Below are positions 1 to 64,000 of a stretch of DNA of 64,000 bases, in pieces (the first letter of the stretch is position 1; each line of letters begins with the position of its first letter). The notes below the pieces were generated by a model. That model made no database searches, was not told the DNA's origin, and worked only from the letters and a program-made list of their open reading frames with translations. Both the position numbers and the translations under genes were made by a program. Origin of the DNA: Lytechinus pictus (lineage: Eukaryota); NCBI RefSeq assembly GCF_037042905.1, contig NC_087245.1, positions 4,962,001 to 5,026,000 of the forward strand, in the 5' to 3' direction.

Positions 1-971
1 ATCGGCCTGTCTACCTGTTCTGTAGACATGAGTTATATCTTAGCAGAGTGTAACGCCATACCCGAATATTCAACCTAACACACGGGAGCAGGGGCGAAAC
101 AGGGGGTCTATTACCAGATTTTGATTGGTCTGTACGCCAACTCTGAACATTATTGTTGGCGAGCATTAGTGCAAAGCTCTATGCGGCAGTAGCGTAAATG
201 AGTTTGAGAATGAGGAGCAGAGTATGGCATGTGTGGCAAAAAGTTGCTTTAAATAAGTCACAGAGAGCGAAGCAAGCTAGAAAAACAACCTTTTCATGAG
301 AATCTAAATTTGAGACAGATTCTGACATGATATCCAGAAAATATCATCAATATCTTACTTTTCCTTTGCTTCTCTTTCCTCTATTTTTCAGTCTTTTTTT
401 TTTTTTTTGGGGGGGGGGGCGATGGCCCAAACCTTTCTATCTCTACGCCTATGCTATTATTTTGTGGTCCGGAAACCTCTTGTTCTAATGTCATTTTAAA
501 CCTTCATACAGATGGTCTCTATTTTTATCAATTTGCGGGTATAAAGTTTTTACAAAACACATCGATTCGACGCAGTTGCGTAATATACCAAATATTTTGC
601 TGGGGCACAACATACAAATGTGGAAAAAAATGCAAAACTTCCCATGCGAGCGAAGCAAGCCAGAAAAAAATTGGCTTTTTGAAATGAAATTCTAAATATG
701 TGATAGATGTTTCATTATATCCGGCAAATAAAAAAAAATGCTTTCCATTCATTACATTCCGTTGCCTCCTTTTATTTCACCTTGTAAGCCAGTGCTCATT
801 ATCATTAAAGTTAAGATCAATACAGGAAGGGTCCCTACAGGGGGCACATTATATAGGGTCTGGGGCAGCTTCTGTAAGGACATTTAAAGTATATTAGGGG
901 GATATGTCTAGCCGTTGGTTAACTTTTTTTTGTCCTGATTGCGCCCGGTATTATATAAAAATATAGTAAGC

Positions 972-1358
972 TTAAAGTGATTGGTTAACATTGGTTTGAC
1001 TTTTAAAAAAATCTGAGCTAGAAGGTCACACTTGTCACCTGTGTCTGTGATATGTTACAAAAATGAAGCCCAGAAAAAATTGCGTTCGAAAATAATTATT
1101 TAGTGCTTCAAATATTGAAATATAAAGTGACCGGAAACACCATCTTAATTTCATCCCATACACTTATGTGTACTATTTAGGCGTCTACAAGACGCCTATT
1201 TACAAAATCTGGGTTTGCCTTGTAGTTTTAGCTTTTCATTCTCAATAATAGTTGTTTTCAGGGTTTATTAGTTCTAATACATGCACTTGTACACATGTTT
1301 CATCTTGGTTTGAGAATTTTTTAAATCGGCTGCTCACAAAGTTAAACAATACCTTTAA
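972..1358. mobile_element. TTAA-flanked non-autonomous DNA transposon (Kolobok-like MITE)
   Basis: Left end ttaaagtgattggttaacattgg; right end reverse-complements to ttaaaggtattgtttaactttg. Imperfect TIRs with TTAA on both sides. Confidence 0.6.
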
Positions 1359-1692
1359 AGTAGACTTCAGACATAATGTTATTTGCCATCCATCATTCTT
1401 CCCGTTCTTTTTTACTACTCGGCAGCCCGGTGGTATTTTTAGTTCTTTTTTTTTATGTCCCTTTTCTTGATATTCCAATTATGGTTCATTTCATTGTACC
1501 TTCATTTCCCGCTTTGGTTTGCTACTTTTTCATCTTTTAATTTATTTCACTTTCTTACTAATCCTGCTAGTATTAGTATTTCGGAATGATTTGTTCTTTC
1601 TTTAATGACTGCTTGGTTATTTTTTAACCATCGATCTTAAAACTATTTGTGGAACTTGTAACTTTTTATATGTGGTCTAATTTTATTTATAG

Positions 1693-1818
1693 GCTGAAGA
1701 ACACCCACTTGAGTCTGTTCCTCAGGAAGAAAACTTGCCCGTAGACATGATAGATGCAACCTTCACTGAAGGCCTGGTGTATGCCATTGGTCCTTTCAAT
1801 TGTGGAGATATTGTTACA
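1693..1818 (+). CDS. Internal exon of an unknown gene (AEEHPLES...CGDIVT)
   Basis: Acceptor ttttatttatag, 126-nt open frame, donor gtaagt at 1819. Phase 0 matches the exon at 2663. Confidence 0.6.
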
Positions 1819-1849
1819 GTAAGTTTTATTTGGTATTGGCTAAACTTAC

Positions 1850-2035
1850 ACCGCTTTCAGTATACGGTCCAGACCAGCTCCGGGCCAAGTCTTTACATTT
1901 TTAGTTTATGAATGGGTGATTGTAAAAGTAGCGCCGCCTAGCTCTGCTATGTAGGTACTGAACGCTAATTGTGCGGCGAACTATTTTAATGCGAGCCTGG
2001 TGTAGACCAAAAAATACAGAGTTACTGAAAACGGT
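1850..2035. mobile_element. Small MITE-like inverted-repeat element in an intron
   Basis: accgctttcagta at 1850 pairs with tactgaaaacggt ending at 2035. Confidence 0.35.
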
Positions 2036-2662
2036 TTTAGATACGGGAAATTAATGCTAACAAGTCATGTCCTATTGTGTGTGAAAGGCGTGCCCAGGTA
2101 GGCCGACTCATAATTCAATTTTCAGCGCATTTAACTATTGTGTGAATAAAAGAAAGGCAAAAGTCAAGCTTAAAAAAGTACACACTACGTTGCCATGGAA
2201 ACCCTATATTCATGCAACATGTCATTTTCTTATGCGTAAATAAAACGTACAATATACTGTACTTGCATGAAATACTACATTTTCTCTTAATTCTATAACT
2301 GGACTTGGGTCTATCTCAATCCATTGGATTTGGAAATGAGTTGTAAAGGATCCAAATTGACTCAATTACAAGATAATAGTAAGGTAATCGATCGTTGACG
2401 AATATATTTTGCCCAAAAAATGTCCTCATTGATTCCTTATTACCGTCATATTATTTTCCTAAACACGTCAGATATAACAAACATGATTGTTTTGTTAGTA
2501 ACGAACATCAATATTATAATTTACTATCCATGCAAACTTTCACTCTCATTTGTGAAGGACGTCTTATTCAAAGTATATGCCTATAAGCCTACCGTACGCT
2601 AATCAATAAAAAAAAAACGAATAACACGATTGTTTATGGCTTACACATTTTATTTTTTTCAG

Positions 2663-3265
2663 GTGACAGTCATGAACATTCAACAAGCCTTAATCAGAGA
2701 GCTCAACATCTATACGGATTCGGCAGTTCTTTCTCCCATAATCGATGATCAACTCAGTGATGATATCCTCATTACTCTACCCTTAAATAAGGTCTCAACT
2801 TTAACGGTGAGAAATAAGGGGATGATAAGAAAAGAAGGTGCAAGAATGAAAGAGAATGCCTATAGAGCAACGTATATTCAACTTAACGGTAAGGAGTACA
2901 GGGACAGGTTTTTCAAAAACCAAAGGAAATATGCCATCCTTTCTGCAATCACCAAAACGTTCAAAGGGCGAATGTCTCAGAGGACATTTGAATTAGGGCC
3001 CATGATTCCAGGAATAGATGACATATTACTACCGTTGTTGGAAAGGTCTGTAACATATAGTTACAGAAAGTCCAACATACAAATTCTAGACCGATTCCTA
3101 GGCAACAAATGGGACACAGTTTTCTCTGGTGGGTCGACCAGATTCGTCACCTGTATAAGATTTCATGTTACAAAAGATAGTCAGCTCACTGGTATTGTAA
3201 AGGTAGGCGAATATCCAGGCACAGTTTCTTGTAGGGAAACCATAAAGAATTATATAAAAAGTTAG
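2663..3265 (+). CDS. Terminal exon of an unknown protein, possibly an accessory gene of the adjacent transposon
   Basis: Acceptor tatttttttcag at 2662, then 200 open codons (VTVMNIQQ...KNYIKS*) with globular-looking composition. No family recognised. Confidence 0.6.
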   Translation: MTVMNIQQALIRELNIYTDSAVLSPIIDDQLSDDILITLPLNKVSTLTVRNKGMIRKEGARMKENAYRATYIQLNGKEYRDRFFKNQRKYAILSAITKTFKGRMSQRTFELGPMIPGIDDILLPLLERSVTYSYRKSNIQILDRFLGNKWDTVFSGGSTRFVTCIRFHVTKDSQLTGIVKVGEYPGTVSCRETIKNYIKS

Positions 3266-5126
3266 AACAGCAAGCAATGTACATTCCTAGTGAGATTGTA
3301 ACCCATCCGAATTGTAAGCAATCATGATAACAAGCATAAAGTGTTGTAGTTACAAAAGCATGAAAGGAAATTTTTGAGGAAAAGCTAACTAGGATTTAAC
3401 GAGACCTAGGTTTTGATTTATTCAAATTCAACGTAACATTTTCATGCGTCTGTAACACTTTGGATATACTGTATATCTAACAACTTGAGGATTTTCATTA
3501 GAGATAATAAACAACACTCCGTTTGAACCAAGTTGGATTACTTCTGAAGAAAACATCCAAGCGTGATCTGAATCTGATTCTTTTTGAGCGGTTACGATGT
3601 GAAAATTTATGATGAAATAATTTTTGCAATTAGAATCAGCATTGACTTTTATCGAGCATGTAGGCCTATTGGCGCTTTGTGGTGTGAGACCAAGGGAAAA
3701 GTGAAAACATCTGGGTTTTTTTTCACAGCTACTCTTGCCATGCATGTTTCAGGTCATCATGGTCATAATAAAACTTTGTCATTCACATTTGTTAAAAGAG
3801 TTAGGGTCTACTGCAATATTCACCTTGCGAAACGCGGAGATTTCATCCAAATAAATATCATTGAAAAGAAGTTAATGAATTTTCTTTGGTTCTTGGGGGA
3901 AAACCCTTGAATAACCATCATGACCATCCTAGTAAATTAATGTTATAAAATAACATGTGGCATGTATATTGCTAATGAAATATTCATGAATACATGAGTG
4001 GAATTGGAATGTTAAAGGCTGGGGAAGTTTCACATACTTATGGCTTTCAACCCAGTAATCGGCTATCAGTAGATGAGAGGTTCAAATCTTGCTCGTTCCT
4101 AGACTTTTTTTTTTTACTTATCCAACAGATTGATCAATGCGATCTTATTTACTGGGTTGTAAGCCATAAATATTAACAATATTTTGAATGATTTTTTTAC
4201 TAAAATAATGAAAATCTGTGAAATGTCAAAACTTTGTTTCTTCATGTCCGATTTTGATCAAATCTTAAGTATTTTGTAAGTGTGATTTTCAAGTCACATT
4301 ATTTTTCATCCTGGAGTACCCGTTTATTTTTCATTTGTGTTGGTTGTCATGGTTGTTCAGATATAAAGTTGAATATTCGACTCTGATGAAAATCGCTCGT
4401 TGATCAGTCGTTAATTTGCTTGTTTTAGTTATAACAGTCATGACAGTTATAACGATTGCGTGGTATAGTCTTCCAATTTACCAAACTGCAAAAATATCGT
4501 ACCAGTTCATGCATCAATTCACAATTCTAGCTGCTCTAAATCAAGTAATAATTTCTGGTTTACATACTCGAAGGCATTATTACCGCTGCCAAGTCCCAAA
4601 TGTTGTCTGGAATCGGTTTGATTGTTAAACAAAATTGTCTAAATTTGCCCAATTTAAGTATTAGTCGTATATCGGAATAGGAATATATAGGAATACAAAT
4701 TGAATTTCGTATTGATTTTGATGTTTACGAATGTTTTTTTTTTTTTGTATTTTACTGTTTTCAAATGTGTACACCATTTTTCATTGTCTTTTATACCTAT
4801 GTCCCCTCGCCTCGATATCACAGCTTTTGTATGAAACGTCCATAGATTTATTGTATAAGTAACACTGCAATCTTATGTATTCCCTATAAATTGATCATTG
4901 TGGTGCAAAGCAAGATAGCTTTCTTTCCTTTCTAATAGCATTTTCACACGAGAGAAAAGCAAAGAGATTGAATCTTCTGTCTCTGAGTAAACCAAAATTA
5001 TCAGTTATCATGATTATTTGAGATGTGTATACAAGTTCGTTAGGTGTGCATGTAAATGTATAGCCGTTTCATGATTTACGCTTTGTTGGCTGCTTTGATT
5101 TATTTTCCTTCTTTATTTTCCTGCCT

Positions 5127-6482
5127 ATGCCAAATTATATTGAGATGCTTTATTTTAAGAATGCCCTTCTTTGTAATGAACACTACCATGGTGCTCAAAG
5201 AGCAACTTGCAGTATAGACACTCTTGCTGAGCTTTACTACTTTGGAATCTACCCACATGATGATAATGACAGTGGAGGAAATGAGCTTTTGGCTCAGCTT
5301 ATTAAACTATGTAACTTACGTGACGAATATGGTCCCAGTTGCAAAGTGCGAGAAGAGCTTTGGGATTTCCTTGTTAAAAAGATACCTAGCTTTTACCCGA
5401 AAGGAACATCTCACGCTGAAATAATGCAAGCATTTGATTATTTTCAGGATAGTTCCTGTAAGTTCATTGTACAATACACGGGACAGAGCACATGCCTTTC
5501 TTGTAAGCATTCCTCAAATGATAAAGTAGCCCTAGATCCTGTTCACTTGTTTGACCATGGAGTGAACTCCTCACATTTTGGAAATGTAGGTAAAGGATTG
5601 GAGTTTATTATGGAGAGGAATGCTGTATATAAGGGCAAAATAACAAAATGTTTGACTTGTCATAATCCAGGTATGACAGATTTCATTATAACTGAGACCA
5701 AAATGCCTAAATTCCTTCTTGTCCAGATGATTTTGGACCAAAATTCGAAAAATCGCCAAACACCACAACCTGTCATAAACGAAGAAATGATCGTTAATGG
5801 CTTCCGATATGAACTGCAAGGAGCTGTCCAGGCAACTCCGGGACATTTTTATGCAGTCGTGAAAAGGGGTGGGAACTTTCTTGTCATAGATGACATGAAA
5901 ACATGCATCAATATTTATAACTCATTTGCTGCTGCAGTTACCAGACAAAGGGTACTCAATGACAAGCGGTCATTGGTTGTCAATGATAAACATGATGGGG
6001 TACATGTTCTCCTCTTTGTCAAAAGAGATCATAGTACCTCAACTAATTCTAACAACTCAGCAAGCATGGCAAGTAGAAGTGGTGGACCATGTACCAGCCA
6101 GAAACTTGGTATGAATGTTCCTCCGCAACAAGAGGTTGAAAGATCTGATTCTAAATGGGACAATGGTCCACCGCCTGGTTTATTCAGGCAATCCCCTTTG
6201 CCACGAAAATCATGCAGTCCAGCAGTCCATCCGACAGGCTCTGAGATCGATGCTTGCGGTTCGGATTGGATCACACCCCAAAAGTGGCGAAAGAAGAGAC
6301 TTTTGTTTGGTCACAGTCCACCTAAGAGAGGAAAGTCGAGTTCACCAAAATCAAGAACACCATTAGCAGAAAAACCACTTGAAAATCACAAGTCACCCTC
6401 TAGTCATTCAGGGAAACCCCCAACTGAAGAAATATCGGACTCAAGTTCTTGTATTACCTCTTCTATATACAAAACTGTGTAA
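5127..6482 (+). CDS. USP/peptidase C19-like cysteine protease domain plus Ser/Pro-rich tail; probable N-terminal part of the transposase polyprotein
   Basis: 451-aa ORF. Cys box FKN...ATCSIDT (C28), two CxxC zinc knuckles (C123/C126, C175/C178), 'MPKFLLVQ' strand, His box YELQGAVQATPGHFYAVVK...LVIDD (H240, D255/D256). Confidence 0.7.
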   Translation: MPNYIEMLYFKNALLCNEHYHGAQRATCSIDTLAELYYFGIYPHDDNDSGGNELLAQLIKLCNLRDEYGPSCKVREELWDFLVKKIPSFYPKGTSHAEIMQAFDYFQDSSCKFIVQYTGQSTCLSCKHSSNDKVALDPVHLFDHGVNSSHFGNVGKGLEFIMERNAVYKGKITKCLTCHNPGMTDFIITETKMPKFLLVQMILDQNSKNRQTPQPVINEEMIVNGFRYELQGAVQATPGHFYAVVKRGGNFLVIDDMKTCINIYNSFAAAVTRQRVLNDKRSLVVNDKHDGVHVLLFVKRDHSTSTNSNNSASMASRSGGPCTSQKLGMNVPPQQEVERSDSKWDNGPPPGLFRQSPLPRKSCSPAVHPTGSEIDACGSDWITPQKWRKKRLLFGHSPPKRGKSSSPKSRTPLAEKPLENHKSPSSHSGKPPTEEISDSSSCITSSIYKTV

Positions 6483-9400
6483 AGATTTCACTGCTTCAGA
6501 TACCCCTCCGACCAAACACAATTCACCATTGAGTGCCAGAGATACATTTCAAGCTAAAATTGGTCCAGCCTCCACCTTTTCTAGTACTCCTCTTACAAAA
6601 TTTGTGTACGATTATTCAGGAACACCCATGACTAAATCAATTCCCTTAAGTTCAAGTACACCCATGAGTAGATCCCGATCACCCTCTAGCATGTCTAGAG
6701 CGTCAGGTTCCCCGCCACCTGAAATAGGTTCATTCTCCAATGCTTCATATTCACCAGTTAATAAGTATGTCTATGAAGATATCAACAGGTCTACAGATTG
6801 CGTCGCACCGAAAACAAAGAAGAGGCTCTTGTTCGATGATCATATTCAATTGAAGAAGAGACAAACCGATTCACTGTCCGCTAAGTTCGATTTATCCCCC
6901 ATTGGTTCAGATTATTCTTTTCAGTCACCCAAACCCGAATCGTCTTCCAGTGCTTCAGATACACCTTTGAATAATCCAAGTTTTTCCTTTGGTACTGCAA
7001 GTACATCCCTTGGCGATCATTCATCAGCCAGTGCTGATGTTACACCTAAGAATAAATCAAGTTCACCAGCCTCTGACTTTTCGTCTACAAAGAATTGTAA
7101 CACTACATGTACATCCACTGAATCAGATACATGTAATCCGTCAGATGAGACCATAGCAACTCAAAAACAATATAAAGCTGAATCTGAGAATACTGGAGAC
7201 AAATCTTTTATCAAATTAATTCGGGGTATCAATAAATATTCTAAACACTTTACAAACATTCTGGGTCATAGCATCGCATATACAATCAATGATGCAGATC
7301 TATACATTTCTTGTGATGTACTCAAAGTAGCTGGGGTATATTTGAAAGCTGGATATCGTAAAATTGACAAGCTCTTATCAGAAGAGTATACTGGCGAAAA
7401 GGCAACCTTTCTAGTTGAGTGGAAGAAGAGGACATTCATTCTAAAAGAAGCCCTCCTGATAGTATTACACAAACATCATTATGAAAAACAGAGAAAGCAA
7501 CTTGTCATAGACCATATAACAAATTTGAACCCAGGACTGGATTTTGAGAACATTCCAGATAAATGTAATGATATTGAAAGCGTCAAAGATGACACATCAA
7601 TAAAGAATGAAAATGATAACAGAAAGGAAAATTGTCATAATGGCATTCAGTGCCCATCCAATGCCCATGCTTATTTTACCTTGTTTAGTACGAAGATACC
7701 TTGCTTTTCCACAGAAAGTAACATTTACCTAGAGGTAGAACCAATATTCAAGAATGTTGCAATCCATTACCATATTAAGAAAAATAGCTGGAAATATGTG
7801 GACAAGTGTCTAACCAAACATGATATTGATGTTAAAATTGCTTTTTGTAAGAGAAGATGCCACATCAGTTTTGAAGCACTTGTTGTACTGTTGGAGAAGT
7901 TCAGACCGGGTGATGGTGAAAACAAGAAAAGAGTGGTGAAAGAACTTACACACCAGCTCTATATACTATCGCTTTTGGGATTAGATAAAAAGAAAGAAAA
8001 AATGCATTGGGCAGAGTCTTCTTTGAATGACCCCGAAACAAGGAAACATGTGCTTGATCAATTGGCAAAACAGAAATTGACGAAAGATGAGATTGACCAA
8101 GTACTTAAGACTACTCAAGCATCCAAGACTAAGTCAAAATCTTCAAATAAAATGTCTATTACAGAAAATGTGTATGAAATCTATAGATCTTCACATCCTG
8201 TTACAGAAGAGGATCTCATCTATATGAGTGATAATTATAGTGGTTCGCGGCTTCTAAACCAATTTCGGAAGAAAATCCCTGGGATACTGCCTAGTTATTC
8301 AAAAGAAAAAGAAGCAAGGCAGAATTATGTTAAAAGTTTTGGCGCTATCCTCAATCCACGTCGTACCGCTACTGGATGGTTCATTGATCCATGTCGGTTA
8401 TTAGAAATGTTGACATATAAATACCCCTTTCTCACAAGCAAATTATCTGTCAGACTTTGGGGAGACGGGAGAGAGATTGGCGGCCGCCAAAGCACATTCA
8501 TGGTTCTCTCAATTTTGAATAATGATCTTTATCTGCATGATATCTTGTTCCAAAGCCCAAATCACTTATATCCATTTACAATTTTCTATGAGAGTGATTC
8601 TCGTGATAATTTAGAAGAGAACTTATCATCTATCAACATTTGCAAATCGTTGGAAAAATTTTGTGATCCATCGAATATATATTTGTGTGGTGATGAGATG
8701 TTCTTGATAAAGATTCTAGATGGCTCTGGAATATTAAGTCCAACATCAGAAAGAGGCTGGAACCTGTATCATGCTTGCATGAAGGAAGATAAAAAAGAAG
8801 TGGCAGCGAATGGAATAAGAACGGATAGAGAAGTCAAAATCGACAGGAAGTTTCCCGAATCACTCGTACAAGTCCCTTTGAGTAATGTTGTATTTGACCC
8901 TATGCATGGTTTTACTAGGATTGTAGAAAAGCTCCTGAAATTGGAAGTAGAAAAAATTTTATTTGAAGGGAATAAAGAAGAACAGAAATCTGGATCGAGT
9001 TCAAAGAAAATTCTGATTGAAAACTTAGTGACCAATATAAACAACAGGGGTGTGCGCCAGGGAAACTTTCAGATTCATTTTGACAAAAGTGGTCGCCCCG
9101 AACAGATCTCTTTGAATAAGGATCATGCTTTAAGCATTGTAGGCATATTGAATAATGATTCCATTGTCCATGTTTTGCATAATGTTGTTCCAAAAAGAGA
9201 ACTGATATCAGCATCACATGAAATCGTAAGACCTTATTTTGACTCGCCAATTATTACAGAATTTGATGTTGCTGCCAAAATTTTTGACACTATATTTCAT
9301 ATGTATACTATTTTGAAAACAGAACCAAGTCCAGTTTTGCTGGCGGGCAGACCAAAAGGTTCATTAAAAGAGAATGATTATACTTGGGGATATGACGAGA

Positions 9401-10635
9401 CCACCAAGCTTCGTTACAAAGAACACGCAGAATGTTTCTATAAATTGGTCAACTTCCGTTACACGTGGTCAAACCTAACACCCTACATGATCAAATTCAT
9501 TGATTATGCTCCATATTTTATGAATAATTTGCCGTTTCCTATGAGCCGTTTCCAAACTGAAGGGGGAGAACATTTAAATTATATTCATAGTTCGTTTTAT
9601 TACAAGCATACTACCCGCCATGGTGGAAAGATAAAAAAAGACCCTCAATATTCATTTCTCCTTAGCATGTACCGCAGATTGCATTATGAAATTGGAAGTG
9701 AAGAATCAAGTACACATTTTCAACATTTTGTCAAGAGGCATATGGCTGCAAGTACAATTCAGGCATTCTACCGGGGATATTCTGTAAGGAAATCTTTGCA
9801 AAACGCAGGCTGGCATTCTAATCCACAGAGTGCCAGTGAAAAGACCCAAAATCGTGTAATCATGAGGGAATTTGAGTCTTGTAGGAATCCCTTGAAAGAT
9901 CTGTCCCAAAATCTACCAATTTTCCACAAGAAGCATTTTGTTTTATCAGGTAGTGTTCCTCCAGGACTTGGCCAAAGATGGACACAGGGGAGTTTGAGTG
10001 AAAAAATCGAATTGCTTGGTGGAAAGGTGCGGAAATGTCTTCCAGGAAATACTAAAGGACGATCTACCAAAATTGTGTATGTATTAGTTAATACGGATGC
10101 AATAAAAAAGAAGAAAATACCAGATATTGTGCATGAGGCTTTCTTAAAACGGCAAATCGTTCTGGATTATAGGTATATATTTGATTCTATTGAACAAAAT
10201 GCCCGTATATCATTTGAATCATATATTCCGAACTTTGCTAACTCCTTCAATGAAACCAATCAGAACAAGCCAATAAATGCCCAACATTTTGGCCATAAAT
10301 TGGGTGTTGCGTCAATTCTAAAAAAGCGAGGGAGGCCTAGAACAAGAAAAACCAGCACAGTACCAAAAACAAAGTTCCCTCGAAATGTAGTCCTGATGTA
10401 TGGCCATATTAAGAGGAAAGAGTACCTTGAAAATGTTAATGTATCCTTTTCAGATCAAGGAAGTCTTATAAAGAAATATTGCGATGAGTTTAGAAAACTT
10501 CCACTTGAACAGAAAATGCACTTTGAGAGATTGTGGAATGCCAAGAGACAAGATCACCTGGAAAGAATTGAAAAATTACAGCAAATAAAATCATACAATA
10601 AGGTGACGTCTCCATTTTACAAAGGATTACGGTAG
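6379..10635 (+). CDS. RAG1-core/Transib-like DDE transposase fused to two Bro-N-like repeats, IQ, BRCT, AT-hook and HMG-box
   Basis: 1418-codon open frame (first ATG 6628). Motifs in RAG1/Transib order: LWGDGR (D, 8464), FQSPNH, LCGDEMFL (D, 8692), VVFDPMHGFTR (8896), LTPYM...SRFQTEGGEHLN (E, 9568; compare RAG1 ITNYFH...AWASEGNESGN). Then IQAFYRGYSVR (9757), BRCT-like segment (~9919-10227), KKRGRPR (10321) and HMG-like segment (~10378-10560). Confidence 0.75.
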   Translation: MKITSHPLVIQGNPQLKKYRTQVLVLPLLYTKLCKDFTASDTPPTKHNSPLSARDTFQAKIGPASTFSSTPLTKFVYDYSGTPMTKSIPLSSSTPMSRSRSPSSMSRASGSPPPEIGSFSNASYSPVNKYVYEDINRSTDCVAPKTKKRLLFDDHIQLKKRQTDSLSAKFDLSPIGSDYSFQSPKPESSSSASDTPLNNPSFSFGTASTSLGDHSSASADVTPKNKSSSPASDFSSTKNCNTTCTSTESDTCNPSDETIATQKQYKAESENTGDKSFIKLIRGINKYSKHFTNILGHSIAYTINDADLYISCDVLKVAGVYLKAGYRKIDKLLSEEYTGEKATFLVEWKKRTFILKEALLIVLHKHHYEKQRKQLVIDHITNLNPGLDFENIPDKCNDIESVKDDTSIKNENDNRKENCHNGIQCPSNAHAYFTLFSTKIPCFSTESNIYLEVEPIFKNVAIHYHIKKNSWKYVDKCLTKHDIDVKIAFCKRRCHISFEALVVLLEKFRPGDGENKKRVVKELTHQLYILSLLGLDKKKEKMHWAESSLNDPETRKHVLDQLAKQKLTKDEIDQVLKTTQASKTKSKSSNKMSITENVYEIYRSSHPVTEEDLIYMSDNYSGSRLLNQFRKKIPGILPSYSKEKEARQNYVKSFGAILNPRRTATGWFIDPCRLLEMLTYKYPFLTSKLSVRLWGDGREIGGRQSTFMVLSILNNDLYLHDILFQSPNHLYPFTIFYESDSRDNLEENLSSINICKSLEKFCDPSNIYLCGDEMFLIKILDGSGILSPTSERGWNLYHACMKEDKKEVAANGIRTDREVKIDRKFPESLVQVPLSNVVFDPMHGFTRIVEKLLKLEVEKILFEGNKEEQKSGSSSKKILIENLVTNINNRGVRQGNFQIHFDKSGRPEQISLNKDHALSIVGILNNDSIVHVLHNVVPKRELISASHEIVRPYFDSPIITEFDVAAKIFDTIFHMYTILKTEPSPVLLAGRPKGSLKENDYTWGYDETTKLRYKEHAECFYKLVNFRYTWSNLTPYMIKFIDYAPYFMNNLPFPMSRFQTEGGEHLNYIHSSFYYKHTTRHGGKIKKDPQYSFLLSMYRRLHYEIGSEESSTHFQHFVKRHMAASTIQAFYRGYSVRKSLQNAGWHSNPQSASEKTQNRVIMREFESCRNPLKDLSQNLPIFHKKHFVLSGSVPPGLGQRWTQGSLSEKIELLGGKVRKCLPGNTKGRSTKIVYVLVNTDAIKKKKIPDIVHEAFLKRQIVLDYRYIFDSIEQNARISFESYIPNFANSFNETNQNKPINAQHFGHKLGVASILKKRGRPRTRKTSTVPKTKFPRNVVLMYGHIKRKEYLENVNVSFSDQGSLIKKYCDEFRKLPLEQKMHFERLWNAKRQDHLERIEKLQQIKSYNKVTSPFYKGLR

Positions 10636-11068
10636 TTATATTGGAACTACAGCTTGACGTGTTTCTTCTCAACAGGTAGTCACGGTGCTCAGTTGTATGA
10701 GACTGCTATTTATAATGTACATGCTCTGACTTCTCAATGATAGGTCATTTCAAATTGCAATGAATTGAGATGGTATGAAGTTAAATTTAACTTTATTCTA
10801 CAGAAAGTATTAATTTTGCTTATTAGGAAGATTAAAAGGATAAGTTGAACCTAGTATTCAATTGAAATGTGAGCAGTAATTTCTATATAGTCTATAGCCT
10901 TTAGACATATTTATATAATTCCAAAAGTATATGTTCAATACGAACATACTGAAGTGACAGTCTCTTTGTCAATCATGGTGAGTTTTCCAAAGTGTAGTGT
11001 ATACCAATGTATACACGGAGATGATATTGATAATGATTTTTTATCCTAGCCTCTTTCGCGCCCAGGCA

Positions 11069-11341
11069 ATGGTGACTGATGATTATACATTAGGCCCGGG
11101 CACTCACCAGGGTCCCCAGGGTATCAATCTTTTCGCTCGGGTCGACCAAAAGCAGCGACGTCTTGAACATGTTGAAGAGGCTATTTTGTCAAAGCTGTTC
11201 ACATTGGGAATCAGGTATCGCCTAACTTACCAAAGAAACGGCGGCCTATATTGTGTCGAGTACCCGTCTGGATTGTGCCTCATTAATGTAATACATTGTC
11301 TAGTTCCCCTTATGTTTTATTTGCAAGGGATCATAATATGA
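11069..11341 (+). CDS. Possible small unknown ORF or exon downstream of the transposase
   Basis: GC-richer open frame MVTDDYTLGPG...LQGIII* after a plausible acceptor ttttatcctag. No homology recognised. Confidence 0.3.
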   Translation: MVTDDYTLGPGTHQGPQGINLFARVDQKQRRLEHVEEAILSKLFTLGIRYRLTYQRNGGLYCVEYPSGLCLINVIHCLVPLMFYLQGIII

Positions 11342-11695
11342 ATGATATTCACATATATCAAAAGAACTTGGTTGTATTGAACTGAACTGAAATTATCATG
11401 CTATCACAATTTACGTTTCCGCTGTTTGTTGTTGGTGCTCTCTTTAAAGATAGATGGGTTCAAAAAGTTACTTTGTCCGAAATGAGGTATTATCCATCGG
11501 TTATATCATAGTTTACAACATTCTCTCACTGATGATTTTACAAGAGCAATTCATTCTCACATATACATTCGGGTACATTCAGCCCACATTTGAAGTACAT
11601 GAACGTCTGAAACAACGGCTCATATATTTTGTGACTGTGAAAATGTTTCCGCCTGTTGCAAATTTTAATTCTAATTTCATTTTGTCTAATTTCAG

Positions 11696-11995
11696 AAAAA
11701 AACTTTTGATGGTCCGGATAAGTTTATATCCTACTTATTTTATCATTGAAGCACTTCATAAGTTGTTCCAAACTTTGGACCATTTAGATCATTTGTTAAG
11801 AAGGAAAAAGAAATTGAATATTGTTTGGCAAAAAAAAGACAAAAACTCTCGGCTCATTTCAAGAATTGGGAGTTTGAATTTTATCTTTGTCATCTTATTG
11901 TCTATCCATGTATCCTGTTAACTGTGTATGAGCATACAAATACCTTCCATCAAATTTGCTGTGTATATAAAGATCATGGTTGTGTCATTGCATAA
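11696..11995 (+). pseudogene. Possible decayed coding exon
   Basis: After acceptor ctaatttcag one frame reads KTFDGPDKFISYLFYH*STS*VVPNFGPFRSFVKKEKEIEYCLAKKRQKLSAHFKNWEFEFYLCH...CVIA*. Protein-like but with two early stops. Confidence 0.25.
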
Positions 11996-12989
11996 AACTT
12001 TCCACTTTTTGTATTTTTTAATATTTATTATTTCTTTACTAATGATGTTATGATTACTTGTAAATATTGTAATTATGTTTGATTTGTTATTTTTTGTTTA
12101 TAATTGGTCTTTGTTGACCCAATACAAGATACATACAAAATAATAAATGAATGTCTCTTAAGATTGCTCAACATACGGACAAACATTGCATTTCGCAGGC
12201 TGAACTATAAATATGTTGGCATTTAAAACGTCACTCGTTTTCAAGCTTGCTCATATTTTTTTTTAATTTGTGAAACATTTTTTACATACGACCTATGCAA
12301 TTCTTACGTGCCTTTGGATTTTTTTTTTGGAAAATGTAGAAAGTTTTTTACGACATTTTTGTGACTGTGATTACCGTGGGTATAAAAATGAGTGTTGATG
12401 TGTTTAATACTTGCATTTGAGCTTTTTAGTATTAGTTCATTCATTTAAAACCATAGCATAATTAACCTTGTAATAGAAGGTGATTATCCTGTATTTAATT
12501 GTCTATAAAAACACACGAAAGAATATAGGGATGTTTTTCACGGCCGGGTGATAGACACACGTACAGTGTAACTTAAATTTGCCAAAATCTGGAAGAGCGG
12601 CATACTTTTCAAACCTGGATATGTGAAACTGTATATAGTTTACCCTACCATGGCATGCAAATAGATTATTTGAAGTTGTCTTTAGAGTAGGGACTAAAAG
12701 CAAAAAAAAAAAAATAGGGAACTCAAACTGAAACTGAATTCACAGCCCTGTGAGGGAAAGATGATTGGCCATTTTGAATGTACATGGGCGAATGATATCA
12801 CCCCCCCAAAAAAAAAAAAGATTAATTCATGATTAATGTACCTACTATCAAGTGAAAGATTTTGTCAAACACTATTGTGCAGAAAAACTGATGATATCCC
12901 GTGTATTTGTTGTTGGCAGCACTTTTGGTTTAAAACACAACAAGAAAAATATAGAGGAAAGCGCTGTACAGGGGCTTGGTTCGAAAGAA

Positions 12990-13579
12990 TTAAAGGGGAA
13001 TGAAACCTTTGGAACAAGATACCTTGTGTGTAAACAGAAAAATCAAAGAAACAGATCAATGAAAGTTTGAAAAAATCGGACAAATAATGAGAAAGTTATG
13101 AGCTTTTGAAAATTGCGATCACTAATGCTATGCAGACCATCCCATTGACAATGCGATAAAGATGTATGATGTCACTTGTGAACAACTCTCCCAATTACTT
13201 TAGTTTATTTTTCACGTAAAATGCCTCTTTATCACATCTATCAGCAGATCATGTGTTCTTTCTATAGGAGGCATGCAATACAGATTTCTAAAGAATACAT
13301 CATGGATAAAGAGTTTGTATCACCATAAGAAAAAGCAAAAAGAGACATTTTGGGGGTATTTCATAGTCCATCAAAGGGAAAGTTGTTCACATGTGACATC
13401 ACCCATCCTTGTCGTATTGCCAATGTGAGGATCTCCATGGCATTAGTGATTGCAATATTCAAATGCTCATAACTTTCTCATTATTTGTCCGATTTTTCTC
13501 AATCTTTCTTTGTTCGTATTCTTTGATTTTTCTGTCTTGACACAAACCTACTTGTTCCAAAGGTTTCATTCCCCTTTAA
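12990..13579. mobile_element. Kolobok-like MITE, family A
   Basis: TTAA-aggggaatgaaacctttggaacaag ... cttgttccaaaggtttcattcccct-TTAA. Long imperfect TIRs; same family as 29841-30431. Confidence 0.85.
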
Positions 13580-13797
13580 TGGTTTGTAGCATTATTTTAT
13601 CATTTTGTATTTACTATCTACACGTACAAGGATGTAGGCATTACGCATTTTGTTATATTTCAATATTTGCAAACCTATATTTGAAGTGTATGGAATTGTT
13701 ATTTGTAACTTTCCTTGAAACTTTAATCGCTATGGATGCAAACCATTGAGTAAATTTTTGCCTTTATGTGTGCTTAATACTCTGTAAATATTCTCGC

Positions 13798-14768
13798 AAG
13801 TGGTATACTCCAGGTTGAAAATAATATGATTTGAGCGAATAAAAAATCAGACAAACGAAACACTTAAAGGACAAGCCCACCCCAACAAAAACTTAATTTG
13901 AATAAAAAGATAAAAATTCAACAAGCATAACACTGAAAATTTCATTCCTCCCTGCATGAGCACGTGGAATTCCATTTTAACATATTATGCTTCAGGCAAG
14001 GATGTCCTAATCTTCAAATTCGTAAAAATTGAAATATTGTATAATTCAAACAATACAAAACAAAAGAAATAGTGAGTGAGTGACATCATCGACTCTCTCA
14101 TTTGGATGTAACTGGCTCGTTCATATAACTGTTTTGTTAAAAATAAGCGAAACTTTGAAATGTCATAACTTTCTTATTTTACATCAGATTTTCATGAAAT
14201 TTTCAGCATTGTGCTTGTCTGATTTTTCTCTATTGATTCAATTCAACATTTTTCTTAGGTGGACTTGACCTTTAAGATTGGATCAAAATCTTACAAGGAA
14301 TGTCGAAATTGTAATATCTGAAACAATTCTACATGTGTGCATGTGTCAATGGGTATTCAATGAACAAACTTATAATTATAATTAATCACTCACCATTTGT
14401 TATTTTATATTTCATTACATGAAATTATGTTTATCCATATTTTGTCCAAGAAGAAATAAATGGAATAACATATGATTCAATTCATTAGATATTCATAGCT
14501 GCAACTTATTTTTTATTATATTAGGGAGACATACACATATGTATGAAAGAAATCAATGTGATTTTATGTAATAACATAACAAAAAAAGGAAAGTGGCGAT
14601 GTAAAGTTATCAACCTATGTAATGGGTATTCATAAAAACGTGAATCTGACTGTATTTTTAACATTGCTATGCATTAAAATTCAATAACTTCGTTATTTGT
14701 TATAAGATTTTGATTAAATTTTCAAGTGAATTTAGATAGGATTACTTTCAGCCTGGAGTACCATTTAA
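13798..14768. mobile_element. Degenerate TTAA MITE (outer element) interrupted by a nested MITE
   Basis: Left aagtggtatactccaggttgaaa versus right tttcagcctggagtaccatttaa. Internal sequence resembles 36824-37239. Confidence 0.55.
13864..14275. mobile_element. Kolobok-like MITE nested at a TTAA site
   Basis: TTAA-aggacaagcccacc ... ggtggacttgacct-TTAA. Confidence 0.75.
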
Positions 14769-15799
14769 ACTTTTTATATGTATACATACAATATATATTT
14801 AAAAAAACGACATTGATAAACCATTTTCTTCTGACATGTATATCTCATTACTTACATAAAAAGACTTGTGATTTGTCGAACTTGCTTAATAAATCATGAG
14901 AACTCTATTTCATTGGAGCATCTTCTAGTCATTTGTTGTTAGTAGGAGTTTTAAATCAGTGTCTAGAATTCATAAAAAACTAAGAAAGGTCATCATGGTA
15001 ACTACCAAATGGCTCTTTAACTCCTCTAGTCATTCATACTCACTTCTAAGAACAATTTCTCAATTTTCTTACAATTTCATACTCTAATTTTCTTGTGTCT
15101 TTCAAGTCTCTCTGTACGATAATTTGACCCACCAACAGAACACACTGAATGAGAACATTCAAAAAGGGTGAACAGCTTTTATAGAGGATAATAAATGGCT
15201 GCGAACATACCCCTTCCCGAAAAGTCAGAAGAGAGACAGTCCGTTACATGATTAGAGGGAGTGGAAACGCATAAAATAATAGGAAATGTAAATCAGATGC
15301 ACAATAATAATATGTGAGATGTGTGGTCGATGGCTTTAGTGTAGTACCCAAAAAAAAAATCCATCCCCTTATCATTACCCAGCATATTTCACGATATGAT
15401 CCTTAATTTAAAGAAATATATAAATAAAAGGGCATGCGATGTATTTACATGAAAGGGAGAGAGGTGTAAATGACCAAAAAAAATGATAGCCCGAGTGATA
15501 GAGATAAGAACAAAGAGAGAGGGAGAGGGAGAGAGAGAGAGAGAGGGGGAGAGAGTGGGGCAGGGAGATGAACAAATCTAACTCGCACCTTCAAAATGTC
15601 TGAGTATAAGACTATTGACCCATATCAGGGTTTGCTTCGCTGCGGTTAACTAGTAGAGCAATAATGAAGTCCCCAAGGGGGTCTATGTTTACTCAGGGAT
15701 TAGCTATCCTGATAACAGTCTTGGGGTTGGAATACATCTCAATGACTCAATGTTTAAACGTGAAGTTTTCGTCATGATGACTGACAACCACCTTCCAAT

Positions 15800-16226
15800 A
15801 TGAATAGCGAAACTCTTCTACTGTTATGACTGGCGAACTCCTTCTAGTACTATTATGACTAGCGAACCTCTTTTGCTATTATGACTGGCGAAACTCTTCT
15901 ACTATTATGACTGGCGACCCTCTTCTAATATTATGACTGGCGAACCTCTTTTAATATTATGACTGGCGACCCTCTTTTACTATTATGATTGGCGAACCTC
16001 TTCTACTATTATGACTGATGGCGACCCTCTCTAGCGAACCTTATGGTTAATGAACCCCTTTCCTCCTTATGACTATAGCGACCCTCTTGTTTGATTATGA
16101 CGAGCGACCCTATTCTTTGATTATGGCTAGCGACCTCTATGAGCATAGACCCTTATAAATAGCGACCTTATGGTCATTATGACTAGCGGTCCTTATGACT
16201 AGTGGGTATAATAAATATGACTAGCG
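15800..16226 (+). repeat. 26-bp minisatellite (TATTATGACTGGCGAACCTCTTCTAC) degenerating toward the 3' end
   Basis: About 8 well-conserved head-to-tail units, then degraded ttatgactagcgacc cores. Confidence 0.85.
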
Positions 16227-16586
16227 AGTGCACCCCGGCTCCGCTCCCGTGATCAATCTATTCTTACAAGAATTTGGCCGTGACAAATCCCTACGTTTAG
16301 CTTATCATGCTTATGCACTGCATCATGGGAGTTTAGTTATAATAAGTCAATTTATGAATAAGTGATTCAAATGACTTTCATATATGATTATAACTTTTAT
16401 TATAAACGAATCAAAACATCCTTTAAATACACTTTCGTGAATATGGGAGGGGGTCATCTGGTATCTTTGTGGAAGCGGGGGAGTTTGTACAAAAATATTT
16501 TGGCCTACCGTATTCTTTAAATTAAGTGTACGATGAGTTACTGATGACATTGATCAAAATGCCGTTAATGAAACACTTATCTTTAC

Positions 16587-16604
16587 CATGGAGCTAGCTC
16601 CATG
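16587..16604. mobile_element. P-superfamily-like transposon excision footprint
   Basis: tctttac|CATGGAGCTAGCTCCATG|tctttac: 18-bp palindrome with a 7-bp direct repeat. Confidence 0.6.
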
Positions 16605-17319
16605 TCTTTACCATTTTATCTATTATTTTGTAGGGGACTTAAATCACATTGATTAATACAACAATGCAATAAATATCTAAAAAAAACTTTTTATATGCAT
16701 CATTGTAATATTTCCATGTTTTGGAAGTTTATATTGTGGCCTGTGATGGCCTATATGATCATAATTCATAAGGCACCCTTATTCCCGATAATCAAGATCC
16801 TATTTTTGTTTTCATTCTCATCTCACCTTCAACCAGCAGTGAGCATATGAGTTTTCATTGAACAAAACTCGACTATTTAATCTCTATTTGCTCTTTTGTG
16901 TATAATTCTTGTTCATATTTTCTACTAGTTTATATTATTACCCTTATCCCTTAATATACCCTTATCATCCACTGTAATTAACGCATATTAATTCTAAACG
17001 AATGATACGAATCAACATTTTAAAACTCGCTAACTACGCTCACCGCCGCAATTTCGGTCGTAATTACAGGCTCCCTTGAAAGACGATTTGGTAATGATCA
17101 TTCTGTCTTCTAACTATGGAAAATTTGCTAAATCATCTCTACTGTAATCCAGCTAGTATAGCTTAATTACGTCACAACAAATCAATTACAATAATGATAG
17201 CCATCGAAAAAACCCATCGCAGGTATGTACCCCTGTAGCTTGTGAAGTGATAATTACACGTCACTTGAAAGAGGTAAAATTTTAGGGCAACATTCTTTTT
17301 TTTCATCTACTGAAAATTT

Positions 17320-18600
17320 ACTCGCTCGCCGCGACGCTCGCTCGCATATTGATATTAACTACAATTAATTACTTTATAGCCATTTTAAAAATTGCCATAG
17401 GCCTTTAACTGAAAGATGGTAGTATGATGTACATGGTCATATACCCCGCCCTTGGTGTGGGGGTGCCCCCCCCCCCAAATTTTGAATTTTCAGGTCATAT
17501 TACTATCATCCCCCTCGGACCAAGATTTACGCCAGTGCTATATATCAATCAAAATTCAGCGCTTTGCATTTACATTAGATACGCATCCTGTTCATGGTTA
17601 TATACAATTAAAAGGTGCTTAGAATCTCGGTTAGAATATCCCATTTTAGGTCTAAATCGCCAAAAAAAAATCATCTCGCATTTCGTATTCGCATGCATGG
17701 AGCTATATAGCATCCATACGTGTTCCTTCATGTTAAACGCTGTTTAACATGTACCCTACTTTGGGATAGTATTTTTTTTAAATCCAGCTCGCATCAATTC
17801 TTTATTGAAATACACAGCCTGTTCTTTGTTTCAAAATGTGCTTAAAAAGTATAGTACAGACTCGAATGTAATAGGTCCTAAATTTCCAGCTCTCGTCATC
17901 AGATCTATTTCGGCATCTTAGGAAAATGGCTAGCGCACATAATTTCATGATTAAAACACTCAACAAAAGTGAATCCTGTTTTCAGGTATAATCTCAAAAG
18001 TTTTTCAACTCACGAAGTTGGTGCTCGCATTATCTTCCTCGCTGCAAACAGTTATAAAAGGTCTCTTTTCACGGTCAATAGGCCTATATCAAAAATTTCA
18101 TCTCGTGCTCACACATCTTGATACATTCTTTACTCATCCAGTGACAATGGTCAATTTTTAAGTCTGAATAAATAATAATAATAAAAAGATGAGCTCGTGA
18201 ACACTTTGCGCTCGCATTATTTTTTTTTCAGAATAAAGCTAAGATGTACTTGAAGCTTCGCGCTTGTATTATGATTGATTATATGTATTTCCTTATCATA
18301 TTCTTAAAAAGATCCCTTTTCATGTCATATAAAAAATTTCAGCTCGCGCTCCCATTATTGTTTTCATTTGACCATGATTAAGAAATTTTCTCATATAATG
18401 TTCTATTTTCAGATCTGAATTCATGAAATATCCAAAAATTTGAGCTCGCGCTCGCATTATTCATTTTTTTCCTGTTTCTGTACGATAACACAAACTTATC
18501 GCAAAGCTAAACAAAGGTGAATTTTCACTTCAAATCCCCCGGCGTATCGGATGGGCTCGTCGTTTGTGCCCCCTGATCCCCCCCCCCCCCCCCCACCGAT
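17320..18600. repeat. Degenerate interspersed repeat with recurring gctcgc(gc)tcgcatt motifs
   Basis: Many spaced copies of (a)gctcgc...gcatt and poly-C tracts. Confidence 0.5.
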
Positions 18601-19450
18601 AAAAAAAAAAACGAGAAAAAAATAATGAAAAGGAAATGGCTAAAATCTGAAATATGATATTATTTTCTGGATATTAGATCTATATCAAAATCCATAATTC
18701 TATGCCAAAATTGATCTGCTCTGCATATCCATCTGTGGCTGTGCTATAGTCATGGGCCAGTGGGCTGTGTGTGTTTCTGTGGGTACCCGGTACCGATACC
18801 GGTACCTAACCTTGTCTGACTGACAAACTCGCATATCCGATCGGATCACGGAACGCAGCAGCTGCATACCGAATATGCATGCATTGTCCCATGTATTGGA
18901 TATCATCGAGGGATGGAGAATTGTCGAACGAGATAGGAACATTGACAATTTGACATTGTTGAAAATCAATACAATACTCATAGCTAAAGTCTGTAAAGTG
19001 TAAGTCTACTTTTTTGTTATGGTTATATGATATAATTTATAACAGCCAATGAATTCTTATTTCATGCTTTTGTATGGACTTTGATGGTATGATTCTGCAG
19101 ATTCGTAGCTTAACCATTACCAGCGTTAGACAATTACAAATATCGATATTATCGGTACATGCAACTTTTATGCACGCATGTCCAATGCATTTTTCACAAT
19201 ATTCGAATTCCACAGGGGCCGAATCACGGATGTAGCATATTGGTTGTGCCAGGCAAAATGTATTATTTTTTAAAACTTATTTCGAGAGCTACTTTCACAA
19301 CCTAATTCCTCAACAAACGTTAAGTTACTTAGTCTTAGAAATCTAGTAATGGTCAGTTCCCCCATGTACGTCTGCGCGGTCTCCCAAGTCTGGACACCCG
19401 CGTATCTGCGCGATTCTAGTAAAAATAAAAAAAGAAGATACGCAACTAAG

Positions 19451-19579
19451 TTACCTCGAGCGAAGTTCGTGCAGGCTCCACTTCACTACCGCTACACTAC
19501 ACTCCACCTACCCGAAGGTGGAGCGTAGTGTAGCGGTAGTGAAGTGGAGTGGAGCCTGCACGAACTTCGCTCGAGGTAA
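19451..19579. mobile_element. ~130-bp near-perfect palindromic MITE
   Basis: ttacctcgagcgaagttcgtgcaggctccac ... gtggagcctgcacgaacttcgctcgaggtaa. A related right arm occurs at 54229-54269. Confidence 0.75.
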
Positions 19580-21455
19580 TACTACTCGCTAATACGCAAC
19601 GAGCACAAACTTTACACATGCAATACATAGACAGGTATTCATAAAAAAATCTGACTCAAAATGGTGAAAAAATAATGAATTCAGGGCATTTCATGTGACG
19701 GCCTCAAAATACAGCCTTTCTCATCAAAATCCCCAAATCGTGTGCAAAGTGAATGAGTGCGCAGGCATGGGGTACCATTTTTTTTTCAATCTGAAAATGA
19801 CTGCCCAAGGTTTTTTCAAGAAAATCCTATATTTTCTTTCATTTTTTAATGAGAAATTTGGTGTACTTTCATTAATATAAGGAACATTATTAACCAAAAG
19901 ATTTTGTGAAAAAAGAAGAAATTCATGTTAAATCTTAACTCAAATTGTTAGGAACGCAGACTTGGGGCCCACCATCATACAGGTACATACCTACTTTATA
20001 CTGCCCAACTCCCCTAAAAGAAGGGGTCATGGGCAGGGCCAGGGGTAATAAAGTTAGTATTACTATACTATAGTATTATTTAATTTAAATATTAATTTAA
20101 AGTTCAAGTCCACTGAACTCTGAAGAAAAATGTTGATTTAGACAAAATAGCAAGTTAGATTGAAGAGAAAATGCTGAAAATTTCATATAATTGGATTGGT
20201 ATAGACAGAAACAGAAACAGAAACCACTCAAGGTTCCAACTCGGGCATCGTTCACAGGAAAGTGCAAGGCACAACACCCGCAAAGACATTGTGACATTGT
20301 CATTAGATTTTACAATACATTCCTAAATCCTAGTGAAATCACTTTTTGCTATGACACTACTTACCAAACGATGTGAATCCTTACTTTTCCTCTTGTTTGT
20401 CTCTCTATGAAAATAATACTATATAGATATAGATGATAAGATCTAGGCCTGTATTTCATTATTGATGCCAAAGAAGGTTGAATCACATATCCAGATTTTT
20501 CGCATATAGAGAGCTGCAAGAGGGCGTGCGATATTATTTAATTATAATACATAAGATTTATATAGCGCACTTTCCATCTTTTCATTTATACGTTGCTTGT
20601 TCACATCGGAAGTTGTATTGCTGGTTGTGTTCTAGGCGCTCAGCATTTTTACCGGTATTCCTCTTTTTTTTTTTCGCTGTCAAAAGATGGCGTAGACTAC
20701 TTCACCTTATAAGTTTTTACATAAGATGCAACCTATTGATTTTTTGTGTACAATTTCCTATTATGCACCGACGACTTGAATAGAGACTGTCGTGCTGGCG
20801 AAATGTTTTCACTCTTCCAAGTCAGTTCTATGATGTCATCAGGCTGGCTGATTCTTTTGCTACTTCCATCGCGATATTTGGCATATGATTCGACGATTGA
20901 CGGATATTTGTTCCAAAGCTGTTTCCTATCTGATTTCTTGGCACAATATGAACAGTTTTTTTGCTGTGGGGTTCGGTTCTGGTCATTATAATTTTGATAA
21001 TGACCAGAACCGAACGAACCCCACTGCAAAAAAATTGAAAGAGTCGATGATGTCCCTATTTTTGTTTTTATTGTTTATATAGAATATATTATATTTTTTT
21101 ACAAAAAGGACCCTCTTGATTAAGCCAAAAAATGTAAAGTAATTGCACGTGTTAAGGGAGGATTAAAACTATATTTCACAAGACAATGAGGAGATAATTA
21201 AAATATTACGTAAGAAATGGGAAATAGTTCTTAGAAAGTTATGACATTTGTAAATTTTGCTTGATTTCCCAAACAGTGATGTGCACGTCCATGGTCAGTA
21301 CGCAAATAGACTGATGACATCACCTACATGTACTCACTATTTTTTTTTTATCACATTTTTTTTCCCCACTTAAATGTACTAATGATGATTAATCATTGCA
21401 TGTTTTCCATCTTGATTTTCTAGGCCTTTGAAGTTTGGTGTAGACGCAATGTAGC

Positions 21456-21603
21456 ATGGGTGTAAGACGTCTTATCTGTTTCCGGAGACGAAGATGGTCA
21501 AGGTACTTGTGCCTGCTTGTTTTTGCCACAGTTATCTATTTCATCTTCCAGGGAACTTACTTGAGGGCACTCAACAATAACAGTGCAGATAAATTAGAAA
21601 TTG
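21456..21603 (+). CDS. PRKCSH-like: Glucosidase II beta-like protein, coding exon 1 (basic tail plus TM/signal anchor)
   Basis: MGVRRLICFRRRRWSRYLCLLVFATVIYFIFQGTYL...; donor gtaag at 21604; phase 1 joins the exon at 22430. Confidence 0.75.
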
Positions 21604-22429
21604 GTAAGAAATTACTAAGGTAACTAGTCCAAGGTCAGGATTAGCAAGCACCCATTTACTGACTATCACAATTGTGGTATTGATTTTCTTACAAGCACTG
21701 GTCAAGTAATCTGTATTTGTATTGTGTGAGGAAATAATTGTGCAAATCATCATTGGAATTATGCCGTTACAGTTTTGTGCTACAGTGGTCAATTACTGGT
21801 CATAACTTTCCACCACTCAAAATCTCCAACCAGTAATCAATGCAATTTGGTATCTGCCTGACCAGTACTAATTTCTCACTGACAAAGAATTTTTTTTATT
21901 CAATGTTAAATCCTCAAATTTGTGTAGTTTTCATTCCCCATTGGCAAGATGTTCAACTTCTTAAAATGTCTCTTTGTGACTACCTTCTGTGTCCTCCCTT
22001 AAAATATTTATGGGCTCACCTGAAGTTTTATTTTTTAAAATGATTTTTACTAAGCATGCAACAATCTCAGAATGCATTGTAGAGCAGTTCTCTCCAGAAA
22101 ATTAACTGATATTGGTAAAATATTTTTGTATCCGGGAAGCTCATTGGAATTTGAAAATATATATTGGAGAGGTTTATTACAAACCTTATTTCGTTCATTA
22201 CAAATATAAACAGATCTTTTATTTTTCTATTTGAAATATTAGGAATACTCAGATATTAGTCAAAATTCTAACAAACATGTCTAAAGTAATGATGCTAGTG
22301 TTTAAATCAATGATTAATGCAGAGATATTAATCCAAGAACAAATGAAATAAATTTCAAATAAAATCATTTTGCTATTTTTTTTTTTACTAATCAAGGTTT
22401 TAATAGTGAATGTTATGATTTGTTATAAG

Positions 22430-22646
22430 ATGGAGGAGATAGCATTAAAGTCAAGCATGAAAAATCACTTACTATCTTGGGAGTTCGATCAGATGACCTA
22501 TTACACTACGTACCAGACAAGGATGGATTGTTCCATTGTATTGATGGATCAGCTAAGGTTCCTATGATGGCTGTCAATGATGAGTACTGTGATTGTCCAT
22601 TGGATGGATCAGATGAACCTGGTACAGATGCTTGCCCACATGCAAG
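22430..22646 (+). CDS. PRKCSH-like: Glucosidase II beta-like, exon 2 (N-terminal LDLa-like Cys/Asp module)
   Basis: LGV...FHCIDGS...VNDEYCDCPLDGSDEPGTDACP matches the PRKCSH N-terminal signature; AG/GT boundaries. Confidence 0.9.
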
Positions 22647-22736
22647 GTGATTACAACATTCTAGTAGTTGTTTTGTTTCTTACATGGCATTGTATGTGTG
22701 CTATCTGAATGCACTGTGTGAGGGAAATGACAACAC

Positions 22737-23852
22737 TAGGGGAAGGCGAGGTAAGTTGAGCCTAAGGGTAAGTTGAGCCACCACCTCCAGGCCAGTTATG
22801 AATGAGTCAGACAGTGTGATTTTGTCATTTATTGATGACCCATTAGATAACCCCTAACCCCACCACATTGTTTTCAACATTGAAACGGAAAGTAGTTTTT
22901 CAGAGGGAAAAATACAAATTTAAGCCAAAATAGTAAGAAAGTGTAAAATAGATAAGTGCATTTAACCCACATGCATCTTTAAATATAATAAGGACATAAG
23001 ATGACAATTTTGTTAGTCCTGGGCCCCGTCTTACAAAGAGTTGTGATTGATCCAATCGATCGCAACTATGGACGGCCAGCAATGTCAACATCTATTATGC
23101 ATGTTTGTTCAAAATATTTTCTAGCTAGTATGATGTATATTCATGCATTCATCGTTGTCTTGAAATTCACTGTGCTTCTCTTTGTTTGCAAATTTCCTTT
23201 AGAAAAAATTATGACACTAATTTCCATAGAGTTACGATTAATGGGATCATAGGTCCATAATTGGATCAATCGTCACTCTTTGTAAGACGGGGCCCAGGTG
23301 TAGATCCTCATTCTTGACATAGTCTTTTACATGATGGGTGTATAAAAATAATGTGTGGATGTGAATATATCCCATGAAGTTCGGATTGGATTAGGTTGAG
23401 CCAGCCAACATGGGGCAAGTTGAGCCATGGTAAATCATATGGTAATGTATATAATATAGAAACAAACAAACTGTAAAAGGCCATTGATATGCAGGCAGAA
23501 GGAACCAAATTCACAAGACAGTTGTTCTACTTTTAGAGGATGTTAGTATTTATAGAGAATTAGCAAGTGAAAAGACTTTTAAATAAAAAACTGTCTTGCT
23601 GGTTCTTACCCCATAGCTTTTTGTGGCTCAACTTACCCCATGGGTGGGACAAGTTGAGCCATTTGACATCTTTTGTGTCAAAGGTGACATTGCCTTTCAG
23701 TGTTGGGGTAGAAAGTTTCATTTAGGTAAAAAAATGTTTCCCAAGAATTAAATTTTAATGCAAGGTAATTATTTCCACAAGATTATTATTCATATCAGCC
23801 TTACTTGCAAAAAGCAAAAAAAAAAAGGCTCATCTTACCCCGCCTTTCCCTA
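22737..23852. mobile_element. TA-flanked MITE (Tc1/mariner-type target) in an intron
   Basis: TA-ggggaaggcgaggtaagttgagcc ... ggctcatcttaccccgcctttccc-TA, with internal aagttgagcc repeats. Confidence 0.75.
23018..23298. mobile_element. MITE nested in the previous element
   Basis: cctgggccccgtcttacaaagag ... ctctttgtaagacggggcccagg, perfect TIRs of more than 20 bp. Confidence 0.8.
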
Positions 23853-25036
23853 TTTGATAACCTTTATCAATAAACTAAAACTTGAAGAAAACAAAAGAAT
23901 AAATAATTTTTGACCAATTGCATAAAGTCTGCCCTTATGTGGAAGTTAGTACCCTGATTTTAAAAAGAATATGAGAAACCTACCAATGAAGCCTTTTGTT
24001 CAAAATCATCAATAGATCAGGGTTAGGAACTTGCAGATTGTTTATTATGTAATCGTAATGAAAAAAATAATAATGAGAAATATTTCAAAATTACAGTTTA
24101 TTGAATTATTTGTATTTATTACATTATAGAAGAAAAGCTCCAATGTGATGTCACAGAAATTTCTTTAAAAATCATGAGTTTGTTATCTTTTGATGGAATT
24201 TTGTATAAAACTGTCTCTCATTTTGTGTTTTTATGAAACCAAAGGAACATGTATTGTAAAATAAAAACAGTTTTGAAGGATGTCAAATACTGTAAGGTTC
24301 TTGGGGTTTTTAATTACACGTATATGTAAGGTCATTGAGAATGTACAGTAGTTCAACTACAATAACGACACCAGAACAATTAGATAAACCTAAAGAATTG
24401 GATTTTACATAATGATTAAACAACTTCAAAAAAATTGTGTTCAATTTTCTTCACTTCAGATTTGGAGCAAAGGACAGGCTTTATTTTCCTCCCAACATAC
24501 AGTTCAATATAAAATCTCATTTAACGTGTGCATTTTATACAGATAATCAACTCAAATGGTTTCTATGAACTCATGATCACAAAACATTATGAAATGGATA
24601 CCCACATTGATTTACCTTAGTATAAACAGCTGCTCAACTGCAAAGTATTTGCCTTGGAGCATTCGATGTTTGTGTTATTATTTATTCCATTCCTAGAAAA
24701 TTCCATTTTAGTGGTAAAAGGTTTGTTTTATATGTTTCCTGTTTATTTATTCAATTGATCTATACTGATAATATTCTTCCTTCTATTTGTAATTATTCTT
24801 CAAGGAGGGCAGTGACATTTTTATTGGCGTAGTGTTTAGTCTTTGTACAGTTGTACTTATAATTTGTTACACAGAAGTGAGAAAAAAATACATAATGTAA
24901 CAATTGCTATTTCAGTCATTACAGTGGCTTTATTCTTTATCAGAAAAGAAGAATATTTTGCAGCATAAGACTTCTATCCTCACTTTCCTGTCGACATATT
25001 TGTGTTATAATGTTATTTGTTGATAATTTTCCTCAG

Positions 25037-25155
25037 GTTTTACTGTGAGCACAACAACAAATTCTTGCCATCTGGTAAGGTGAATGATGGTATATGCGAT
25101 TGCTGTGATGGAAGTGATGAGTGGAAAATTGGCCTCGGATCAGTAAAGGTCAAAG
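25037..25155 (+). CDS. PRKCSH-like: Glucosidase II beta-like, exon 3
   Basis: [28 protein letters not shown] signature; acceptor ttttcctcag; phases consistent. Confidence 0.92.
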
Positions 25156-25889
25156 GTCAGTAAACAAAATATCCACCAATATGTCCCTCATATCATATAC
25201 GAATTGAAAAGAATGGAAAGAAACAAAAGATCAGGGGATTTTTCACATGAGATTTGCCTAAGAGTTTGAGGTTATGCTTGTGTCAAATTTCTTATGAAAT
25301 ATTACTGATCTGAATATATGGTATATATATGTTACCTGGTATTTTTATGAAAGACCTTAAGGTAGAAATTCAAAGTTATTTAAAAAGAAAATGTAATCAG
25401 AAGAGACTTGATTTAAAACAGCTCTCAAAAGTTATTTCAATCCTTAAGTTCCTGTTTCAGGACTTCTTATCTTATTTATGTATATTTGTGTATGTGACGA
25501 ACGATTGTAAATATCATATGAACAAATAAAGTCCCTCTTATGAGGATTTTAAAGAAAAAAGAGGTCGCCTGATACACTTTTCATGAGAATTACAATTATA
25601 ACTTCTTTATTATTGTAAGAAACCTTGATGGTTGGTTGGAGTAACATTGAGAAATAAATATTAACAAATGGGGAAGAATCAACATCAAGATACAGATTAG
25701 AAGATATAGAAAAACCAGAATATGAAGGTGAAGTATGAGGGAGGAGGGGAGACTTAAAGGAAATGTTTGCTCTTGTGAATGATGGGACTATGTATCATGG
25801 AAGAAAGACATTACTTTTTCATTCTTTCTGACATTGATAAGAAATATTTGGATTTGCCTCAACAGTTCAGGTTTGATTTTGCTTGATAG

Positions 25890-26047
25890 GTTTTCCTTTG
25901 AGTGATGTCATTCAACATGCACCATGTGTGGATACATGCAGCAAACTAGTAGACAGGGAGAGAGAAGATCAGAGAGTACGTCAGATAGGGTTACGTTTAA
26001 AACAACAGTATATAGCTAGAGCACAGGGTCATTTGTCTAAAAATTCA
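25890..26047 (+). CDS. PRKCSH-like: Glucosidase II beta-like, exon 4 (C-x3-C plus short coiled coil)
   Basis: APCVDTCSKLVDREREDQRVRQIGLRLKQQYI; donor gtaagt. Confidence 0.85.
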
Positions 26048-26175
26048 GTAAGTAAAACATTTTCTTTTAGTCTTCTTACACCTTTCCATTAATTTGTTGT
26101 ATTTGTGATCTGATTGTGCACATAGTATGTATGCAGATGAATGGAATCTTGGGGGAATGTGGGTTGTTATGAACA

Positions 26176-26380
26176 TCACAATCATCATCATCGCCTCACA
26201 ATAACCATCATCATCACCACCATTATCACCATCATCATCATCACCATCATCACCATCATCATCATCACCATCATCACCATCACCACCATTACCATCATCA
26301 TTATCACCATTATCATCATCATCACAATCATCATCATATTCGTCAATCATCAGTTTAATAGCACCATTATCATTATCATT
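26176..26380 (+). repeat. (CAT/CAC)n trinucleotide microsatellite
   Basis: Run of catcatcaccat... triplets. Confidence 0.9.
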
Positions 26381-26588
26381 ACCTCTGATGTTTGCTGATT
26401 CCAAAATTTAATACAAAAAGCAAAGACAAAACACCTGAAAGCACAATTCAGTTTTATTGCATGCATGATGAAAGTGTCAGAAAATTGAATTAGTTATCCA
26501 TCAATACCCATTGGTATTTTTAGAGAGAATGTACAAAATACATGGATATAGGGAATGCTTTTCATTGTTTCTTTGTTATTGTGCACAG

Positions 26589-26828
26589 CAAGATATTTAT
26601 GGCAAGCAGGGAGAATTTTACCAACTGAGCAAAGAGTGCTTTGATCATGCTGAATATGCAGCATCCTACCATATCTGCCCCTTCCAAAAAGTAGAACAGA
26701 CACAGAATGGTCACATGTTCAAGTTAGGCAGCAAAGGACAGTGGGATACCAGTCGGGTGGACAAGCTGGTCTTGGTCATGATGGGCGGAGACAGGAGAGG
26801 ATGTCCAGGTGACGGTCGCAGGACAGAG
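26589..26828 (+). CDS. PRKCSH-like: Glucosidase II beta-like, exon 5 (MRH domain, first part)
   Basis: YGKQGEFYQLSKECF...YHICPFQKVEQ...LG...W...GCPGDGRRTE; acceptor gcacag, donor gtgaga. Confidence 0.9.
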
Positions 26829-27724
26829 GTGAGAAATAATACTCTGTGTCCCTTTCTGTGTTATGGTAGTTATAATGATAATAGTTCAGGTAGAGAAAAG
26901 TGAGGAGAGACAGAGAGGAAGAAGAATATGAAAAGAAGTATTATGATTAACCTACGAGTTCCTTACCAGTATCTGGATCCCTTGGATAATAGCCTTGTTT
27001 GGCACAGAAGTTCTATTCTGACCATGTAGATAGTGAATGACAGAACATGAAATAAGATTATTTCTTGTTTGTGATCAGGCCTCTAACCCACAAAATACTC
27101 GTAGGATAATTTTTAAATGAGGACTGATTCTGAGAGCAGAGATTTTTATCATAAACATTAATTCACTCAATTGCATTCTAAGGTCCTAACCAGGTATAGA
27201 ACAGTTCTTTTCAAAATAGATGAATTAAAAAGGCAGCAGTCTTTCGTTATGTTTGTTAATCTCTTCAGCCAAGTTAACAAAAGTTGGATTAAAACCTGTG
27301 TCCCCGAAGCTATTTATTTGATTGTCTTGAATCTTAACAAACTGATTAAAGTACATCTGTTTCTTCATTAAATGCTAACAAACTTTCAATACAAGAGTTG
27401 TAGGGGATCAAAGAGAGATAGGTATTTAGGTTATATAAAGTCCAGATACTCTAGATAAAACGTAGGCTATATACTACGATGAACACTCTTTCAGAATATC
27501 CTATCATAAAATTCGACCAAGCCAATAAAAGATGGCTCTATTGAGTTCATAATTAAAATTACACTGTGCAGATTATTGGTGTACAAAGCAAGGCCATCCA
27601 TCAAAGTGTAGCCATATCTCATTCATGGCTCCTTGTTACCTAATCTGTGGCATATTGATGAGTTAGATTGTACCACTGGTCTTCTATGATTGCTCACCTA
27701 TTGAACATTTCTTCTATTTGCACA

Positions 27725-28738
27725 TATAGCGGGGTGGAAAATAGAGATTTGTTTGTTTTGGTAAAAAATTTGTTTGCCTTCTGACTTGCACTGTTTACAT
27801 TCCATAATGTGTAAATTTCAGTTGTCATCTTTCTGGGTCAAGCTGGCGTTTGGAATGTGGGAGTGAAATGTAAACGAATGCAAACTGAATGGTTGCTAGG
27901 CGTTTGGGCTGTCTTGGATTTAGGATTAGTATTTTGGGGGACTCAATGGATTTGGAAGAGTTGAATTGAATACTGAATGGAATTTATGGACGGACCAGCT
28001 GAACTTAGATATCTTTCTATTCTGCTTCTGATTTCCTGTTCTCCGGCTCGCTTGCATTCTTCAGTGACTAGAGAGAGAGAGAACAGGTGTGAGTGAGAGA
28101 TAACTGAGTTGTAAGACACTAGAGTCGTAGAACGAGAGAATTTGAGTGAGAGAGTGCATGCAATGAGAGAGCTGTAGTTGAGTGGTTAAAGTGTGAGAGT
28201 CGCAGGGGGAAAAAGGTTGATCGAGAGAGCAGTTGGGGGAGTGGTGAAGAGAGAGTTACGTAAGAGGGAAGAATAATGGAAAGCCGAAGAACTTGAATTT
28301 TGGAATCAGAGTACGCACATTAATTAGTTCCATTTTATAAACTGATATTACAGGCGGATTAATTTGGCGCATTGCACCAAAAATGATATGACCGATTTGG
28401 GGAAGGGTTTTCTCGCCACGTGGCATTTGAGCCAAGAAGGATAAAAAGGGCATGTGCCAACTCGGGCAGGGTAGTTCTTTTCATTCACGATTTGTTTGCT
28501 GCCGTAGGCCATGTCGGTTTAGCTATACCCCATTGTCGGTCGTCTAGCCCAGAGATGCGATGTTATTTTACTACACCAGCTTGTTGATCTGACATTGATT
28601 AAAAATAAACACATCATGTACAACTTTACTTCATCTCTTCGTTCGAACTTGTCATTTTTCGACTCCGTCTTTCTTTGTACATAGGCAGGGCAAGACGGTG
28701 GGCGGCCACCGGCCGTCTCGCAGAGCTGCCCTGCTACA
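27725..28738 (+). mobile_element. Solo LTR (Gypsy-type) in the last intron
   Basis: Termini tatagcgggg...ccctgctaca (TG..CA with one change), 4-bp TSD caca on both sides, aataaa near 28604. Confidence 0.65.
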
Positions 28739-28872
28739 CACAGAAGAAAATTAATTCCTAAATTAGAATAGAAATTTTAAAATGTATTATTATGATGTTA
28801 TGATTATTCAATTTTTTTCTAGTGTGTATATTTTTGTCTAATATTCTATTTTTTCACTCTTTCTCATTGCAG

Positions 28873-28971
28873 ATTGAATTCTCATGTGGTCTGAGTAACT
28901 CTATTACTAAGCTATTTGAAGAGGCAAAGTGTGTTTACACTGTTCACTTTCTGACCCCTGCTGCTTGCTGA
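28873..28971 (+). CDS. PRKCSH-like: Glucosidase II beta-like, last exon (end of MRH domain)
   Basis: IEFSCGLSNSITKLFEEAKCVYTVHFLTPAAC*, the typical MRH C-terminus; no HDEL/KDEL. Confidence 0.9.
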   Translation: MEFSCGLSNSITKLFEEAKCVYTVHFLTPAAC

Positions 28972-29840
28972 CGAATAATTTAATTATACAAATGAAATGA
29001 ATTTGCCAAAGTCATTCCACATATTGTTATCAAACAATTGAATTTAATTACCTTAATATGAATTACATTAGTGAGGGCACTAGTAGGATCATTGGATGTA
29101 TAAGGTACCTTTGAGATAGTTCTTGCTGGCCTAAGGCATGGCCAAGAATAGTTTGATTATATCAAAGGTACTGACTGTGGGTAATTGTACTACTGCCCTG
29201 GTGAAATGATGCCTACTATTTGTTTTATAAGATCATGATAGGCTCCTTGCTATTTGATAAACAACCTTTATCTCAAAACTATGAATGTTCATGATAATCA
29301 GCTTATGACTGCTTATATCTGGTTGTCTATGAAATTATGCATCTAGCATAATAACTGTCCTCATATTTCCGCTCTCACCTTAAATGAGTAGGATATATTC
29401 TCATAGAAAGGAAACAAACTAGAGGTAGACTGAATAAGTTTTAGCTTCAGTTTTTCAATATTAAAAGATAATTTAAGTCCTTTTCCCTAAAAAAAAATAA
29501 TTCTAAGAATTGTAGTAACAATAAAATGTGAATTTTTGTGTTATTAGTATTGAAATACATGTAAGTGATGATAATTTCTATTAATTCAATATTATCCCTT
29601 ATTTTCAGGGGGGGGGTGAGGGCTTTGTTCATAAATATTTTAAAACTCATAAGCATCCCTTATTAAATTACTAATACTACTGCTGCTGCTATGACTGCCA
29701 CAAGTGTCGCTGCTATTTCATCAACTATGCATACTTCAAATACAAATATACTACCATGTGTTAAGCAGCCCCCTGATGTTTTTTATAGTGATTTTATTCA
29801 AGTTTAAACAATGTGCCTTATTTTTGTCTTGAGGAATGTG

Positions 29841-30431
29841 TTAAAGGAGAATGAAACTCTAGGAGCAATTTAGCTTTTGTGAAAGCAGAAAAATCAAAGA
29901 ATAAGATCAACAAAAGTTTGAGTAAAATAGGACTAGCAATAGAAGAGTTATGAGCATTTGAATGTCGAGATCACTAATGCTATGGAGATCCTCCCATTGG
30001 CAACGCAACCAAGATCTATGATATCACAGATGAACAACTCTCCCCTTTGGACACTGAAAATATACCCCAAAACATCTCTTTTTGCTCTTTCTAATCATAT
30101 GACAAACGATTCATCAATGATATAATGTTGTGAAACCTCTGTACTTGTCCTCACATAAAGAGAACACCTCACCTTGTGATAGATTCTATAAAAGTGAGAA
30201 TATAAGTGAAATAAGTACTAAAGCAATGAGGGAGTTGTTCGTGTGTGACATCACAGATCTTGGTCGTATTGCCAATGGGAGGATCTACATGGCATTAGTG
30301 ATCTCAATATTCAAATGCTCATAACTTTCTTATTATTCATTCAATCTTCCTCAAACTTTCAACAATATGTTTCTTTGATTTTTCTCTTTGATATGGATTC
30401 AGCTGGTTTCAAGGGTTTCATTCTCCTTTAA
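29841..30431. mobile_element. Kolobok-like MITE, family A
   Basis: TTAA-aggagaatgaaac ... gtttcattctcct-TTAA; internally similar to 12990-13579. Confidence 0.85.
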
Positions 30432-31723
30432 TAGCTGCTTTGAATTTTATATTTCTAATGCCAGTTGAAGTCAGTATATTTTTCAAAGATATGTTAAACA
30501 AGGGACAGGGTCGATTCGAAATTCAAAATTAAGTGATGTAAATTTGAAGATATGAATGGTATTGGAATGAAGAATTTTCAATTAATTTGAGACTATTCAC
30601 TTCAAGTCAGTTACTTCATTCTGTGGGAATTTGAATTTAACTGAGCAGCCCTTCAGATTGATTCAAATTATGAAGAATAAAATGCCGTAATTTTATAAAT
30701 TGCATTTTTATATTTCAAAACTGGCCCAGGATCAACACATTCCGTTCAACTGATTTTTTTTTCAAAAATCATAGGTCAAATTATGAAAACTATCAGAATC
30801 TCTCATGATATAATAAGACCATGAGCAACTTTGACGATTCCTTATGTTTTACAATTTTTTACAGCTAATGTTATTCAATCATGCAAAAAGATAAATAATA
30901 TACCCATTATTGTTTGGTATGAATCCAAATGTATTGAAATCAAGAACATAGCTAATTCTTATTTCCAACCCTTTTCAATTATCACATTTGATAGTCTATA
31001 TCTATTGTAATGAAATATAAAACAGGTGGTTTTATAGAACTAGCAATGATCAATTTGAAGGAACTTCAACAGTCAAGTTTAGCTTTCTCATTTTGTTTCC
31101 TATATTGCAAATATAAAGAGTCTATCTTCAAAAGATTTGCTTGAATGAAATCTATTTTTTGTTAAATACTATTTTCTATAAGAGCCCTTCAATCTACATG
31201 TATATCTCCAAAAACTATGCATATGTGTTTAAGAAAAGAGTTGCTTCTTACACTATACCCCAAGGTGAACAGTCATATTTCATTTAATACGAATAGCATT
31301 CAAAATATTTTCATGAAATTATTGATACATTACAATTTTTCAGTATTATTGTGGAAACCTTGCCAGTATAGCCATGATCAATTTAAGTTTTCATCAGATG
31401 GAAAATGTGTAGAAATCTGTGTATGTAATACTGATAGTATATTGCGAAGTATTTATGAAAAAGCAATAAAAAAGAGCTTGTTGAATAGTATGAAATTTTT
31501 ACTGTACTATTCCAGTCATTGAACATATCTTTAGAACAATGACAATATCTCATGTAAAATTTCTGGTGTTTTTAATTATAAGCAATAGCAAATTTGGGTA
31601 AAATAGTAATACAAGATAAAGGAGCCTCTCCTAAAGCCTTTGATTTTGATGATTGCAAAATGTAAACTAATCAAATTCACCAAGGGTCGGTTCATCTAAG
31701 AAAATCACTCATTTAATATCTAT

Positions 31724-31800
31724 CAATAATAATAATAATGTCATATTTTACCCAGGGAAGCCACTTCAGTTCTGAAAACTTCTACCAGCGGGCCCTGCTT
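31724..31800 (-). mobile_element. SINE/LINE 3' tail fragment
   Basis: Reverse complement reads cagggcccgctggtagaag...gaactgaagtggcttccctgggtaaaatatgacattattattatt, ending in a (TTA)n tail. Confidence 0.45.
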
Positions 31801-34083
31801 AACATGATCATGTTATTATTACACCGGCTTTGGGCCGGAGTAATAATGAACCAAGATTTTGGTAAATCGAAAGATATATATTATTTTGTATCAAAATATG
31901 TGAATTCTTTATCGTGGATCACTCGTTATTGTGGATCATGCAAAGCAACTGAATGTTGTTATTCAGTGAAACTCCTATGAATACTAATTTCTTTAAATCA
32001 ATGTAAGCTGTAAATATTTCACCTAAATATTATTTTGTAGTTATATGTATATTTTGATTGTTGGATATATTCTGTACTAAAATATCTGAAATAAAATTTA
32101 TAAATTTGAAGAAAAAATACTTGTCTATTTGCTTCATTGATATATGGAAGATAATTCTAATTACTGTAAATTTGCATACTAATGTTTCTCCCCTACTCAA
32201 TCATCTTGAGGTTCAAGGCCAGGCTTTTTCCTTTTTCACTGCACTCAATGAGGTCTTGTTATTGCAGTCTTGACTCTCAATTGTATTCTGTAAAGATGAT
32301 TGTACCCATAGGAAGAAGGGGGAGAGGGAAGAGTAACAAGTGATGGATGATGAGGTTAAGAAAAATAAGGAGGAGAAATAGGGTGGGGGATAAGAAGTGT
32401 AATTATCAGAAAGGACTTCAGGAGAAATAGAAAGGTGATGAGAAAGAGGAAGGGGGGGGGGAGGAAGAGAAGAAAAATGTGTTTTTCTATTCTTAGTGTC
32501 ACAAAGACTTTCAATTTGTACCAATTTAAATGGAAGTTGAATTTTCTTCACACCACATATTCTTTAAACCTGGCATGGACGAACACTGAAGCTGTGCTAC
32601 AAAACATAGCTTGTAAAATTTGGAGTGCTCAATGCTATCAATTTTGAGAATTTAGATATTTGAAATTCATAAATCAGATTTTTTAAGGATAATGATTTAA
32701 AGAGAGGGAGAACAAAAAGTACTTCTCTCCAATGCCCAAATGCAAGTTGACTTCCCCTGTGAATTTTTCTGTCAAATTTCAGCATAAAAATGAATCGGAA
32801 TGGCAATGAAAAATCAAACAAATTTGGATTCCAACAGGAATTGGCAAATCAATAGCATATCCATTGAGCTCCATCAAATTTCTGCTGTACATTTCATGAA
32901 ATATACAATTGATAACACAATAAAATAAAGGTGTTGCAAACTTCTTTCAATCACATTTTATTTAAATATTAAGTGGTATAAATATGAGATAGTTTTTAAA
33001 TTACTCAACAGAAAACATGAACACTAATAGAAAAGAAAAATAAGCTGTTATTGTACTGATTTCATGAATACAAAATAATGAATAATAAATACTTGACAAT
33101 AATTTCTTGTAATGAAAGAACATCATTAGCAATATTTCAATGCAATATTTGAAGCTTAAGAAACATACAAAAGAAAATAAGTAGAAAAAAAATATCATAG
33201 TACAAACCTATTTCCACAATTTCTATACTTTTCAATGCCGAAATAAATAATAAATAATAACTTTTAAAAAATTCCACTATAAAAATGTCTCACAAATGAT
33301 CACAAATTTATCATTGTGAAATCAAAATGAAAAAAAAAGATAAAATAGCAGTTTTCATCAAAAAAAAATACCCAGAGACAAGATTGCATTTGGGCAGTGG
33401 TGAAAAAAGATTTTGGTTTTATCTTGCTTAATCTACTTTCATTCATCATTCCATCCCATTCACTCAAGTCCCCAGTTTCTTGTGTCCTAAATGAAAAATG
33501 AAAAATCAATGTTCGTAAGTGTATATCCTGAATAGCAGTATGATTATGTACAATACACCCGCATATGTGTTGCTGTGCCAACATGGCATACATGCAATGC
33601 ATATAATATATCTGTGTTCTATTTTGGATTGCAATACAGTACATGCATTTGCTATTTTGCAAAATTGGAGACCTTACAATTCACTTATTAGCAATATCCA
33701 TATCAATGCTTTAAAAATATTCACCTTGTCCACACACAAAGGCATTGAGAATTCAAATCCATCCAGAGCACCAATAATATCTTAAAACCAATTATTAAAC
33801 CCTATCTATACCCTATGAACATAGAAACATAGGCCCTCTACATTACTCTTGTATATGGCAACATCAGTTGTAAGAATGAGCAAAAGATCTAACAGCGAGA
33901 TAGGAGGGGATTGAATATGCATAGAAAAATTAGTGCTAGTACATAATTATGAATATTGTTAATTTCAAGTTAATTTTAATGATTTGTTCATGGATTTATG
34001 GGGAATTTTCCATGATGTACATCAGGTAGAGAACAGTTGCACTCGACGATACACATTGCAGCCATTTGAAACCTATTGCAATC

Positions 34084-34605
34084 CCCGGGGGGGGGGGGGG
34101 GGGCACTCGACCAAAAAAGTGGTAGGGGTGTGCCGCGGGCGAGACAAAAAACGGGGGCCTTGGAGCGGGCTCATTGTAAAAAGGAGGGTCCTCGGAACGA
34201 GCTTCGGAACTACAAATGTTTGTGAAAACGGGGGTCCTTGGATCGGGTCGCCTGTGTGCGAGTGCGTATGCATCCCTATGGAACGTACATGCAGCTAGCC
34301 CGGCGGCACGACTGACGGGCGCGCTAGCGGAGAGGCGATGGTCGGACAGCGAACTGCGGCCGCTTTTCACCAAAATTGCGACCGGAACGGCGTAACGGAA
34401 AATATGCGAAGCCCTGGAGCGGATTTTTTTTCTTCTTTTTATCTCGAGAAGAAGAAAATGCTATGCTCTGGAGCGGCTTTCTATGTTCTTTTTCTCAATA
34501 AGACAAAAATGCTATGCTTCGGAACGGAAATTTGAGTGTAAAAATGGGGGTCCCCTCCGCGGCACATACCCACTATGCATTATATACTGAGTGCCCCCCC
34601 CCGGG
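34084..34605. mobile_element. GC-rich non-autonomous DNA transposon with CCCGGG termini
   Basis: cccggg(g)n-cactc ... gagtg(c)n-cccggg, flanked by a perfect 8-bp TSD ttgcaatc. Confidence 0.85.
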
Positions 34606-35039
34606 TTGCAATCTATCTTGCTTTCAGCTTCAGCATATATTACATTTAATTCTTTACATTTTTCTTTGGAATTGAAGATTGCATAACAAGCACCAAGGCC
34701 AGCACAGTAAATAAAAAAACAAACGAACAATTGAACAATTCAGCATGCGGGAAACCTAACATTTGCAATGAGTTGATTTGTATAAAATATATGATTGGGA
34801 GAAAAATTATGGCTAAGCACAATAAGTATGGTACAAAGAATTACTGGTACTCTTTAATACAGTACTACACAGGCAAATGATGATTTCATTGAAATCATAA
34901 AGCTCCGTTTATCTCCAGCATTTTGACGTTTCCTGATGACTATTAAAAAAAAGAAAAGAGATGCAACATGTGTATATCAGCATTTTGCCAAGCATTTCCT
35001 TTTTGTGTGGGAAGTGCTATCAAATGCATACATGATTGT

Positions 35040-35320
35040 GGGTGCGTCGTGGTCTAGTGGTTCAGACTTGCCTTTCAAACAGGGTCGTGGGTTCGAATCC
35101 TAGCCATGGCGTGTTTTCCTTCAGCAAGAAATTTATCCACACTGTGCTGCACTCAACCCAGGTGAGGTAAATGGGTACCGGCAGGAAGTAATTCCTCAAA
35201 AAGCTGTGCGCACCAGAATCGGTAGACTAGCTTAGCCGGGGTAATATAGGAGCGCCTTGAGCACCTAGCAAGGTGGATACGTGCGCTATACAAATCTTAT
35301 ATTATTTATTATTATTATTA
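35040..35320 (+). mobile_element. tRNA-derived SINE
   Basis: A-box (tggtctagtgg), B-box (ggttcgaatcc), central core, gcgccttgagcac...gcgctatacaaat tail and (TTA)n end. Confidence 0.85.
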
Positions 35321-36391
35321 TAAATGAAATACAGGCATGTCCAATACAACTGGGCCTGTTGCATTGCATGGAATCCTTGATTTACATTGGTTGGTGATCA
35401 GCGTTACCATGGTAGCTATCATTGGTTGGCAAAATTACCATAATGGTAACTTTTATGCAACGGGACCCTTTAGTACTATAGCTACTATGCCACCACAAAA
35501 TGAATATTGCTCAAAAGTAAACATTTTTAATATCTTTAAAGATTGACATAAAACACACACTTCAGGTACTGAGATTTGAAAAAAATAATGTAATGCAATT
35601 TGATATCAAATATTCATATCATGTAAACCTACTAATACCTCTATAATAACATGACTTTACAATGAAACATAATCACATAACAAGTACATATTTGTGCTTA
35701 CTTGACAATTGAATATTAACTTGAATACATAGAGCATAAGGCATATTAGTCAAGGTGAAATGAGCCAACTCTATTTGATAGATCAGACAGATTTCTACTT
35801 CGACAAATTCAAAATACGTGATTGAGATGTTTCCTGGCCATATTTCATAAAGCTTGTTATCAATAACGAGCTGAAAACTAAGAGAAATTAATGATTTTGA
35901 TAGGCTATGAAGCAATGCTGCTATGGTAACAAAAATTGATAACAGCTTGTCATTTATAAGATCTTGTATAAAAAAAAGGCCTGATTACCCTTAACTATAT
36001 GGGTTGAAACTATCCCTCTTCAACTTCATAGTGTAAAAATGAAAGACATTAAATAAATTACAAAATTGACAAAAATAAATGAAGGCATTTAAAACAGAAT
36101 CCATTACATATTCACAAAAACATGAAGTAACAACTAACTACATATTGCTAAAGCATATGTATTAATTTTGAGAAGCATATGTATTAATTTTGAGAAGCAT
36201 GTATATTGCCTCATAAACATATTCTATTACAGAATTCCATGATTGTCTCACATTTGTGTTTGAAATAACACTATCATAAACATCTGTTTCATCACAGATT
36301 ACACACACATTCACATAGGATTATCAATTTTTATGACCTAAATTGTTGAAAAATATTAATACTACAAAAATCTACTTATATAATATAATAA

Positions 36392-36509
36392 TTTTGCCTC
36401 CGACGAAGATTCTGCTAGGATCGAAAGCTTAGGCCCCTTTTTGACTTTATAATTTACTCCATTGGCTCTCTTTTATTAGATAAGCAGTTTTCAGCAGCTT
36501 CTTTTTGCC
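36392..36509 (+). mobile_element. Penelope-like terminal fragment carrying a minimal hammerhead-like motif
   Basis: cct-ccgacga-ag-attct-gct-aggat-cgaaa-gctt-agg at 36397-36433; insert flanked by a 10-bp direct repeat aatataataa. Confidence 0.55.
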
Positions 36510-36823
36510 AATATAATAAGTATGCTAATTATAAGGAAATCATTGAATGTTTTCAGTTTATATGAGAAGAATTTCTCCAATCAATGTCAAATTCGTATTT
36601 GGTTTCTTTGTTTGTACATTTACAAAAAAATTGTACTCAACTTTAAATTGTTATGGTTTTGTTCTGGAAATAAAGATAGAAAGCAATTGTCCATGTTCAA
36701 GCTGAATTAAGCTAAAAATGTGACTGAATTATAGCTAGGGTCTTGTTTAAAGCATGGGATGCAGCATAATGTCACTCAATAGGAAGACATAATTATGAGT
36801 GCAGGTATTGCATTTAAAATACA

Positions 36824-37239
36824 TTAAAGGGATGGTCCGGGCTGAAAATATTTATATCTTAATACATAGAGTAGAATTCACTGAGCAAAATGCCGAAAAT
36901 TTCATCAAAATCGGATAACAAACAATAAAGTTATTGAAGTTTAAAGTTTAGCAATATTTTGTGAAAACAGTCGTCATGAATATTCATTAGGTGGGCTGAC
37001 GATGTCACATCCCCACTTTCCATTTTCTTATGTTATTACATAAATCATAATTCTTTTCATTATTTCATACTTGTGTGAATAATATGTCTCCCTTATAATG
37101 AAATAAGTTGCAGCAATAAATATTTAAAAACTTTTTCTTATTTGTTATCCGATTTTGATGAAATTTTCGGCATTTTGCTCAGTGCATTCTACTCTATTTT
37201 TTGAGCTATAAATACTTTCAGCCCGGACCATCCCTTTAA
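36824..37239. mobile_element. Kolobok-like MITE
   Basis: TTAA-agggatggtccgggctgaaa ... tttcagcccggaccatccct-TTAA, with about 90 bp of inverted arms. Confidence 0.88.
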
Positions 37240-37813
37240 GTACAATCCAATAAGTACAGGAAGGTACAATTCAATCTATTGAATTTAATATGTACTGATA
37301 AGGGCCTATCGGACATTTTCAGATAATATAAAATACAATCACAAACTAAGCAATATTATAATCATATTATCTAAACTGAAAAAAAGTATTTAAGCAGTGA
37401 TCCTTTAACTGCAAATCCCAGTCACAAAATCAATTTGATGCACTGGAAACCTCCTAAACTGGTGTATTAGTGTTCATCATTTATTCAATTGGAGATAAAA
37501 TCCAATGACCCGAATCTACTGTCTCACTAATACACACATTATTCATAGTAGTTGAAAGGTCAACAGATACTGTCATTTCTTAATGTATTTTTGCCAATAA
37601 CTCCCTAATATGTTTCTCTAATTTTCTATTTTTAATAAATCATGGTGAAACTTCACTTTAATTTCCTTCATAGAATGCTGGATAAAGTGATTATCACACT
37701 GTAGTCTTTACAGCAGTAAACAACACATATTTTCATACCGTTGAAATACTGTTATCTCCATGTCACATACATCATTTTCAGCCGAGGAAGAAAACAAACA
37801 AATTTCATGGCTG

Positions 37814-37983
37814 CTACACAGACTCGCATCGATCCATCCCTAGATGGCGCTTCAATCGGTGAAACCTCTCCTTGACATAATCATAGAACTCATAGTCCAA
37901 TTTCATCCTATCTTTCATGATCTCCACTGTTTTGGTAGTGGGCATCTTCTTGAAAGCTGTCTTAGACACTGAAGAAAACTGCG
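37814..37983 (-). CDS. UST-like: Uronyl/heparan sulfate 2-O-sulfotransferase-like, last exon
   Basis: SKTAFKKMPTTKTVEIMKDRMKLDYEFYDYVKERFHRLK...SV*; acceptor ttcacag. Confidence 0.9.
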
Positions 37984-38140
37984 CTGTGAAAACAAAGAAA
38001 TTAAAACATTAAGTAATGTGTCAAGTTCATGAATAACTTTGACTTGTTTTGTTTTTTGTTTTATGATAAAAATAATAGGATAGAATTTGAGTTAATCCTA
38101 CAATTTGGGTGCCCTTCTGGTGATTTTTCAACTCATCATT

Positions 38141-38416
38141 GTAGAGATGTTGTGGCTGAGAGGATAAGTCTCCAGACGTTGAACCATAAGGTCTGGGGTT
38201 CAAATCCTAACGCAGCACGCGCATCCTTTGGAAAGGCGTTTATCTGCAGTTGCCACTCTCCACCCAGGTGTGGTGAATAGGTACCGGGTAGAAAGAAATT
38301 CCTTGAATACTTGAGCACCTGAAAAGAGTAGCCGTGCTAAAGCTGGGATAATAGTATGCTGCCCTTGGCTTAGAAACAGTGTATTAAGTGCTGTAAAAAT
38401 GTTGCAAATTATTATT
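38141..38416 (+). mobile_element. tRNA-derived SINE (diverged)
   Basis: gtggctgagagg...ggttcaaatcc boxes; core ccacccaggtg...gtaccgg shared with the 35040 copy. Confidence 0.7.
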
Positions 38417-38918
38417 CAAAATATTACCTTCGGCCTCGTAAAAATAAAAGAAAAAGAGAAAAGAAGACATGAATATTACTAAAGAGAGATGGCTCTTAGT
38501 CATATAGCTCATCTTTGGGACATCTTACCCCCTCTTAAAATACACTAAAGTGGCCAGCCACTGAATATCAATAAACAAATTCTTTTTGTAACATCATATC
38601 ATCCACTGGTTCCCTTTTTTTTACAATCCAGCTCAAATAACAATTAATCGGAAACTCGGAAAACAGTGAAAAGACCAAAACCAACAATTTATTATTCTTC
38701 TTCTACTTATCGTACCGTACACTTAAGTTGAAAAAACATTGCATTTGGACCAATATCAACTTCCCTTGATCTTTTTTTTTCTTATGTACCAATGAATCAG
38801 GATAAATACAAAAAGAAATGTTGAAGGTGGAGGCATAGAAAGTAAATCTACATGAATCAAAACCAGATGAATCACTGAACCATCAAATAAATTCACAACA
38901 TACTCTGCAGTCACTTAC

Positions 38919-39076
38919 CTTTGTTTGACTGGTACTCATGCATGGCACCTTTGAACATTGAGGGCAGCAGACGTTCTAAGACACGAAGTGAGCTTTCATA
39001 CTCCTCAACGATACCAACGACCAGGAATTTGTCAAGGTTATGCTTTGCTTGCTCTAAGGCATACTCTGGTGAGGTT
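38919..39076 (-). CDS. UST-like: 2-O-sulfotransferase-like, exon 7
   Basis: YALEQAKHNLDKFLVVGIVEEYESSLRVLERLLPSMFKG, a HS2ST/UST conserved block; donor gtaagt. Confidence 0.93.
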
Positions 39077-39249
39077 CTAGGTAGGATAATGGATATAACA
39101 TGACAAATTATGCTTCCACAGATCAAATAATACACCAAAGAATAAAAAATATTAAAAACAACATAAACGCAACAAAATTCCATCCTACATAAACTCCTCA
39201 AAAAAAAATTGGAAATCTGACTTTGATCGATAATCCCTCTTCGGTTTTA

Positions 39250-40330
39250 GAAAATATCAATAGGTAATTAATATCAATGAATAGAGCATTTATTTCTCTT
39301 TAAGATGATACCCTACATGATATGATTATGGTTCACATGGAGGTGCAGTGCCTTGAAATGTGGGGCAAGGTCAAAATTCAAAAGCTGCAAAATGGCACAA
39401 TATTGAAAGTCACTGTTCTTTTTTCCGTGGTGATGAGTGAGTTTCTCAGCGGTTTTGTTTTTACTTTGACCGATAATTCCTCATCAGTTTTAGTAAATAT
39501 CAATGTGTAATTATTATCAATGAATAGATCATTTAATTTTCTTTAAAATGATACCCAATATGATATGATTATCATTCACATGGAGGTGCAGTGCCTTGAA
39601 ATGTAGGCAAGGTCAAAATTCAAAAGTTGCAAAATGACGCAATATTGAAAGTCACTGTTCTTTTTCCGTGGTGATGAGTGAGTTTTTCAGTAATTTCTTT
39701 AAATTGTTTTCATGCACCTTAACATCAACATTAACATGGAATCAAACACACCTCTGCACAAGCAAAAACATAACGAACATGCATGGGTATTTAAAACAAC
39801 GACACAAACCACGTTATCTCACATAACCATCACTACAGAAGCAGGGGCTTGGTTTAAATGGATTTTCATCTCTACTGACACAGACAAAAGAACCATGTTC
39901 TGTATTGACTACCTTTATGACTATTTCTGCTCGTTTTTGCAGCTTTTCGATTAAGACCTCATCCAACACTTTTGAATCCTGCTCTTTTCGTGATGGCATG
40001 ATCATAACAAGCATGGTATCATCTTAAAGAGAATTAAATTATCTTTTGAATGATATGAAATATGCATTGTGCAATATTGGGAGGTGGGAGAAAGGAATGG
40101 TCAAACTCAGATTTCCAAACCCTTTTTGCTCGTTTTGCAGCTTTTCAATTCAGACCTCATCCAACACATTTGAATCCTGCTCTTTTCGTGATGACATGAT
40201 CATAAAAAGCATGGTATCATTTTAAATAGAATTAAATTATCTTTCGAATGATGTAAAATATGCATTGTTTAAAATTCGGAGTAGGGAGAAATTAATGGCC
40301 AAACACAGATTTCCAAACTTTTTTTGAGAG
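39250..40330. repeat. Intronic repeat with two tandem segmental duplications (~240 bp and ~200 bp)
   Basis: About 39255-39450 recurs at about 39495-39690, and 39927-40125 recurs at 40127-40325. Confidence 0.7.
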
Positions 40331-40493
40331 GTTTATACATCACATTAATGCAAGATACCCAACTAAGAATAGGCATGATGTTCCAATTATTACATCACTG
40401 CACAACTGGCTTGAATTAAACCGATATATACTCTGCATGAGTGCAACAAGTCATTTATCATTAATATAAAATTAACAAAACAAGACGTCTTTA

Positions 40494-40656
40494 ATAACTC
40501 GGTCACATTCGCTCTACGGTGGCCGTATGGCGAATAAAAAACAGCCGTTTTATCCATTTTTATTCAAACCACCTATATGTAGCTGGTACAAAAAATGTTA
40601 AAACGGCTGTTTTCGACTCGCCGTACGGTCGCCGTAGAGCAAATGTGACCAGGTAT
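40494..40656. mobile_element. Palindromic MITE
   Basis: ggtcacattcgctctacggtggccgtatggcga ... tcgccgtacggtcgccgtagagcaaatgtgacc. Confidence 0.8.
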
Positions 40657-40716
40657 AAACTCCTTACCATTCATCAAGCTACCTGTCAGAAAGTTCTTGA
40701 ATAAACTTTTACTTAC

Positions 40717-40817
40717 ATGCATTTTCTCTCATAGCCACAGAAGGTCCTGATATTGATGTTAACGTAGTACAATGAAGTGCAGCTTAGTCGGCCATTCTCA
40801 ACACACTCGTCATAGGT
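40717..40817 (-). CDS. UST-like: 2-O-sulfotransferase-like, exon 6
   Basis: TYDECVENGRLSC...TFCGYERKC; AG and GTAAGT boundaries. Confidence 0.92.
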
Positions 40818-41088
40818 CTGAAATGAGAAAACAAAGTCAATGAAAGATGTTGACCAATTGAACGTGGTGGTCACTGTATGAAGACAATGGGCATTACGGA
40901 ATTCAGCAGTCAATAGACCGATTTTGACTGAATTCAATAAGAACATTCCTTTCTTTGCACAAAACCACCACATATGATGATTGTCAGAATATACTTTTTA
41001 ATATTTAATGGAAGAATATGCCTTCTTTCAACATTTTTTTTGCACAGTAAAACTGAAGGGCAATTTCATTAACCCTTAAAGTACTGGG

Positions 41089-41622
41089 AAGGGGGGGCCA
41101 TGATGCCCCTCAACGCTTTGCGCGATATTCCCGAAACGCAAAATGATAGAGCCGCAAAATTTTATGACTTTTTTCTTTTCTTTGAAGTCTTGTGCAACTT
41201 TTGAGACTAAATTCATGATGTATGAGTATAGTGTTGCGATGCCACGTGACTTTTTATAATACAATGTGTACAAAGTCTATGGGAGATGAAATTCATAAAA
41301 GGGCGATTATTTTTCATTCTAATCGGTCTGCTTAATTAATTTAGTTTTTAAATGGTCTGTAATAATTTCCATTGAAAAAAACAATGAAAAATAAAAGATG
41401 AAAAAACAAAGAAATATAAGAAATTCTAGAAGCAAAGAAATACATAAGGAAAACTTTGGCTTTCGCAGTTTATCTTTGTGGAAATCTTGAAATAAGATTA
41501 CAAAGATGACATCTAAGGAAAAAAAAAATGAAAATTTGAAGATAAAATTGGATGTTAAATATGCAAATAATGTTTTTCATGAATAATTTTGCATATTAAT
41601 AGCTCAGTCCTTTTAGGATTAA
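41089..41622. mobile_element. piggyBac-like MITE
   Basis: TTAA-cccttaaagtactg ... cagtccttttagga-TTAA. Confidence 0.6.
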
Positions 41623-41963
41623 GCATTTACCTCAAATTCCCCTATATGTTGGATCTTCCTGAAATGACTGCCTCTATTTTCTCGTTCATATGCTCTCATA
41701 TTATAATGGGTGGAGCAGTTCATGAATTGAAGTTAAAAAGGTGAAATTTAGGGGTAGATGTACAAATAGACCAATTTTATTGAATCACCCTAAGATGATA
41801 TTAGCCTTGGGAGATAACAACTTCAAGCCCAACTTAGCTCTCAATGAAAAACACTTTTAGAATGCATGTTTCAAATTTGAGGAAGCTGAAAGAGCTACAT
41901 TTTATAACATCAGTAGAGTGAAGCACTAGAAAGTCTACATGTATGTTATGAGCAGGTTTTCAC

Positions 41964-42117
41964 CTCATTAACTGCTGTTACACCCTCCTTGGCAATCATC
42001 TCATGAAGTTTATTTGCATCCATATCACTGTCACCAAACCGCATGAAATAGTACCAGGATATGTGGCGGGCTAGTGGGTCTCGAAGCATGCTCACATAGA
42101 TAGGCATCACCGCTGGG
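41964..42117 (-). CDS. UST-like: 2-O-sulfotransferase-like, exon 5 (3'-phosphate binding motif)
   Basis: PIYVSMLRDPLARHISWYYFMRFGD. Confidence 0.95.
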
Positions 42118-42291
42118 CTAAACAACAAAACAAAGTATCATTAACATTCTCTCAAATTATGCTAATATAATGGAGTGAAATCATTTATATTCATACCATG
42201 ACTAACTACTGTTCAGTCATTAAGAAAAACTGAAAACTATTCAAAAAGATATTTATCATGCCATTCACACTTAAAAAAAACAAACATGAAA

Positions 42292-43984
42292 CTAGAATTT
42301 TAATTCGTCATGAGGACGAATTAGGTGATCTGTCTCTGCTTTCATGATCAGGAAGACAATCAGCATGTTTATTGAGATCTATATGATCATCATGATGAAA
42401 ACTGAACTTCTCTTACGAAAAGAACGTGTTGAATACTCTTGAAAAAGAGGGAAATGAAAAAGTTGTGTAAAAAAGTGTAGGTCATACACATATTGTACAG
42501 GAACATTGTACATTAAAAGGGATTTTAATATCTTTTATTGTCCAATGTTTATTTTATATACATTGTAATGGTCATAAAGGACCATTTGTGATATGTTGAA
42601 AAGAAAAACAAAGAATTTTTTTTTCTCATGTTCACCCCTGCCCCCTGGGCTCGAACCCTGGACCCTAAGGACGCAAGTCTCATGCCTTACCCATTGAGCT
42701 ACACACTTCCCATAGACTTTACACATAAGCAAAACAAGAGGATCTCAAATCCAATTTTGCAAGTGAAATACGGGCATGATCCCGGCATCTGATCGGAAAA
42801 TGGAGACCACACTTCCGATAGCTTACAATCTCAGCTACAACATACTCCAAGCTCAGAGAAAACCAACAAACAAAAATGGAGATATGGCTCGCGAAATAGA
42901 GGAATGTAAAATCCAGTTTTGAGAAAAAGTCATTTCCCATAGAGATTGCACACAAAATGAGCGAAAATGACATATCTCTATAACTTGCCATTTTTCAGGA
43001 TGATTCGTTCCTTTAAATGTAAATATAGCCATCAAATTAGAAAGAGTATGTCCTCAGCTACAACATATTGAAATCTGAGCAAAAATTGGCCAATATTTAT
43101 GGAGTTAGAGTCAAATATGCATAATTATGATGACGTCATAAGTAGCAAAATGGGAATTTTGTGTTCCGACGCCATTTTGATGACGTCATGATAAAATTTC
43201 GGGTCAAATGTGACATGAAATCATATCTCCCATTCATACTCTATTAATATATGAAAAAAAAATTGGGGGTCAATGGACTTCCTGAAGAGCTATAATGAAT
43301 TTTGTATAGGCATGTTTTTGCACATATATTGTCTATGGTAAGTGCGCGCGCACGTGCTGTAAACTTTGATGGAGGCTAATTCCGTTATTACTTGTCGTAG
43401 AAGGTTGATCAAGGTATCAAATTGTTCAGAATTATATTATCGGTGCATTGATATTTAAAAAAATGGCAATCCTATGTTGCATAGTGCCGTTACGCGCGAG
43501 AACGCGCGCGTAACCGTGCGCGCGCGCAAATTTTTGAAATGCTTAAAATGGCCTGATTCATACTCAAAAAGTGATTTTGAGCATTTTAAAATTTTGACGC
43601 GCGCGTACGAGCACGTTGTGACCTTTACATGACCTTTGATGACATGGACAGTTGACCCTTGACCTGAAGATAATGTGATGTAAATATGATTAATTTTTGA
43701 TAATTGATAATGAAGATATGATTGATTATGTGATTTTACAAAATGGCGTCTAGATGACGTCATGATGACCTTTTGACCTTGAACTTGTTTCATCCACATA
43801 ACATGGTAAGTCCCCATAACTGATGATACTTTGAAGGAAATTGAAGATGTAGATTTTGAGATTTTATGGTAACAAGAAAAGGGTGGAAAAATAAAAATTA
43901 AGAAATAAATAAATAAATAATAAATAAAAAAGAAAATTTGTACGAAATTAATAGTTGATCTATCGATTGACAGATCACCTAATT
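42292..43984 (-). mobile_element. Non-autonomous Helentron-like (HINE/DINE-type) element with an embedded tRNA-like segment
   Basis: 16-bp subterminal IRs (aattaggtgatctgtc at 42319, gacagatcacctaatt ending 43984), hairpin aattcgtc/gacgaatt next to CTAG, (AAAT)n microsatellite near 43905. Confidence 0.6.
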
Positions 43985-44184
43985 ACAAGTTCAAAATAAT
44001 GATTTGTAGATACATGAAATGCATTTACTAATCAACACAATCTAAAACATTCTTAACAGTCATCAATAAATGAAATGAAAATCTAATAATATAAGAACAA
44101 TTCATGAAACCCTCATCAATGTAGAAATCAAAAGGAAATCTTCAACATTATTTTCCCCATATCATTGTCTGTTCAGGTGCTTAT

Positions 44185-46482
44185 GGGCATTTTCACGGTA
44201 ACTGACATTACACGGCACAATGTTTTCACACCTTTCATTGTGTGTATCTCTAAAACAACAAATGATGGGAGTTTGCTTTTGATAGAGTTAATAAAGTGAA
44301 CCTTGCTGTATACTCTGATACTAAGTTTTCCTATGAAAACATTTTTTTACGCATCAGCAAGCAAAAATGTGTCGGTAACTGACATTACGCAAAAGGACAT
44401 GCAATTTCAGGGTGTCCATTAAAATTGAAATATCTCATGTCCCTGAGTAGATAGAGTAATAATTTGAATATGTAAATATACCTCCGTTACTAGGTTAAGA
44501 TGTGTCAAAATATTAAAAAATTTGTTTTTGTCTTTTGGGGACTATGATAATTTTTCAACAACCATGCTGGTAACTGACATTACGGTAACTGACATTACAC
44601 TTAATTTGCCATAGAGATAACACATGGAAGTCAAATGTGTGGAATCATTGCATTGTATCTTCTGTGCAGGGCTTCACATGAAAGTGAGCTTGATGTGGAA
44701 GTATACCCAAGTTTTTAGGAACATTTCAATGAAAAACTTTTTCTTTTTCTCAATTCCTTTCTTTGATTTGAACAATTTTATCATTACTTGTCGGTAACTG
44801 ACAATACACATTAACATTTACCAGTGCTATATGATTTTCAAAGGCATAATTTTCTTGGTACATGTACTTATATGTAAGGCTTTTTAAAATCATAAAAGTT
44901 TCATAATACTTCACATTTTTAATTATCAAAAGATAAGAAATGTATGTTTTACTTACTCGGGGGGGGGGGGGGGGGTCATAGCAGCTACATGTTTTCATGT
45001 AGTATTTTGATATTGCATTGACTGTACACATGGATTTTTCTGACTATACACCCATAATATATTCATCAGTTTTATATTGACTTTTTAAACCTATTCCTTC
45101 TCCAACCTCCCCCTCCCCTCAAAAAAGGCAAAAATGAATAAGGGTTTCCTCCCCTAGGCTACATGTACCCCTCCCCCGAATCTCATGCAGCCATGTAGTT
45201 TTATTGATTTCTATTCTGGTCAGTGCAAGCAATGCTTGTTCATATCTGTCGGATTTCAATTCTCTTCATAATTTGTTTAATCATTTTCTTTGCTAATTTC
45301 TTTTATAAGCTGTCAACAAAAAATAAACTATTTGTAAATTAGAAAAAAACACACCAGTTTTAGTAGATCCATGCAACATTGATCAGAACTGTCAAATTTC
45401 ACTTTTCATCTATACTTGTAAACCAAAAACAAAATTGTATCACACATCCACACTACTAACAGGTATAAAAACCAGGAATTCACTTTTAGCGAGGCAATGC
45501 TCAAAAGAATCCTAGAAACTAAAAAAGGGGACCCTGAAAATCCCCTTCATCACAATGTTAAGCTTTAAAAATGTTGCAGATTTAGGCAATAGGTTGGGAA
45601 AAGTACCCCCTACCCCCCCCCCCCCCCGAAAACCAAACAAAAAATTGTCTGATACAAACAATTATTTACTTGGTAAGTGCATGTACAAAACAATTTCATA
45701 GTAATTTTTTTTTGCACGATGGGAATGCAACTTCCTTCATAATTTCATATAGTATTCCTTGTGAACTATACCTTTTAAAAGTCAATAGCAAGCTCCTTCT
45801 GGTGTGACTTGACTTAAATAACAAGTATACAATATTTCTTCACCATAAAATTGACCACATATTTGCATTTCAATATTGGTAACCAACGTTTTATCATGGT
45901 AACTGACATTACATCTCGGTAACTGACATTACATTTTCCACTTGGTAACTGACATTACATATATTTAATGGTACCCTATGGCTTCATTGTTAATTGGTAA
46001 TCTTTAATTTTGGTATAGAAGGGAGGGGTGTTACCTAGAGAGGAAATCTACCAAGTTTCATATAATATATCCTCTTTTCCAGGAAATGAATAAAAAAGTT
46101 CATGTTTTCGGTAACTGACATTACATACCATATCACATACTTCATCAATGTTTTTTTATCAGATGAATGAATTACTGGTGTTTCTTTCTGTGGGATTTTA
46201 AAAAGTGTTATAATAGCAAGCTAAATCACAGGCGAAACCATCATGATCAAACCTGTTCTTTAAAAATCTGTCAAAACAAAATATGTATCAATATACTATT
46301 TTCAACACTAATTTGTATCCATACTTTGGCAGCCATTTTGAAATAAAAAATGGCTGCCAGAGTTGGAGAAAAAAATTTGTCTCAGAAACTTCAGGTCTTG
46401 TTTTATTAAAAAACATAAAGCATTTTACATGAATATCAACTTGATTTTTTTGCCTCTGTGTCCATCTGTGGTGAAAATGCCC
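44185..46482. mobile_element. 2.3-kb non-autonomous DNA transposon, possibly Sola-type
   Basis: 12-bp TIR gggcattttcac/gtgaaaatgccc, 4-bp TSD ttat, about 9 internal copies of ggtaactgacattac. Confidence 0.7.
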
Positions 46483-47255
46483 TTATGTAAATGACTTAAA
46501 TAAATGCACCACAAAAAAGGCATGACTCTTTAATAAAAAGATTCAAAGCAAAATAATAAGGTTGAACTATTTTTTTTTCTTCTTCACATTGACTAAAAAC
46601 TAATGTGTGAATATGAATGATATCTTATAAAAAACATTCAATGACATTTGAACATTTTTTCCTCAACAAAGTGGACGGGTTTACCAATCTCAAATTAAAG
46701 AGTGCTGGATGTCGGAAATTCTACTTAAAACTGAGCTTATCGACTTGTGTAGGATTATAATTTGACAGTATCAGGATAGGTGTGAGTAGGTCCAGCCATA
46801 CAATAGATAATAAACAACTACTGCACTTTTGCATTTAATAGAAATAAAATCTGAGAAAAAAATAAAAATATAACTTATATAAGTGACAATTTTCCCTTTG
46901 ATGTGTGCATACTCATCCATGGCTAGACGAATCAATTTAATTTTACACAGTAAGTACTTTGGTGTAGGTACATTACTAATCATTTTTCTAAAATATTTTC
47001 AAAGGAAATTTACATCATTTTGATTTACATGTAAGGGGAACTTACTTGTGTGTTATGTTTCATTTGCGACAAATATCACTTGCTACGATTGAATACCATA
47101 TCGAACAGTAGGGAACATTAAAGGAATGTCATACATACATGTACAATACTTGAGGAATTAAACAATCATTGCCTCTTACAAGTATGACCTGATCAAAGTA
47201 TAATTCTTCATCCTTGACATTATTTCAACAAGATATTGACTTCCTACATGTTGGT

Positions 47256-48670
47256 CAGTCCGACCTCTTTCATCCGGACACGTTGGGACCAGCACCAATC
47301 CGGATAAGGGATTTATCCGGATCTGGGAGACTTCATGTTAAATACAGGCCTATCCCCAACGGTAGCTACACGTAATCTATTGTAGTGGGCGCACACAGAC
47401 AGTATTTCACTGCTGTCAGTGCAAATCATTGCCGTTCTTTTACGGAAATGAACTTGTTTGCCATAACTCTTGGATAATTTACCTGCTGAAATGATTGAGA
47501 TATATACTGTACATCGAGCATACCTTGACAGAACGAGAATGACTCTATGAAACTGACATTGAACAAGGCAAAAGCGATTTTGTGTCTCGCCCACTTATGA
47601 AAATAACCAGAAATATCATGATTTGCGAGGGCACGCAACAGAATTGTATCGAAACTTCATTGTGAAAATGACTGGGATGGAATAACACTTGTCATAAGAG
47701 CCTTGCACGTAAACTTTAATGTTGACCTGTAAATAACCTTTGACCTAACCATGTGACCTACATCTGCAGCATAACATGCAGGTCCTCCAAGTCCATCTAC
47801 CATCCAAGTTTGGTTGAAAAGTGACTTTAATACGGTTGCGGAGTTAGGTGTCATAAGAGAGTCTTGCATGTAAACTTTAATGTTGACCTGAAAATGACCT
47901 TTGACCTTACCATGTGACCTCCGACTGCAGCATAACATGCAGGTCCTCCAAGTCCATCTACCATCCAAGTTTGGTTGAAAAGTGACTTACGGTTGCGGAG
48001 TTAGGTGTCATAAGAGAGTCTTGCATGTAAATTTTAACGTTGACCTGAAAATGACCTTTGACCTTTTGTGACCTCCGACTGCAGCATAACAAGCAGGTCC
48101 CCCAAGTCCATCTACCATCCAAGTTTGGTTGAAAAGCGACTTGTTGTGGAGTTATGTGTCATAAGGTTTGTGACGGACGGACGACATTTGGATCCCTAAG
48201 TCTCGCCTTCACCTCTGGTGGGGGAGACAAAAATGATCACAGCGGGCATCGCAGCTTCGCAGAGTCAGCCAATGTTACTTTGACTGTAGGCTCAAACATG
48301 ATAGATGGCGCTGCCCATAATGCAAGATGAAGCTTGAATGCGCGAGACATGTGCTGATGTTTTTTACCAGAAATAAAGAAAAGAAAGAGAACGTGATAAA
48401 ATGGTTGCGCTGTGCCCTGATTTACTGGAAATTGGAAAATTATCTTGTTTAAAGTACTTTTGGTGATTTGGATAAGATATTTTCATAACAAATAATCTGG
48501 TTGTAGGTAGACTACATTGGAAAATTTATGGAATCAAAGTGAGTTTGCGGAGTAATTTTAGATTGAACTCTCATTTCCTCACGGGCTAGATTGAAAAAAT
48601 CGGCAAGTGTGTGTCCGGATAATACAGAGATCCGGATAAGAAGAGGCCGGATAAGAGAGGTCGGACTGTA
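47256..48670. mobile_element. Tc1/pogo-type MITE with nested insertions
   Basis: cagtccgacctct...atccgga at the left and ccggataagagaggtcggactg-TA at the right. Confidence 0.65.
47691..48232 (+). repeat. Tandem ~155-bp core repeats (about 3 copies) followed by (GGAC)n and a terminal palindrome; Tsp/pearl-like Helentron-related element
   Basis: gtcataag at 47691, 47850, 48007 and 48158; gacggacggacg; gtctcgcc...ggggagac stem followed by an A-run. Confidence 0.6.
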
Positions 48671-49177
48671 ATTATATTCAACTTAAATCTATGTGTATAA
48701 AGGTGATTCCAATGTGTGCTTTAAAGCTTTATGTGAATGCTTGCTGGCAAATGTACACATAACATGCAGGCAGACTAAACATGGTAAAGAGCTACCAGGA
48801 TAATATAACAATAGGTTTCATGTTTTGAAACATAATACTCTGGTTTTCATTCAAAGCAATACTCACACTTGTGACAAACAAAATATGATAAATGCTTCAA
48901 CTATTTTATTCATTTATTTGTTTTTGTTTATAGCTCTTGCTTTTTGCTTTGTATTATATTCTAAAAAAAATATAACCTTTCTAATTCAAAAATATGTTGA
49001 CATTGATAATCACGGTGTCTTACAAAAAGTTTTATGTTTTGACTATAAATTATTTGATGATAACTAGAGCAAGGTTGACTGCAGGTAGACAGAGAACAGG
49101 ATTTTCAAAACAGGATATTCACAGCAAAGAGTGCACGGATTCAGAAAATAAGATATTTGACAGTAAAGATTACTCAC

Positions 49178-49260
49178 TCTGTGAAGTCTATGAAACGTAC
49201 ATGTCCATGAAATAATGCACCTTCAGGCACCGAATGCAGCTTTTCAGTCATAAGATTAAT
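49178..49260 (-). CDS. UST-like: 2-O-sulfotransferase-like, exon 4
   Basis: PEGALFHGHVRFIDF, equivalent to the HS2ST catalytic-His region; donor gtgagt. Confidence 0.9.
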
Positions 49261-50128
49261 CTGTCCATTACAAAAATACAGAATTAAGTTATTCTTTTAC
49301 TGATAGACCCAGTACCTAGCTACATGTATGCTATCATGAGTGTCAAGATATATATTTAACACTCTTCAATATATTGGAATCATAGCAAAATCTATAAAAG
49401 TCAATTACAAGTAAAGATTACATGAAAAAAATAGAGGACATAATTATATTGAAACACATAATATAGGTGATTTATTAAACAATGGATCTTGTTAGGAGTG
49501 TGACCTTTTGACTTTAAAAAATGTATTAGCTACAAGCTGAAGTCAGGGCATTATAGGCAAAACCCCCCAAATCATTGATTCGCACAAGACTATCTTGAAA
49601 AGCTCATAAAAGCTCTTGTTTTTAAATTGAGAAAAAGAACCAAAGAGCATAAAAGAGCTTAAAATGAAAGATGCTATAACTTATTATTGGATTATCCATT
49701 GGCACACAATATAATTTAATGCTGAATACAATTTTTGTTAACAAATTTTTGTTGGCCTTGTTAGAATCTGATCATGTCCTATCAAGTCCCAAATGCACAC
49801 ACTGATGTTAGTAGTTTAACATCAGCTAAAATTTCTACAATATCAATCTTTCATAATCAAGACAAAAGGGAATATTCCTCATTTTCTTGGTTGTTTCAAC
49901 TATGTAAATATGTAAACTGTGCAATATTTTAGCAACTCTGGGGAATTTTTTTTTACATGGATAAAATGTTAACAATGGCGAAACGGTTCTTCTTTTGGTG
50001 GTTGTTTGAGCAATGTTTATACGTTGTGGCTCAGCGCTTAGGGTGATACTGCAAACTCTTCAAAAGTCACTCTTCAATATATAACCCAGCATGATGTATT
50101 TCAAATCTTCATAAGTTGAGTTTCTTAC

Positions 50129-50272
50129 CATCTTGTCCTCTTCACTATTTTCAAGAAGGTAAGGCAAGTCATTGATTACACTGATGTTGTTTATTTCCTT
50201 TAAGATCCAAGATGTCCATACAAACGTTCTACTCCCACACTTTGGAACACTAATGTATACAACATTGCTGGT
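50129..50272 (-). CDS. UST-like: 2-O-sulfotransferase-like, exon 3 (5'-PSB loop)
   Basis: VVYISVPKCGSRTF, compare UST NRVGKCGSRT; donor gtaag. Confidence 0.92.
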
Positions 50273-50716
50273 CTGAAAAGGAAAATGTAAAAATGGATAG
50301 GGGATGATAATACAGAGGAATTGTTACAAATTTGAAATCGATTTATGTATCATTCTTTCAAACATTCAGGATAATCATGCTATAATGATCATCATAATGT
50401 ATTGGGTGTGTATACATCAAAATGAATATAGAATTTAAACAATTCACAAGAATTTTTATTTTGATTGGCTTAGAAGCAGGTAAAATATACTGTCAGACAA
50501 AACACCTAACAATTTTTTTTATGTAATGGTCGCTAGACCTTGCATTTTACTCATTGATTATTTATCATCAGGAAGAACATCACAATAGTTATGACCTTTG
50601 TTACATATTCACTAGCTAAATTCAAGCCACTGTGTTCAATCGTATAAGTCATATTTCAACTGAATTGGTGTTTAAGGTTTCCTTACCATTACCTTGGAAT
50701 GATATAAGTAGCCTAC

Positions 50717-50799
50717 CTTTTTCTCCACTAGATTTCCATAAGCTGTGTTGTTGATTGAAGCTAAAAATTCAGGATCCTCAGGGCAGTTGTTATAATACT
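50717..50799 (-). CDS. UST-like: 2-O-sulfotransferase-like, exon 2 (stem region)
   Basis: Acceptor ttttattttcag; EYYNNCPEDPEFLAS...VEKK. In-phase alternative donors give ends at 50693 or 50687. Confidence 0.65.
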
Positions 50800-52344
50800 C
50801 TGAAAATAAAATCAATAAAATGGTAACAAGCTTGAGAAATATAATGAATCTAGATTAAGTGTTTGGACTTGGTACAAAAGATACATGATGCATGATGTCT
50901 TTGAATGTGTCTGATAAACAATGAGACCCAAAACCTGATAACCCAGAGTCAAACCATGGTGCTAATACAGACACCACTGTATAAATGTAGACCTACACAT
51001 TAAAATGATGAATACATAACAAATGCATGTTGGCTTATGTTGATGCCTTTGACCTTTATCATGTAAACTTGTAAAGATCAACACCAAATAACATGTATAG
51101 AAACCCATCATAGAGTTATTTCTTTCTGGCATGACAGGTGTAACTTAATTCTACACAACCCTCCAGCTGTAGGTGCAACACTCAAATCAAGTGCATTGCT
51201 ATCTTTATGCAGAAGTATACCTGGAATGCATAAAAAATTGAGAGGAAATGAAATTTGCCTTCTCTCAAATAGAAAGATATGGCAAGATCCTGATGTGGTG
51301 CTCATTTTTAGTTCAGAACTACAATTTATGGCTATTAAAAAGCTTGTGTAAAAAGTTTGCAAACAGATGACTGATTCTGGGAGTCCTTGTATATAAATGA
51401 TCATTAGAAATTTGGATAGGTATTTAGCAATTTTCAATTGCTCCCCTACAAACAGGCCACATGTGTTCATGAACAATACATAATTTTCCAGTTAGGCTAC
51501 TAGTTGACTACCTATTAGCTTTGAAACTTTTTGCAATTTCTTTTCTATTCTTTATCATAGGTTCCACTGTTGTACATCTTCACCTTCACAAAACACATTA
51601 CTATTCTACATCTTTCAGCCTATTGATAGTTTGGTTTTAGATTTTAGATATGGTCCTGAGCAATATGCTTTCTATAATCAAGACATGGTCCCTTTACAGA
51701 GGATTTGGAGGTAGCTAGGTAAATAGAACACAGTGAAGTAAACAAAACTCATTGACAGACACACTCATCAGTGTCAGTAAACATATGATCTTTTGAAGTG
51801 CACTGGGGCATTAACTTAGCTTTCTTTGTCCTTGCCTGAAGATTGCTAAGGCTTTATTATCATGCAAAAAGCTATATTTGTCAGCAAGAATTGATTATGC
51901 ACATTAGTACTGTAAAAATGAGTACGCCAGTGCTCATTCACTTCGTGGCTGATCCATCACACAGTTCTCTACATGTATGAGCTGTACAAACTTTCAATCC
52001 ATATGCTAATATCTGACTTGTATGCACCTTAAACCCCTTTAATCACATTATATTGCATACCAAGCATGTTATGATAGAAATATGATGTCATGAGCTTACA
52101 TCTTGTTAAAAAAAAAATTCCATAATGAGCTAATACACAAACATTCAATGAACACACTTTTTCTCCAAAAATTTTGTCTTAACAAATATGTTGCTGCTCT
52201 TTCTTGTATGGTGTCTAAACATCACTATCACTGATTTTAGAATAGTTATACTCAACAGGCTATCAAAATCAAGTCAGAACTGTCGCACCCTAGGACATTA
52301 GCACACACGCTCTCATTATTGACAGTGTTTTAATCTGAACTAAC

Positions 52345-52516
52345 CTTTGGTGTTGGTCAAGATATGTTGACTTTGAGAAAGAGCCTGTCTGATCCTAGTA
52401 CCTGTCCTTGTATCCATCCAATCATAATGTTCCTCATGGATAATAAAAAGGAAATAGGCACCACTTATGAGAGAGAATCCCACCAGCATCCAAGCACATA
52501 TCCTAGCTTTACGCAT
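52345..52516 (-). CDS. UST-like: 2-O-sulfotransferase-like, first coding exon (type II TM anchor)
   Basis: MRKARICAWMLVGFSLISGAYFLFII...; phase 1 donor matches exon 2. The eight exons give a 354-aa protein. Confidence 0.8.
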
Positions 52517-53755
52517 CTTACTGAGATGGTCAGTGGTGTCACTGCATAATGTGGGCAAGAACAAAGAAAAAGGGGATGATGGCTGTAGTACAAGAAAATA
52601 TGACTCTTATTCTCAGTTCTCTTAGTAAGTTTGGTTTGGTCTGGTTAAGCTAGGAGAGCTGGGCTTAACTTTTATGTTGCAGGGCACGTGCCACATCCAC
52701 AGCTGACCTAAAAAAAGGCATGTAAGGAAGAGTGATAATAAGCAGCTGATCCATAGTGTTTTGATTCATTATTTTTTTCTACCTTTCAAGGACATAACAA
52801 TTTTTCACATTTTCCAATCGTATGATAGGGAGAGAAAGATTTTGAATTCCACATTTTTCATATAAATTTGAAAAAATAGAATATGCTCAAGATCTAAAGA
52901 CCAAGGCTTTTGGTCTAACCTGAATGAAGTATAAGGAAGTCTTTGTTGTGTGTAGTATAAATTATTATATCAAATTCTTCAAATGACTTCCATGAGCCTT
53001 AAAACCCTTGTATTGGACAGGCTGGAAATACAAGTTTTCATTTTTATGGAAATTAACTTAGACACGAATTGATGGGACCAAACTTCAAGATGGGGTAAAA
53101 GTGAATGCAATTGATTTATTTTGTTTGAGATGGTGAACTCTGAGAAAAAAAACTGTTTTACTACGAATAGTGTTAACCATGATATAGTTCATTTTCTTTG
53201 CCAACATCAGGCTTATATCACTTTTCCCTATTTGTTTTTCTGACCTTCTCCCTCCATTCAAGATGTGTGCACTGTGCCTGGCAGCTCAAGCCGCTGTTCA
53301 CATCCTGTACTCACCAAGTGCTCCCTGTCAGACTGCCTGCAAAGCTAGCTGGCAGCAAACAGATGAACATTTTCACAAGTTATAAACTTTTTAAAAATTT
53401 TACTGTTATGCTTTATGTGATGTGATGAGGAATATACAGGTGGAAGGGAAATAAAAGAATACAATGACTCATTCTTTGAACAGGGTATTTATTCATACTG
53501 ACAAAAATTCTTGCTTAGGCTGTTGGCCCATGGGACAAGGGTAGCCTACTATCTTAAGTTCCTTTGATGTGGATAGTTCTAGCAGGATCCTCAAGCCGAT
53601 TCATGGTATAATTTCAATTCTAAATCTAAAGTAAAAACTTACGGACATTTGACCCCGCAAGTCTTCATCATGTTCACTGGGTCCATGATCTTGAACTCTA
53701 CCGCTTCTCGAGTTGTAGACACCAGATGGCCTGGTGAGCACTGGAATGGTACAAC

Positions 53756-53784
53756 CATGGAGCTACTACTGTGTTAGCTCCATG
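53756..53784. mobile_element. P-superfamily-like excision footprint
   Basis: gtacaac|CATGGAGCTActactgtgtTAGCTCCATG|gttcaat. Confidence 0.5.
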
Positions 53785-56108
53785 GTTCAATCAATCATTA
53801 CATGATTAGTGTCTAACAAACACTTATTTTCAGGTCAGAATAGTTGAGTGCACTATTAAATCTACTTGTGTTTGCCTCATTGGTTTTCTTTTAGGACTAC
53901 GATAGAAGTCTAGGCAGCCTCCCAAGCAATAATGGAATTTTAGTATAACGTTAGATCTAACTTTATTCCCCACTCCACCGTCTTGTGCACGGTATCATCC
54001 CCCTGAAATTCCAGTCTGTCTGAAATTCCAGTCTGTGCCTTGATGTCAGGAAGCTGCCACTCGTTAGACCTTCATCCATATAATCGTGGTAAGTGCTTAA
54101 TTTCTATTTTAACTATTTATTATTACAATTATTTAGACCATACTTCACGCTACTACCGTGGGTATGGGGAATTACACGGTAAGCCCCTGGGCTCCGGACC
54201 GCTGCGCGGGCCGGAGCTCCCTGGGTTAAGTGGAGTGGAGCCTGCACGAACTTCGCTCGCTCGAGGTAACCCCGGTCCCGGAGCTGAGGCAGACTTGACA
54301 GTGTTTATACCGTACGCACCCACCTGCGTGGGTGGGAGCAAATTTCCCTGCTAACTGCACTCTCATTTTCATCTTTAACATTGCAATTTTGAAAAGGTGC
54401 AAATTAGAATACCTAAGCTAAGGGGTACCATTCTAAACAACTAACCTTACTCGTAATCTTACCTTCAAACGGCTTCACAATGCAGTGGTATTAGGTTCGT
54501 GATAATGGTCAGCGGCGCAGCACTTTCGATCTGATCCTTAATTCCATCCACAATTACAACGCAACACATCGACTGTATGCGGTACTTGCATCTATGGGCA
54601 GCCAAAAGGGCCAAAATTAACCATCTCAAAACTAAAGAAATTTTCAGAAATACATGTAGTATCTCAGAAATGAATGCAGTCTCTCAGAAAAAAATTGCCG
54701 TTTCTTAGAAATAAATTACCTTCCTCATAAGTAAAATGGTATATCAGAAAGGGCGACCTCCGAGACTTAATTTATGCAAGCGTATTCTGGAGAGTGTTTG
54801 ACCAAGCTCCTGACCTTTTACTCGGCAAACTTGCAAAGTGTTTCCAAATTTATGAGATTGATGGTCCATATTTGGCAGGATCTTGGATTGGATGGAGCCA
54901 CGTGGCTGAGGGTTTCCGCCCTTTTCTTTATGTGAGCGTGTGTGTGTGTCGTATGCAGGATGGGGGCAAAGATATTTGTGTTTGTACGGGGATAAGCTTT
55001 GGGGATAAGGTTCTAATTTGCGTGTGTACGAGTGAAGGGAGAGTGAGAGGGAGAGAGAGAGAGAGGGAGTGAGAGTTAGAGAAGAGGGGGGGGGGGGAGA
55101 GGGAATTGATCCTTCAGCTGTTTGTCCTCATTCTAGTCCGATTTCTTTATTTTGGCTTCTGTTCTCCTTTTCTTTAGGGCGGTATTTTTTGTTTTTGTTT
55201 CTATCTCGGCGCTTCCCTCTTGAAAACTTTTAGATAATTATAATCTTATATCTGCCTTTTTTTATTGTAACGTTTCATGATTTTATACTTTTTCATCATT
55301 TGTAAATATTGTGATTGTTATGATTTATTTTAATAAAAACTTAAATTAAAAAAAAAGATTAAAAAAAAAAGAAATTTAACATTCAGAAATGAATATATTA
55401 CCTTGGACGAATAGTACAGAATAGTCAGAAGTAAAAGTATTTAACCAGAAATGGATATAATTGAGAAATAAAAGACAACTCAGAAATAAATCTTGTCGAT
55501 CATAGATAAAAGATATCAGAAATATTAGACTCATTCAGAAAAAAATATCGTAACTGAAATAGCAGTATATTTCAGAAATGAATGTCATCGACGTTCAGAA
55601 ATAGATAATCTCGCAAATAAAACAATTTCAAAAACTAAGAAAACACTAGAAATAAAGATAACTACAGAAATAAAAGCAACCACAGAAATAGAGACAACCG
55701 CAGAATCATAAGTTTACGCGGAATTAAAACAATATTTCTTGGAAATAAACAAAATTACAGATTTGCATGCTTTTGCAGGAATATGTTATCACAAAAATAA
55801 ACGAAACTACTGAAAATGAGTCTAAGGCGAAAAAATGTTTGTTCTCAAAAATAAAAGTTGGAACTCGCAAATTAATGTTCGTTCTCAAAAATAAAAGTTG
55901 GAACTCGCATTTACATTGACAATTGGAATGCCGGGCGTAGCTGGAAAAAGAACGTTATTTATTGTTCGGTGCATGCTGCATTGCGATGCGGTCCATGCGC
56001 GGCATGCATGCTATGCATAATGGTCGTCCAAGACCAAGCACAAAATAATTTGACCAGCAACCCGTCCAACATTCGAACAATTCGGTAGTACACATGTCGT
56101 CGTGGCCT

Positions 56109-57720
56109 CCCAGATAGCAAAGTATCTGGGGCCCATATGGGAATCATGTGGGCCTACTGGGGCCCATATGTACCATGTAAAACCCATATGTGGCCCATAT
56201 GGTTTGTCCCACCTAGAACCCAGATAATAAAAACCATATGGGCCCCATGTGGTATCTATATGGGCGATGTGGTCTTATTTCAGGGTCGACCGAGCCCAGA
56301 TAGAAACATATAAAACCCATATGGGGCCTATATGGGTTTTCCCACCTAGAACCCACATAATAAAACCATATGGGCCCCATGTGGTATCTATATGGGCGAA
56401 GTGGCATAATTATGGATCGACTGAGCCCAGATAGAAACATATACAACCCATATGGGGCCTATAAGGGTTTTCCCACCTAGAACCCACATAATAAAACCAT
56501 ATGGGCCCCATGTGGTATCTATATGGGCGAAGTGGCATAATTATGGATCGCCTGAGCCCATATAGGAACATATAAAACCCATATGGGGCCCATATGGGTT
56601 TTCCCACCTAGAACCCACATAATAAAACCATATGGGCCCCATGTGGTATCTATATGGGCGAAGTGGCATAATTATGGATCGACTGAGCCCAGATAGAAAC
56701 ATATAAAGCCCATATGGGGCCTATATGGGTTTTCCCACCTAGAACCCACATAATAAAACAATATGGGCCCCATGTGGTACCTATATGGGCGAAGTGGCAT
56801 AATTATGGATCGCCTGAGCCCATATAGGAACATATAAAACCCATATGGGGCCCATATTGGTTTTCCCACCTAGAACCCACATAATAAAACCATATGGGCC
56901 CCATGTGGTATCTATATGGGCGAAGTGGCATAATTATGGATCGACTGAGCCCAGATAGAAACATATAAAACCCATATGGGTTTTCCCACCTAGAACCCAC
57001 ATAATAAAACCATATGGGCCCCATGTGGTATCTATATGGGCGAAGTGGCATATTTCTGGGTCGACTGAGCCCAGATAGAAAAATATAAAACCCATTTGGG
57101 GCCCATATGGGTCCTCCCACGAATCCATATAATAAAACCATATGGGCCCCATGTTGTTTCCATATGGGCGGTGTGGCTTATCGCCTGATCCCAGATAGAG
57201 ACATATCTAACCCATATGGGGCCTATATTGGTCTTCCCACCTAAAACCTACGAAGTAAAACCATATGGGCCCCACTTTGTATGTATATGGGATCGCTTGA
57301 GCCCAGAAAGAAACGTATCAAACCCATATGGGCCCTATATATTGGTCCTACCTGAAACCAAAAAATAAGTAAACCATATGGGTCCCATGCGCCATCTATA
57401 GGGGCGATGATGTTTATCGCCTGAGCCCAGATAGAGACATATCAAACCCATATGGGGCCCATATGGGTCCTCCCACGAACCCACACTATAAAACCATATG
57501 GGCCCCATGTGGTATCTATATGGGCGATGTGTCTCATCGCCTGAGCCCAGATAGAAACATATCAAACCCATATTGGCCCCATCTGGGTTCTACCTAGAAC
57601 CCATGAAATAAAACCATATAGACTCCATGTGGTATCTACATGGGCGGTGTGGCTTATCGCCTAAGCCAAGATTGAGACATATTAAACCCATACGGGGCCA
57701 AATGAATCCTCCAAACTACA
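56109..57720 (+). repeat. 131-bp tandem satellite rich in CCCATATGGG palindromes, starting with a CCCAG terminus
   Basis: cacctagaaccca at 56343, 56474, 56605, 56736 and 56867 (period 131), degenerating distally. The same start sequence occurs at 63574. Confidence 0.9.
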
Positions 57721-58292
57721 ATCCACATAAAATAGTAGAACTAATAATTGGCCATATGCAGTATCTCTGTAGGCGATGTGGTCTGATATAAATCTATTAA
57801 TCTACTGATAGACACATAATAAATCCATAGGTAGCACACACATGTGTGTATCGAATGGGTCTGTATGTATACATTGGCGATACAGGGGCCGAAGGGACCG
57901 CCCCCCACCCCCATATTGGTGGTCTAAAAATCAGGGGGGAAAGGAAAAAGAGAGGAAAACAAAAAGGAGAGGAAATGGAAAAAAATAAGAGTGGACAGGA
58001 GAAGAGAAAAGATAAAGTGGGAGAGAGAGAGACCGGGCTTTGCATGTAACCGAAATGAAATGGCGCTTTATAAATGCCCAACTATTATTATTATTATTAC
58101 ATTAAAGAAAAAGACGAGGGGGGGGGGGGGGCTGGGAACAATATAGGACGTTACATCGTGGAAAAATCTGCTCACGCTAATTCGCACTCGCCTTTTTTAG
58201 ATATTGTGCAGGGGAATGGTTAACTCATCACTTCACGGGGAATTATTTCATAAAAAGAAGAAAAACTATCAAAATGTGTGTATGTTTTGTTT

Positions 58293-58323
<31 letters not shown>

Positions 58324-61300
58324 GGGGGGGGGGGGGGGTAAATCACTATATTAGGAGGATTTCAAAACAAAATAACACGGTTGGTAAAAAAAAATGTTTT
58401 GAAGAACATTGAAATTACAAATCAAATCAAATAATATCAATTTATTCAAATAAAATCCACAATTTAGGATTGTCATCAAATATTATAAATAATGAACGTG
58501 GCAAAACAGAGATATATATATATATAAACAAGTAAATATAAGCAATCGCCAAAATATGTGTCCATTCGAAAAGAAAATACATTATTAAACATTTTGCTAA
58601 ACTCTTACTGATTTCAAGATATTACAATTAAGTCATTACAACACGTCCATGGCGTCATCTATTAACACGAATGTATCGTAGTCCGTCATTATAATTACTC
58701 ATATTATTTAGTTACATAAATTTTACTTATATCGTAATCATTACTTTTATTTGCATGATGTTCAAGAAGTAACCTGATTAGCTCAGTTCTCTAAATGACG
58801 GCACTATTGTATAGGCCTATTATCATAATTTTTCTCGTTGCGGGTTAAGGATGGGCGCGAGTATTGATTTCTAGTTGTTTTTGACGCCCTTGTTCAGTCA
58901 TAAATTTACTATTGCTAATTCTTATCTATAAATTATTCCTAACTTATAGATTATCAATGTCTAGTTATAAATATTTCTCTATGTAGGGCCTACGTTTAAG
59001 GTCTTTATATACGTTCTCAGTTTACTACAATAATTCTCTTCCAGTATCTATCTTCCTGAAACTGTACCCACTGATTTAACTTGATGTCGTTTAGAAAATG
59101 TATTTAGGTTTTCCCAAATATGAGAATAACCTATATCTTTCATAAATAATTCTAGCTTTTGACAAAATCCGTTCTTTATTTTCATGTTTGATTGATAAAT
59201 GTTAATTAGTATGTTAGCCTTTGCATTTGTTACTTGACACTAAAATCCGATCATGTATTTTAAAGCTCGACATAGATAGTAATCAAGGTATATTTCACAT
59301 TGTTGGTAAATCTCGAAGGGGTAAAAAAGGGGTGACCCGACAATTGCTCCGCCGACATCTGCTCCGCCGACAATTGCTACGCAAAATAAGACAATTGCTC
59401 CGCCGACAATTGCTCCGGACAATTGCTCCGCCGACAGTTGCTCCGTCGACACTTGCTCCGGCGATATGTGCTCCATCGACACTTGCTCCGCCGATATTTG
59501 CTCCGCCGATATTTGCTCCGCCGACATGTGCTCCGCCGACATCTGCTCCGCCGAAAATTGCTCCGCCGACAATTGCTCCGCCGATAATTGCTCCGCCGAC
59601 ATCTGCTCCGATTATACGACAATTGCTCCGCGACAATTGCTCCGCCGAAATTTGCTCCGCTGAAAATTGCTCCGATTATACGACAATTGCTCCGCGACAA
59701 TTGCTCCGCCGATATTTGCTCCGCCGACATCTGCTCCAATTATACGACAATTTCATGAACATCTTATTTCTCCAAGTTGGTTAAATGATAAGAAATTCAT
59801 CCTGATACAAATTGTTTTGTCGTTGTTTTGTTCTTGTTATTCGTTAATGTTTTATTTATTTCATTCTCCCTCTATCATCACAGCTTTCTGCTTAAAAAAC
59901 AAAACAAATTGTTCTCCCTGCCGCTGCCACTTGACAAATTGTAACGGAGAAGGGGAATGACACACTCCCCATTGAAATTGTGAATCTGGATTTTTGTTCA
60001 TATATTATTATCATTGGTTTCACTCCGGTCTTGAGCGGGGAGAGAATTTTTTTTTTTTTTTTTTTTTGGGGGGGGGGGTGCTGGACACAATATCTCTTCT
60101 GCTTTCCAGCAACTTATACACCATACATTCGCGCGGGCTCTCTCTCTCTCTCTCTTTCTCGTTTTGTTCTTTCACTTTGTTTATTTTTTTTGGTGACCGC
60201 TTGATTTATTGTATATTTATCAGTATTATAATTATTAATATATTTATCAATAATTTTTATTTACGTCTTCGGCCATATCTACCCTTGCACTTTTTTTCCT
60301 TCAATTTGTTTCAAACGAAAGTATGATCATCACTGGCGTACAGATGGGGGAGGGGCGTGCTAGGGGTCACGGATAACCCCATTCTCCCTACCAATGAAAA
60401 AAAAAAAGAATAAAGGAAAGGAAAATAAATGTCATCCTTGTCTCGCCCCCTCCATTTTTTGTTGTTGGCTCATTACGCTACTGGTGAGTTACTATAAAAC
60501 TAGACTTCGGTTGTATTTTTGTTCTATTCTGTGCAATAGCGACAATATAAATATATTATAATAAATGAATATATGTATGTATCTCTCTCATTACGTCTAA
60601 ACAAATAATGTTATTTTTAAAAGACAATAATATATATACCAGCAATAATATAGTTACAAATTCATGAAACCCAATACGCATCTCACTGAATTTATAATGC
60701 GAGCACAAAGCACGAGCTGTTATTGACATGGAAAGGGGACATTTATACGCCTTTTTTTAATTGTAAACATGAAGCATATCTCGGGGGGGGGGGGATATCT
60801 CGTAAAAGAAATGAGAGCATGATGCGTTAATTGAATATTTTTGATATATTTACCAGAGTTACAATTCTATACATTTATTTTTCTTTGTGTTATTTCTTTC
60901 GACAAACTGTAATTGAAGTATTGAAGAGTATATAGGCTGTTATGCCTGCTGATCATGATAGAATGTGGATTATTTTGCTGATTCATTAGATCTTAACATG
61001 TGTTCTTTAAATTTGGTAATTTGGGTACATGTTAGAAACACAGGCATTGTGCATTCAGATGCACATTGTGGAAATGAGATGTATACTGTGTCCATAGTTG
61101 CGAGTGTGTGAAAATGAAGGTGTTTGCAGTCATTAAGGTGTAGTTTTGGTTGGAAAACGTTAATAAAACTGTCGAGAACGTACAGTCTTCATGATTTCAT
61201 TTATCTCATGTTCTGATCAGTAAATCAAATTAAAAAAATGATAATGACAAGAACTTGTTAAGTTTATCCTTCTATTTCAATCCCATGAATAAACAGAAAT

Positions 61301-61439
61301 CGCGATATTCAGAAATAATAAGTCATACACCTCCTTTTTTCCTCAAGCTCTCACTCACTCCCCTTCTTTCTCTCTCTCTCTCTCTTTCCCTCCATAACCC
61401 TTTCCACAATCATGTTTGTTTGATTTCCGCATAAGCAAA

Positions 61440-61543
61440 ACGACGACGACAATGATAATGATGGTGATGATGATGGTGATGATGATGAAGATGCTGATAA
61501 TGATGCTGATGATGATAATGGTGGTACAATGATAATGATAATA
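61440..61543 (+). repeat. (GAT)n-type microsatellite
   Basis: gatgatggtgatgat... run. Confidence 0.85.
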
Positions 61544-62626
61544 AGTACATGAACACACGTTTTCTTCTCATATAGTTCATTCTTGGAAAATACATAGGCG
61601 GCCATATACACATGAAGGTATATCATTTATAGAAGAAAATCTTGTTTGATTGATATTTTTTATTTTTTTAAACTACGTGTAAAATTATATCCCCCATCAA
61701 CAACAAATTGTTACTTACATTATAACATCATAATGAATATAATTCGACTATTGGCGGACCATATTTAGATTTAGATTAAGATTTATTCATTTTCCGTTCA
61801 CAAAGCACAACAAAATCAAAGTAACAATACATAGTCAAATTTAAAGTACAATATCAATCGGAATAATGCATAAGAATTAGAACGTATAAACAATGAGAAC
61901 TAATGCGAACTAAAGTAACCTTGACTAATAACTATATAAAACAGAACATATGGATTTTATTTTTGGATTATTTAAAAAAATTAATTATCCTTTTTCTATC
62001 AGTGAAGAAAACAATCATAATCAACATAAAACAAAAAAGCAACTCACTATTGTATACAGTATTATCATAATCTAAAAACCTACGGTGTGTATGACATGAT
62101 GTGGATGTGGAGACCAGACCGAGAGCACTGTGTGTACGAGAGGATATGGAAACCAGAGTGGAGGGGTGTGCCGAGAAGGTGACACGACATGTAGCCTTTC
62201 ACAAGTTGGTATTTTCTTGAATATTAATTTTTACTTACTGAATGTCTTGGTCATGTTTGTGTGGCACAAAATTTGCCGACAGTAAACATTTTGCGTGACT
62301 ACAGTACAGGGTTTTCGACAAAATAAGGTGGGGTATACCGTTGAATTTCACCTGGAGCAAATGTCTCCACTTCGGAGCATATTTCGCCAGTCTGAGCGAT
62401 TTTGACGCTAAGAATGGGGTATGTCTAATTTGTTTCTACTGTAATAACATGGAGCTATATGGTTATAATAATTACATGAAAACGCGTTTTTTTTTTTCAT
62501 TCTAATCGCCAGGCACGTAATAAAACTTACACAAATGCTCCCCCCACCATGAATAAGCATTAAGAATATCTATCCCTCCTTTGTGCTTACCCCTTTTTTT
62601 TCTATTTCTTTGTATATGCATGTATC

Positions 62627-62777
62627 AGGGGCCGCGGAGCCGGGGGGCTTTAGCCCCCCAATTTTCCAAAGCCGTGTACAAAAAACGTAAGAATGACCAT
62701 ATGATTGTGATTTTTAGCATGGACAGCCCCCCACTTTTGACTCAGCCCTCACTTTGAAAACCGTTCCGCGGCCCCTG
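62627..62777. mobile_element. Small MITE with CAGGGGC termini (hAT-like)
   Basis: caggggccgcgga ... tccgcggcccctg. Confidence 0.7.
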
Positions 62778-62830
62778 TGTATGACATGTAATATATCATG
62801 CAAGCATAGTTTAAGTTTACTTTGTAAATT

Positions 62831-62849
62831 CATGGAGCTATGCTCCATG
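62831..62849. mobile_element. P-superfamily-like excision footprint
   Basis: gtaaatt|CATGGAGCTATGCTCCATG|gtaaatt, perfect 7-bp TSD. Confidence 0.6.
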
Positions 62850-63573
62850 GTAAATTGACGCCTTCAGCCTGTGCTACAATTGTTATGCGTATGAAAGTAC
62901 GAATAAAAAAATAAATAAATAATTGTCGCATTATCAGAGCAATTTACGGCGGAGCAGATGTCGGCGGAGCAATTATCGGCGGAGCAATTGTCGTATAATC
63001 GGAGCAGATGTCGGCGGAGCAATTATCGGCGGAGCAATTGTCGGCGGAGCAATTTTCGGCGGAGCAGATGTCGGCGGAGCAAATATCGGCGGAGCAAATA
63101 TCGGCGGAGCAAGTGTCGACGGAGCACATATCGGCGGAGCAAGTGTCGACGGAGCAACTGTCGGCGGAGCAACTGTCCGGAGCAATTGTCGGCGGAGCAG
63201 TTGTCGTATTTTGCGTAGCAATTGTCGGCGGAGCAAATGTCGGCGGAGCAATTGTCATGGAACCAAAAAAGGGGGAAAAAAGAAGAAGAAAAAAAAAGAT
63301 TTTCTTCATTTTCACATTTTTTGATACACTTATGATGAGAACTCAACCCCATAAAAGTTCGCTTTGGAATGCCTGCCTTTTCTAGAAATTTCATGTTTAG
63401 TGTTGATTTTAGGGATTTATCGGGTACCCTATGTATACGGCTAATTTGATTGATGATAAATAGCTTACGGATAAAAAAAAATGTTTGTGATCTTACAATT
63501 CACAGGTTAGGTTCTAATCGTGTTAATGCATCTTAAAATAAAGAAAAAATTTGAATTTTCAAAGGAGAACACC

Positions 63574-63850
63574 CCAGATAGCAAAATATCTGGGACCCAT
63601 ATGGCCCATATGGAAACTATATGGGCTAGAAGTGGGTAGGTCCACATGGGGCCCAGATATATGGGGCCCACTTGGGGCCCATCTGGGTTATATCTGGGCC
63701 CATATGTACCAGATGAATATCATCTGGGCTGGAGATGAGCATTTCCAAGTGGGACCCAGACGGGCTAAAATATGTGGGACCCATCTGGGTTATATCTGGG
63801 ACCATATGTACCAGATAAGCCTTCTGGGACCCAGATGGGTCACATCTGAG
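63574..63850 (+). repeat. Second CCCAG-initiated element related to the 56109 satellite family
   Basis: cccagatagcaaaatatctgggacccatatgg, nearly identical to the start at 56109. Confidence 0.65.
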
Positions 63851-64000
63851 CTCAATATCACTGGATGATCGATCTGGACTGCACTCATGAATATTCATTA
63901 CAACAGTAAATGACCAAAATTTTAGCTAATACGGCTACAACAATTAATATGTTAATGTTTATGCAAGGATTCCACCATGAAAAGTTTCAGAAAAGTATGT

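Follow-up and report, generated by a model that had tools for sequence, protein, structure and literature searches.

RAG1 is the textbook example of a transposase that was turned into a host enzyme. It relies on host HMGB1 for the bending of DNA, and its N-terminus carries a ubiquitin ligase. To our knowledge, the known kin of RAG1 are limited to Transib and RAG-like elements, with 5-bp target duplications and CAC... termini being the hallmarks of Transib. Among other DDE transposases, hAT, P, MULE and Kolobok typically carry a C/D-x-x-H motif. Cysteine proteases also occur in transposons, namely ULP1 in plant MULE and CACTA elements and OTU in Helitrons and Polintons. According to the available text of Kojima 2025 (PMC12730594), Transib falls with EnSpm/CACTA, Mirage, Chapaev, Plavaka, ESTA and Lanisha in the CMCT clade, whose defining motifs are C(2)C and H(3-4)H.

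The gene described here lies in a 64,000-nucleotide stretch of the Lytechinus pictus genome, the whole of which is referred to as the window. Its product is probably the transposase of a DNA-transposon lineage, the catalytic core of which is predicted to share the whole-chain fold of RAG1 and Transib. This lineage is read as an undescribed one, zinc-less, of RAG1/Transib fold and with new accessory domains, where undescribed refers to the literature searched. In that literature, no description was found of a transposase with USP, BRCT and HMG domains, of a USP domain fused to a transposase, or of a zinc-less RAG1-like family. The available part of bioRxiv 2021.09.26.461848 holds nothing on such a family, and the 2026 Drosophila 'Nozomi' preprint, as far as its available text goes, deals with an ordinary Transib.

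The window protein is built differently from its closest counterparts. HzTransib from Helicoverpa zea (6pqx/6pqn) has about 500 amino acids and no accessory domains, whereas the window protein has about 1,800 and lacks the zinc ligands. It also lacks the RING/zinc-finger N-terminus of RAG1 and has USP, R repeats, IQ, BRCT and HMG segments instead.

Gene layout and accessory domains

The gene is covered by two stop-free frames on the + strand, orfA, with a methionine at 5127, and orfB, with its stop at 10633-10635, which overlap by 116 nt (Table 1). Both align to the same single relatives, such as P0001 (1712 aa) and P0002 (1722 aa), and they are therefore parts of one protein. Apart from the break at 6480, there are no further stops or frame breaks in the 5.5 kb, which bears out the nearly continuous coding noted in the preliminary description; the region thus forms one gene that is largely intact and is broken in frame only once. 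Excision of a candidate 106-nt intron at the junction of the frames gives a single frame of 1,800 codons. The gene contains no more than one short intron. After the USP-like N-terminus, the order of the segments is a Ser/Pro linker, two repeats, the DDE core, IQ, one BRCT, RGRP and an HMG box.

Table 1. Features of the gene, with positions numbered from the first nucleotide of the window.
Feature	Position	Strand	Basis or remark
Whole gene	5127..10635	+	~1,800 codons, two overlapping frames 5064..6482 (orfA) and 6367..10635 (orfB)
USP-fold cysteine protease domain, aa 1-303	5127..6035	+	fold and conserved residues
Putative USP triad	C28 5208-5210; H240 5844-5846; D255 5889-5891	+	conservation
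Ser/Pro/Thr-rich linker, poorly conserved, holds frame junction	6036..7212	+	composition
Frame junction	6479..6584	+	orfA stop TAA 6480-6482; candidate 106-nt intron GTAAAG...TTTTCTAG
Repeat R1, orfB 283-405, fold not recognised	7213..7581	+	R1/R2 homology
Repeat R2, orfB 416-559, homologous to R1	7612..8043	+	profile match 433-529 at 1.9e-19
Predicted RAG1/Transib-fold DDE core, orfB 560-1125	8044..9741	+	predicted fold, residues, alignment
D700 (GDG)	8464-8466	+	putative first catalytic Asp
D776 (GDE)	8692-8694	+	putative second catalytic Asp
D844-x-x-H847	8896-8907	+	at place of RAG1 C727/C730
TPYMIKFIDY	9478-9507	+	at place of RAG1 H937/H942; no His
E1065/E1068	9559-9570	+	E1068 aligns to RAG1 E962
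IQ motif (IQAFYRGYSVRK)	9739..9798	+	Pfam IQ E 6.6e-4, 19.7 bits, cut-off 20.3
Single BRCT domain, orfB 1184-1286	9916..10224	+	family Pfam BRCT_2 matches
KRGRPR, AT-hook-like basic motif	10324..10341	+	found in window copy only
HMG-box-like C-terminal domain	10363..10590	+	profile level

The Cys/His boxes that had been noticed at the N-terminus belong to a domain of USP (peptidase C19) fold, in which a Cys box, a His box and a putative catalytic Cys/His/Asp set are present. Across 25 aligned sequences, H240 is invariant and C28 and D255 are kept in at least 90%; C123, C126 and C178 are also conserved and are read as part of a zinc ribbon. The fold is like that of USP deubiquitinases and UBL proteases (USP18, USP46/12, USP14, USPL1), but the window copy has no match to Pfam UCH or any such family at E<=1, and two of the 25 relatives give weak matches below the cut-off (UCH_1, E 0.0035; Peptidase_C98, E 0.0097). 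As with the elements that carry ULP1 or OTU, a protease for a ubiquitin-like modifier appears to travel with a mobile element. The ULP1 and OTU proteases are usually separate genes, whereas here the USP fold lies within the transposase polypeptide.

The linker deserves its Ser/Pro label, with 21% Ser and 10% Pro over 357 residues; it has no Pfam match and its alignment to relatives is patchy. The two repeats that follow are indeed related, with a BLASTP E of 0.002 between R1 and R2 and matches of an iterated R1 profile to both copies at 8.7e-45 and 1.9e-19, but their length is about 100-120 aa and not the ~90 aa first given. At least two copies of the repeat were found in 29 of the 54 proteins matched by this profile (204 searched), with two to four copies per relative (four in P0040, three in P0013). 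No Pfam match and no usable ESM Atlas match was obtained for the repeats, and R1 is possibly DNA-binding.

The IQxxxRGxxxR motif is conserved in the family consensus and Pfam IQ is above the cut-off in the relatives P0005, P0018 and P0098, but the window copy itself stays just below it. The same applies to the segment described as BRCT-like, which is a Pfam BRCT domain at the level of the family: BRCT_2 is above the cut-off (27.3 bits) in 11 of 25 relatives, BRCT was found in 15/25 and 15/21 of the relatives scanned, and the family profile matches the DNA ligase IV BRCT in the PDB (E 1.6e-3), but the two window matches are below the cut-off (E 0.016 and 0.036; 15.9 and 14.8 bits). The KRGRPR motif is present as reported, but it is not a feature of the family because none of the relatives with such a C-terminal tail has GRP in it. 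The HMG-like end has support at the profile level, where the family profile matches NHP6A (E 7e-4), ABF2, TFAM and many HMGB1/2 chains among PDB sequences; the Pfam HMG matches, in P0039, P0100 and P0104 and in the window copy (HMG_WDHD1, E 0.046), are all below the cut-off.

The catalytic core

The AF2 model of the core has a pLDDT of 87.9 and a pTM of 0.85, and it contains all the parts of the whole RAG1/Transib core, that is, a dimerisation/DNA-binding region, a pre-RNase H region, an RNase H domain with an inserted helical domain, and a C-terminal domain. This likeness is one to solved structures, of which CMC, Kolobok and others have none, and the model could lean to RAG1 because RAG1 structures were part of the training of AlphaFold. 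The original proposal, a RAG1/Transib-like core combined with a USP-like protease, IQ, BRCT and HMG box, is supported by fold.

In the numbering of the core, D141, D217, E506 and E509 correspond to orfB D700, D776, E1065 and E1068. D141 is on strand 136-145, D217 just after strand 212-216, and E506/E509 on helix 506-522. From this topology and from the alignment, the putative catalytic D, D and E would be at the places of RAG1 D600, D708 and E962: hhalign pairs D141 with D600 and E509 with E962, and D217 is assigned solely by its position right after the strand. The motifs GDG, GDE, DPMH, TPY and EGGE that had been listed are all present, and D141, D217 and E509 do not vary across 39 aligned sequences; the catalytic residues named at first as D696/D772/E1064 are the same acids, with numbers four lower than in orfB. 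An initial pairing by eye of DPMH with the RAG1-like DATH was dropped, since hhalign and topology pair the D-x-x-H with RAG1 C727/C730.

The hhalign comparison of the core with RAG1-like proteins gave E values of 0.003 and 0.0014 with a score of 37.4, and all controls scored lower (reversed, 13.7; 40 column shuffles, at most 22.4; 40 block shuffles, at most 26.8); the probability was just 10-18%, and the alignment is out of register around the second Asp. The ESM Atlas language-model neighbours include RAG1_RNase_H clusters at 0.92-0.95. Compared with RAG1 and RAG1-like proteins (mouse and zebrafish RAG1, amphioxus BbRAGL 6b40, sea-urchin RAG1L), the window core has about 10% identity, and its two Asp are 76 residues apart versus 108 in RAG1.

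By sequence, the family is not a member of RAG1/Transib. The Pfam RAG1 model matched none of 47 proteins, with limits of E<=1 for the window protein, E<=0.01 for 25 of its relatives and E<=0.1 for the other 21, and a genome-wide search with PF12940 matched 19 other places and not the window gene. Among the 58 rows obtained at E<=10 for the family profile against PDB sequences there is no RAG1 or Transib chain; phmmer of orfB against PDB sequences returned GFP as its sole match, which is spurious. The zinc signature is also absent: the ZnH2 histidines are replaced by I/M483 and Y488 at the places of RAG1 H937/H942, and C/D285-x-x-H288 is found instead of C-x-x-C at the place of C727/C730, so that the C(2)C and H(3-4)H motifs of RAG1/Transib and of the CMCT clade, as defined in the available text of PMC12730594, are both missing. 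For this reason, and given the failure of the Pfam model, to state that the order of the motifs marks RAG1 and Transib was too strong.

Copies, selection and mobility

A search of 1.84 billion representatives with a profile of 872 positions, covering the core and the C-terminus, gave 636 clusters at 50% identity (E<=1e-3), and all 150 matches listed are family members. The named family members are from sea cucumber, crinoid and acorn worm; the family, so far without a name, is found in echinoderms and hemichordates. Holothuria leucospilota has 10 separate family proteins, and near-identical copies are dispersed in other sequences, where one 90% cluster has 11 members of differing lengths on at least eight large contigs. 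In the 812-Mb Lytechinus pictus genome, the window copy is the sole intact one, and three decayed loci (C10, C11 and C16) are also present. C10 covers window positions 5550-6863 and 8230-9663 in rearranged form, C11 covers orfB 493-1109, and C16 consists of fragments of orfB 608-969. Over the 863 codons compared, C10 has three stops and six frame-breaking indels, versus zero stops in the 5.5 kb of the window copy. The window copy is under purifying selection, with dN/dS of 0.43 and dS of 0.11 against C10, and is perhaps the last copy in the genome to be active, or one that was immobilised recently.

The search for terminal inverted repeats and target-site duplications, over several kb around the gene, gave nothing convincing. 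A repeat search over 3500-12500 and an exact-seed inverted-repeat scan of 1-5126 against 10636-20000 gave no termini. A scan for 16-nt terminal repeats with 3-9 bp duplications gave 23 chance-level matches, the best being 13/16 with a 4-bp duplication, and none starting with CAC; the Transib hallmarks were thus not found around the gene. A comparison of copies gave no ends either, as there is only one full copy and C10, C11 and C16 stop short of the ends. With neither terminal repeats nor target duplications found, the mobility of the family and its status as a transposon are inferred rather than shown. As for a RAG2-like neighbour, the gene is not flanked by a long ORF that matches Pfam, and the search with PF03089 was powerless given that this model matched nothing in the whole genome.

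The lack of termini, the single intact copy and the purifying selection on a gene free of stops would all fit a domesticated host gene, that is, an immobilised former transposase kept for programmed DNA cleavage or for chromatin or repair signalling, in which BRCT, HMG and USP serve the host. We nonetheless hold this to be unlikely. There is no named sea-urchin orthologue among 73 matches, and the best relative is 56-57% identical, an oddly low value if this were a host gene under conservation. Decayed paralogues with 48-94% identity are present in the same genome, the relatives in other genomes are multi-copy and dispersed, and the intron-poor structure of the gene is like that of a transposon.

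Position of the lineage and proposed mechanism

A second alternative, to which we give somewhat less credit still, is that the core belongs in or beside a DDE lineage of unsolved structure (Chapaev/EnSpm/Mirage, Kolobok or an unnamed one), and that RAG1 and Transib are matched only because no other members of a broad class of folds have solved structures. The absence of a Pfam RAG1 match and of the CMCT zinc signature, together with the presence of C/D-x-x-H, the motif of hAT, P, MULE and Kolobok, is in line with it. Drosophila P element (6pe2/6p5a) and Hermes hAT share with the window core the RNase H-like DDE core with an inserted domain and the C/D-x-x-H after the fifth strand. In the available text of Kojima 2025 (PMC12730594), EnSpm, Mirage, Chapaev, Transib and others are grouped as CMCT, and ESTA transposases, which are not Transib, likewise match RAG1 in HHpred. 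The window family has in common with that clade the DDE, the long insert that separates the second Asp from the Glu, and the kinship with RAG1, but is without its C(2)C and H(3-4)H. The hhalign comparison with six CMC ORFs of the same genome gave E values of 0.24-0.27, at noise level, and has little power because RAG1-like proteins against CMC are equally blank.

The least probable alternative is that the element is extinct and has left a young pseudogene at this locus: the break at 6480, which if a mutation would mean that no full-length protein is made, is also present in C10 (92-94% identical) and the other three loci are clearly decayed, but a lethal break older than the C10 duplication should have been followed by several stops downstream (about five at the C10 rate of 3/863 codons), none of which is present in the 1,422-codon downstream frame, and the candidate intron restores one frame.

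In the preferred reading, that of a transposase with a RAG1/Transib-fold core, D700, D776 and E1068 on the RNase H-like fold would bind metal ions and cut DNA at the ends of the element, presumably by the nick-then-hairpin route of RAG1 and Transib. The fused HMG box would bend the end DNA in cis, and the two R repeats may serve to recognise subterminal DNA. The donor gap must be sealed by end joining, and the single BRCT could dock on phosphoproteins or DNA ends of that machinery. The USP-fold protease may act on the transposase itself or on chromatin and strip ubiquitin or a ubiquitin-like modifier from it. It is possible, and proposed only tentatively, that the RAG1/Transib fold has a third deep branch in this family, next to Transib and the RAG-like elements, one that lost the zinc site, became all-in-one, with HMG replacing host HMGB1, BRCT as a hook to end joining and a deubiquitinase, and continues to move in some echinoderms and hemichordates.

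A further large lineage that has this whole-chain fold but no zinc site would broaden the tree that gave rise to RAG1, and this lineage shares deuterostome genomes with RAG-like genes. The family would be a natural experiment on which features of RAG1 are essential: the fused HMG box bears on the need of RAG for HMGB1, the fused BRCT on how cut-and-paste enzymes hand over broken ends to repair, and the USP domain would be a counterpart to the N-terminal ubiquitin ligase of RAG1. A self-sufficient transposase could also be of interest to builders of genome-engineering tools.

Ordinary RAG1-like genes are present elsewhere in the same genome. Three RNA runs, of which about 6% each was sampled, gave 4, 0 and 7 reads at 95-99% likeness, numbers that are uninformative on expression and splicing. 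A low-coverage run that resembles DNA carried the C10-type rearrangement.

Coding frames and the frame break

The gene lies in AT-rich DNA of eukaryotic character (GC 35-39%) and is carried by two overlapping stop-free frames on the forward strand, orfA and orfB, with no second copy found within the 64-kb window. Comparison of its central part with 5.8 billion proteins returned 43 relatives at E<=1e-3, the closest being 56% identical, and 26 of these align the N-terminal frame as well (local BLASTP). Given that two single relatives, P0001 (1712 aa) and P0002 (1722 aa), each span both frames in order, the frames belong to a single protein, whose domain order is shared across the family. The preliminary description of nearly continuous coding is borne out, with one break.

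The frame break recurs at the identical place in a rearranged copy of the gene elsewhere in this genome (contig C10) and, therefore, is not an assembly slip. There are three readings of it. The first is a candidate intron suggested by the sequence (GTAAAG...TTTTCTAG), the excision of which gives a single open frame of 1,800 codons. The second would be +1 frameshifting where orfA stops, or two separate products. The third, an old mutation, is unlikely because the C10 copy has decayed, with three in-frame stops and six frame-breaking indels over 863 comparable codons against none over the 5.5 kb of the window copy, and because dN/dS between the two is 0.43 (dS 0.11). The C10 copy also has pieces of window 8605-9126 duplicated and reordered, and its back-joint from 9120 to 8230 recurs in a contig of X1, a low-coverage sequencing run resembling DNA.

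Fold and sequence affinities of the catalytic core

The core (orfB 560-1125) had been described as RAG1/Transib-like, which agrees with its predicted fold but not with its sequence. No Pfam family matches it in the window protein (E<=1) or in 46 relatives, and this gene is absent from the 19 places found genome-wide with the RAG1 model PF12940, so that by sequence the core stands outside the RAG1/Transib family. Its structure model, built from 39 sequences (pLDDT 87.9, pTM 0.85), suggests that by fold it belongs with that family. The best Foldseek matches are RAG1 chains (E 7e-9), followed by HzTransib (7e-8) and BbRAGL, with the P element far lower (2.3e-4). An independent all-against-48,161 search of the model (VIA) scored BbRAGL at 19.2, the P element at 12.1, ISCth4 at 8.0, Hermes at 7.8 and the best unrelated fold at 6.1. 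A language-model search ranked unnamed cnidarian clusters first, followed at 0.92-0.95 by clusters carrying RAG1_RNase_H, a single DUF1280 cluster and clusters of vertebrate RAG1. In the model, the first strand carries D141, the fourth is directly followed by D217, and E506 and E509 lie on the helix following the inserted domain; all four are invariant in the 39 sequences, and the three acidic residues are predicted to be positioned as a DDE enzyme requires.

For a direct sequence comparison, an alignment of 22 RAG1-like proteins was seeded with one of this genome's intact RAG1-like ORFs. The family matches it in hhalign with E 0.003, and with E 0.0014 (score 37.4) for the core columns alone, against 13.7 for the reversed control and maxima of 22.4 in 40 column shuffles and 26.8 in 40 shuffles of 15-column blocks. 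The aligned stretch is meaningful; it pairs TPYM-x-KFIDY of the family with PNYLHK-x-IEH, and EGGEH-x-N with GEGNE-x-x-NK. When mapped onto mouse RAG1 through alignment to chain 6xnx_A (chain positions +258), E509 corresponds to E962 and D141 to D600, whereas D217 corresponds to D708 by topology only, hhalign being unreliable near the second Asp. In place of C727/C730 of RAG1 the family has C/D285-x-x-H288, and where RAG1 has the ZnH2 histidines H937 and H942, the family has I/M and Y.

Against six intact CMC-type (EnSpm/Mirage/Chapaev) transposases of the same genome, hhalign reached 20.7 locally (E 0.24-0.27), which is noise level. The comparison of RAG1-like with CMC proteins is equally blank, so the CMC comparison has little power and the noise-level score is no bar to CMC kinship. 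As judged from these alignments, the family is closer to RAG1-like proteins than CMC proteins are. According to Kojima 2025 (PMC12730594), ESTA, which is not a Transib, also matches RAG1 in HHpred; for this reason, a match to the RAG1 fold does not by itself prove Transib affinity. The zinc signature that defines the CMCT clade (EnSpm, Mirage, Chapaev, Transib and others), as given in the same source, is missing from the family, which is classed here as a lineage of RAG1/Transib fold that falls outside the families defined by sequence, and not as a Transib.

Full-text literature searches turned up no account of this architecture and none of a RAG1-like family lacking zinc, in keeping with the earlier statement that no described element of this architecture was known; Repbase and Dfam lay outside this search, and their supplements may hold an unnamed consensus. 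The relatives are named 'hypothetical', 'uncharacterized' or 'BRCT domain-containing' in the databases.

The same genome also holds intact canonical RAG1-like ORFs (612 and 624 aa), showing that RAG1-like genes and the new family coexist; those at L030 and L031 have identical scores and may be haplotigs. Another ORF found in this assembly shows 100% identity to an NCBI protein assigned to Lytechinus pictus, so the window most likely stems from that sea urchin or a very close relative. Its CMC-type (Transposase_21) ORFs, of 914 aa and 841/849 aa, are intact and form nearly identical pairs on different contigs (L045, L047, L050 and L051), with clear D...D...C(2)C...D(2)H...H(3)H...E motifs; they have the appearance of Chapaev/EnSpm-like elements that were active recently.

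Modules on either side of the core

The USP-type Cys/His boxes noted earlier at the N-terminus proved to be real. Pfam finds no match there in the window copy and only weak matches to UCH_1 and Peptidase_C98 in two relatives. The AlphaFold model (25 aligned sequences; pLDDT 90.3, pTM 0.88) resembles USP enzymes exclusively, with 453 chains at E<=1e-3 in Foldseek, led by USP18 (7.5e-13) and followed by USP46, USPL1 and USP14. The putative triad is kept, H240 being invariant and C28 and D255 present in at least 90% of the 25 sequences, and the also conserved C123, C126 and C178 are taken to belong to the zinc ribbon of USP enzymes. The domain is likely an active isopeptidase, with ubiquitin or a ubiquitin-like protein as predicted substrate. 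In the hemichordate relative P0039 (Glandiceps talaboti), a ubiquitin-family domain (aa 164-238; 35.7 bits, above cut-off) lies directly upstream of the USP-like domain, and thus protease and possible substrate-like module are in one chain.

The protease is followed by a linker of 357 residues with 21% Ser and 10% Pro, as the preliminary description had it, and then by two repeats (R). Their relatedness was correctly noted, given a pairwise E of 0.002 and recovery of the second copy at 1.9e-19 by an iterated profile seeded with the first, but they measure 100-120 aa and not about 90. At least two R copies occur in 29 of the 54 proteins matched by this profile (204 searched), and three or four in two relatives. 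The repeats have no Pfam match and no Atlas lead; their place just upstream of the core raises the guess that they bind DNA.

Beyond the core, the IQ motif scores 19.7 bits in the window copy (cut-off 20.3); in three relatives it lies above that threshold. The BRCT-like segment, itself below cut-off in the window copy (E 0.016), is confirmed by 11 of 25 relatives that exceed the BRCT_2 cut-off, and BRCT is detectable in 15/25 and 15/21. The best BRCT match of the family profile in the PDB is yeast DNA ligase IV (E 1.6e-3), followed by REV1, RFC1 and PARP4. Because more distant, short members of the family also carry BRCT, core plus BRCT looks like the old unit. In profile comparisons the C-terminal ~80 residues resemble HMG boxes, as had been proposed, with NHP6A (7e-4) ahead of ABF2, TFAM and HMGB1/2. 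The AT-hook-like KRGRPR motif is present in this copy but not conserved among relatives.

Possible mobility of the family and repeats in the window

We infer that the gene probably encodes the transposase of a low-copy element that may have lost its mobility in this genome. Against a mobile family stand the lack of inverted termini or target duplications found around the gene and the single intact copy in the Lytechinus pictus genome, for which a domesticated host gene, the less likely reading, could account. In favour of a mobile family, the family profile reaches 636 clusters (50% identity) at E<=1e-3 and 183 at 1e-30, ten separate named proteins occur in one sea cucumber (Holothuria leucospilota), and a single 90% cluster brings together 11 members that differ in length and lie on at least eight large contigs. 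A mobile family is further favoured by three decayed loci in the same genome (48-94% identity) and by the absence of a named sea-urchin orthologue among 73 hits; the named members come from sea cucumber, crinoid (Anneissia japonica) and acorn worm (Glandiceps talaboti).

Coordinates of the gene, of repeats in the window and of related loci in the genome
Feature	Location	Description
Gene	window 5127-10635 (+)	
orfA	window 5064..6482	first Met 5127; stop TAA at 6480-6482
orfB	window 6367..10635	116 nt overlap with orfA
Candidate intron	window 6479-6584	106 nt
R copies	orfB 283-405; 416-559	
Rearranged copy	C10:31443540-31446850 (L027 1548-4850)	92-94% identical; internal deletion = window 6864-8229
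RAG1-like ORFs	C182:16498-18156 (L030); C233:18651-20309 (L031); C4:15674907-15676589 (L032)	intact
CMC-type ORFs	C14:1492420-1492782 (L045); C13:28965433-28965795 (L047)	also L050, L051
Inverted repeat	window 4034-4058 / 4149-4173	25 nt; 92% complementary; arms 90 nt apart; ~1 kb upstream of gene
Tandem repeats	window 15799-16017; 39924-40326; 47690-48142	periods 26, 198, 161 nt
Tandem array	window 56174-57699	~131-nt unit; 8.7 copies; 88% matches; also periods 262, 120, 236 nt
15-nt tandem repeats	window 59337-59752; 62937-63256	~26 and ~21 copies

The inverted repeat upstream of the gene may be a small hairpin or MITE-like remnant, and a contig of run X1 diverges from the window at 4171. 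The units of the two 15-nt repeats are mutual reverse complements, forming an inverted pair ~3.2 kb apart, and the first lies inside an ORF (59218-59784) that is matched weakly by an Extensin-like Pfam model (27 bits; its cut-off is 105). The ~131-nt unit of the tandem array contains short palindromic CCCATATGGG motifs.

Follow-up and report, generated by a model that had tools for sequence, protein, structure and literature searches.

The window, a 64,000-nt stretch of the Lytechinus pictus genome, encodes a conserved USP-fold cysteine protease of a family that is normally part of a transposase chain with a RAG1-fold core. An initial annotation, made from the sequence alone, had proposed a USP-like cysteine protease of ~300 aa at position 5127 that is free of introns and linked to a transposon, and this reading was confirmed. 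The ATG at 5127 opens a frame of 451 aa (ORF1) with a stop ending at 6482; the longest frame found in 200 shuffles of window positions 3001-13000 was 194 codons. Inside the protease domain, which makes up the first 300 residues of ORF1 (Table 1), the frame is continuous and no intron is required.

The predicted structure of the domain (pLDDT 95.0, pTM 0.92) has the papain/USP fold that the initial annotation had anticipated. Foldseek ranked USPL1 (E 3.3e-13), USP18 and USP46 at the top, within a range of 3e-13 to 3e-12, at TM-scores of 0.5-0.6 and with 10-17% identity to solved USPs. The VIA Z scores were 17.6-16.2 for USP14, USP12, USP35 and USPL1 over 227-260 residues. A wide structure search returned 36 USP-fold chains (Z 17.6-12.2), followed by viral papain-like proteases at Z 10.9 or less. 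The matches in the viral structure library were giant-virus USPs of comparable strength, and the Atlas placed the protease next to UCH clusters (0.95). The Ulp1, OTU and VTD protease classes were ruled out by these fold searches. Single-sequence searches of PDB, Pfam and PHROGs returned no match for the protease, and the Pfam UCH profile search proposed with the initial annotation came back negative, the domain matching 0 families and lying below the UCH cut-off. Among 33 family members, three match UCH_1 (best E 1.4e-4) and three match Peptidase_C98.

The fold is that of a USP, and the choice between C19 (ubiquitin) and C98 (SUMO) is a tie in the Foldseek, Z, profile and Pfam searches. The USP deubiquitinases of MEROPS family C19 (USP8, USP12/46, USP14 and USP18) have the fold in common with the window protease (Z 16-17.6), along with the Asn/Cys/His/Asp order, the His-aromatic pair and the four-Cys finger. 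The window protease differs from them in its low identity, its place below the UCH cut-off, the extra Cys/His residues in its Cys-box insertion and the transposase fusion. The SUMO isopeptidase USPL1 (C98) is likewise compact and is the top Foldseek match, with profile E values of 1.9e-4 to 2.3e-4, but its Z (16.2, rmsd 6.8) does not exceed that of the C19 enzymes, and a 33-row profile scored USP8 at E 1.4e-4 versus 2.3e-4 for USPL1. Any SUMO preference of the window protease is putative; of the earlier label "USP/C19-like", the USP part stands and the C19 part is not settled.

Relatives were collected from 1.84 billion representatives, of which 103 matched at E up to 0.001. The domain alignment had 68 rows, namely the window domain and 67 proteins that span 200 or more of its 300 residues. 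Among the rows having a residue at each position, Asn12 (codon at 5160) was conserved in 59/61 and Cys28 (5208) in 62/64; His240 (5844) was conserved in 67/68. Asp255 (5889) was found in 61/65 rows, the remaining four having Asn, and Asp256 (5892) in only 42/65. The initial annotation had named both aspartates; since Asp256 is kept so much less often, we assign Asp255 as the third catalytic residue. The finger cysteines Cys123/126 (codons at 5493/5502) and Cys175/178 (5649/5658) were kept in 66/67, 66/67, 57/68 and 66/68 rows, respectively. The residues named in the initial annotation are located where it had placed them. Of the 58 rows spanning the four positions, 55 retain all of Asn-Cys-His-Asp/Asn, in an alignment that is otherwise variable, with only 16 of 291 columns at 90%. 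In comparisons with the 33-row profile, the His boxes of USP8 and USP12 lined up with His240 and Asp255. In the model, Cys28 opens helix 28-44, His240 opens strand 240-247 and Asp255 follows strand 250-254; the triad geometry is predicted from this fold and the profile alignment.

The gatekeeper aromatic of deubiquitinases (DUBs) sits right after the catalytic His. Phe occupies this position in 64/68 rows, as His240-Phe241 in the window copy. The aromatic gatekeeper of DUBs is named in a part of PMC9741609. At position 96, Asp is found in 44/68 rows and acidic residues are common, but the window copy has His. An insertion in the Cys box, a feature absent from the initial annotation, puts Asn12 16 residues ahead of Cys28. 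In four family members without the insertion the Asn is at -5 relative to the Cys, and an Asn five residues before the Cys is the usual USP spacing. Cys72 was present in 41 of 42 rows with at least three Cys/His in the insertion and in 1 of 13 rows with one or none; three further rows have two. This suggests a putative second metal site adjoining the active site, the rows of the alignment being kin and not independent.

A search with the transposase core among proteins 911-2600 aa long returned 42 hits. In 28 of these, all or part of the protease forms the N-terminus of the same chain of 940-1980 aa, which argues that the protease is the N-terminal domain of the transposase chain and no separate gene. 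The other 14 show no protease, but their starts all lie no more than 643 residues from the core, and these calls may be truncated. The full layout of the family is protease, S/P/T-rich linker, two repeats, DDE transposase, IQ motif, BRCT domain and HMG box. The window copy has no uninterrupted reading frame, as ORF1 overlaps in a different frame with ORF2, a frame of 1422 codons from stop to stop that contains the remaining linker, the two repeats, the core, IQ, BRCT and a basic tail with the HMG-like box. The linkage to the transposase proposed in the initial annotation therefore holds, but not its "directly upstream" position: the core lies ~2.1 kb beyond the protease end, in the other frame, with low-complexity linker between.

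The split is most likely a frameshift lesion or an assembly error, judging from the shift of S/P/T-rich coding between the frames. A frameshift that separates protease from transposase suggests that the window copy is probably a decaying copy, which could at most yield the free 451-aa protease. We consider it improbable that the split is functional, with the frames joined by a 106-nt intron (6479-6584) or by recoding, or with a free protease intended. GT occurs at position 6479 and a pyrimidine-rich AG, with matching phase, at 6584, but as a donor the former is weak, the sequence in between has the look of typical S/P/T linker when read in the ORF2 frame, and the nearest relatives of the window protease are single ORFs. 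Recoding at a -1 slippery site was rejected, as the join would need +1 or -2.

Table 1. Coordinates of the features assigned to the element and its linked gene in the window.
Feature	Position	Strand	Basis
Probable earlier exon of the linked second gene	1693..1818	+	AG/GT ends, CGD-IV motif as in relatives (by eye)
Last exon of the linked second gene, upstream of the protease	2663..3265	+	similarity to P0044 and ORFs of the L loci
USP-fold cysteine protease domain, residues 1-300	5127..6026	+	model, fold searches, profiles, alignment
Cys/His-rich Cys-box insertion: Cys16, His19, His21, with Cys72	within 5127..6026	+	alignment
S/P/T-rich tail of ORF1, to stop codon	6027..6482	+	frame calls
ORF2	6367..10635	+	frame calls, Pfam
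Frame switch from ORF1 to ORF2	6460..6490	+	frame analysis
Two weakly similar ~110-aa modules, no assigned family	7204..7980 (7204-7539, 7648-7980)	+	33% over 43 aa, E 0.001
RAG1-fold DDE transposase core	8140..9700	+	model, structure searches, 42-row alignment
IQ-like motif	9739..9798	+	just below Pfam cut-off in the window copy
BRCT domain	9916..10224	+	weak in the window copy
HMG-box-like C-terminus, approximate boundaries	10378..10590	+	profile, relatives

The model of the transposase core (pLDDT 91.7) matched RAG1 at E 1e-9, and its Z scores were 20.7 for RAG1, 20.0 for lancelet BbRAG1L, 13.3 for HzTransib and 12.8 for the P element. The acidic residues D700 (8464), D776 (8692) and E1068 (9568) of ORF2 are invariant in 42/42 rows and are read as the catalytic triad from their place in the model and from RAG1 motifs. 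A C(2)C motif and an H(3-4)H motif lying after the second D and ahead of the E are a trait of the CMCT clade, to which Transib, RAG1 and CACTA belong (PMC12730594). In the 42-row alignment neither zinc motif was seen: CxxC is not conserved, the stretch ahead of the Glu has no pair of His, and an HTTRH pair is located after the candidate catalytic Glu. Despite its RAG1 fold, the core is therefore not a Transib, though it would operate in the manner of RAG1 and Transib; of the earlier assignment "Transib/RAG-type", the fold is borne out and the membership is not. In several loci (L013-L019, L021, L025, L028-L030) the core lies in exon-like pieces, as in intron-bearing or domesticated versions.

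The two ~110-aa modules ahead of the core had no Pfam or PHROG match; we would guess that they bind DNA. Behind the core, IQ scored above the Pfam cut-off in 3 of 41 family proteins scanned and BRCT in 6 of 30. The C-terminal profile of the family matched HMG structures (best E 4.7e-5) and Pfam HMG matches were found in the relatives P0042, P0045 and P0104, the Pfam scan of the window copy being negative for HMG. An AT-hook-like KRGRPR motif was spotted by eye ahead of the HMG-like box.

The named relatives are from Holothuria (eight separate gene models), Apostichopus, Branchiostoma and Glandiceps. Thirty loci were fetched. Three of them (L004, L009 and L011) carry protease and transposase in one frame and L001 has them at opposite contig ends; the other 26 had no protease match, many being too short or fragmentary. 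An unrooted tree was built from 48 rows, comprising the proteases with a known partner and ten others. The window protease grouped with two single-frame fusion proteases (support 100/97). The same protease family is also found N-terminally on two Helitron2-type proteins with DUF6570 and Rep/helicase, P0135 and P0159, and one Helitron protease nests among the transposase-borne ones (support 99/95), so the module has moved between element classes, in one direction or the other. A search of longer proteins with the protease profile matched 1 of 4147 word-filtered candidates. A divergent member of the protease family, P0134, is fused to JmjC without a transposase core and represents a cluster of 16, the 15 listed members of which are on contigs of 4.0-4.8 kb.

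Among 84 proteins, almost every one has the start of the protease at its first Met or close to it. Three divergent proteins from two hosts, P0104 (162-242), P0042 and P0103, have a ubiquitin-like leader before the protease that ends in Gly-Gly (LTGG, QEGG, MEGG) 7-8 residues ahead of the conserved Asn. In L009 (1272-7574), a single frame of 2101 codons, a 2A-like DVESNPGP stands right before the protease. Motifs of the 2A type occur in retrotransposons, as described in part of PMC3708506. Either a ubiquitin-like leader ending in Gly-Gly or a 2A-like motif would give a near-identical N-terminus of the protease, and these leader variants hint that the protease may recognise Gly-Gly.

A linked Tudor-type gene travels with the transposase element. 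Its last exon in the window is similar to P0044 (E 4e-6) and to ORFs of L001, L004 and L010; a profile search for the gene returned no match at the probable earlier exon. Full-length relatives (L010 3452-4870 and L017 7562-6300) have weak N-terminal Agenet/Tudor-like matches (Agenet E 0.0018, L010 and L017). Relative to the transposase, the gene is upstream in L001 and L004, downstream in L010 and convergent in L011, L017 and L019. RAG2-type Pfam hits were absent from the ORFs that were scanned. Since the Tudor exons of the gene were not found in the window, the left end of the element probably lies outside it.

Elements of the CMCT type are expected to have 5'-CA..TG-3' terminal inverted repeats (TIRs) and a target-site duplication (TSD) of 2-5 bp. 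The window and the flanking sequences of ten loci yielded none: a repeat finder on window 1-20000 gave no convincing terminal repeats, inverted short matches between 1-5126 and 10636-30000 and flank motifs common to the loci gave nothing convincing, and none of three CAC-start candidates had a TSD. L001 has a 41-nt palindrome (6369-6409, perfect 20-bp arms) between transposase and Tudor gene, which was rejected as an element end because it has no counterpart in other loci. Inverted pairs in L017 and L019 were rejected because the pairs cross and resemble host repeats, and circularity of L001 from a 69-nt end overlap because the overlap lies within a tandem repeat.

In reads of the host's own species, a decayed copy with 93% identity was found over 5580-6465, and two runs contained a derivative with an internal deletion (6863 to 8605). 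The diverged copy has an 8-nt deletion right before the His codon. A contig of run X3 is identical to window 4951-5451, and the depth in this run was ~50 for the diverged copy and deletion derivative versus ~2 for the exact copy. The multiple copies, the decayed copy and the deletion derivative suggest that the element has been mobile. No RNA reads fell over 5138-6538 in two runs, in the ~6% of each that was covered.

We consider it probable that the protease is a USP-fold isopeptidase tethered to a RAG1-fold transposase, where it strips tags to the benefit of the element. The protease would be active and would cut after the Gly-Gly end of ubiquitin or of a ubiquitin-like tag such as SUMO. Kept tethered by the long disordered linker, it would remove such tags from the transposase or from neighbouring chromatin proteins, leading to slower degradation or looser silencing, while the HMG box and BRCT would hold the complex on the DNA. 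Since the same protease family is found on Helitrons and on RAG1-fold transposases, a function from which either type of element would profit fits best, and it is plausible that the predicted protease shields the transposase from degradation or takes marks off chromatin. Helitron-borne DUBs of another class (VTD) are active, according to part of PMC9741609. An unlikely alternative is that the protease acts at the element's own breaks, with BRCT recruiting it to chromatin marked by damage, where it would take off ubiquitin marks and so steer how the insertion or the excision site is repaired. BRCT is fused in most family members, and a section of PMC2836005 (Bao et al.) suggests a repair function for transposon-borne Ulp1 and OTU, but the same protease occurs on Helitron proteins that have no BRCT match and a different chemistry, so breaks are not the common thread.

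Still less likely is a processing protease similar to the viral papain-like ones (which match at Z about 10-11), trimming its own ubiquitin-like leader or freeing the transposase. The leaders of P0104, P0042 and P0103 and the 2A-like motif at the same place in L009 would suit such a role, but in most members, including the window copy, the initial Met immediately precedes the domain and there is no leader. Host enzymes, moreover, could cut a ubiquitin-like leader unaided. Processing between protease and transposase, which the initial annotation had raised, is disfavoured and self-release of the transposase is unlikely because the linker has no conserved Gly-Gly: 15 of 30 fused chains have none between protease and core, LxGG occurs in 3 of 30, and there are fewer Gly-Gly pairs than chance would give (27 observed versus 48 expected in the 30 chains). 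It is very improbable that, instead of a cut-and-paste transposon, the locus is an immobile gene domesticated by the host, or belongs to a virus or to some larger element. The missing TIR and TSD, the exon-like pieces of the core in some relatives (L013-L030) and the L001 order of transposase, Tudor gene and protease, which tandem copies or a circle would give, would all be accommodated by this explanation. An immobile gene is countered by the separate Holothuria gene models, by the decayed and deleted copies and by the invariant acidic triad, and a viral element by the lack of any relative among 77 candidate stretches of viral contigs. The argument from missing ends is weakened by a left end probably beyond the window.

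Ubiquitin hydrolases on transposons are already known. UCH domains are reported on Helitron2 subgroups in part of PMC11417382, and a section of PMC2836005 describes a Trichomonas protein with transposase_11 and Peptidase C19. These likewise combine a protein of a DNA transposon with a USP/UCH-type domain, but differ from the window element in the mobilisation enzyme. The initial expectation that such a protease on a Transib/RAG-type element would be unusual is thus partly true, UCH/C19 domains being reported for other DNA transposons. Ulp1 and OTU on Ginger1 and Mutator (PMC2836005, in part) and VTD DUBs on Helitrons, for which protection from degradation is proposed in a section of PMC9741609, are also cases, as is OTU on Helitrons, of a ubiquitin/SUMO protease on a transposase with the same proposed logic. 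They are of other protease classes, and the protease is C-terminal in Ginger1 but N-terminal in the window family.

RAG1, ProtoRAG/TransibSU, Transib and Chapaev share with the window family the core fold, the DDE layout and a conserved His after the second Asp. The window family differs from them in ~10% identity, in lacking the C(2)C and H(3-4)H motifs, in having IQ, BRCT and an HMG box in the chain, and in carrying a USP at the place of RING in RAG1 and Chapaev. Domain layouts of RAG1, Transib and Chapaev, including RING and Chapa domains, are described in parts of PMC4411706 and PMC9435367, and no USP, BRCT or HMG fusion is mentioned in those parts. The partner of ProtoRAG/TransibSU is RAG2-like with kelch/PHD, whereas that of the window family is Tudor-type with no RAG2-like match seen. 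No description of the USP and RAG1-fold transposase architecture was found in the open literature, though a Repbase entry may exist; the combination of the two, the RAG1-fold core without the zinc motifs and the Tudor-type second gene all seem to be new.

Tentatively, and with less than even confidence, we suggest that the family is an undescribed transposon lineage beside RAG1/Transib that lost the zinc module and has its own V(D)J-like toolkit, with an anti-silencing USP of a new subfamily. The in-chain HMG box would parallel the borrowing of HMGB1 by RAG, the Tudor-type chromatin reader as second gene would parallel the PHD of RAG2, and a deubiquitinase or deSUMOylase would occupy the place of the ubiquitin ligase RING of RAG1. 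In the USP subfamily the Cys box would hold a second metal site, and the subfamily would have been exchanged with Helitrons. The zinc-less branch that the family adds to the RAG1-fold transposases bears on the assembly of the V(D)J recombinase. Ubiquitin/SUMO proteases recur on unrelated DNA transposons, where their role in transposition is putative. Here the enzyme is a compact USP-fold one, with ubiquitin or a ubiquitin-like tag as its putative target, and its catalytic residues are kept across echinoderm, hemichordate and lancelet hosts. Intact single-frame members of the family exist.

Thirteen further ORFs in the window gave one low-complexity extensin-like match and nothing else. Elsewhere in the window, 972-1358, 12984-13585 and 13863-14276 are high-copy inverted-repeat host elements that were very deep in all four runs, the one at 972-1358 lying upstream of the exons of the second gene. 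A 26-bp tandem array is located at 15759-16133 and a nested palindrome with 53-nt arms at 19451-19579.
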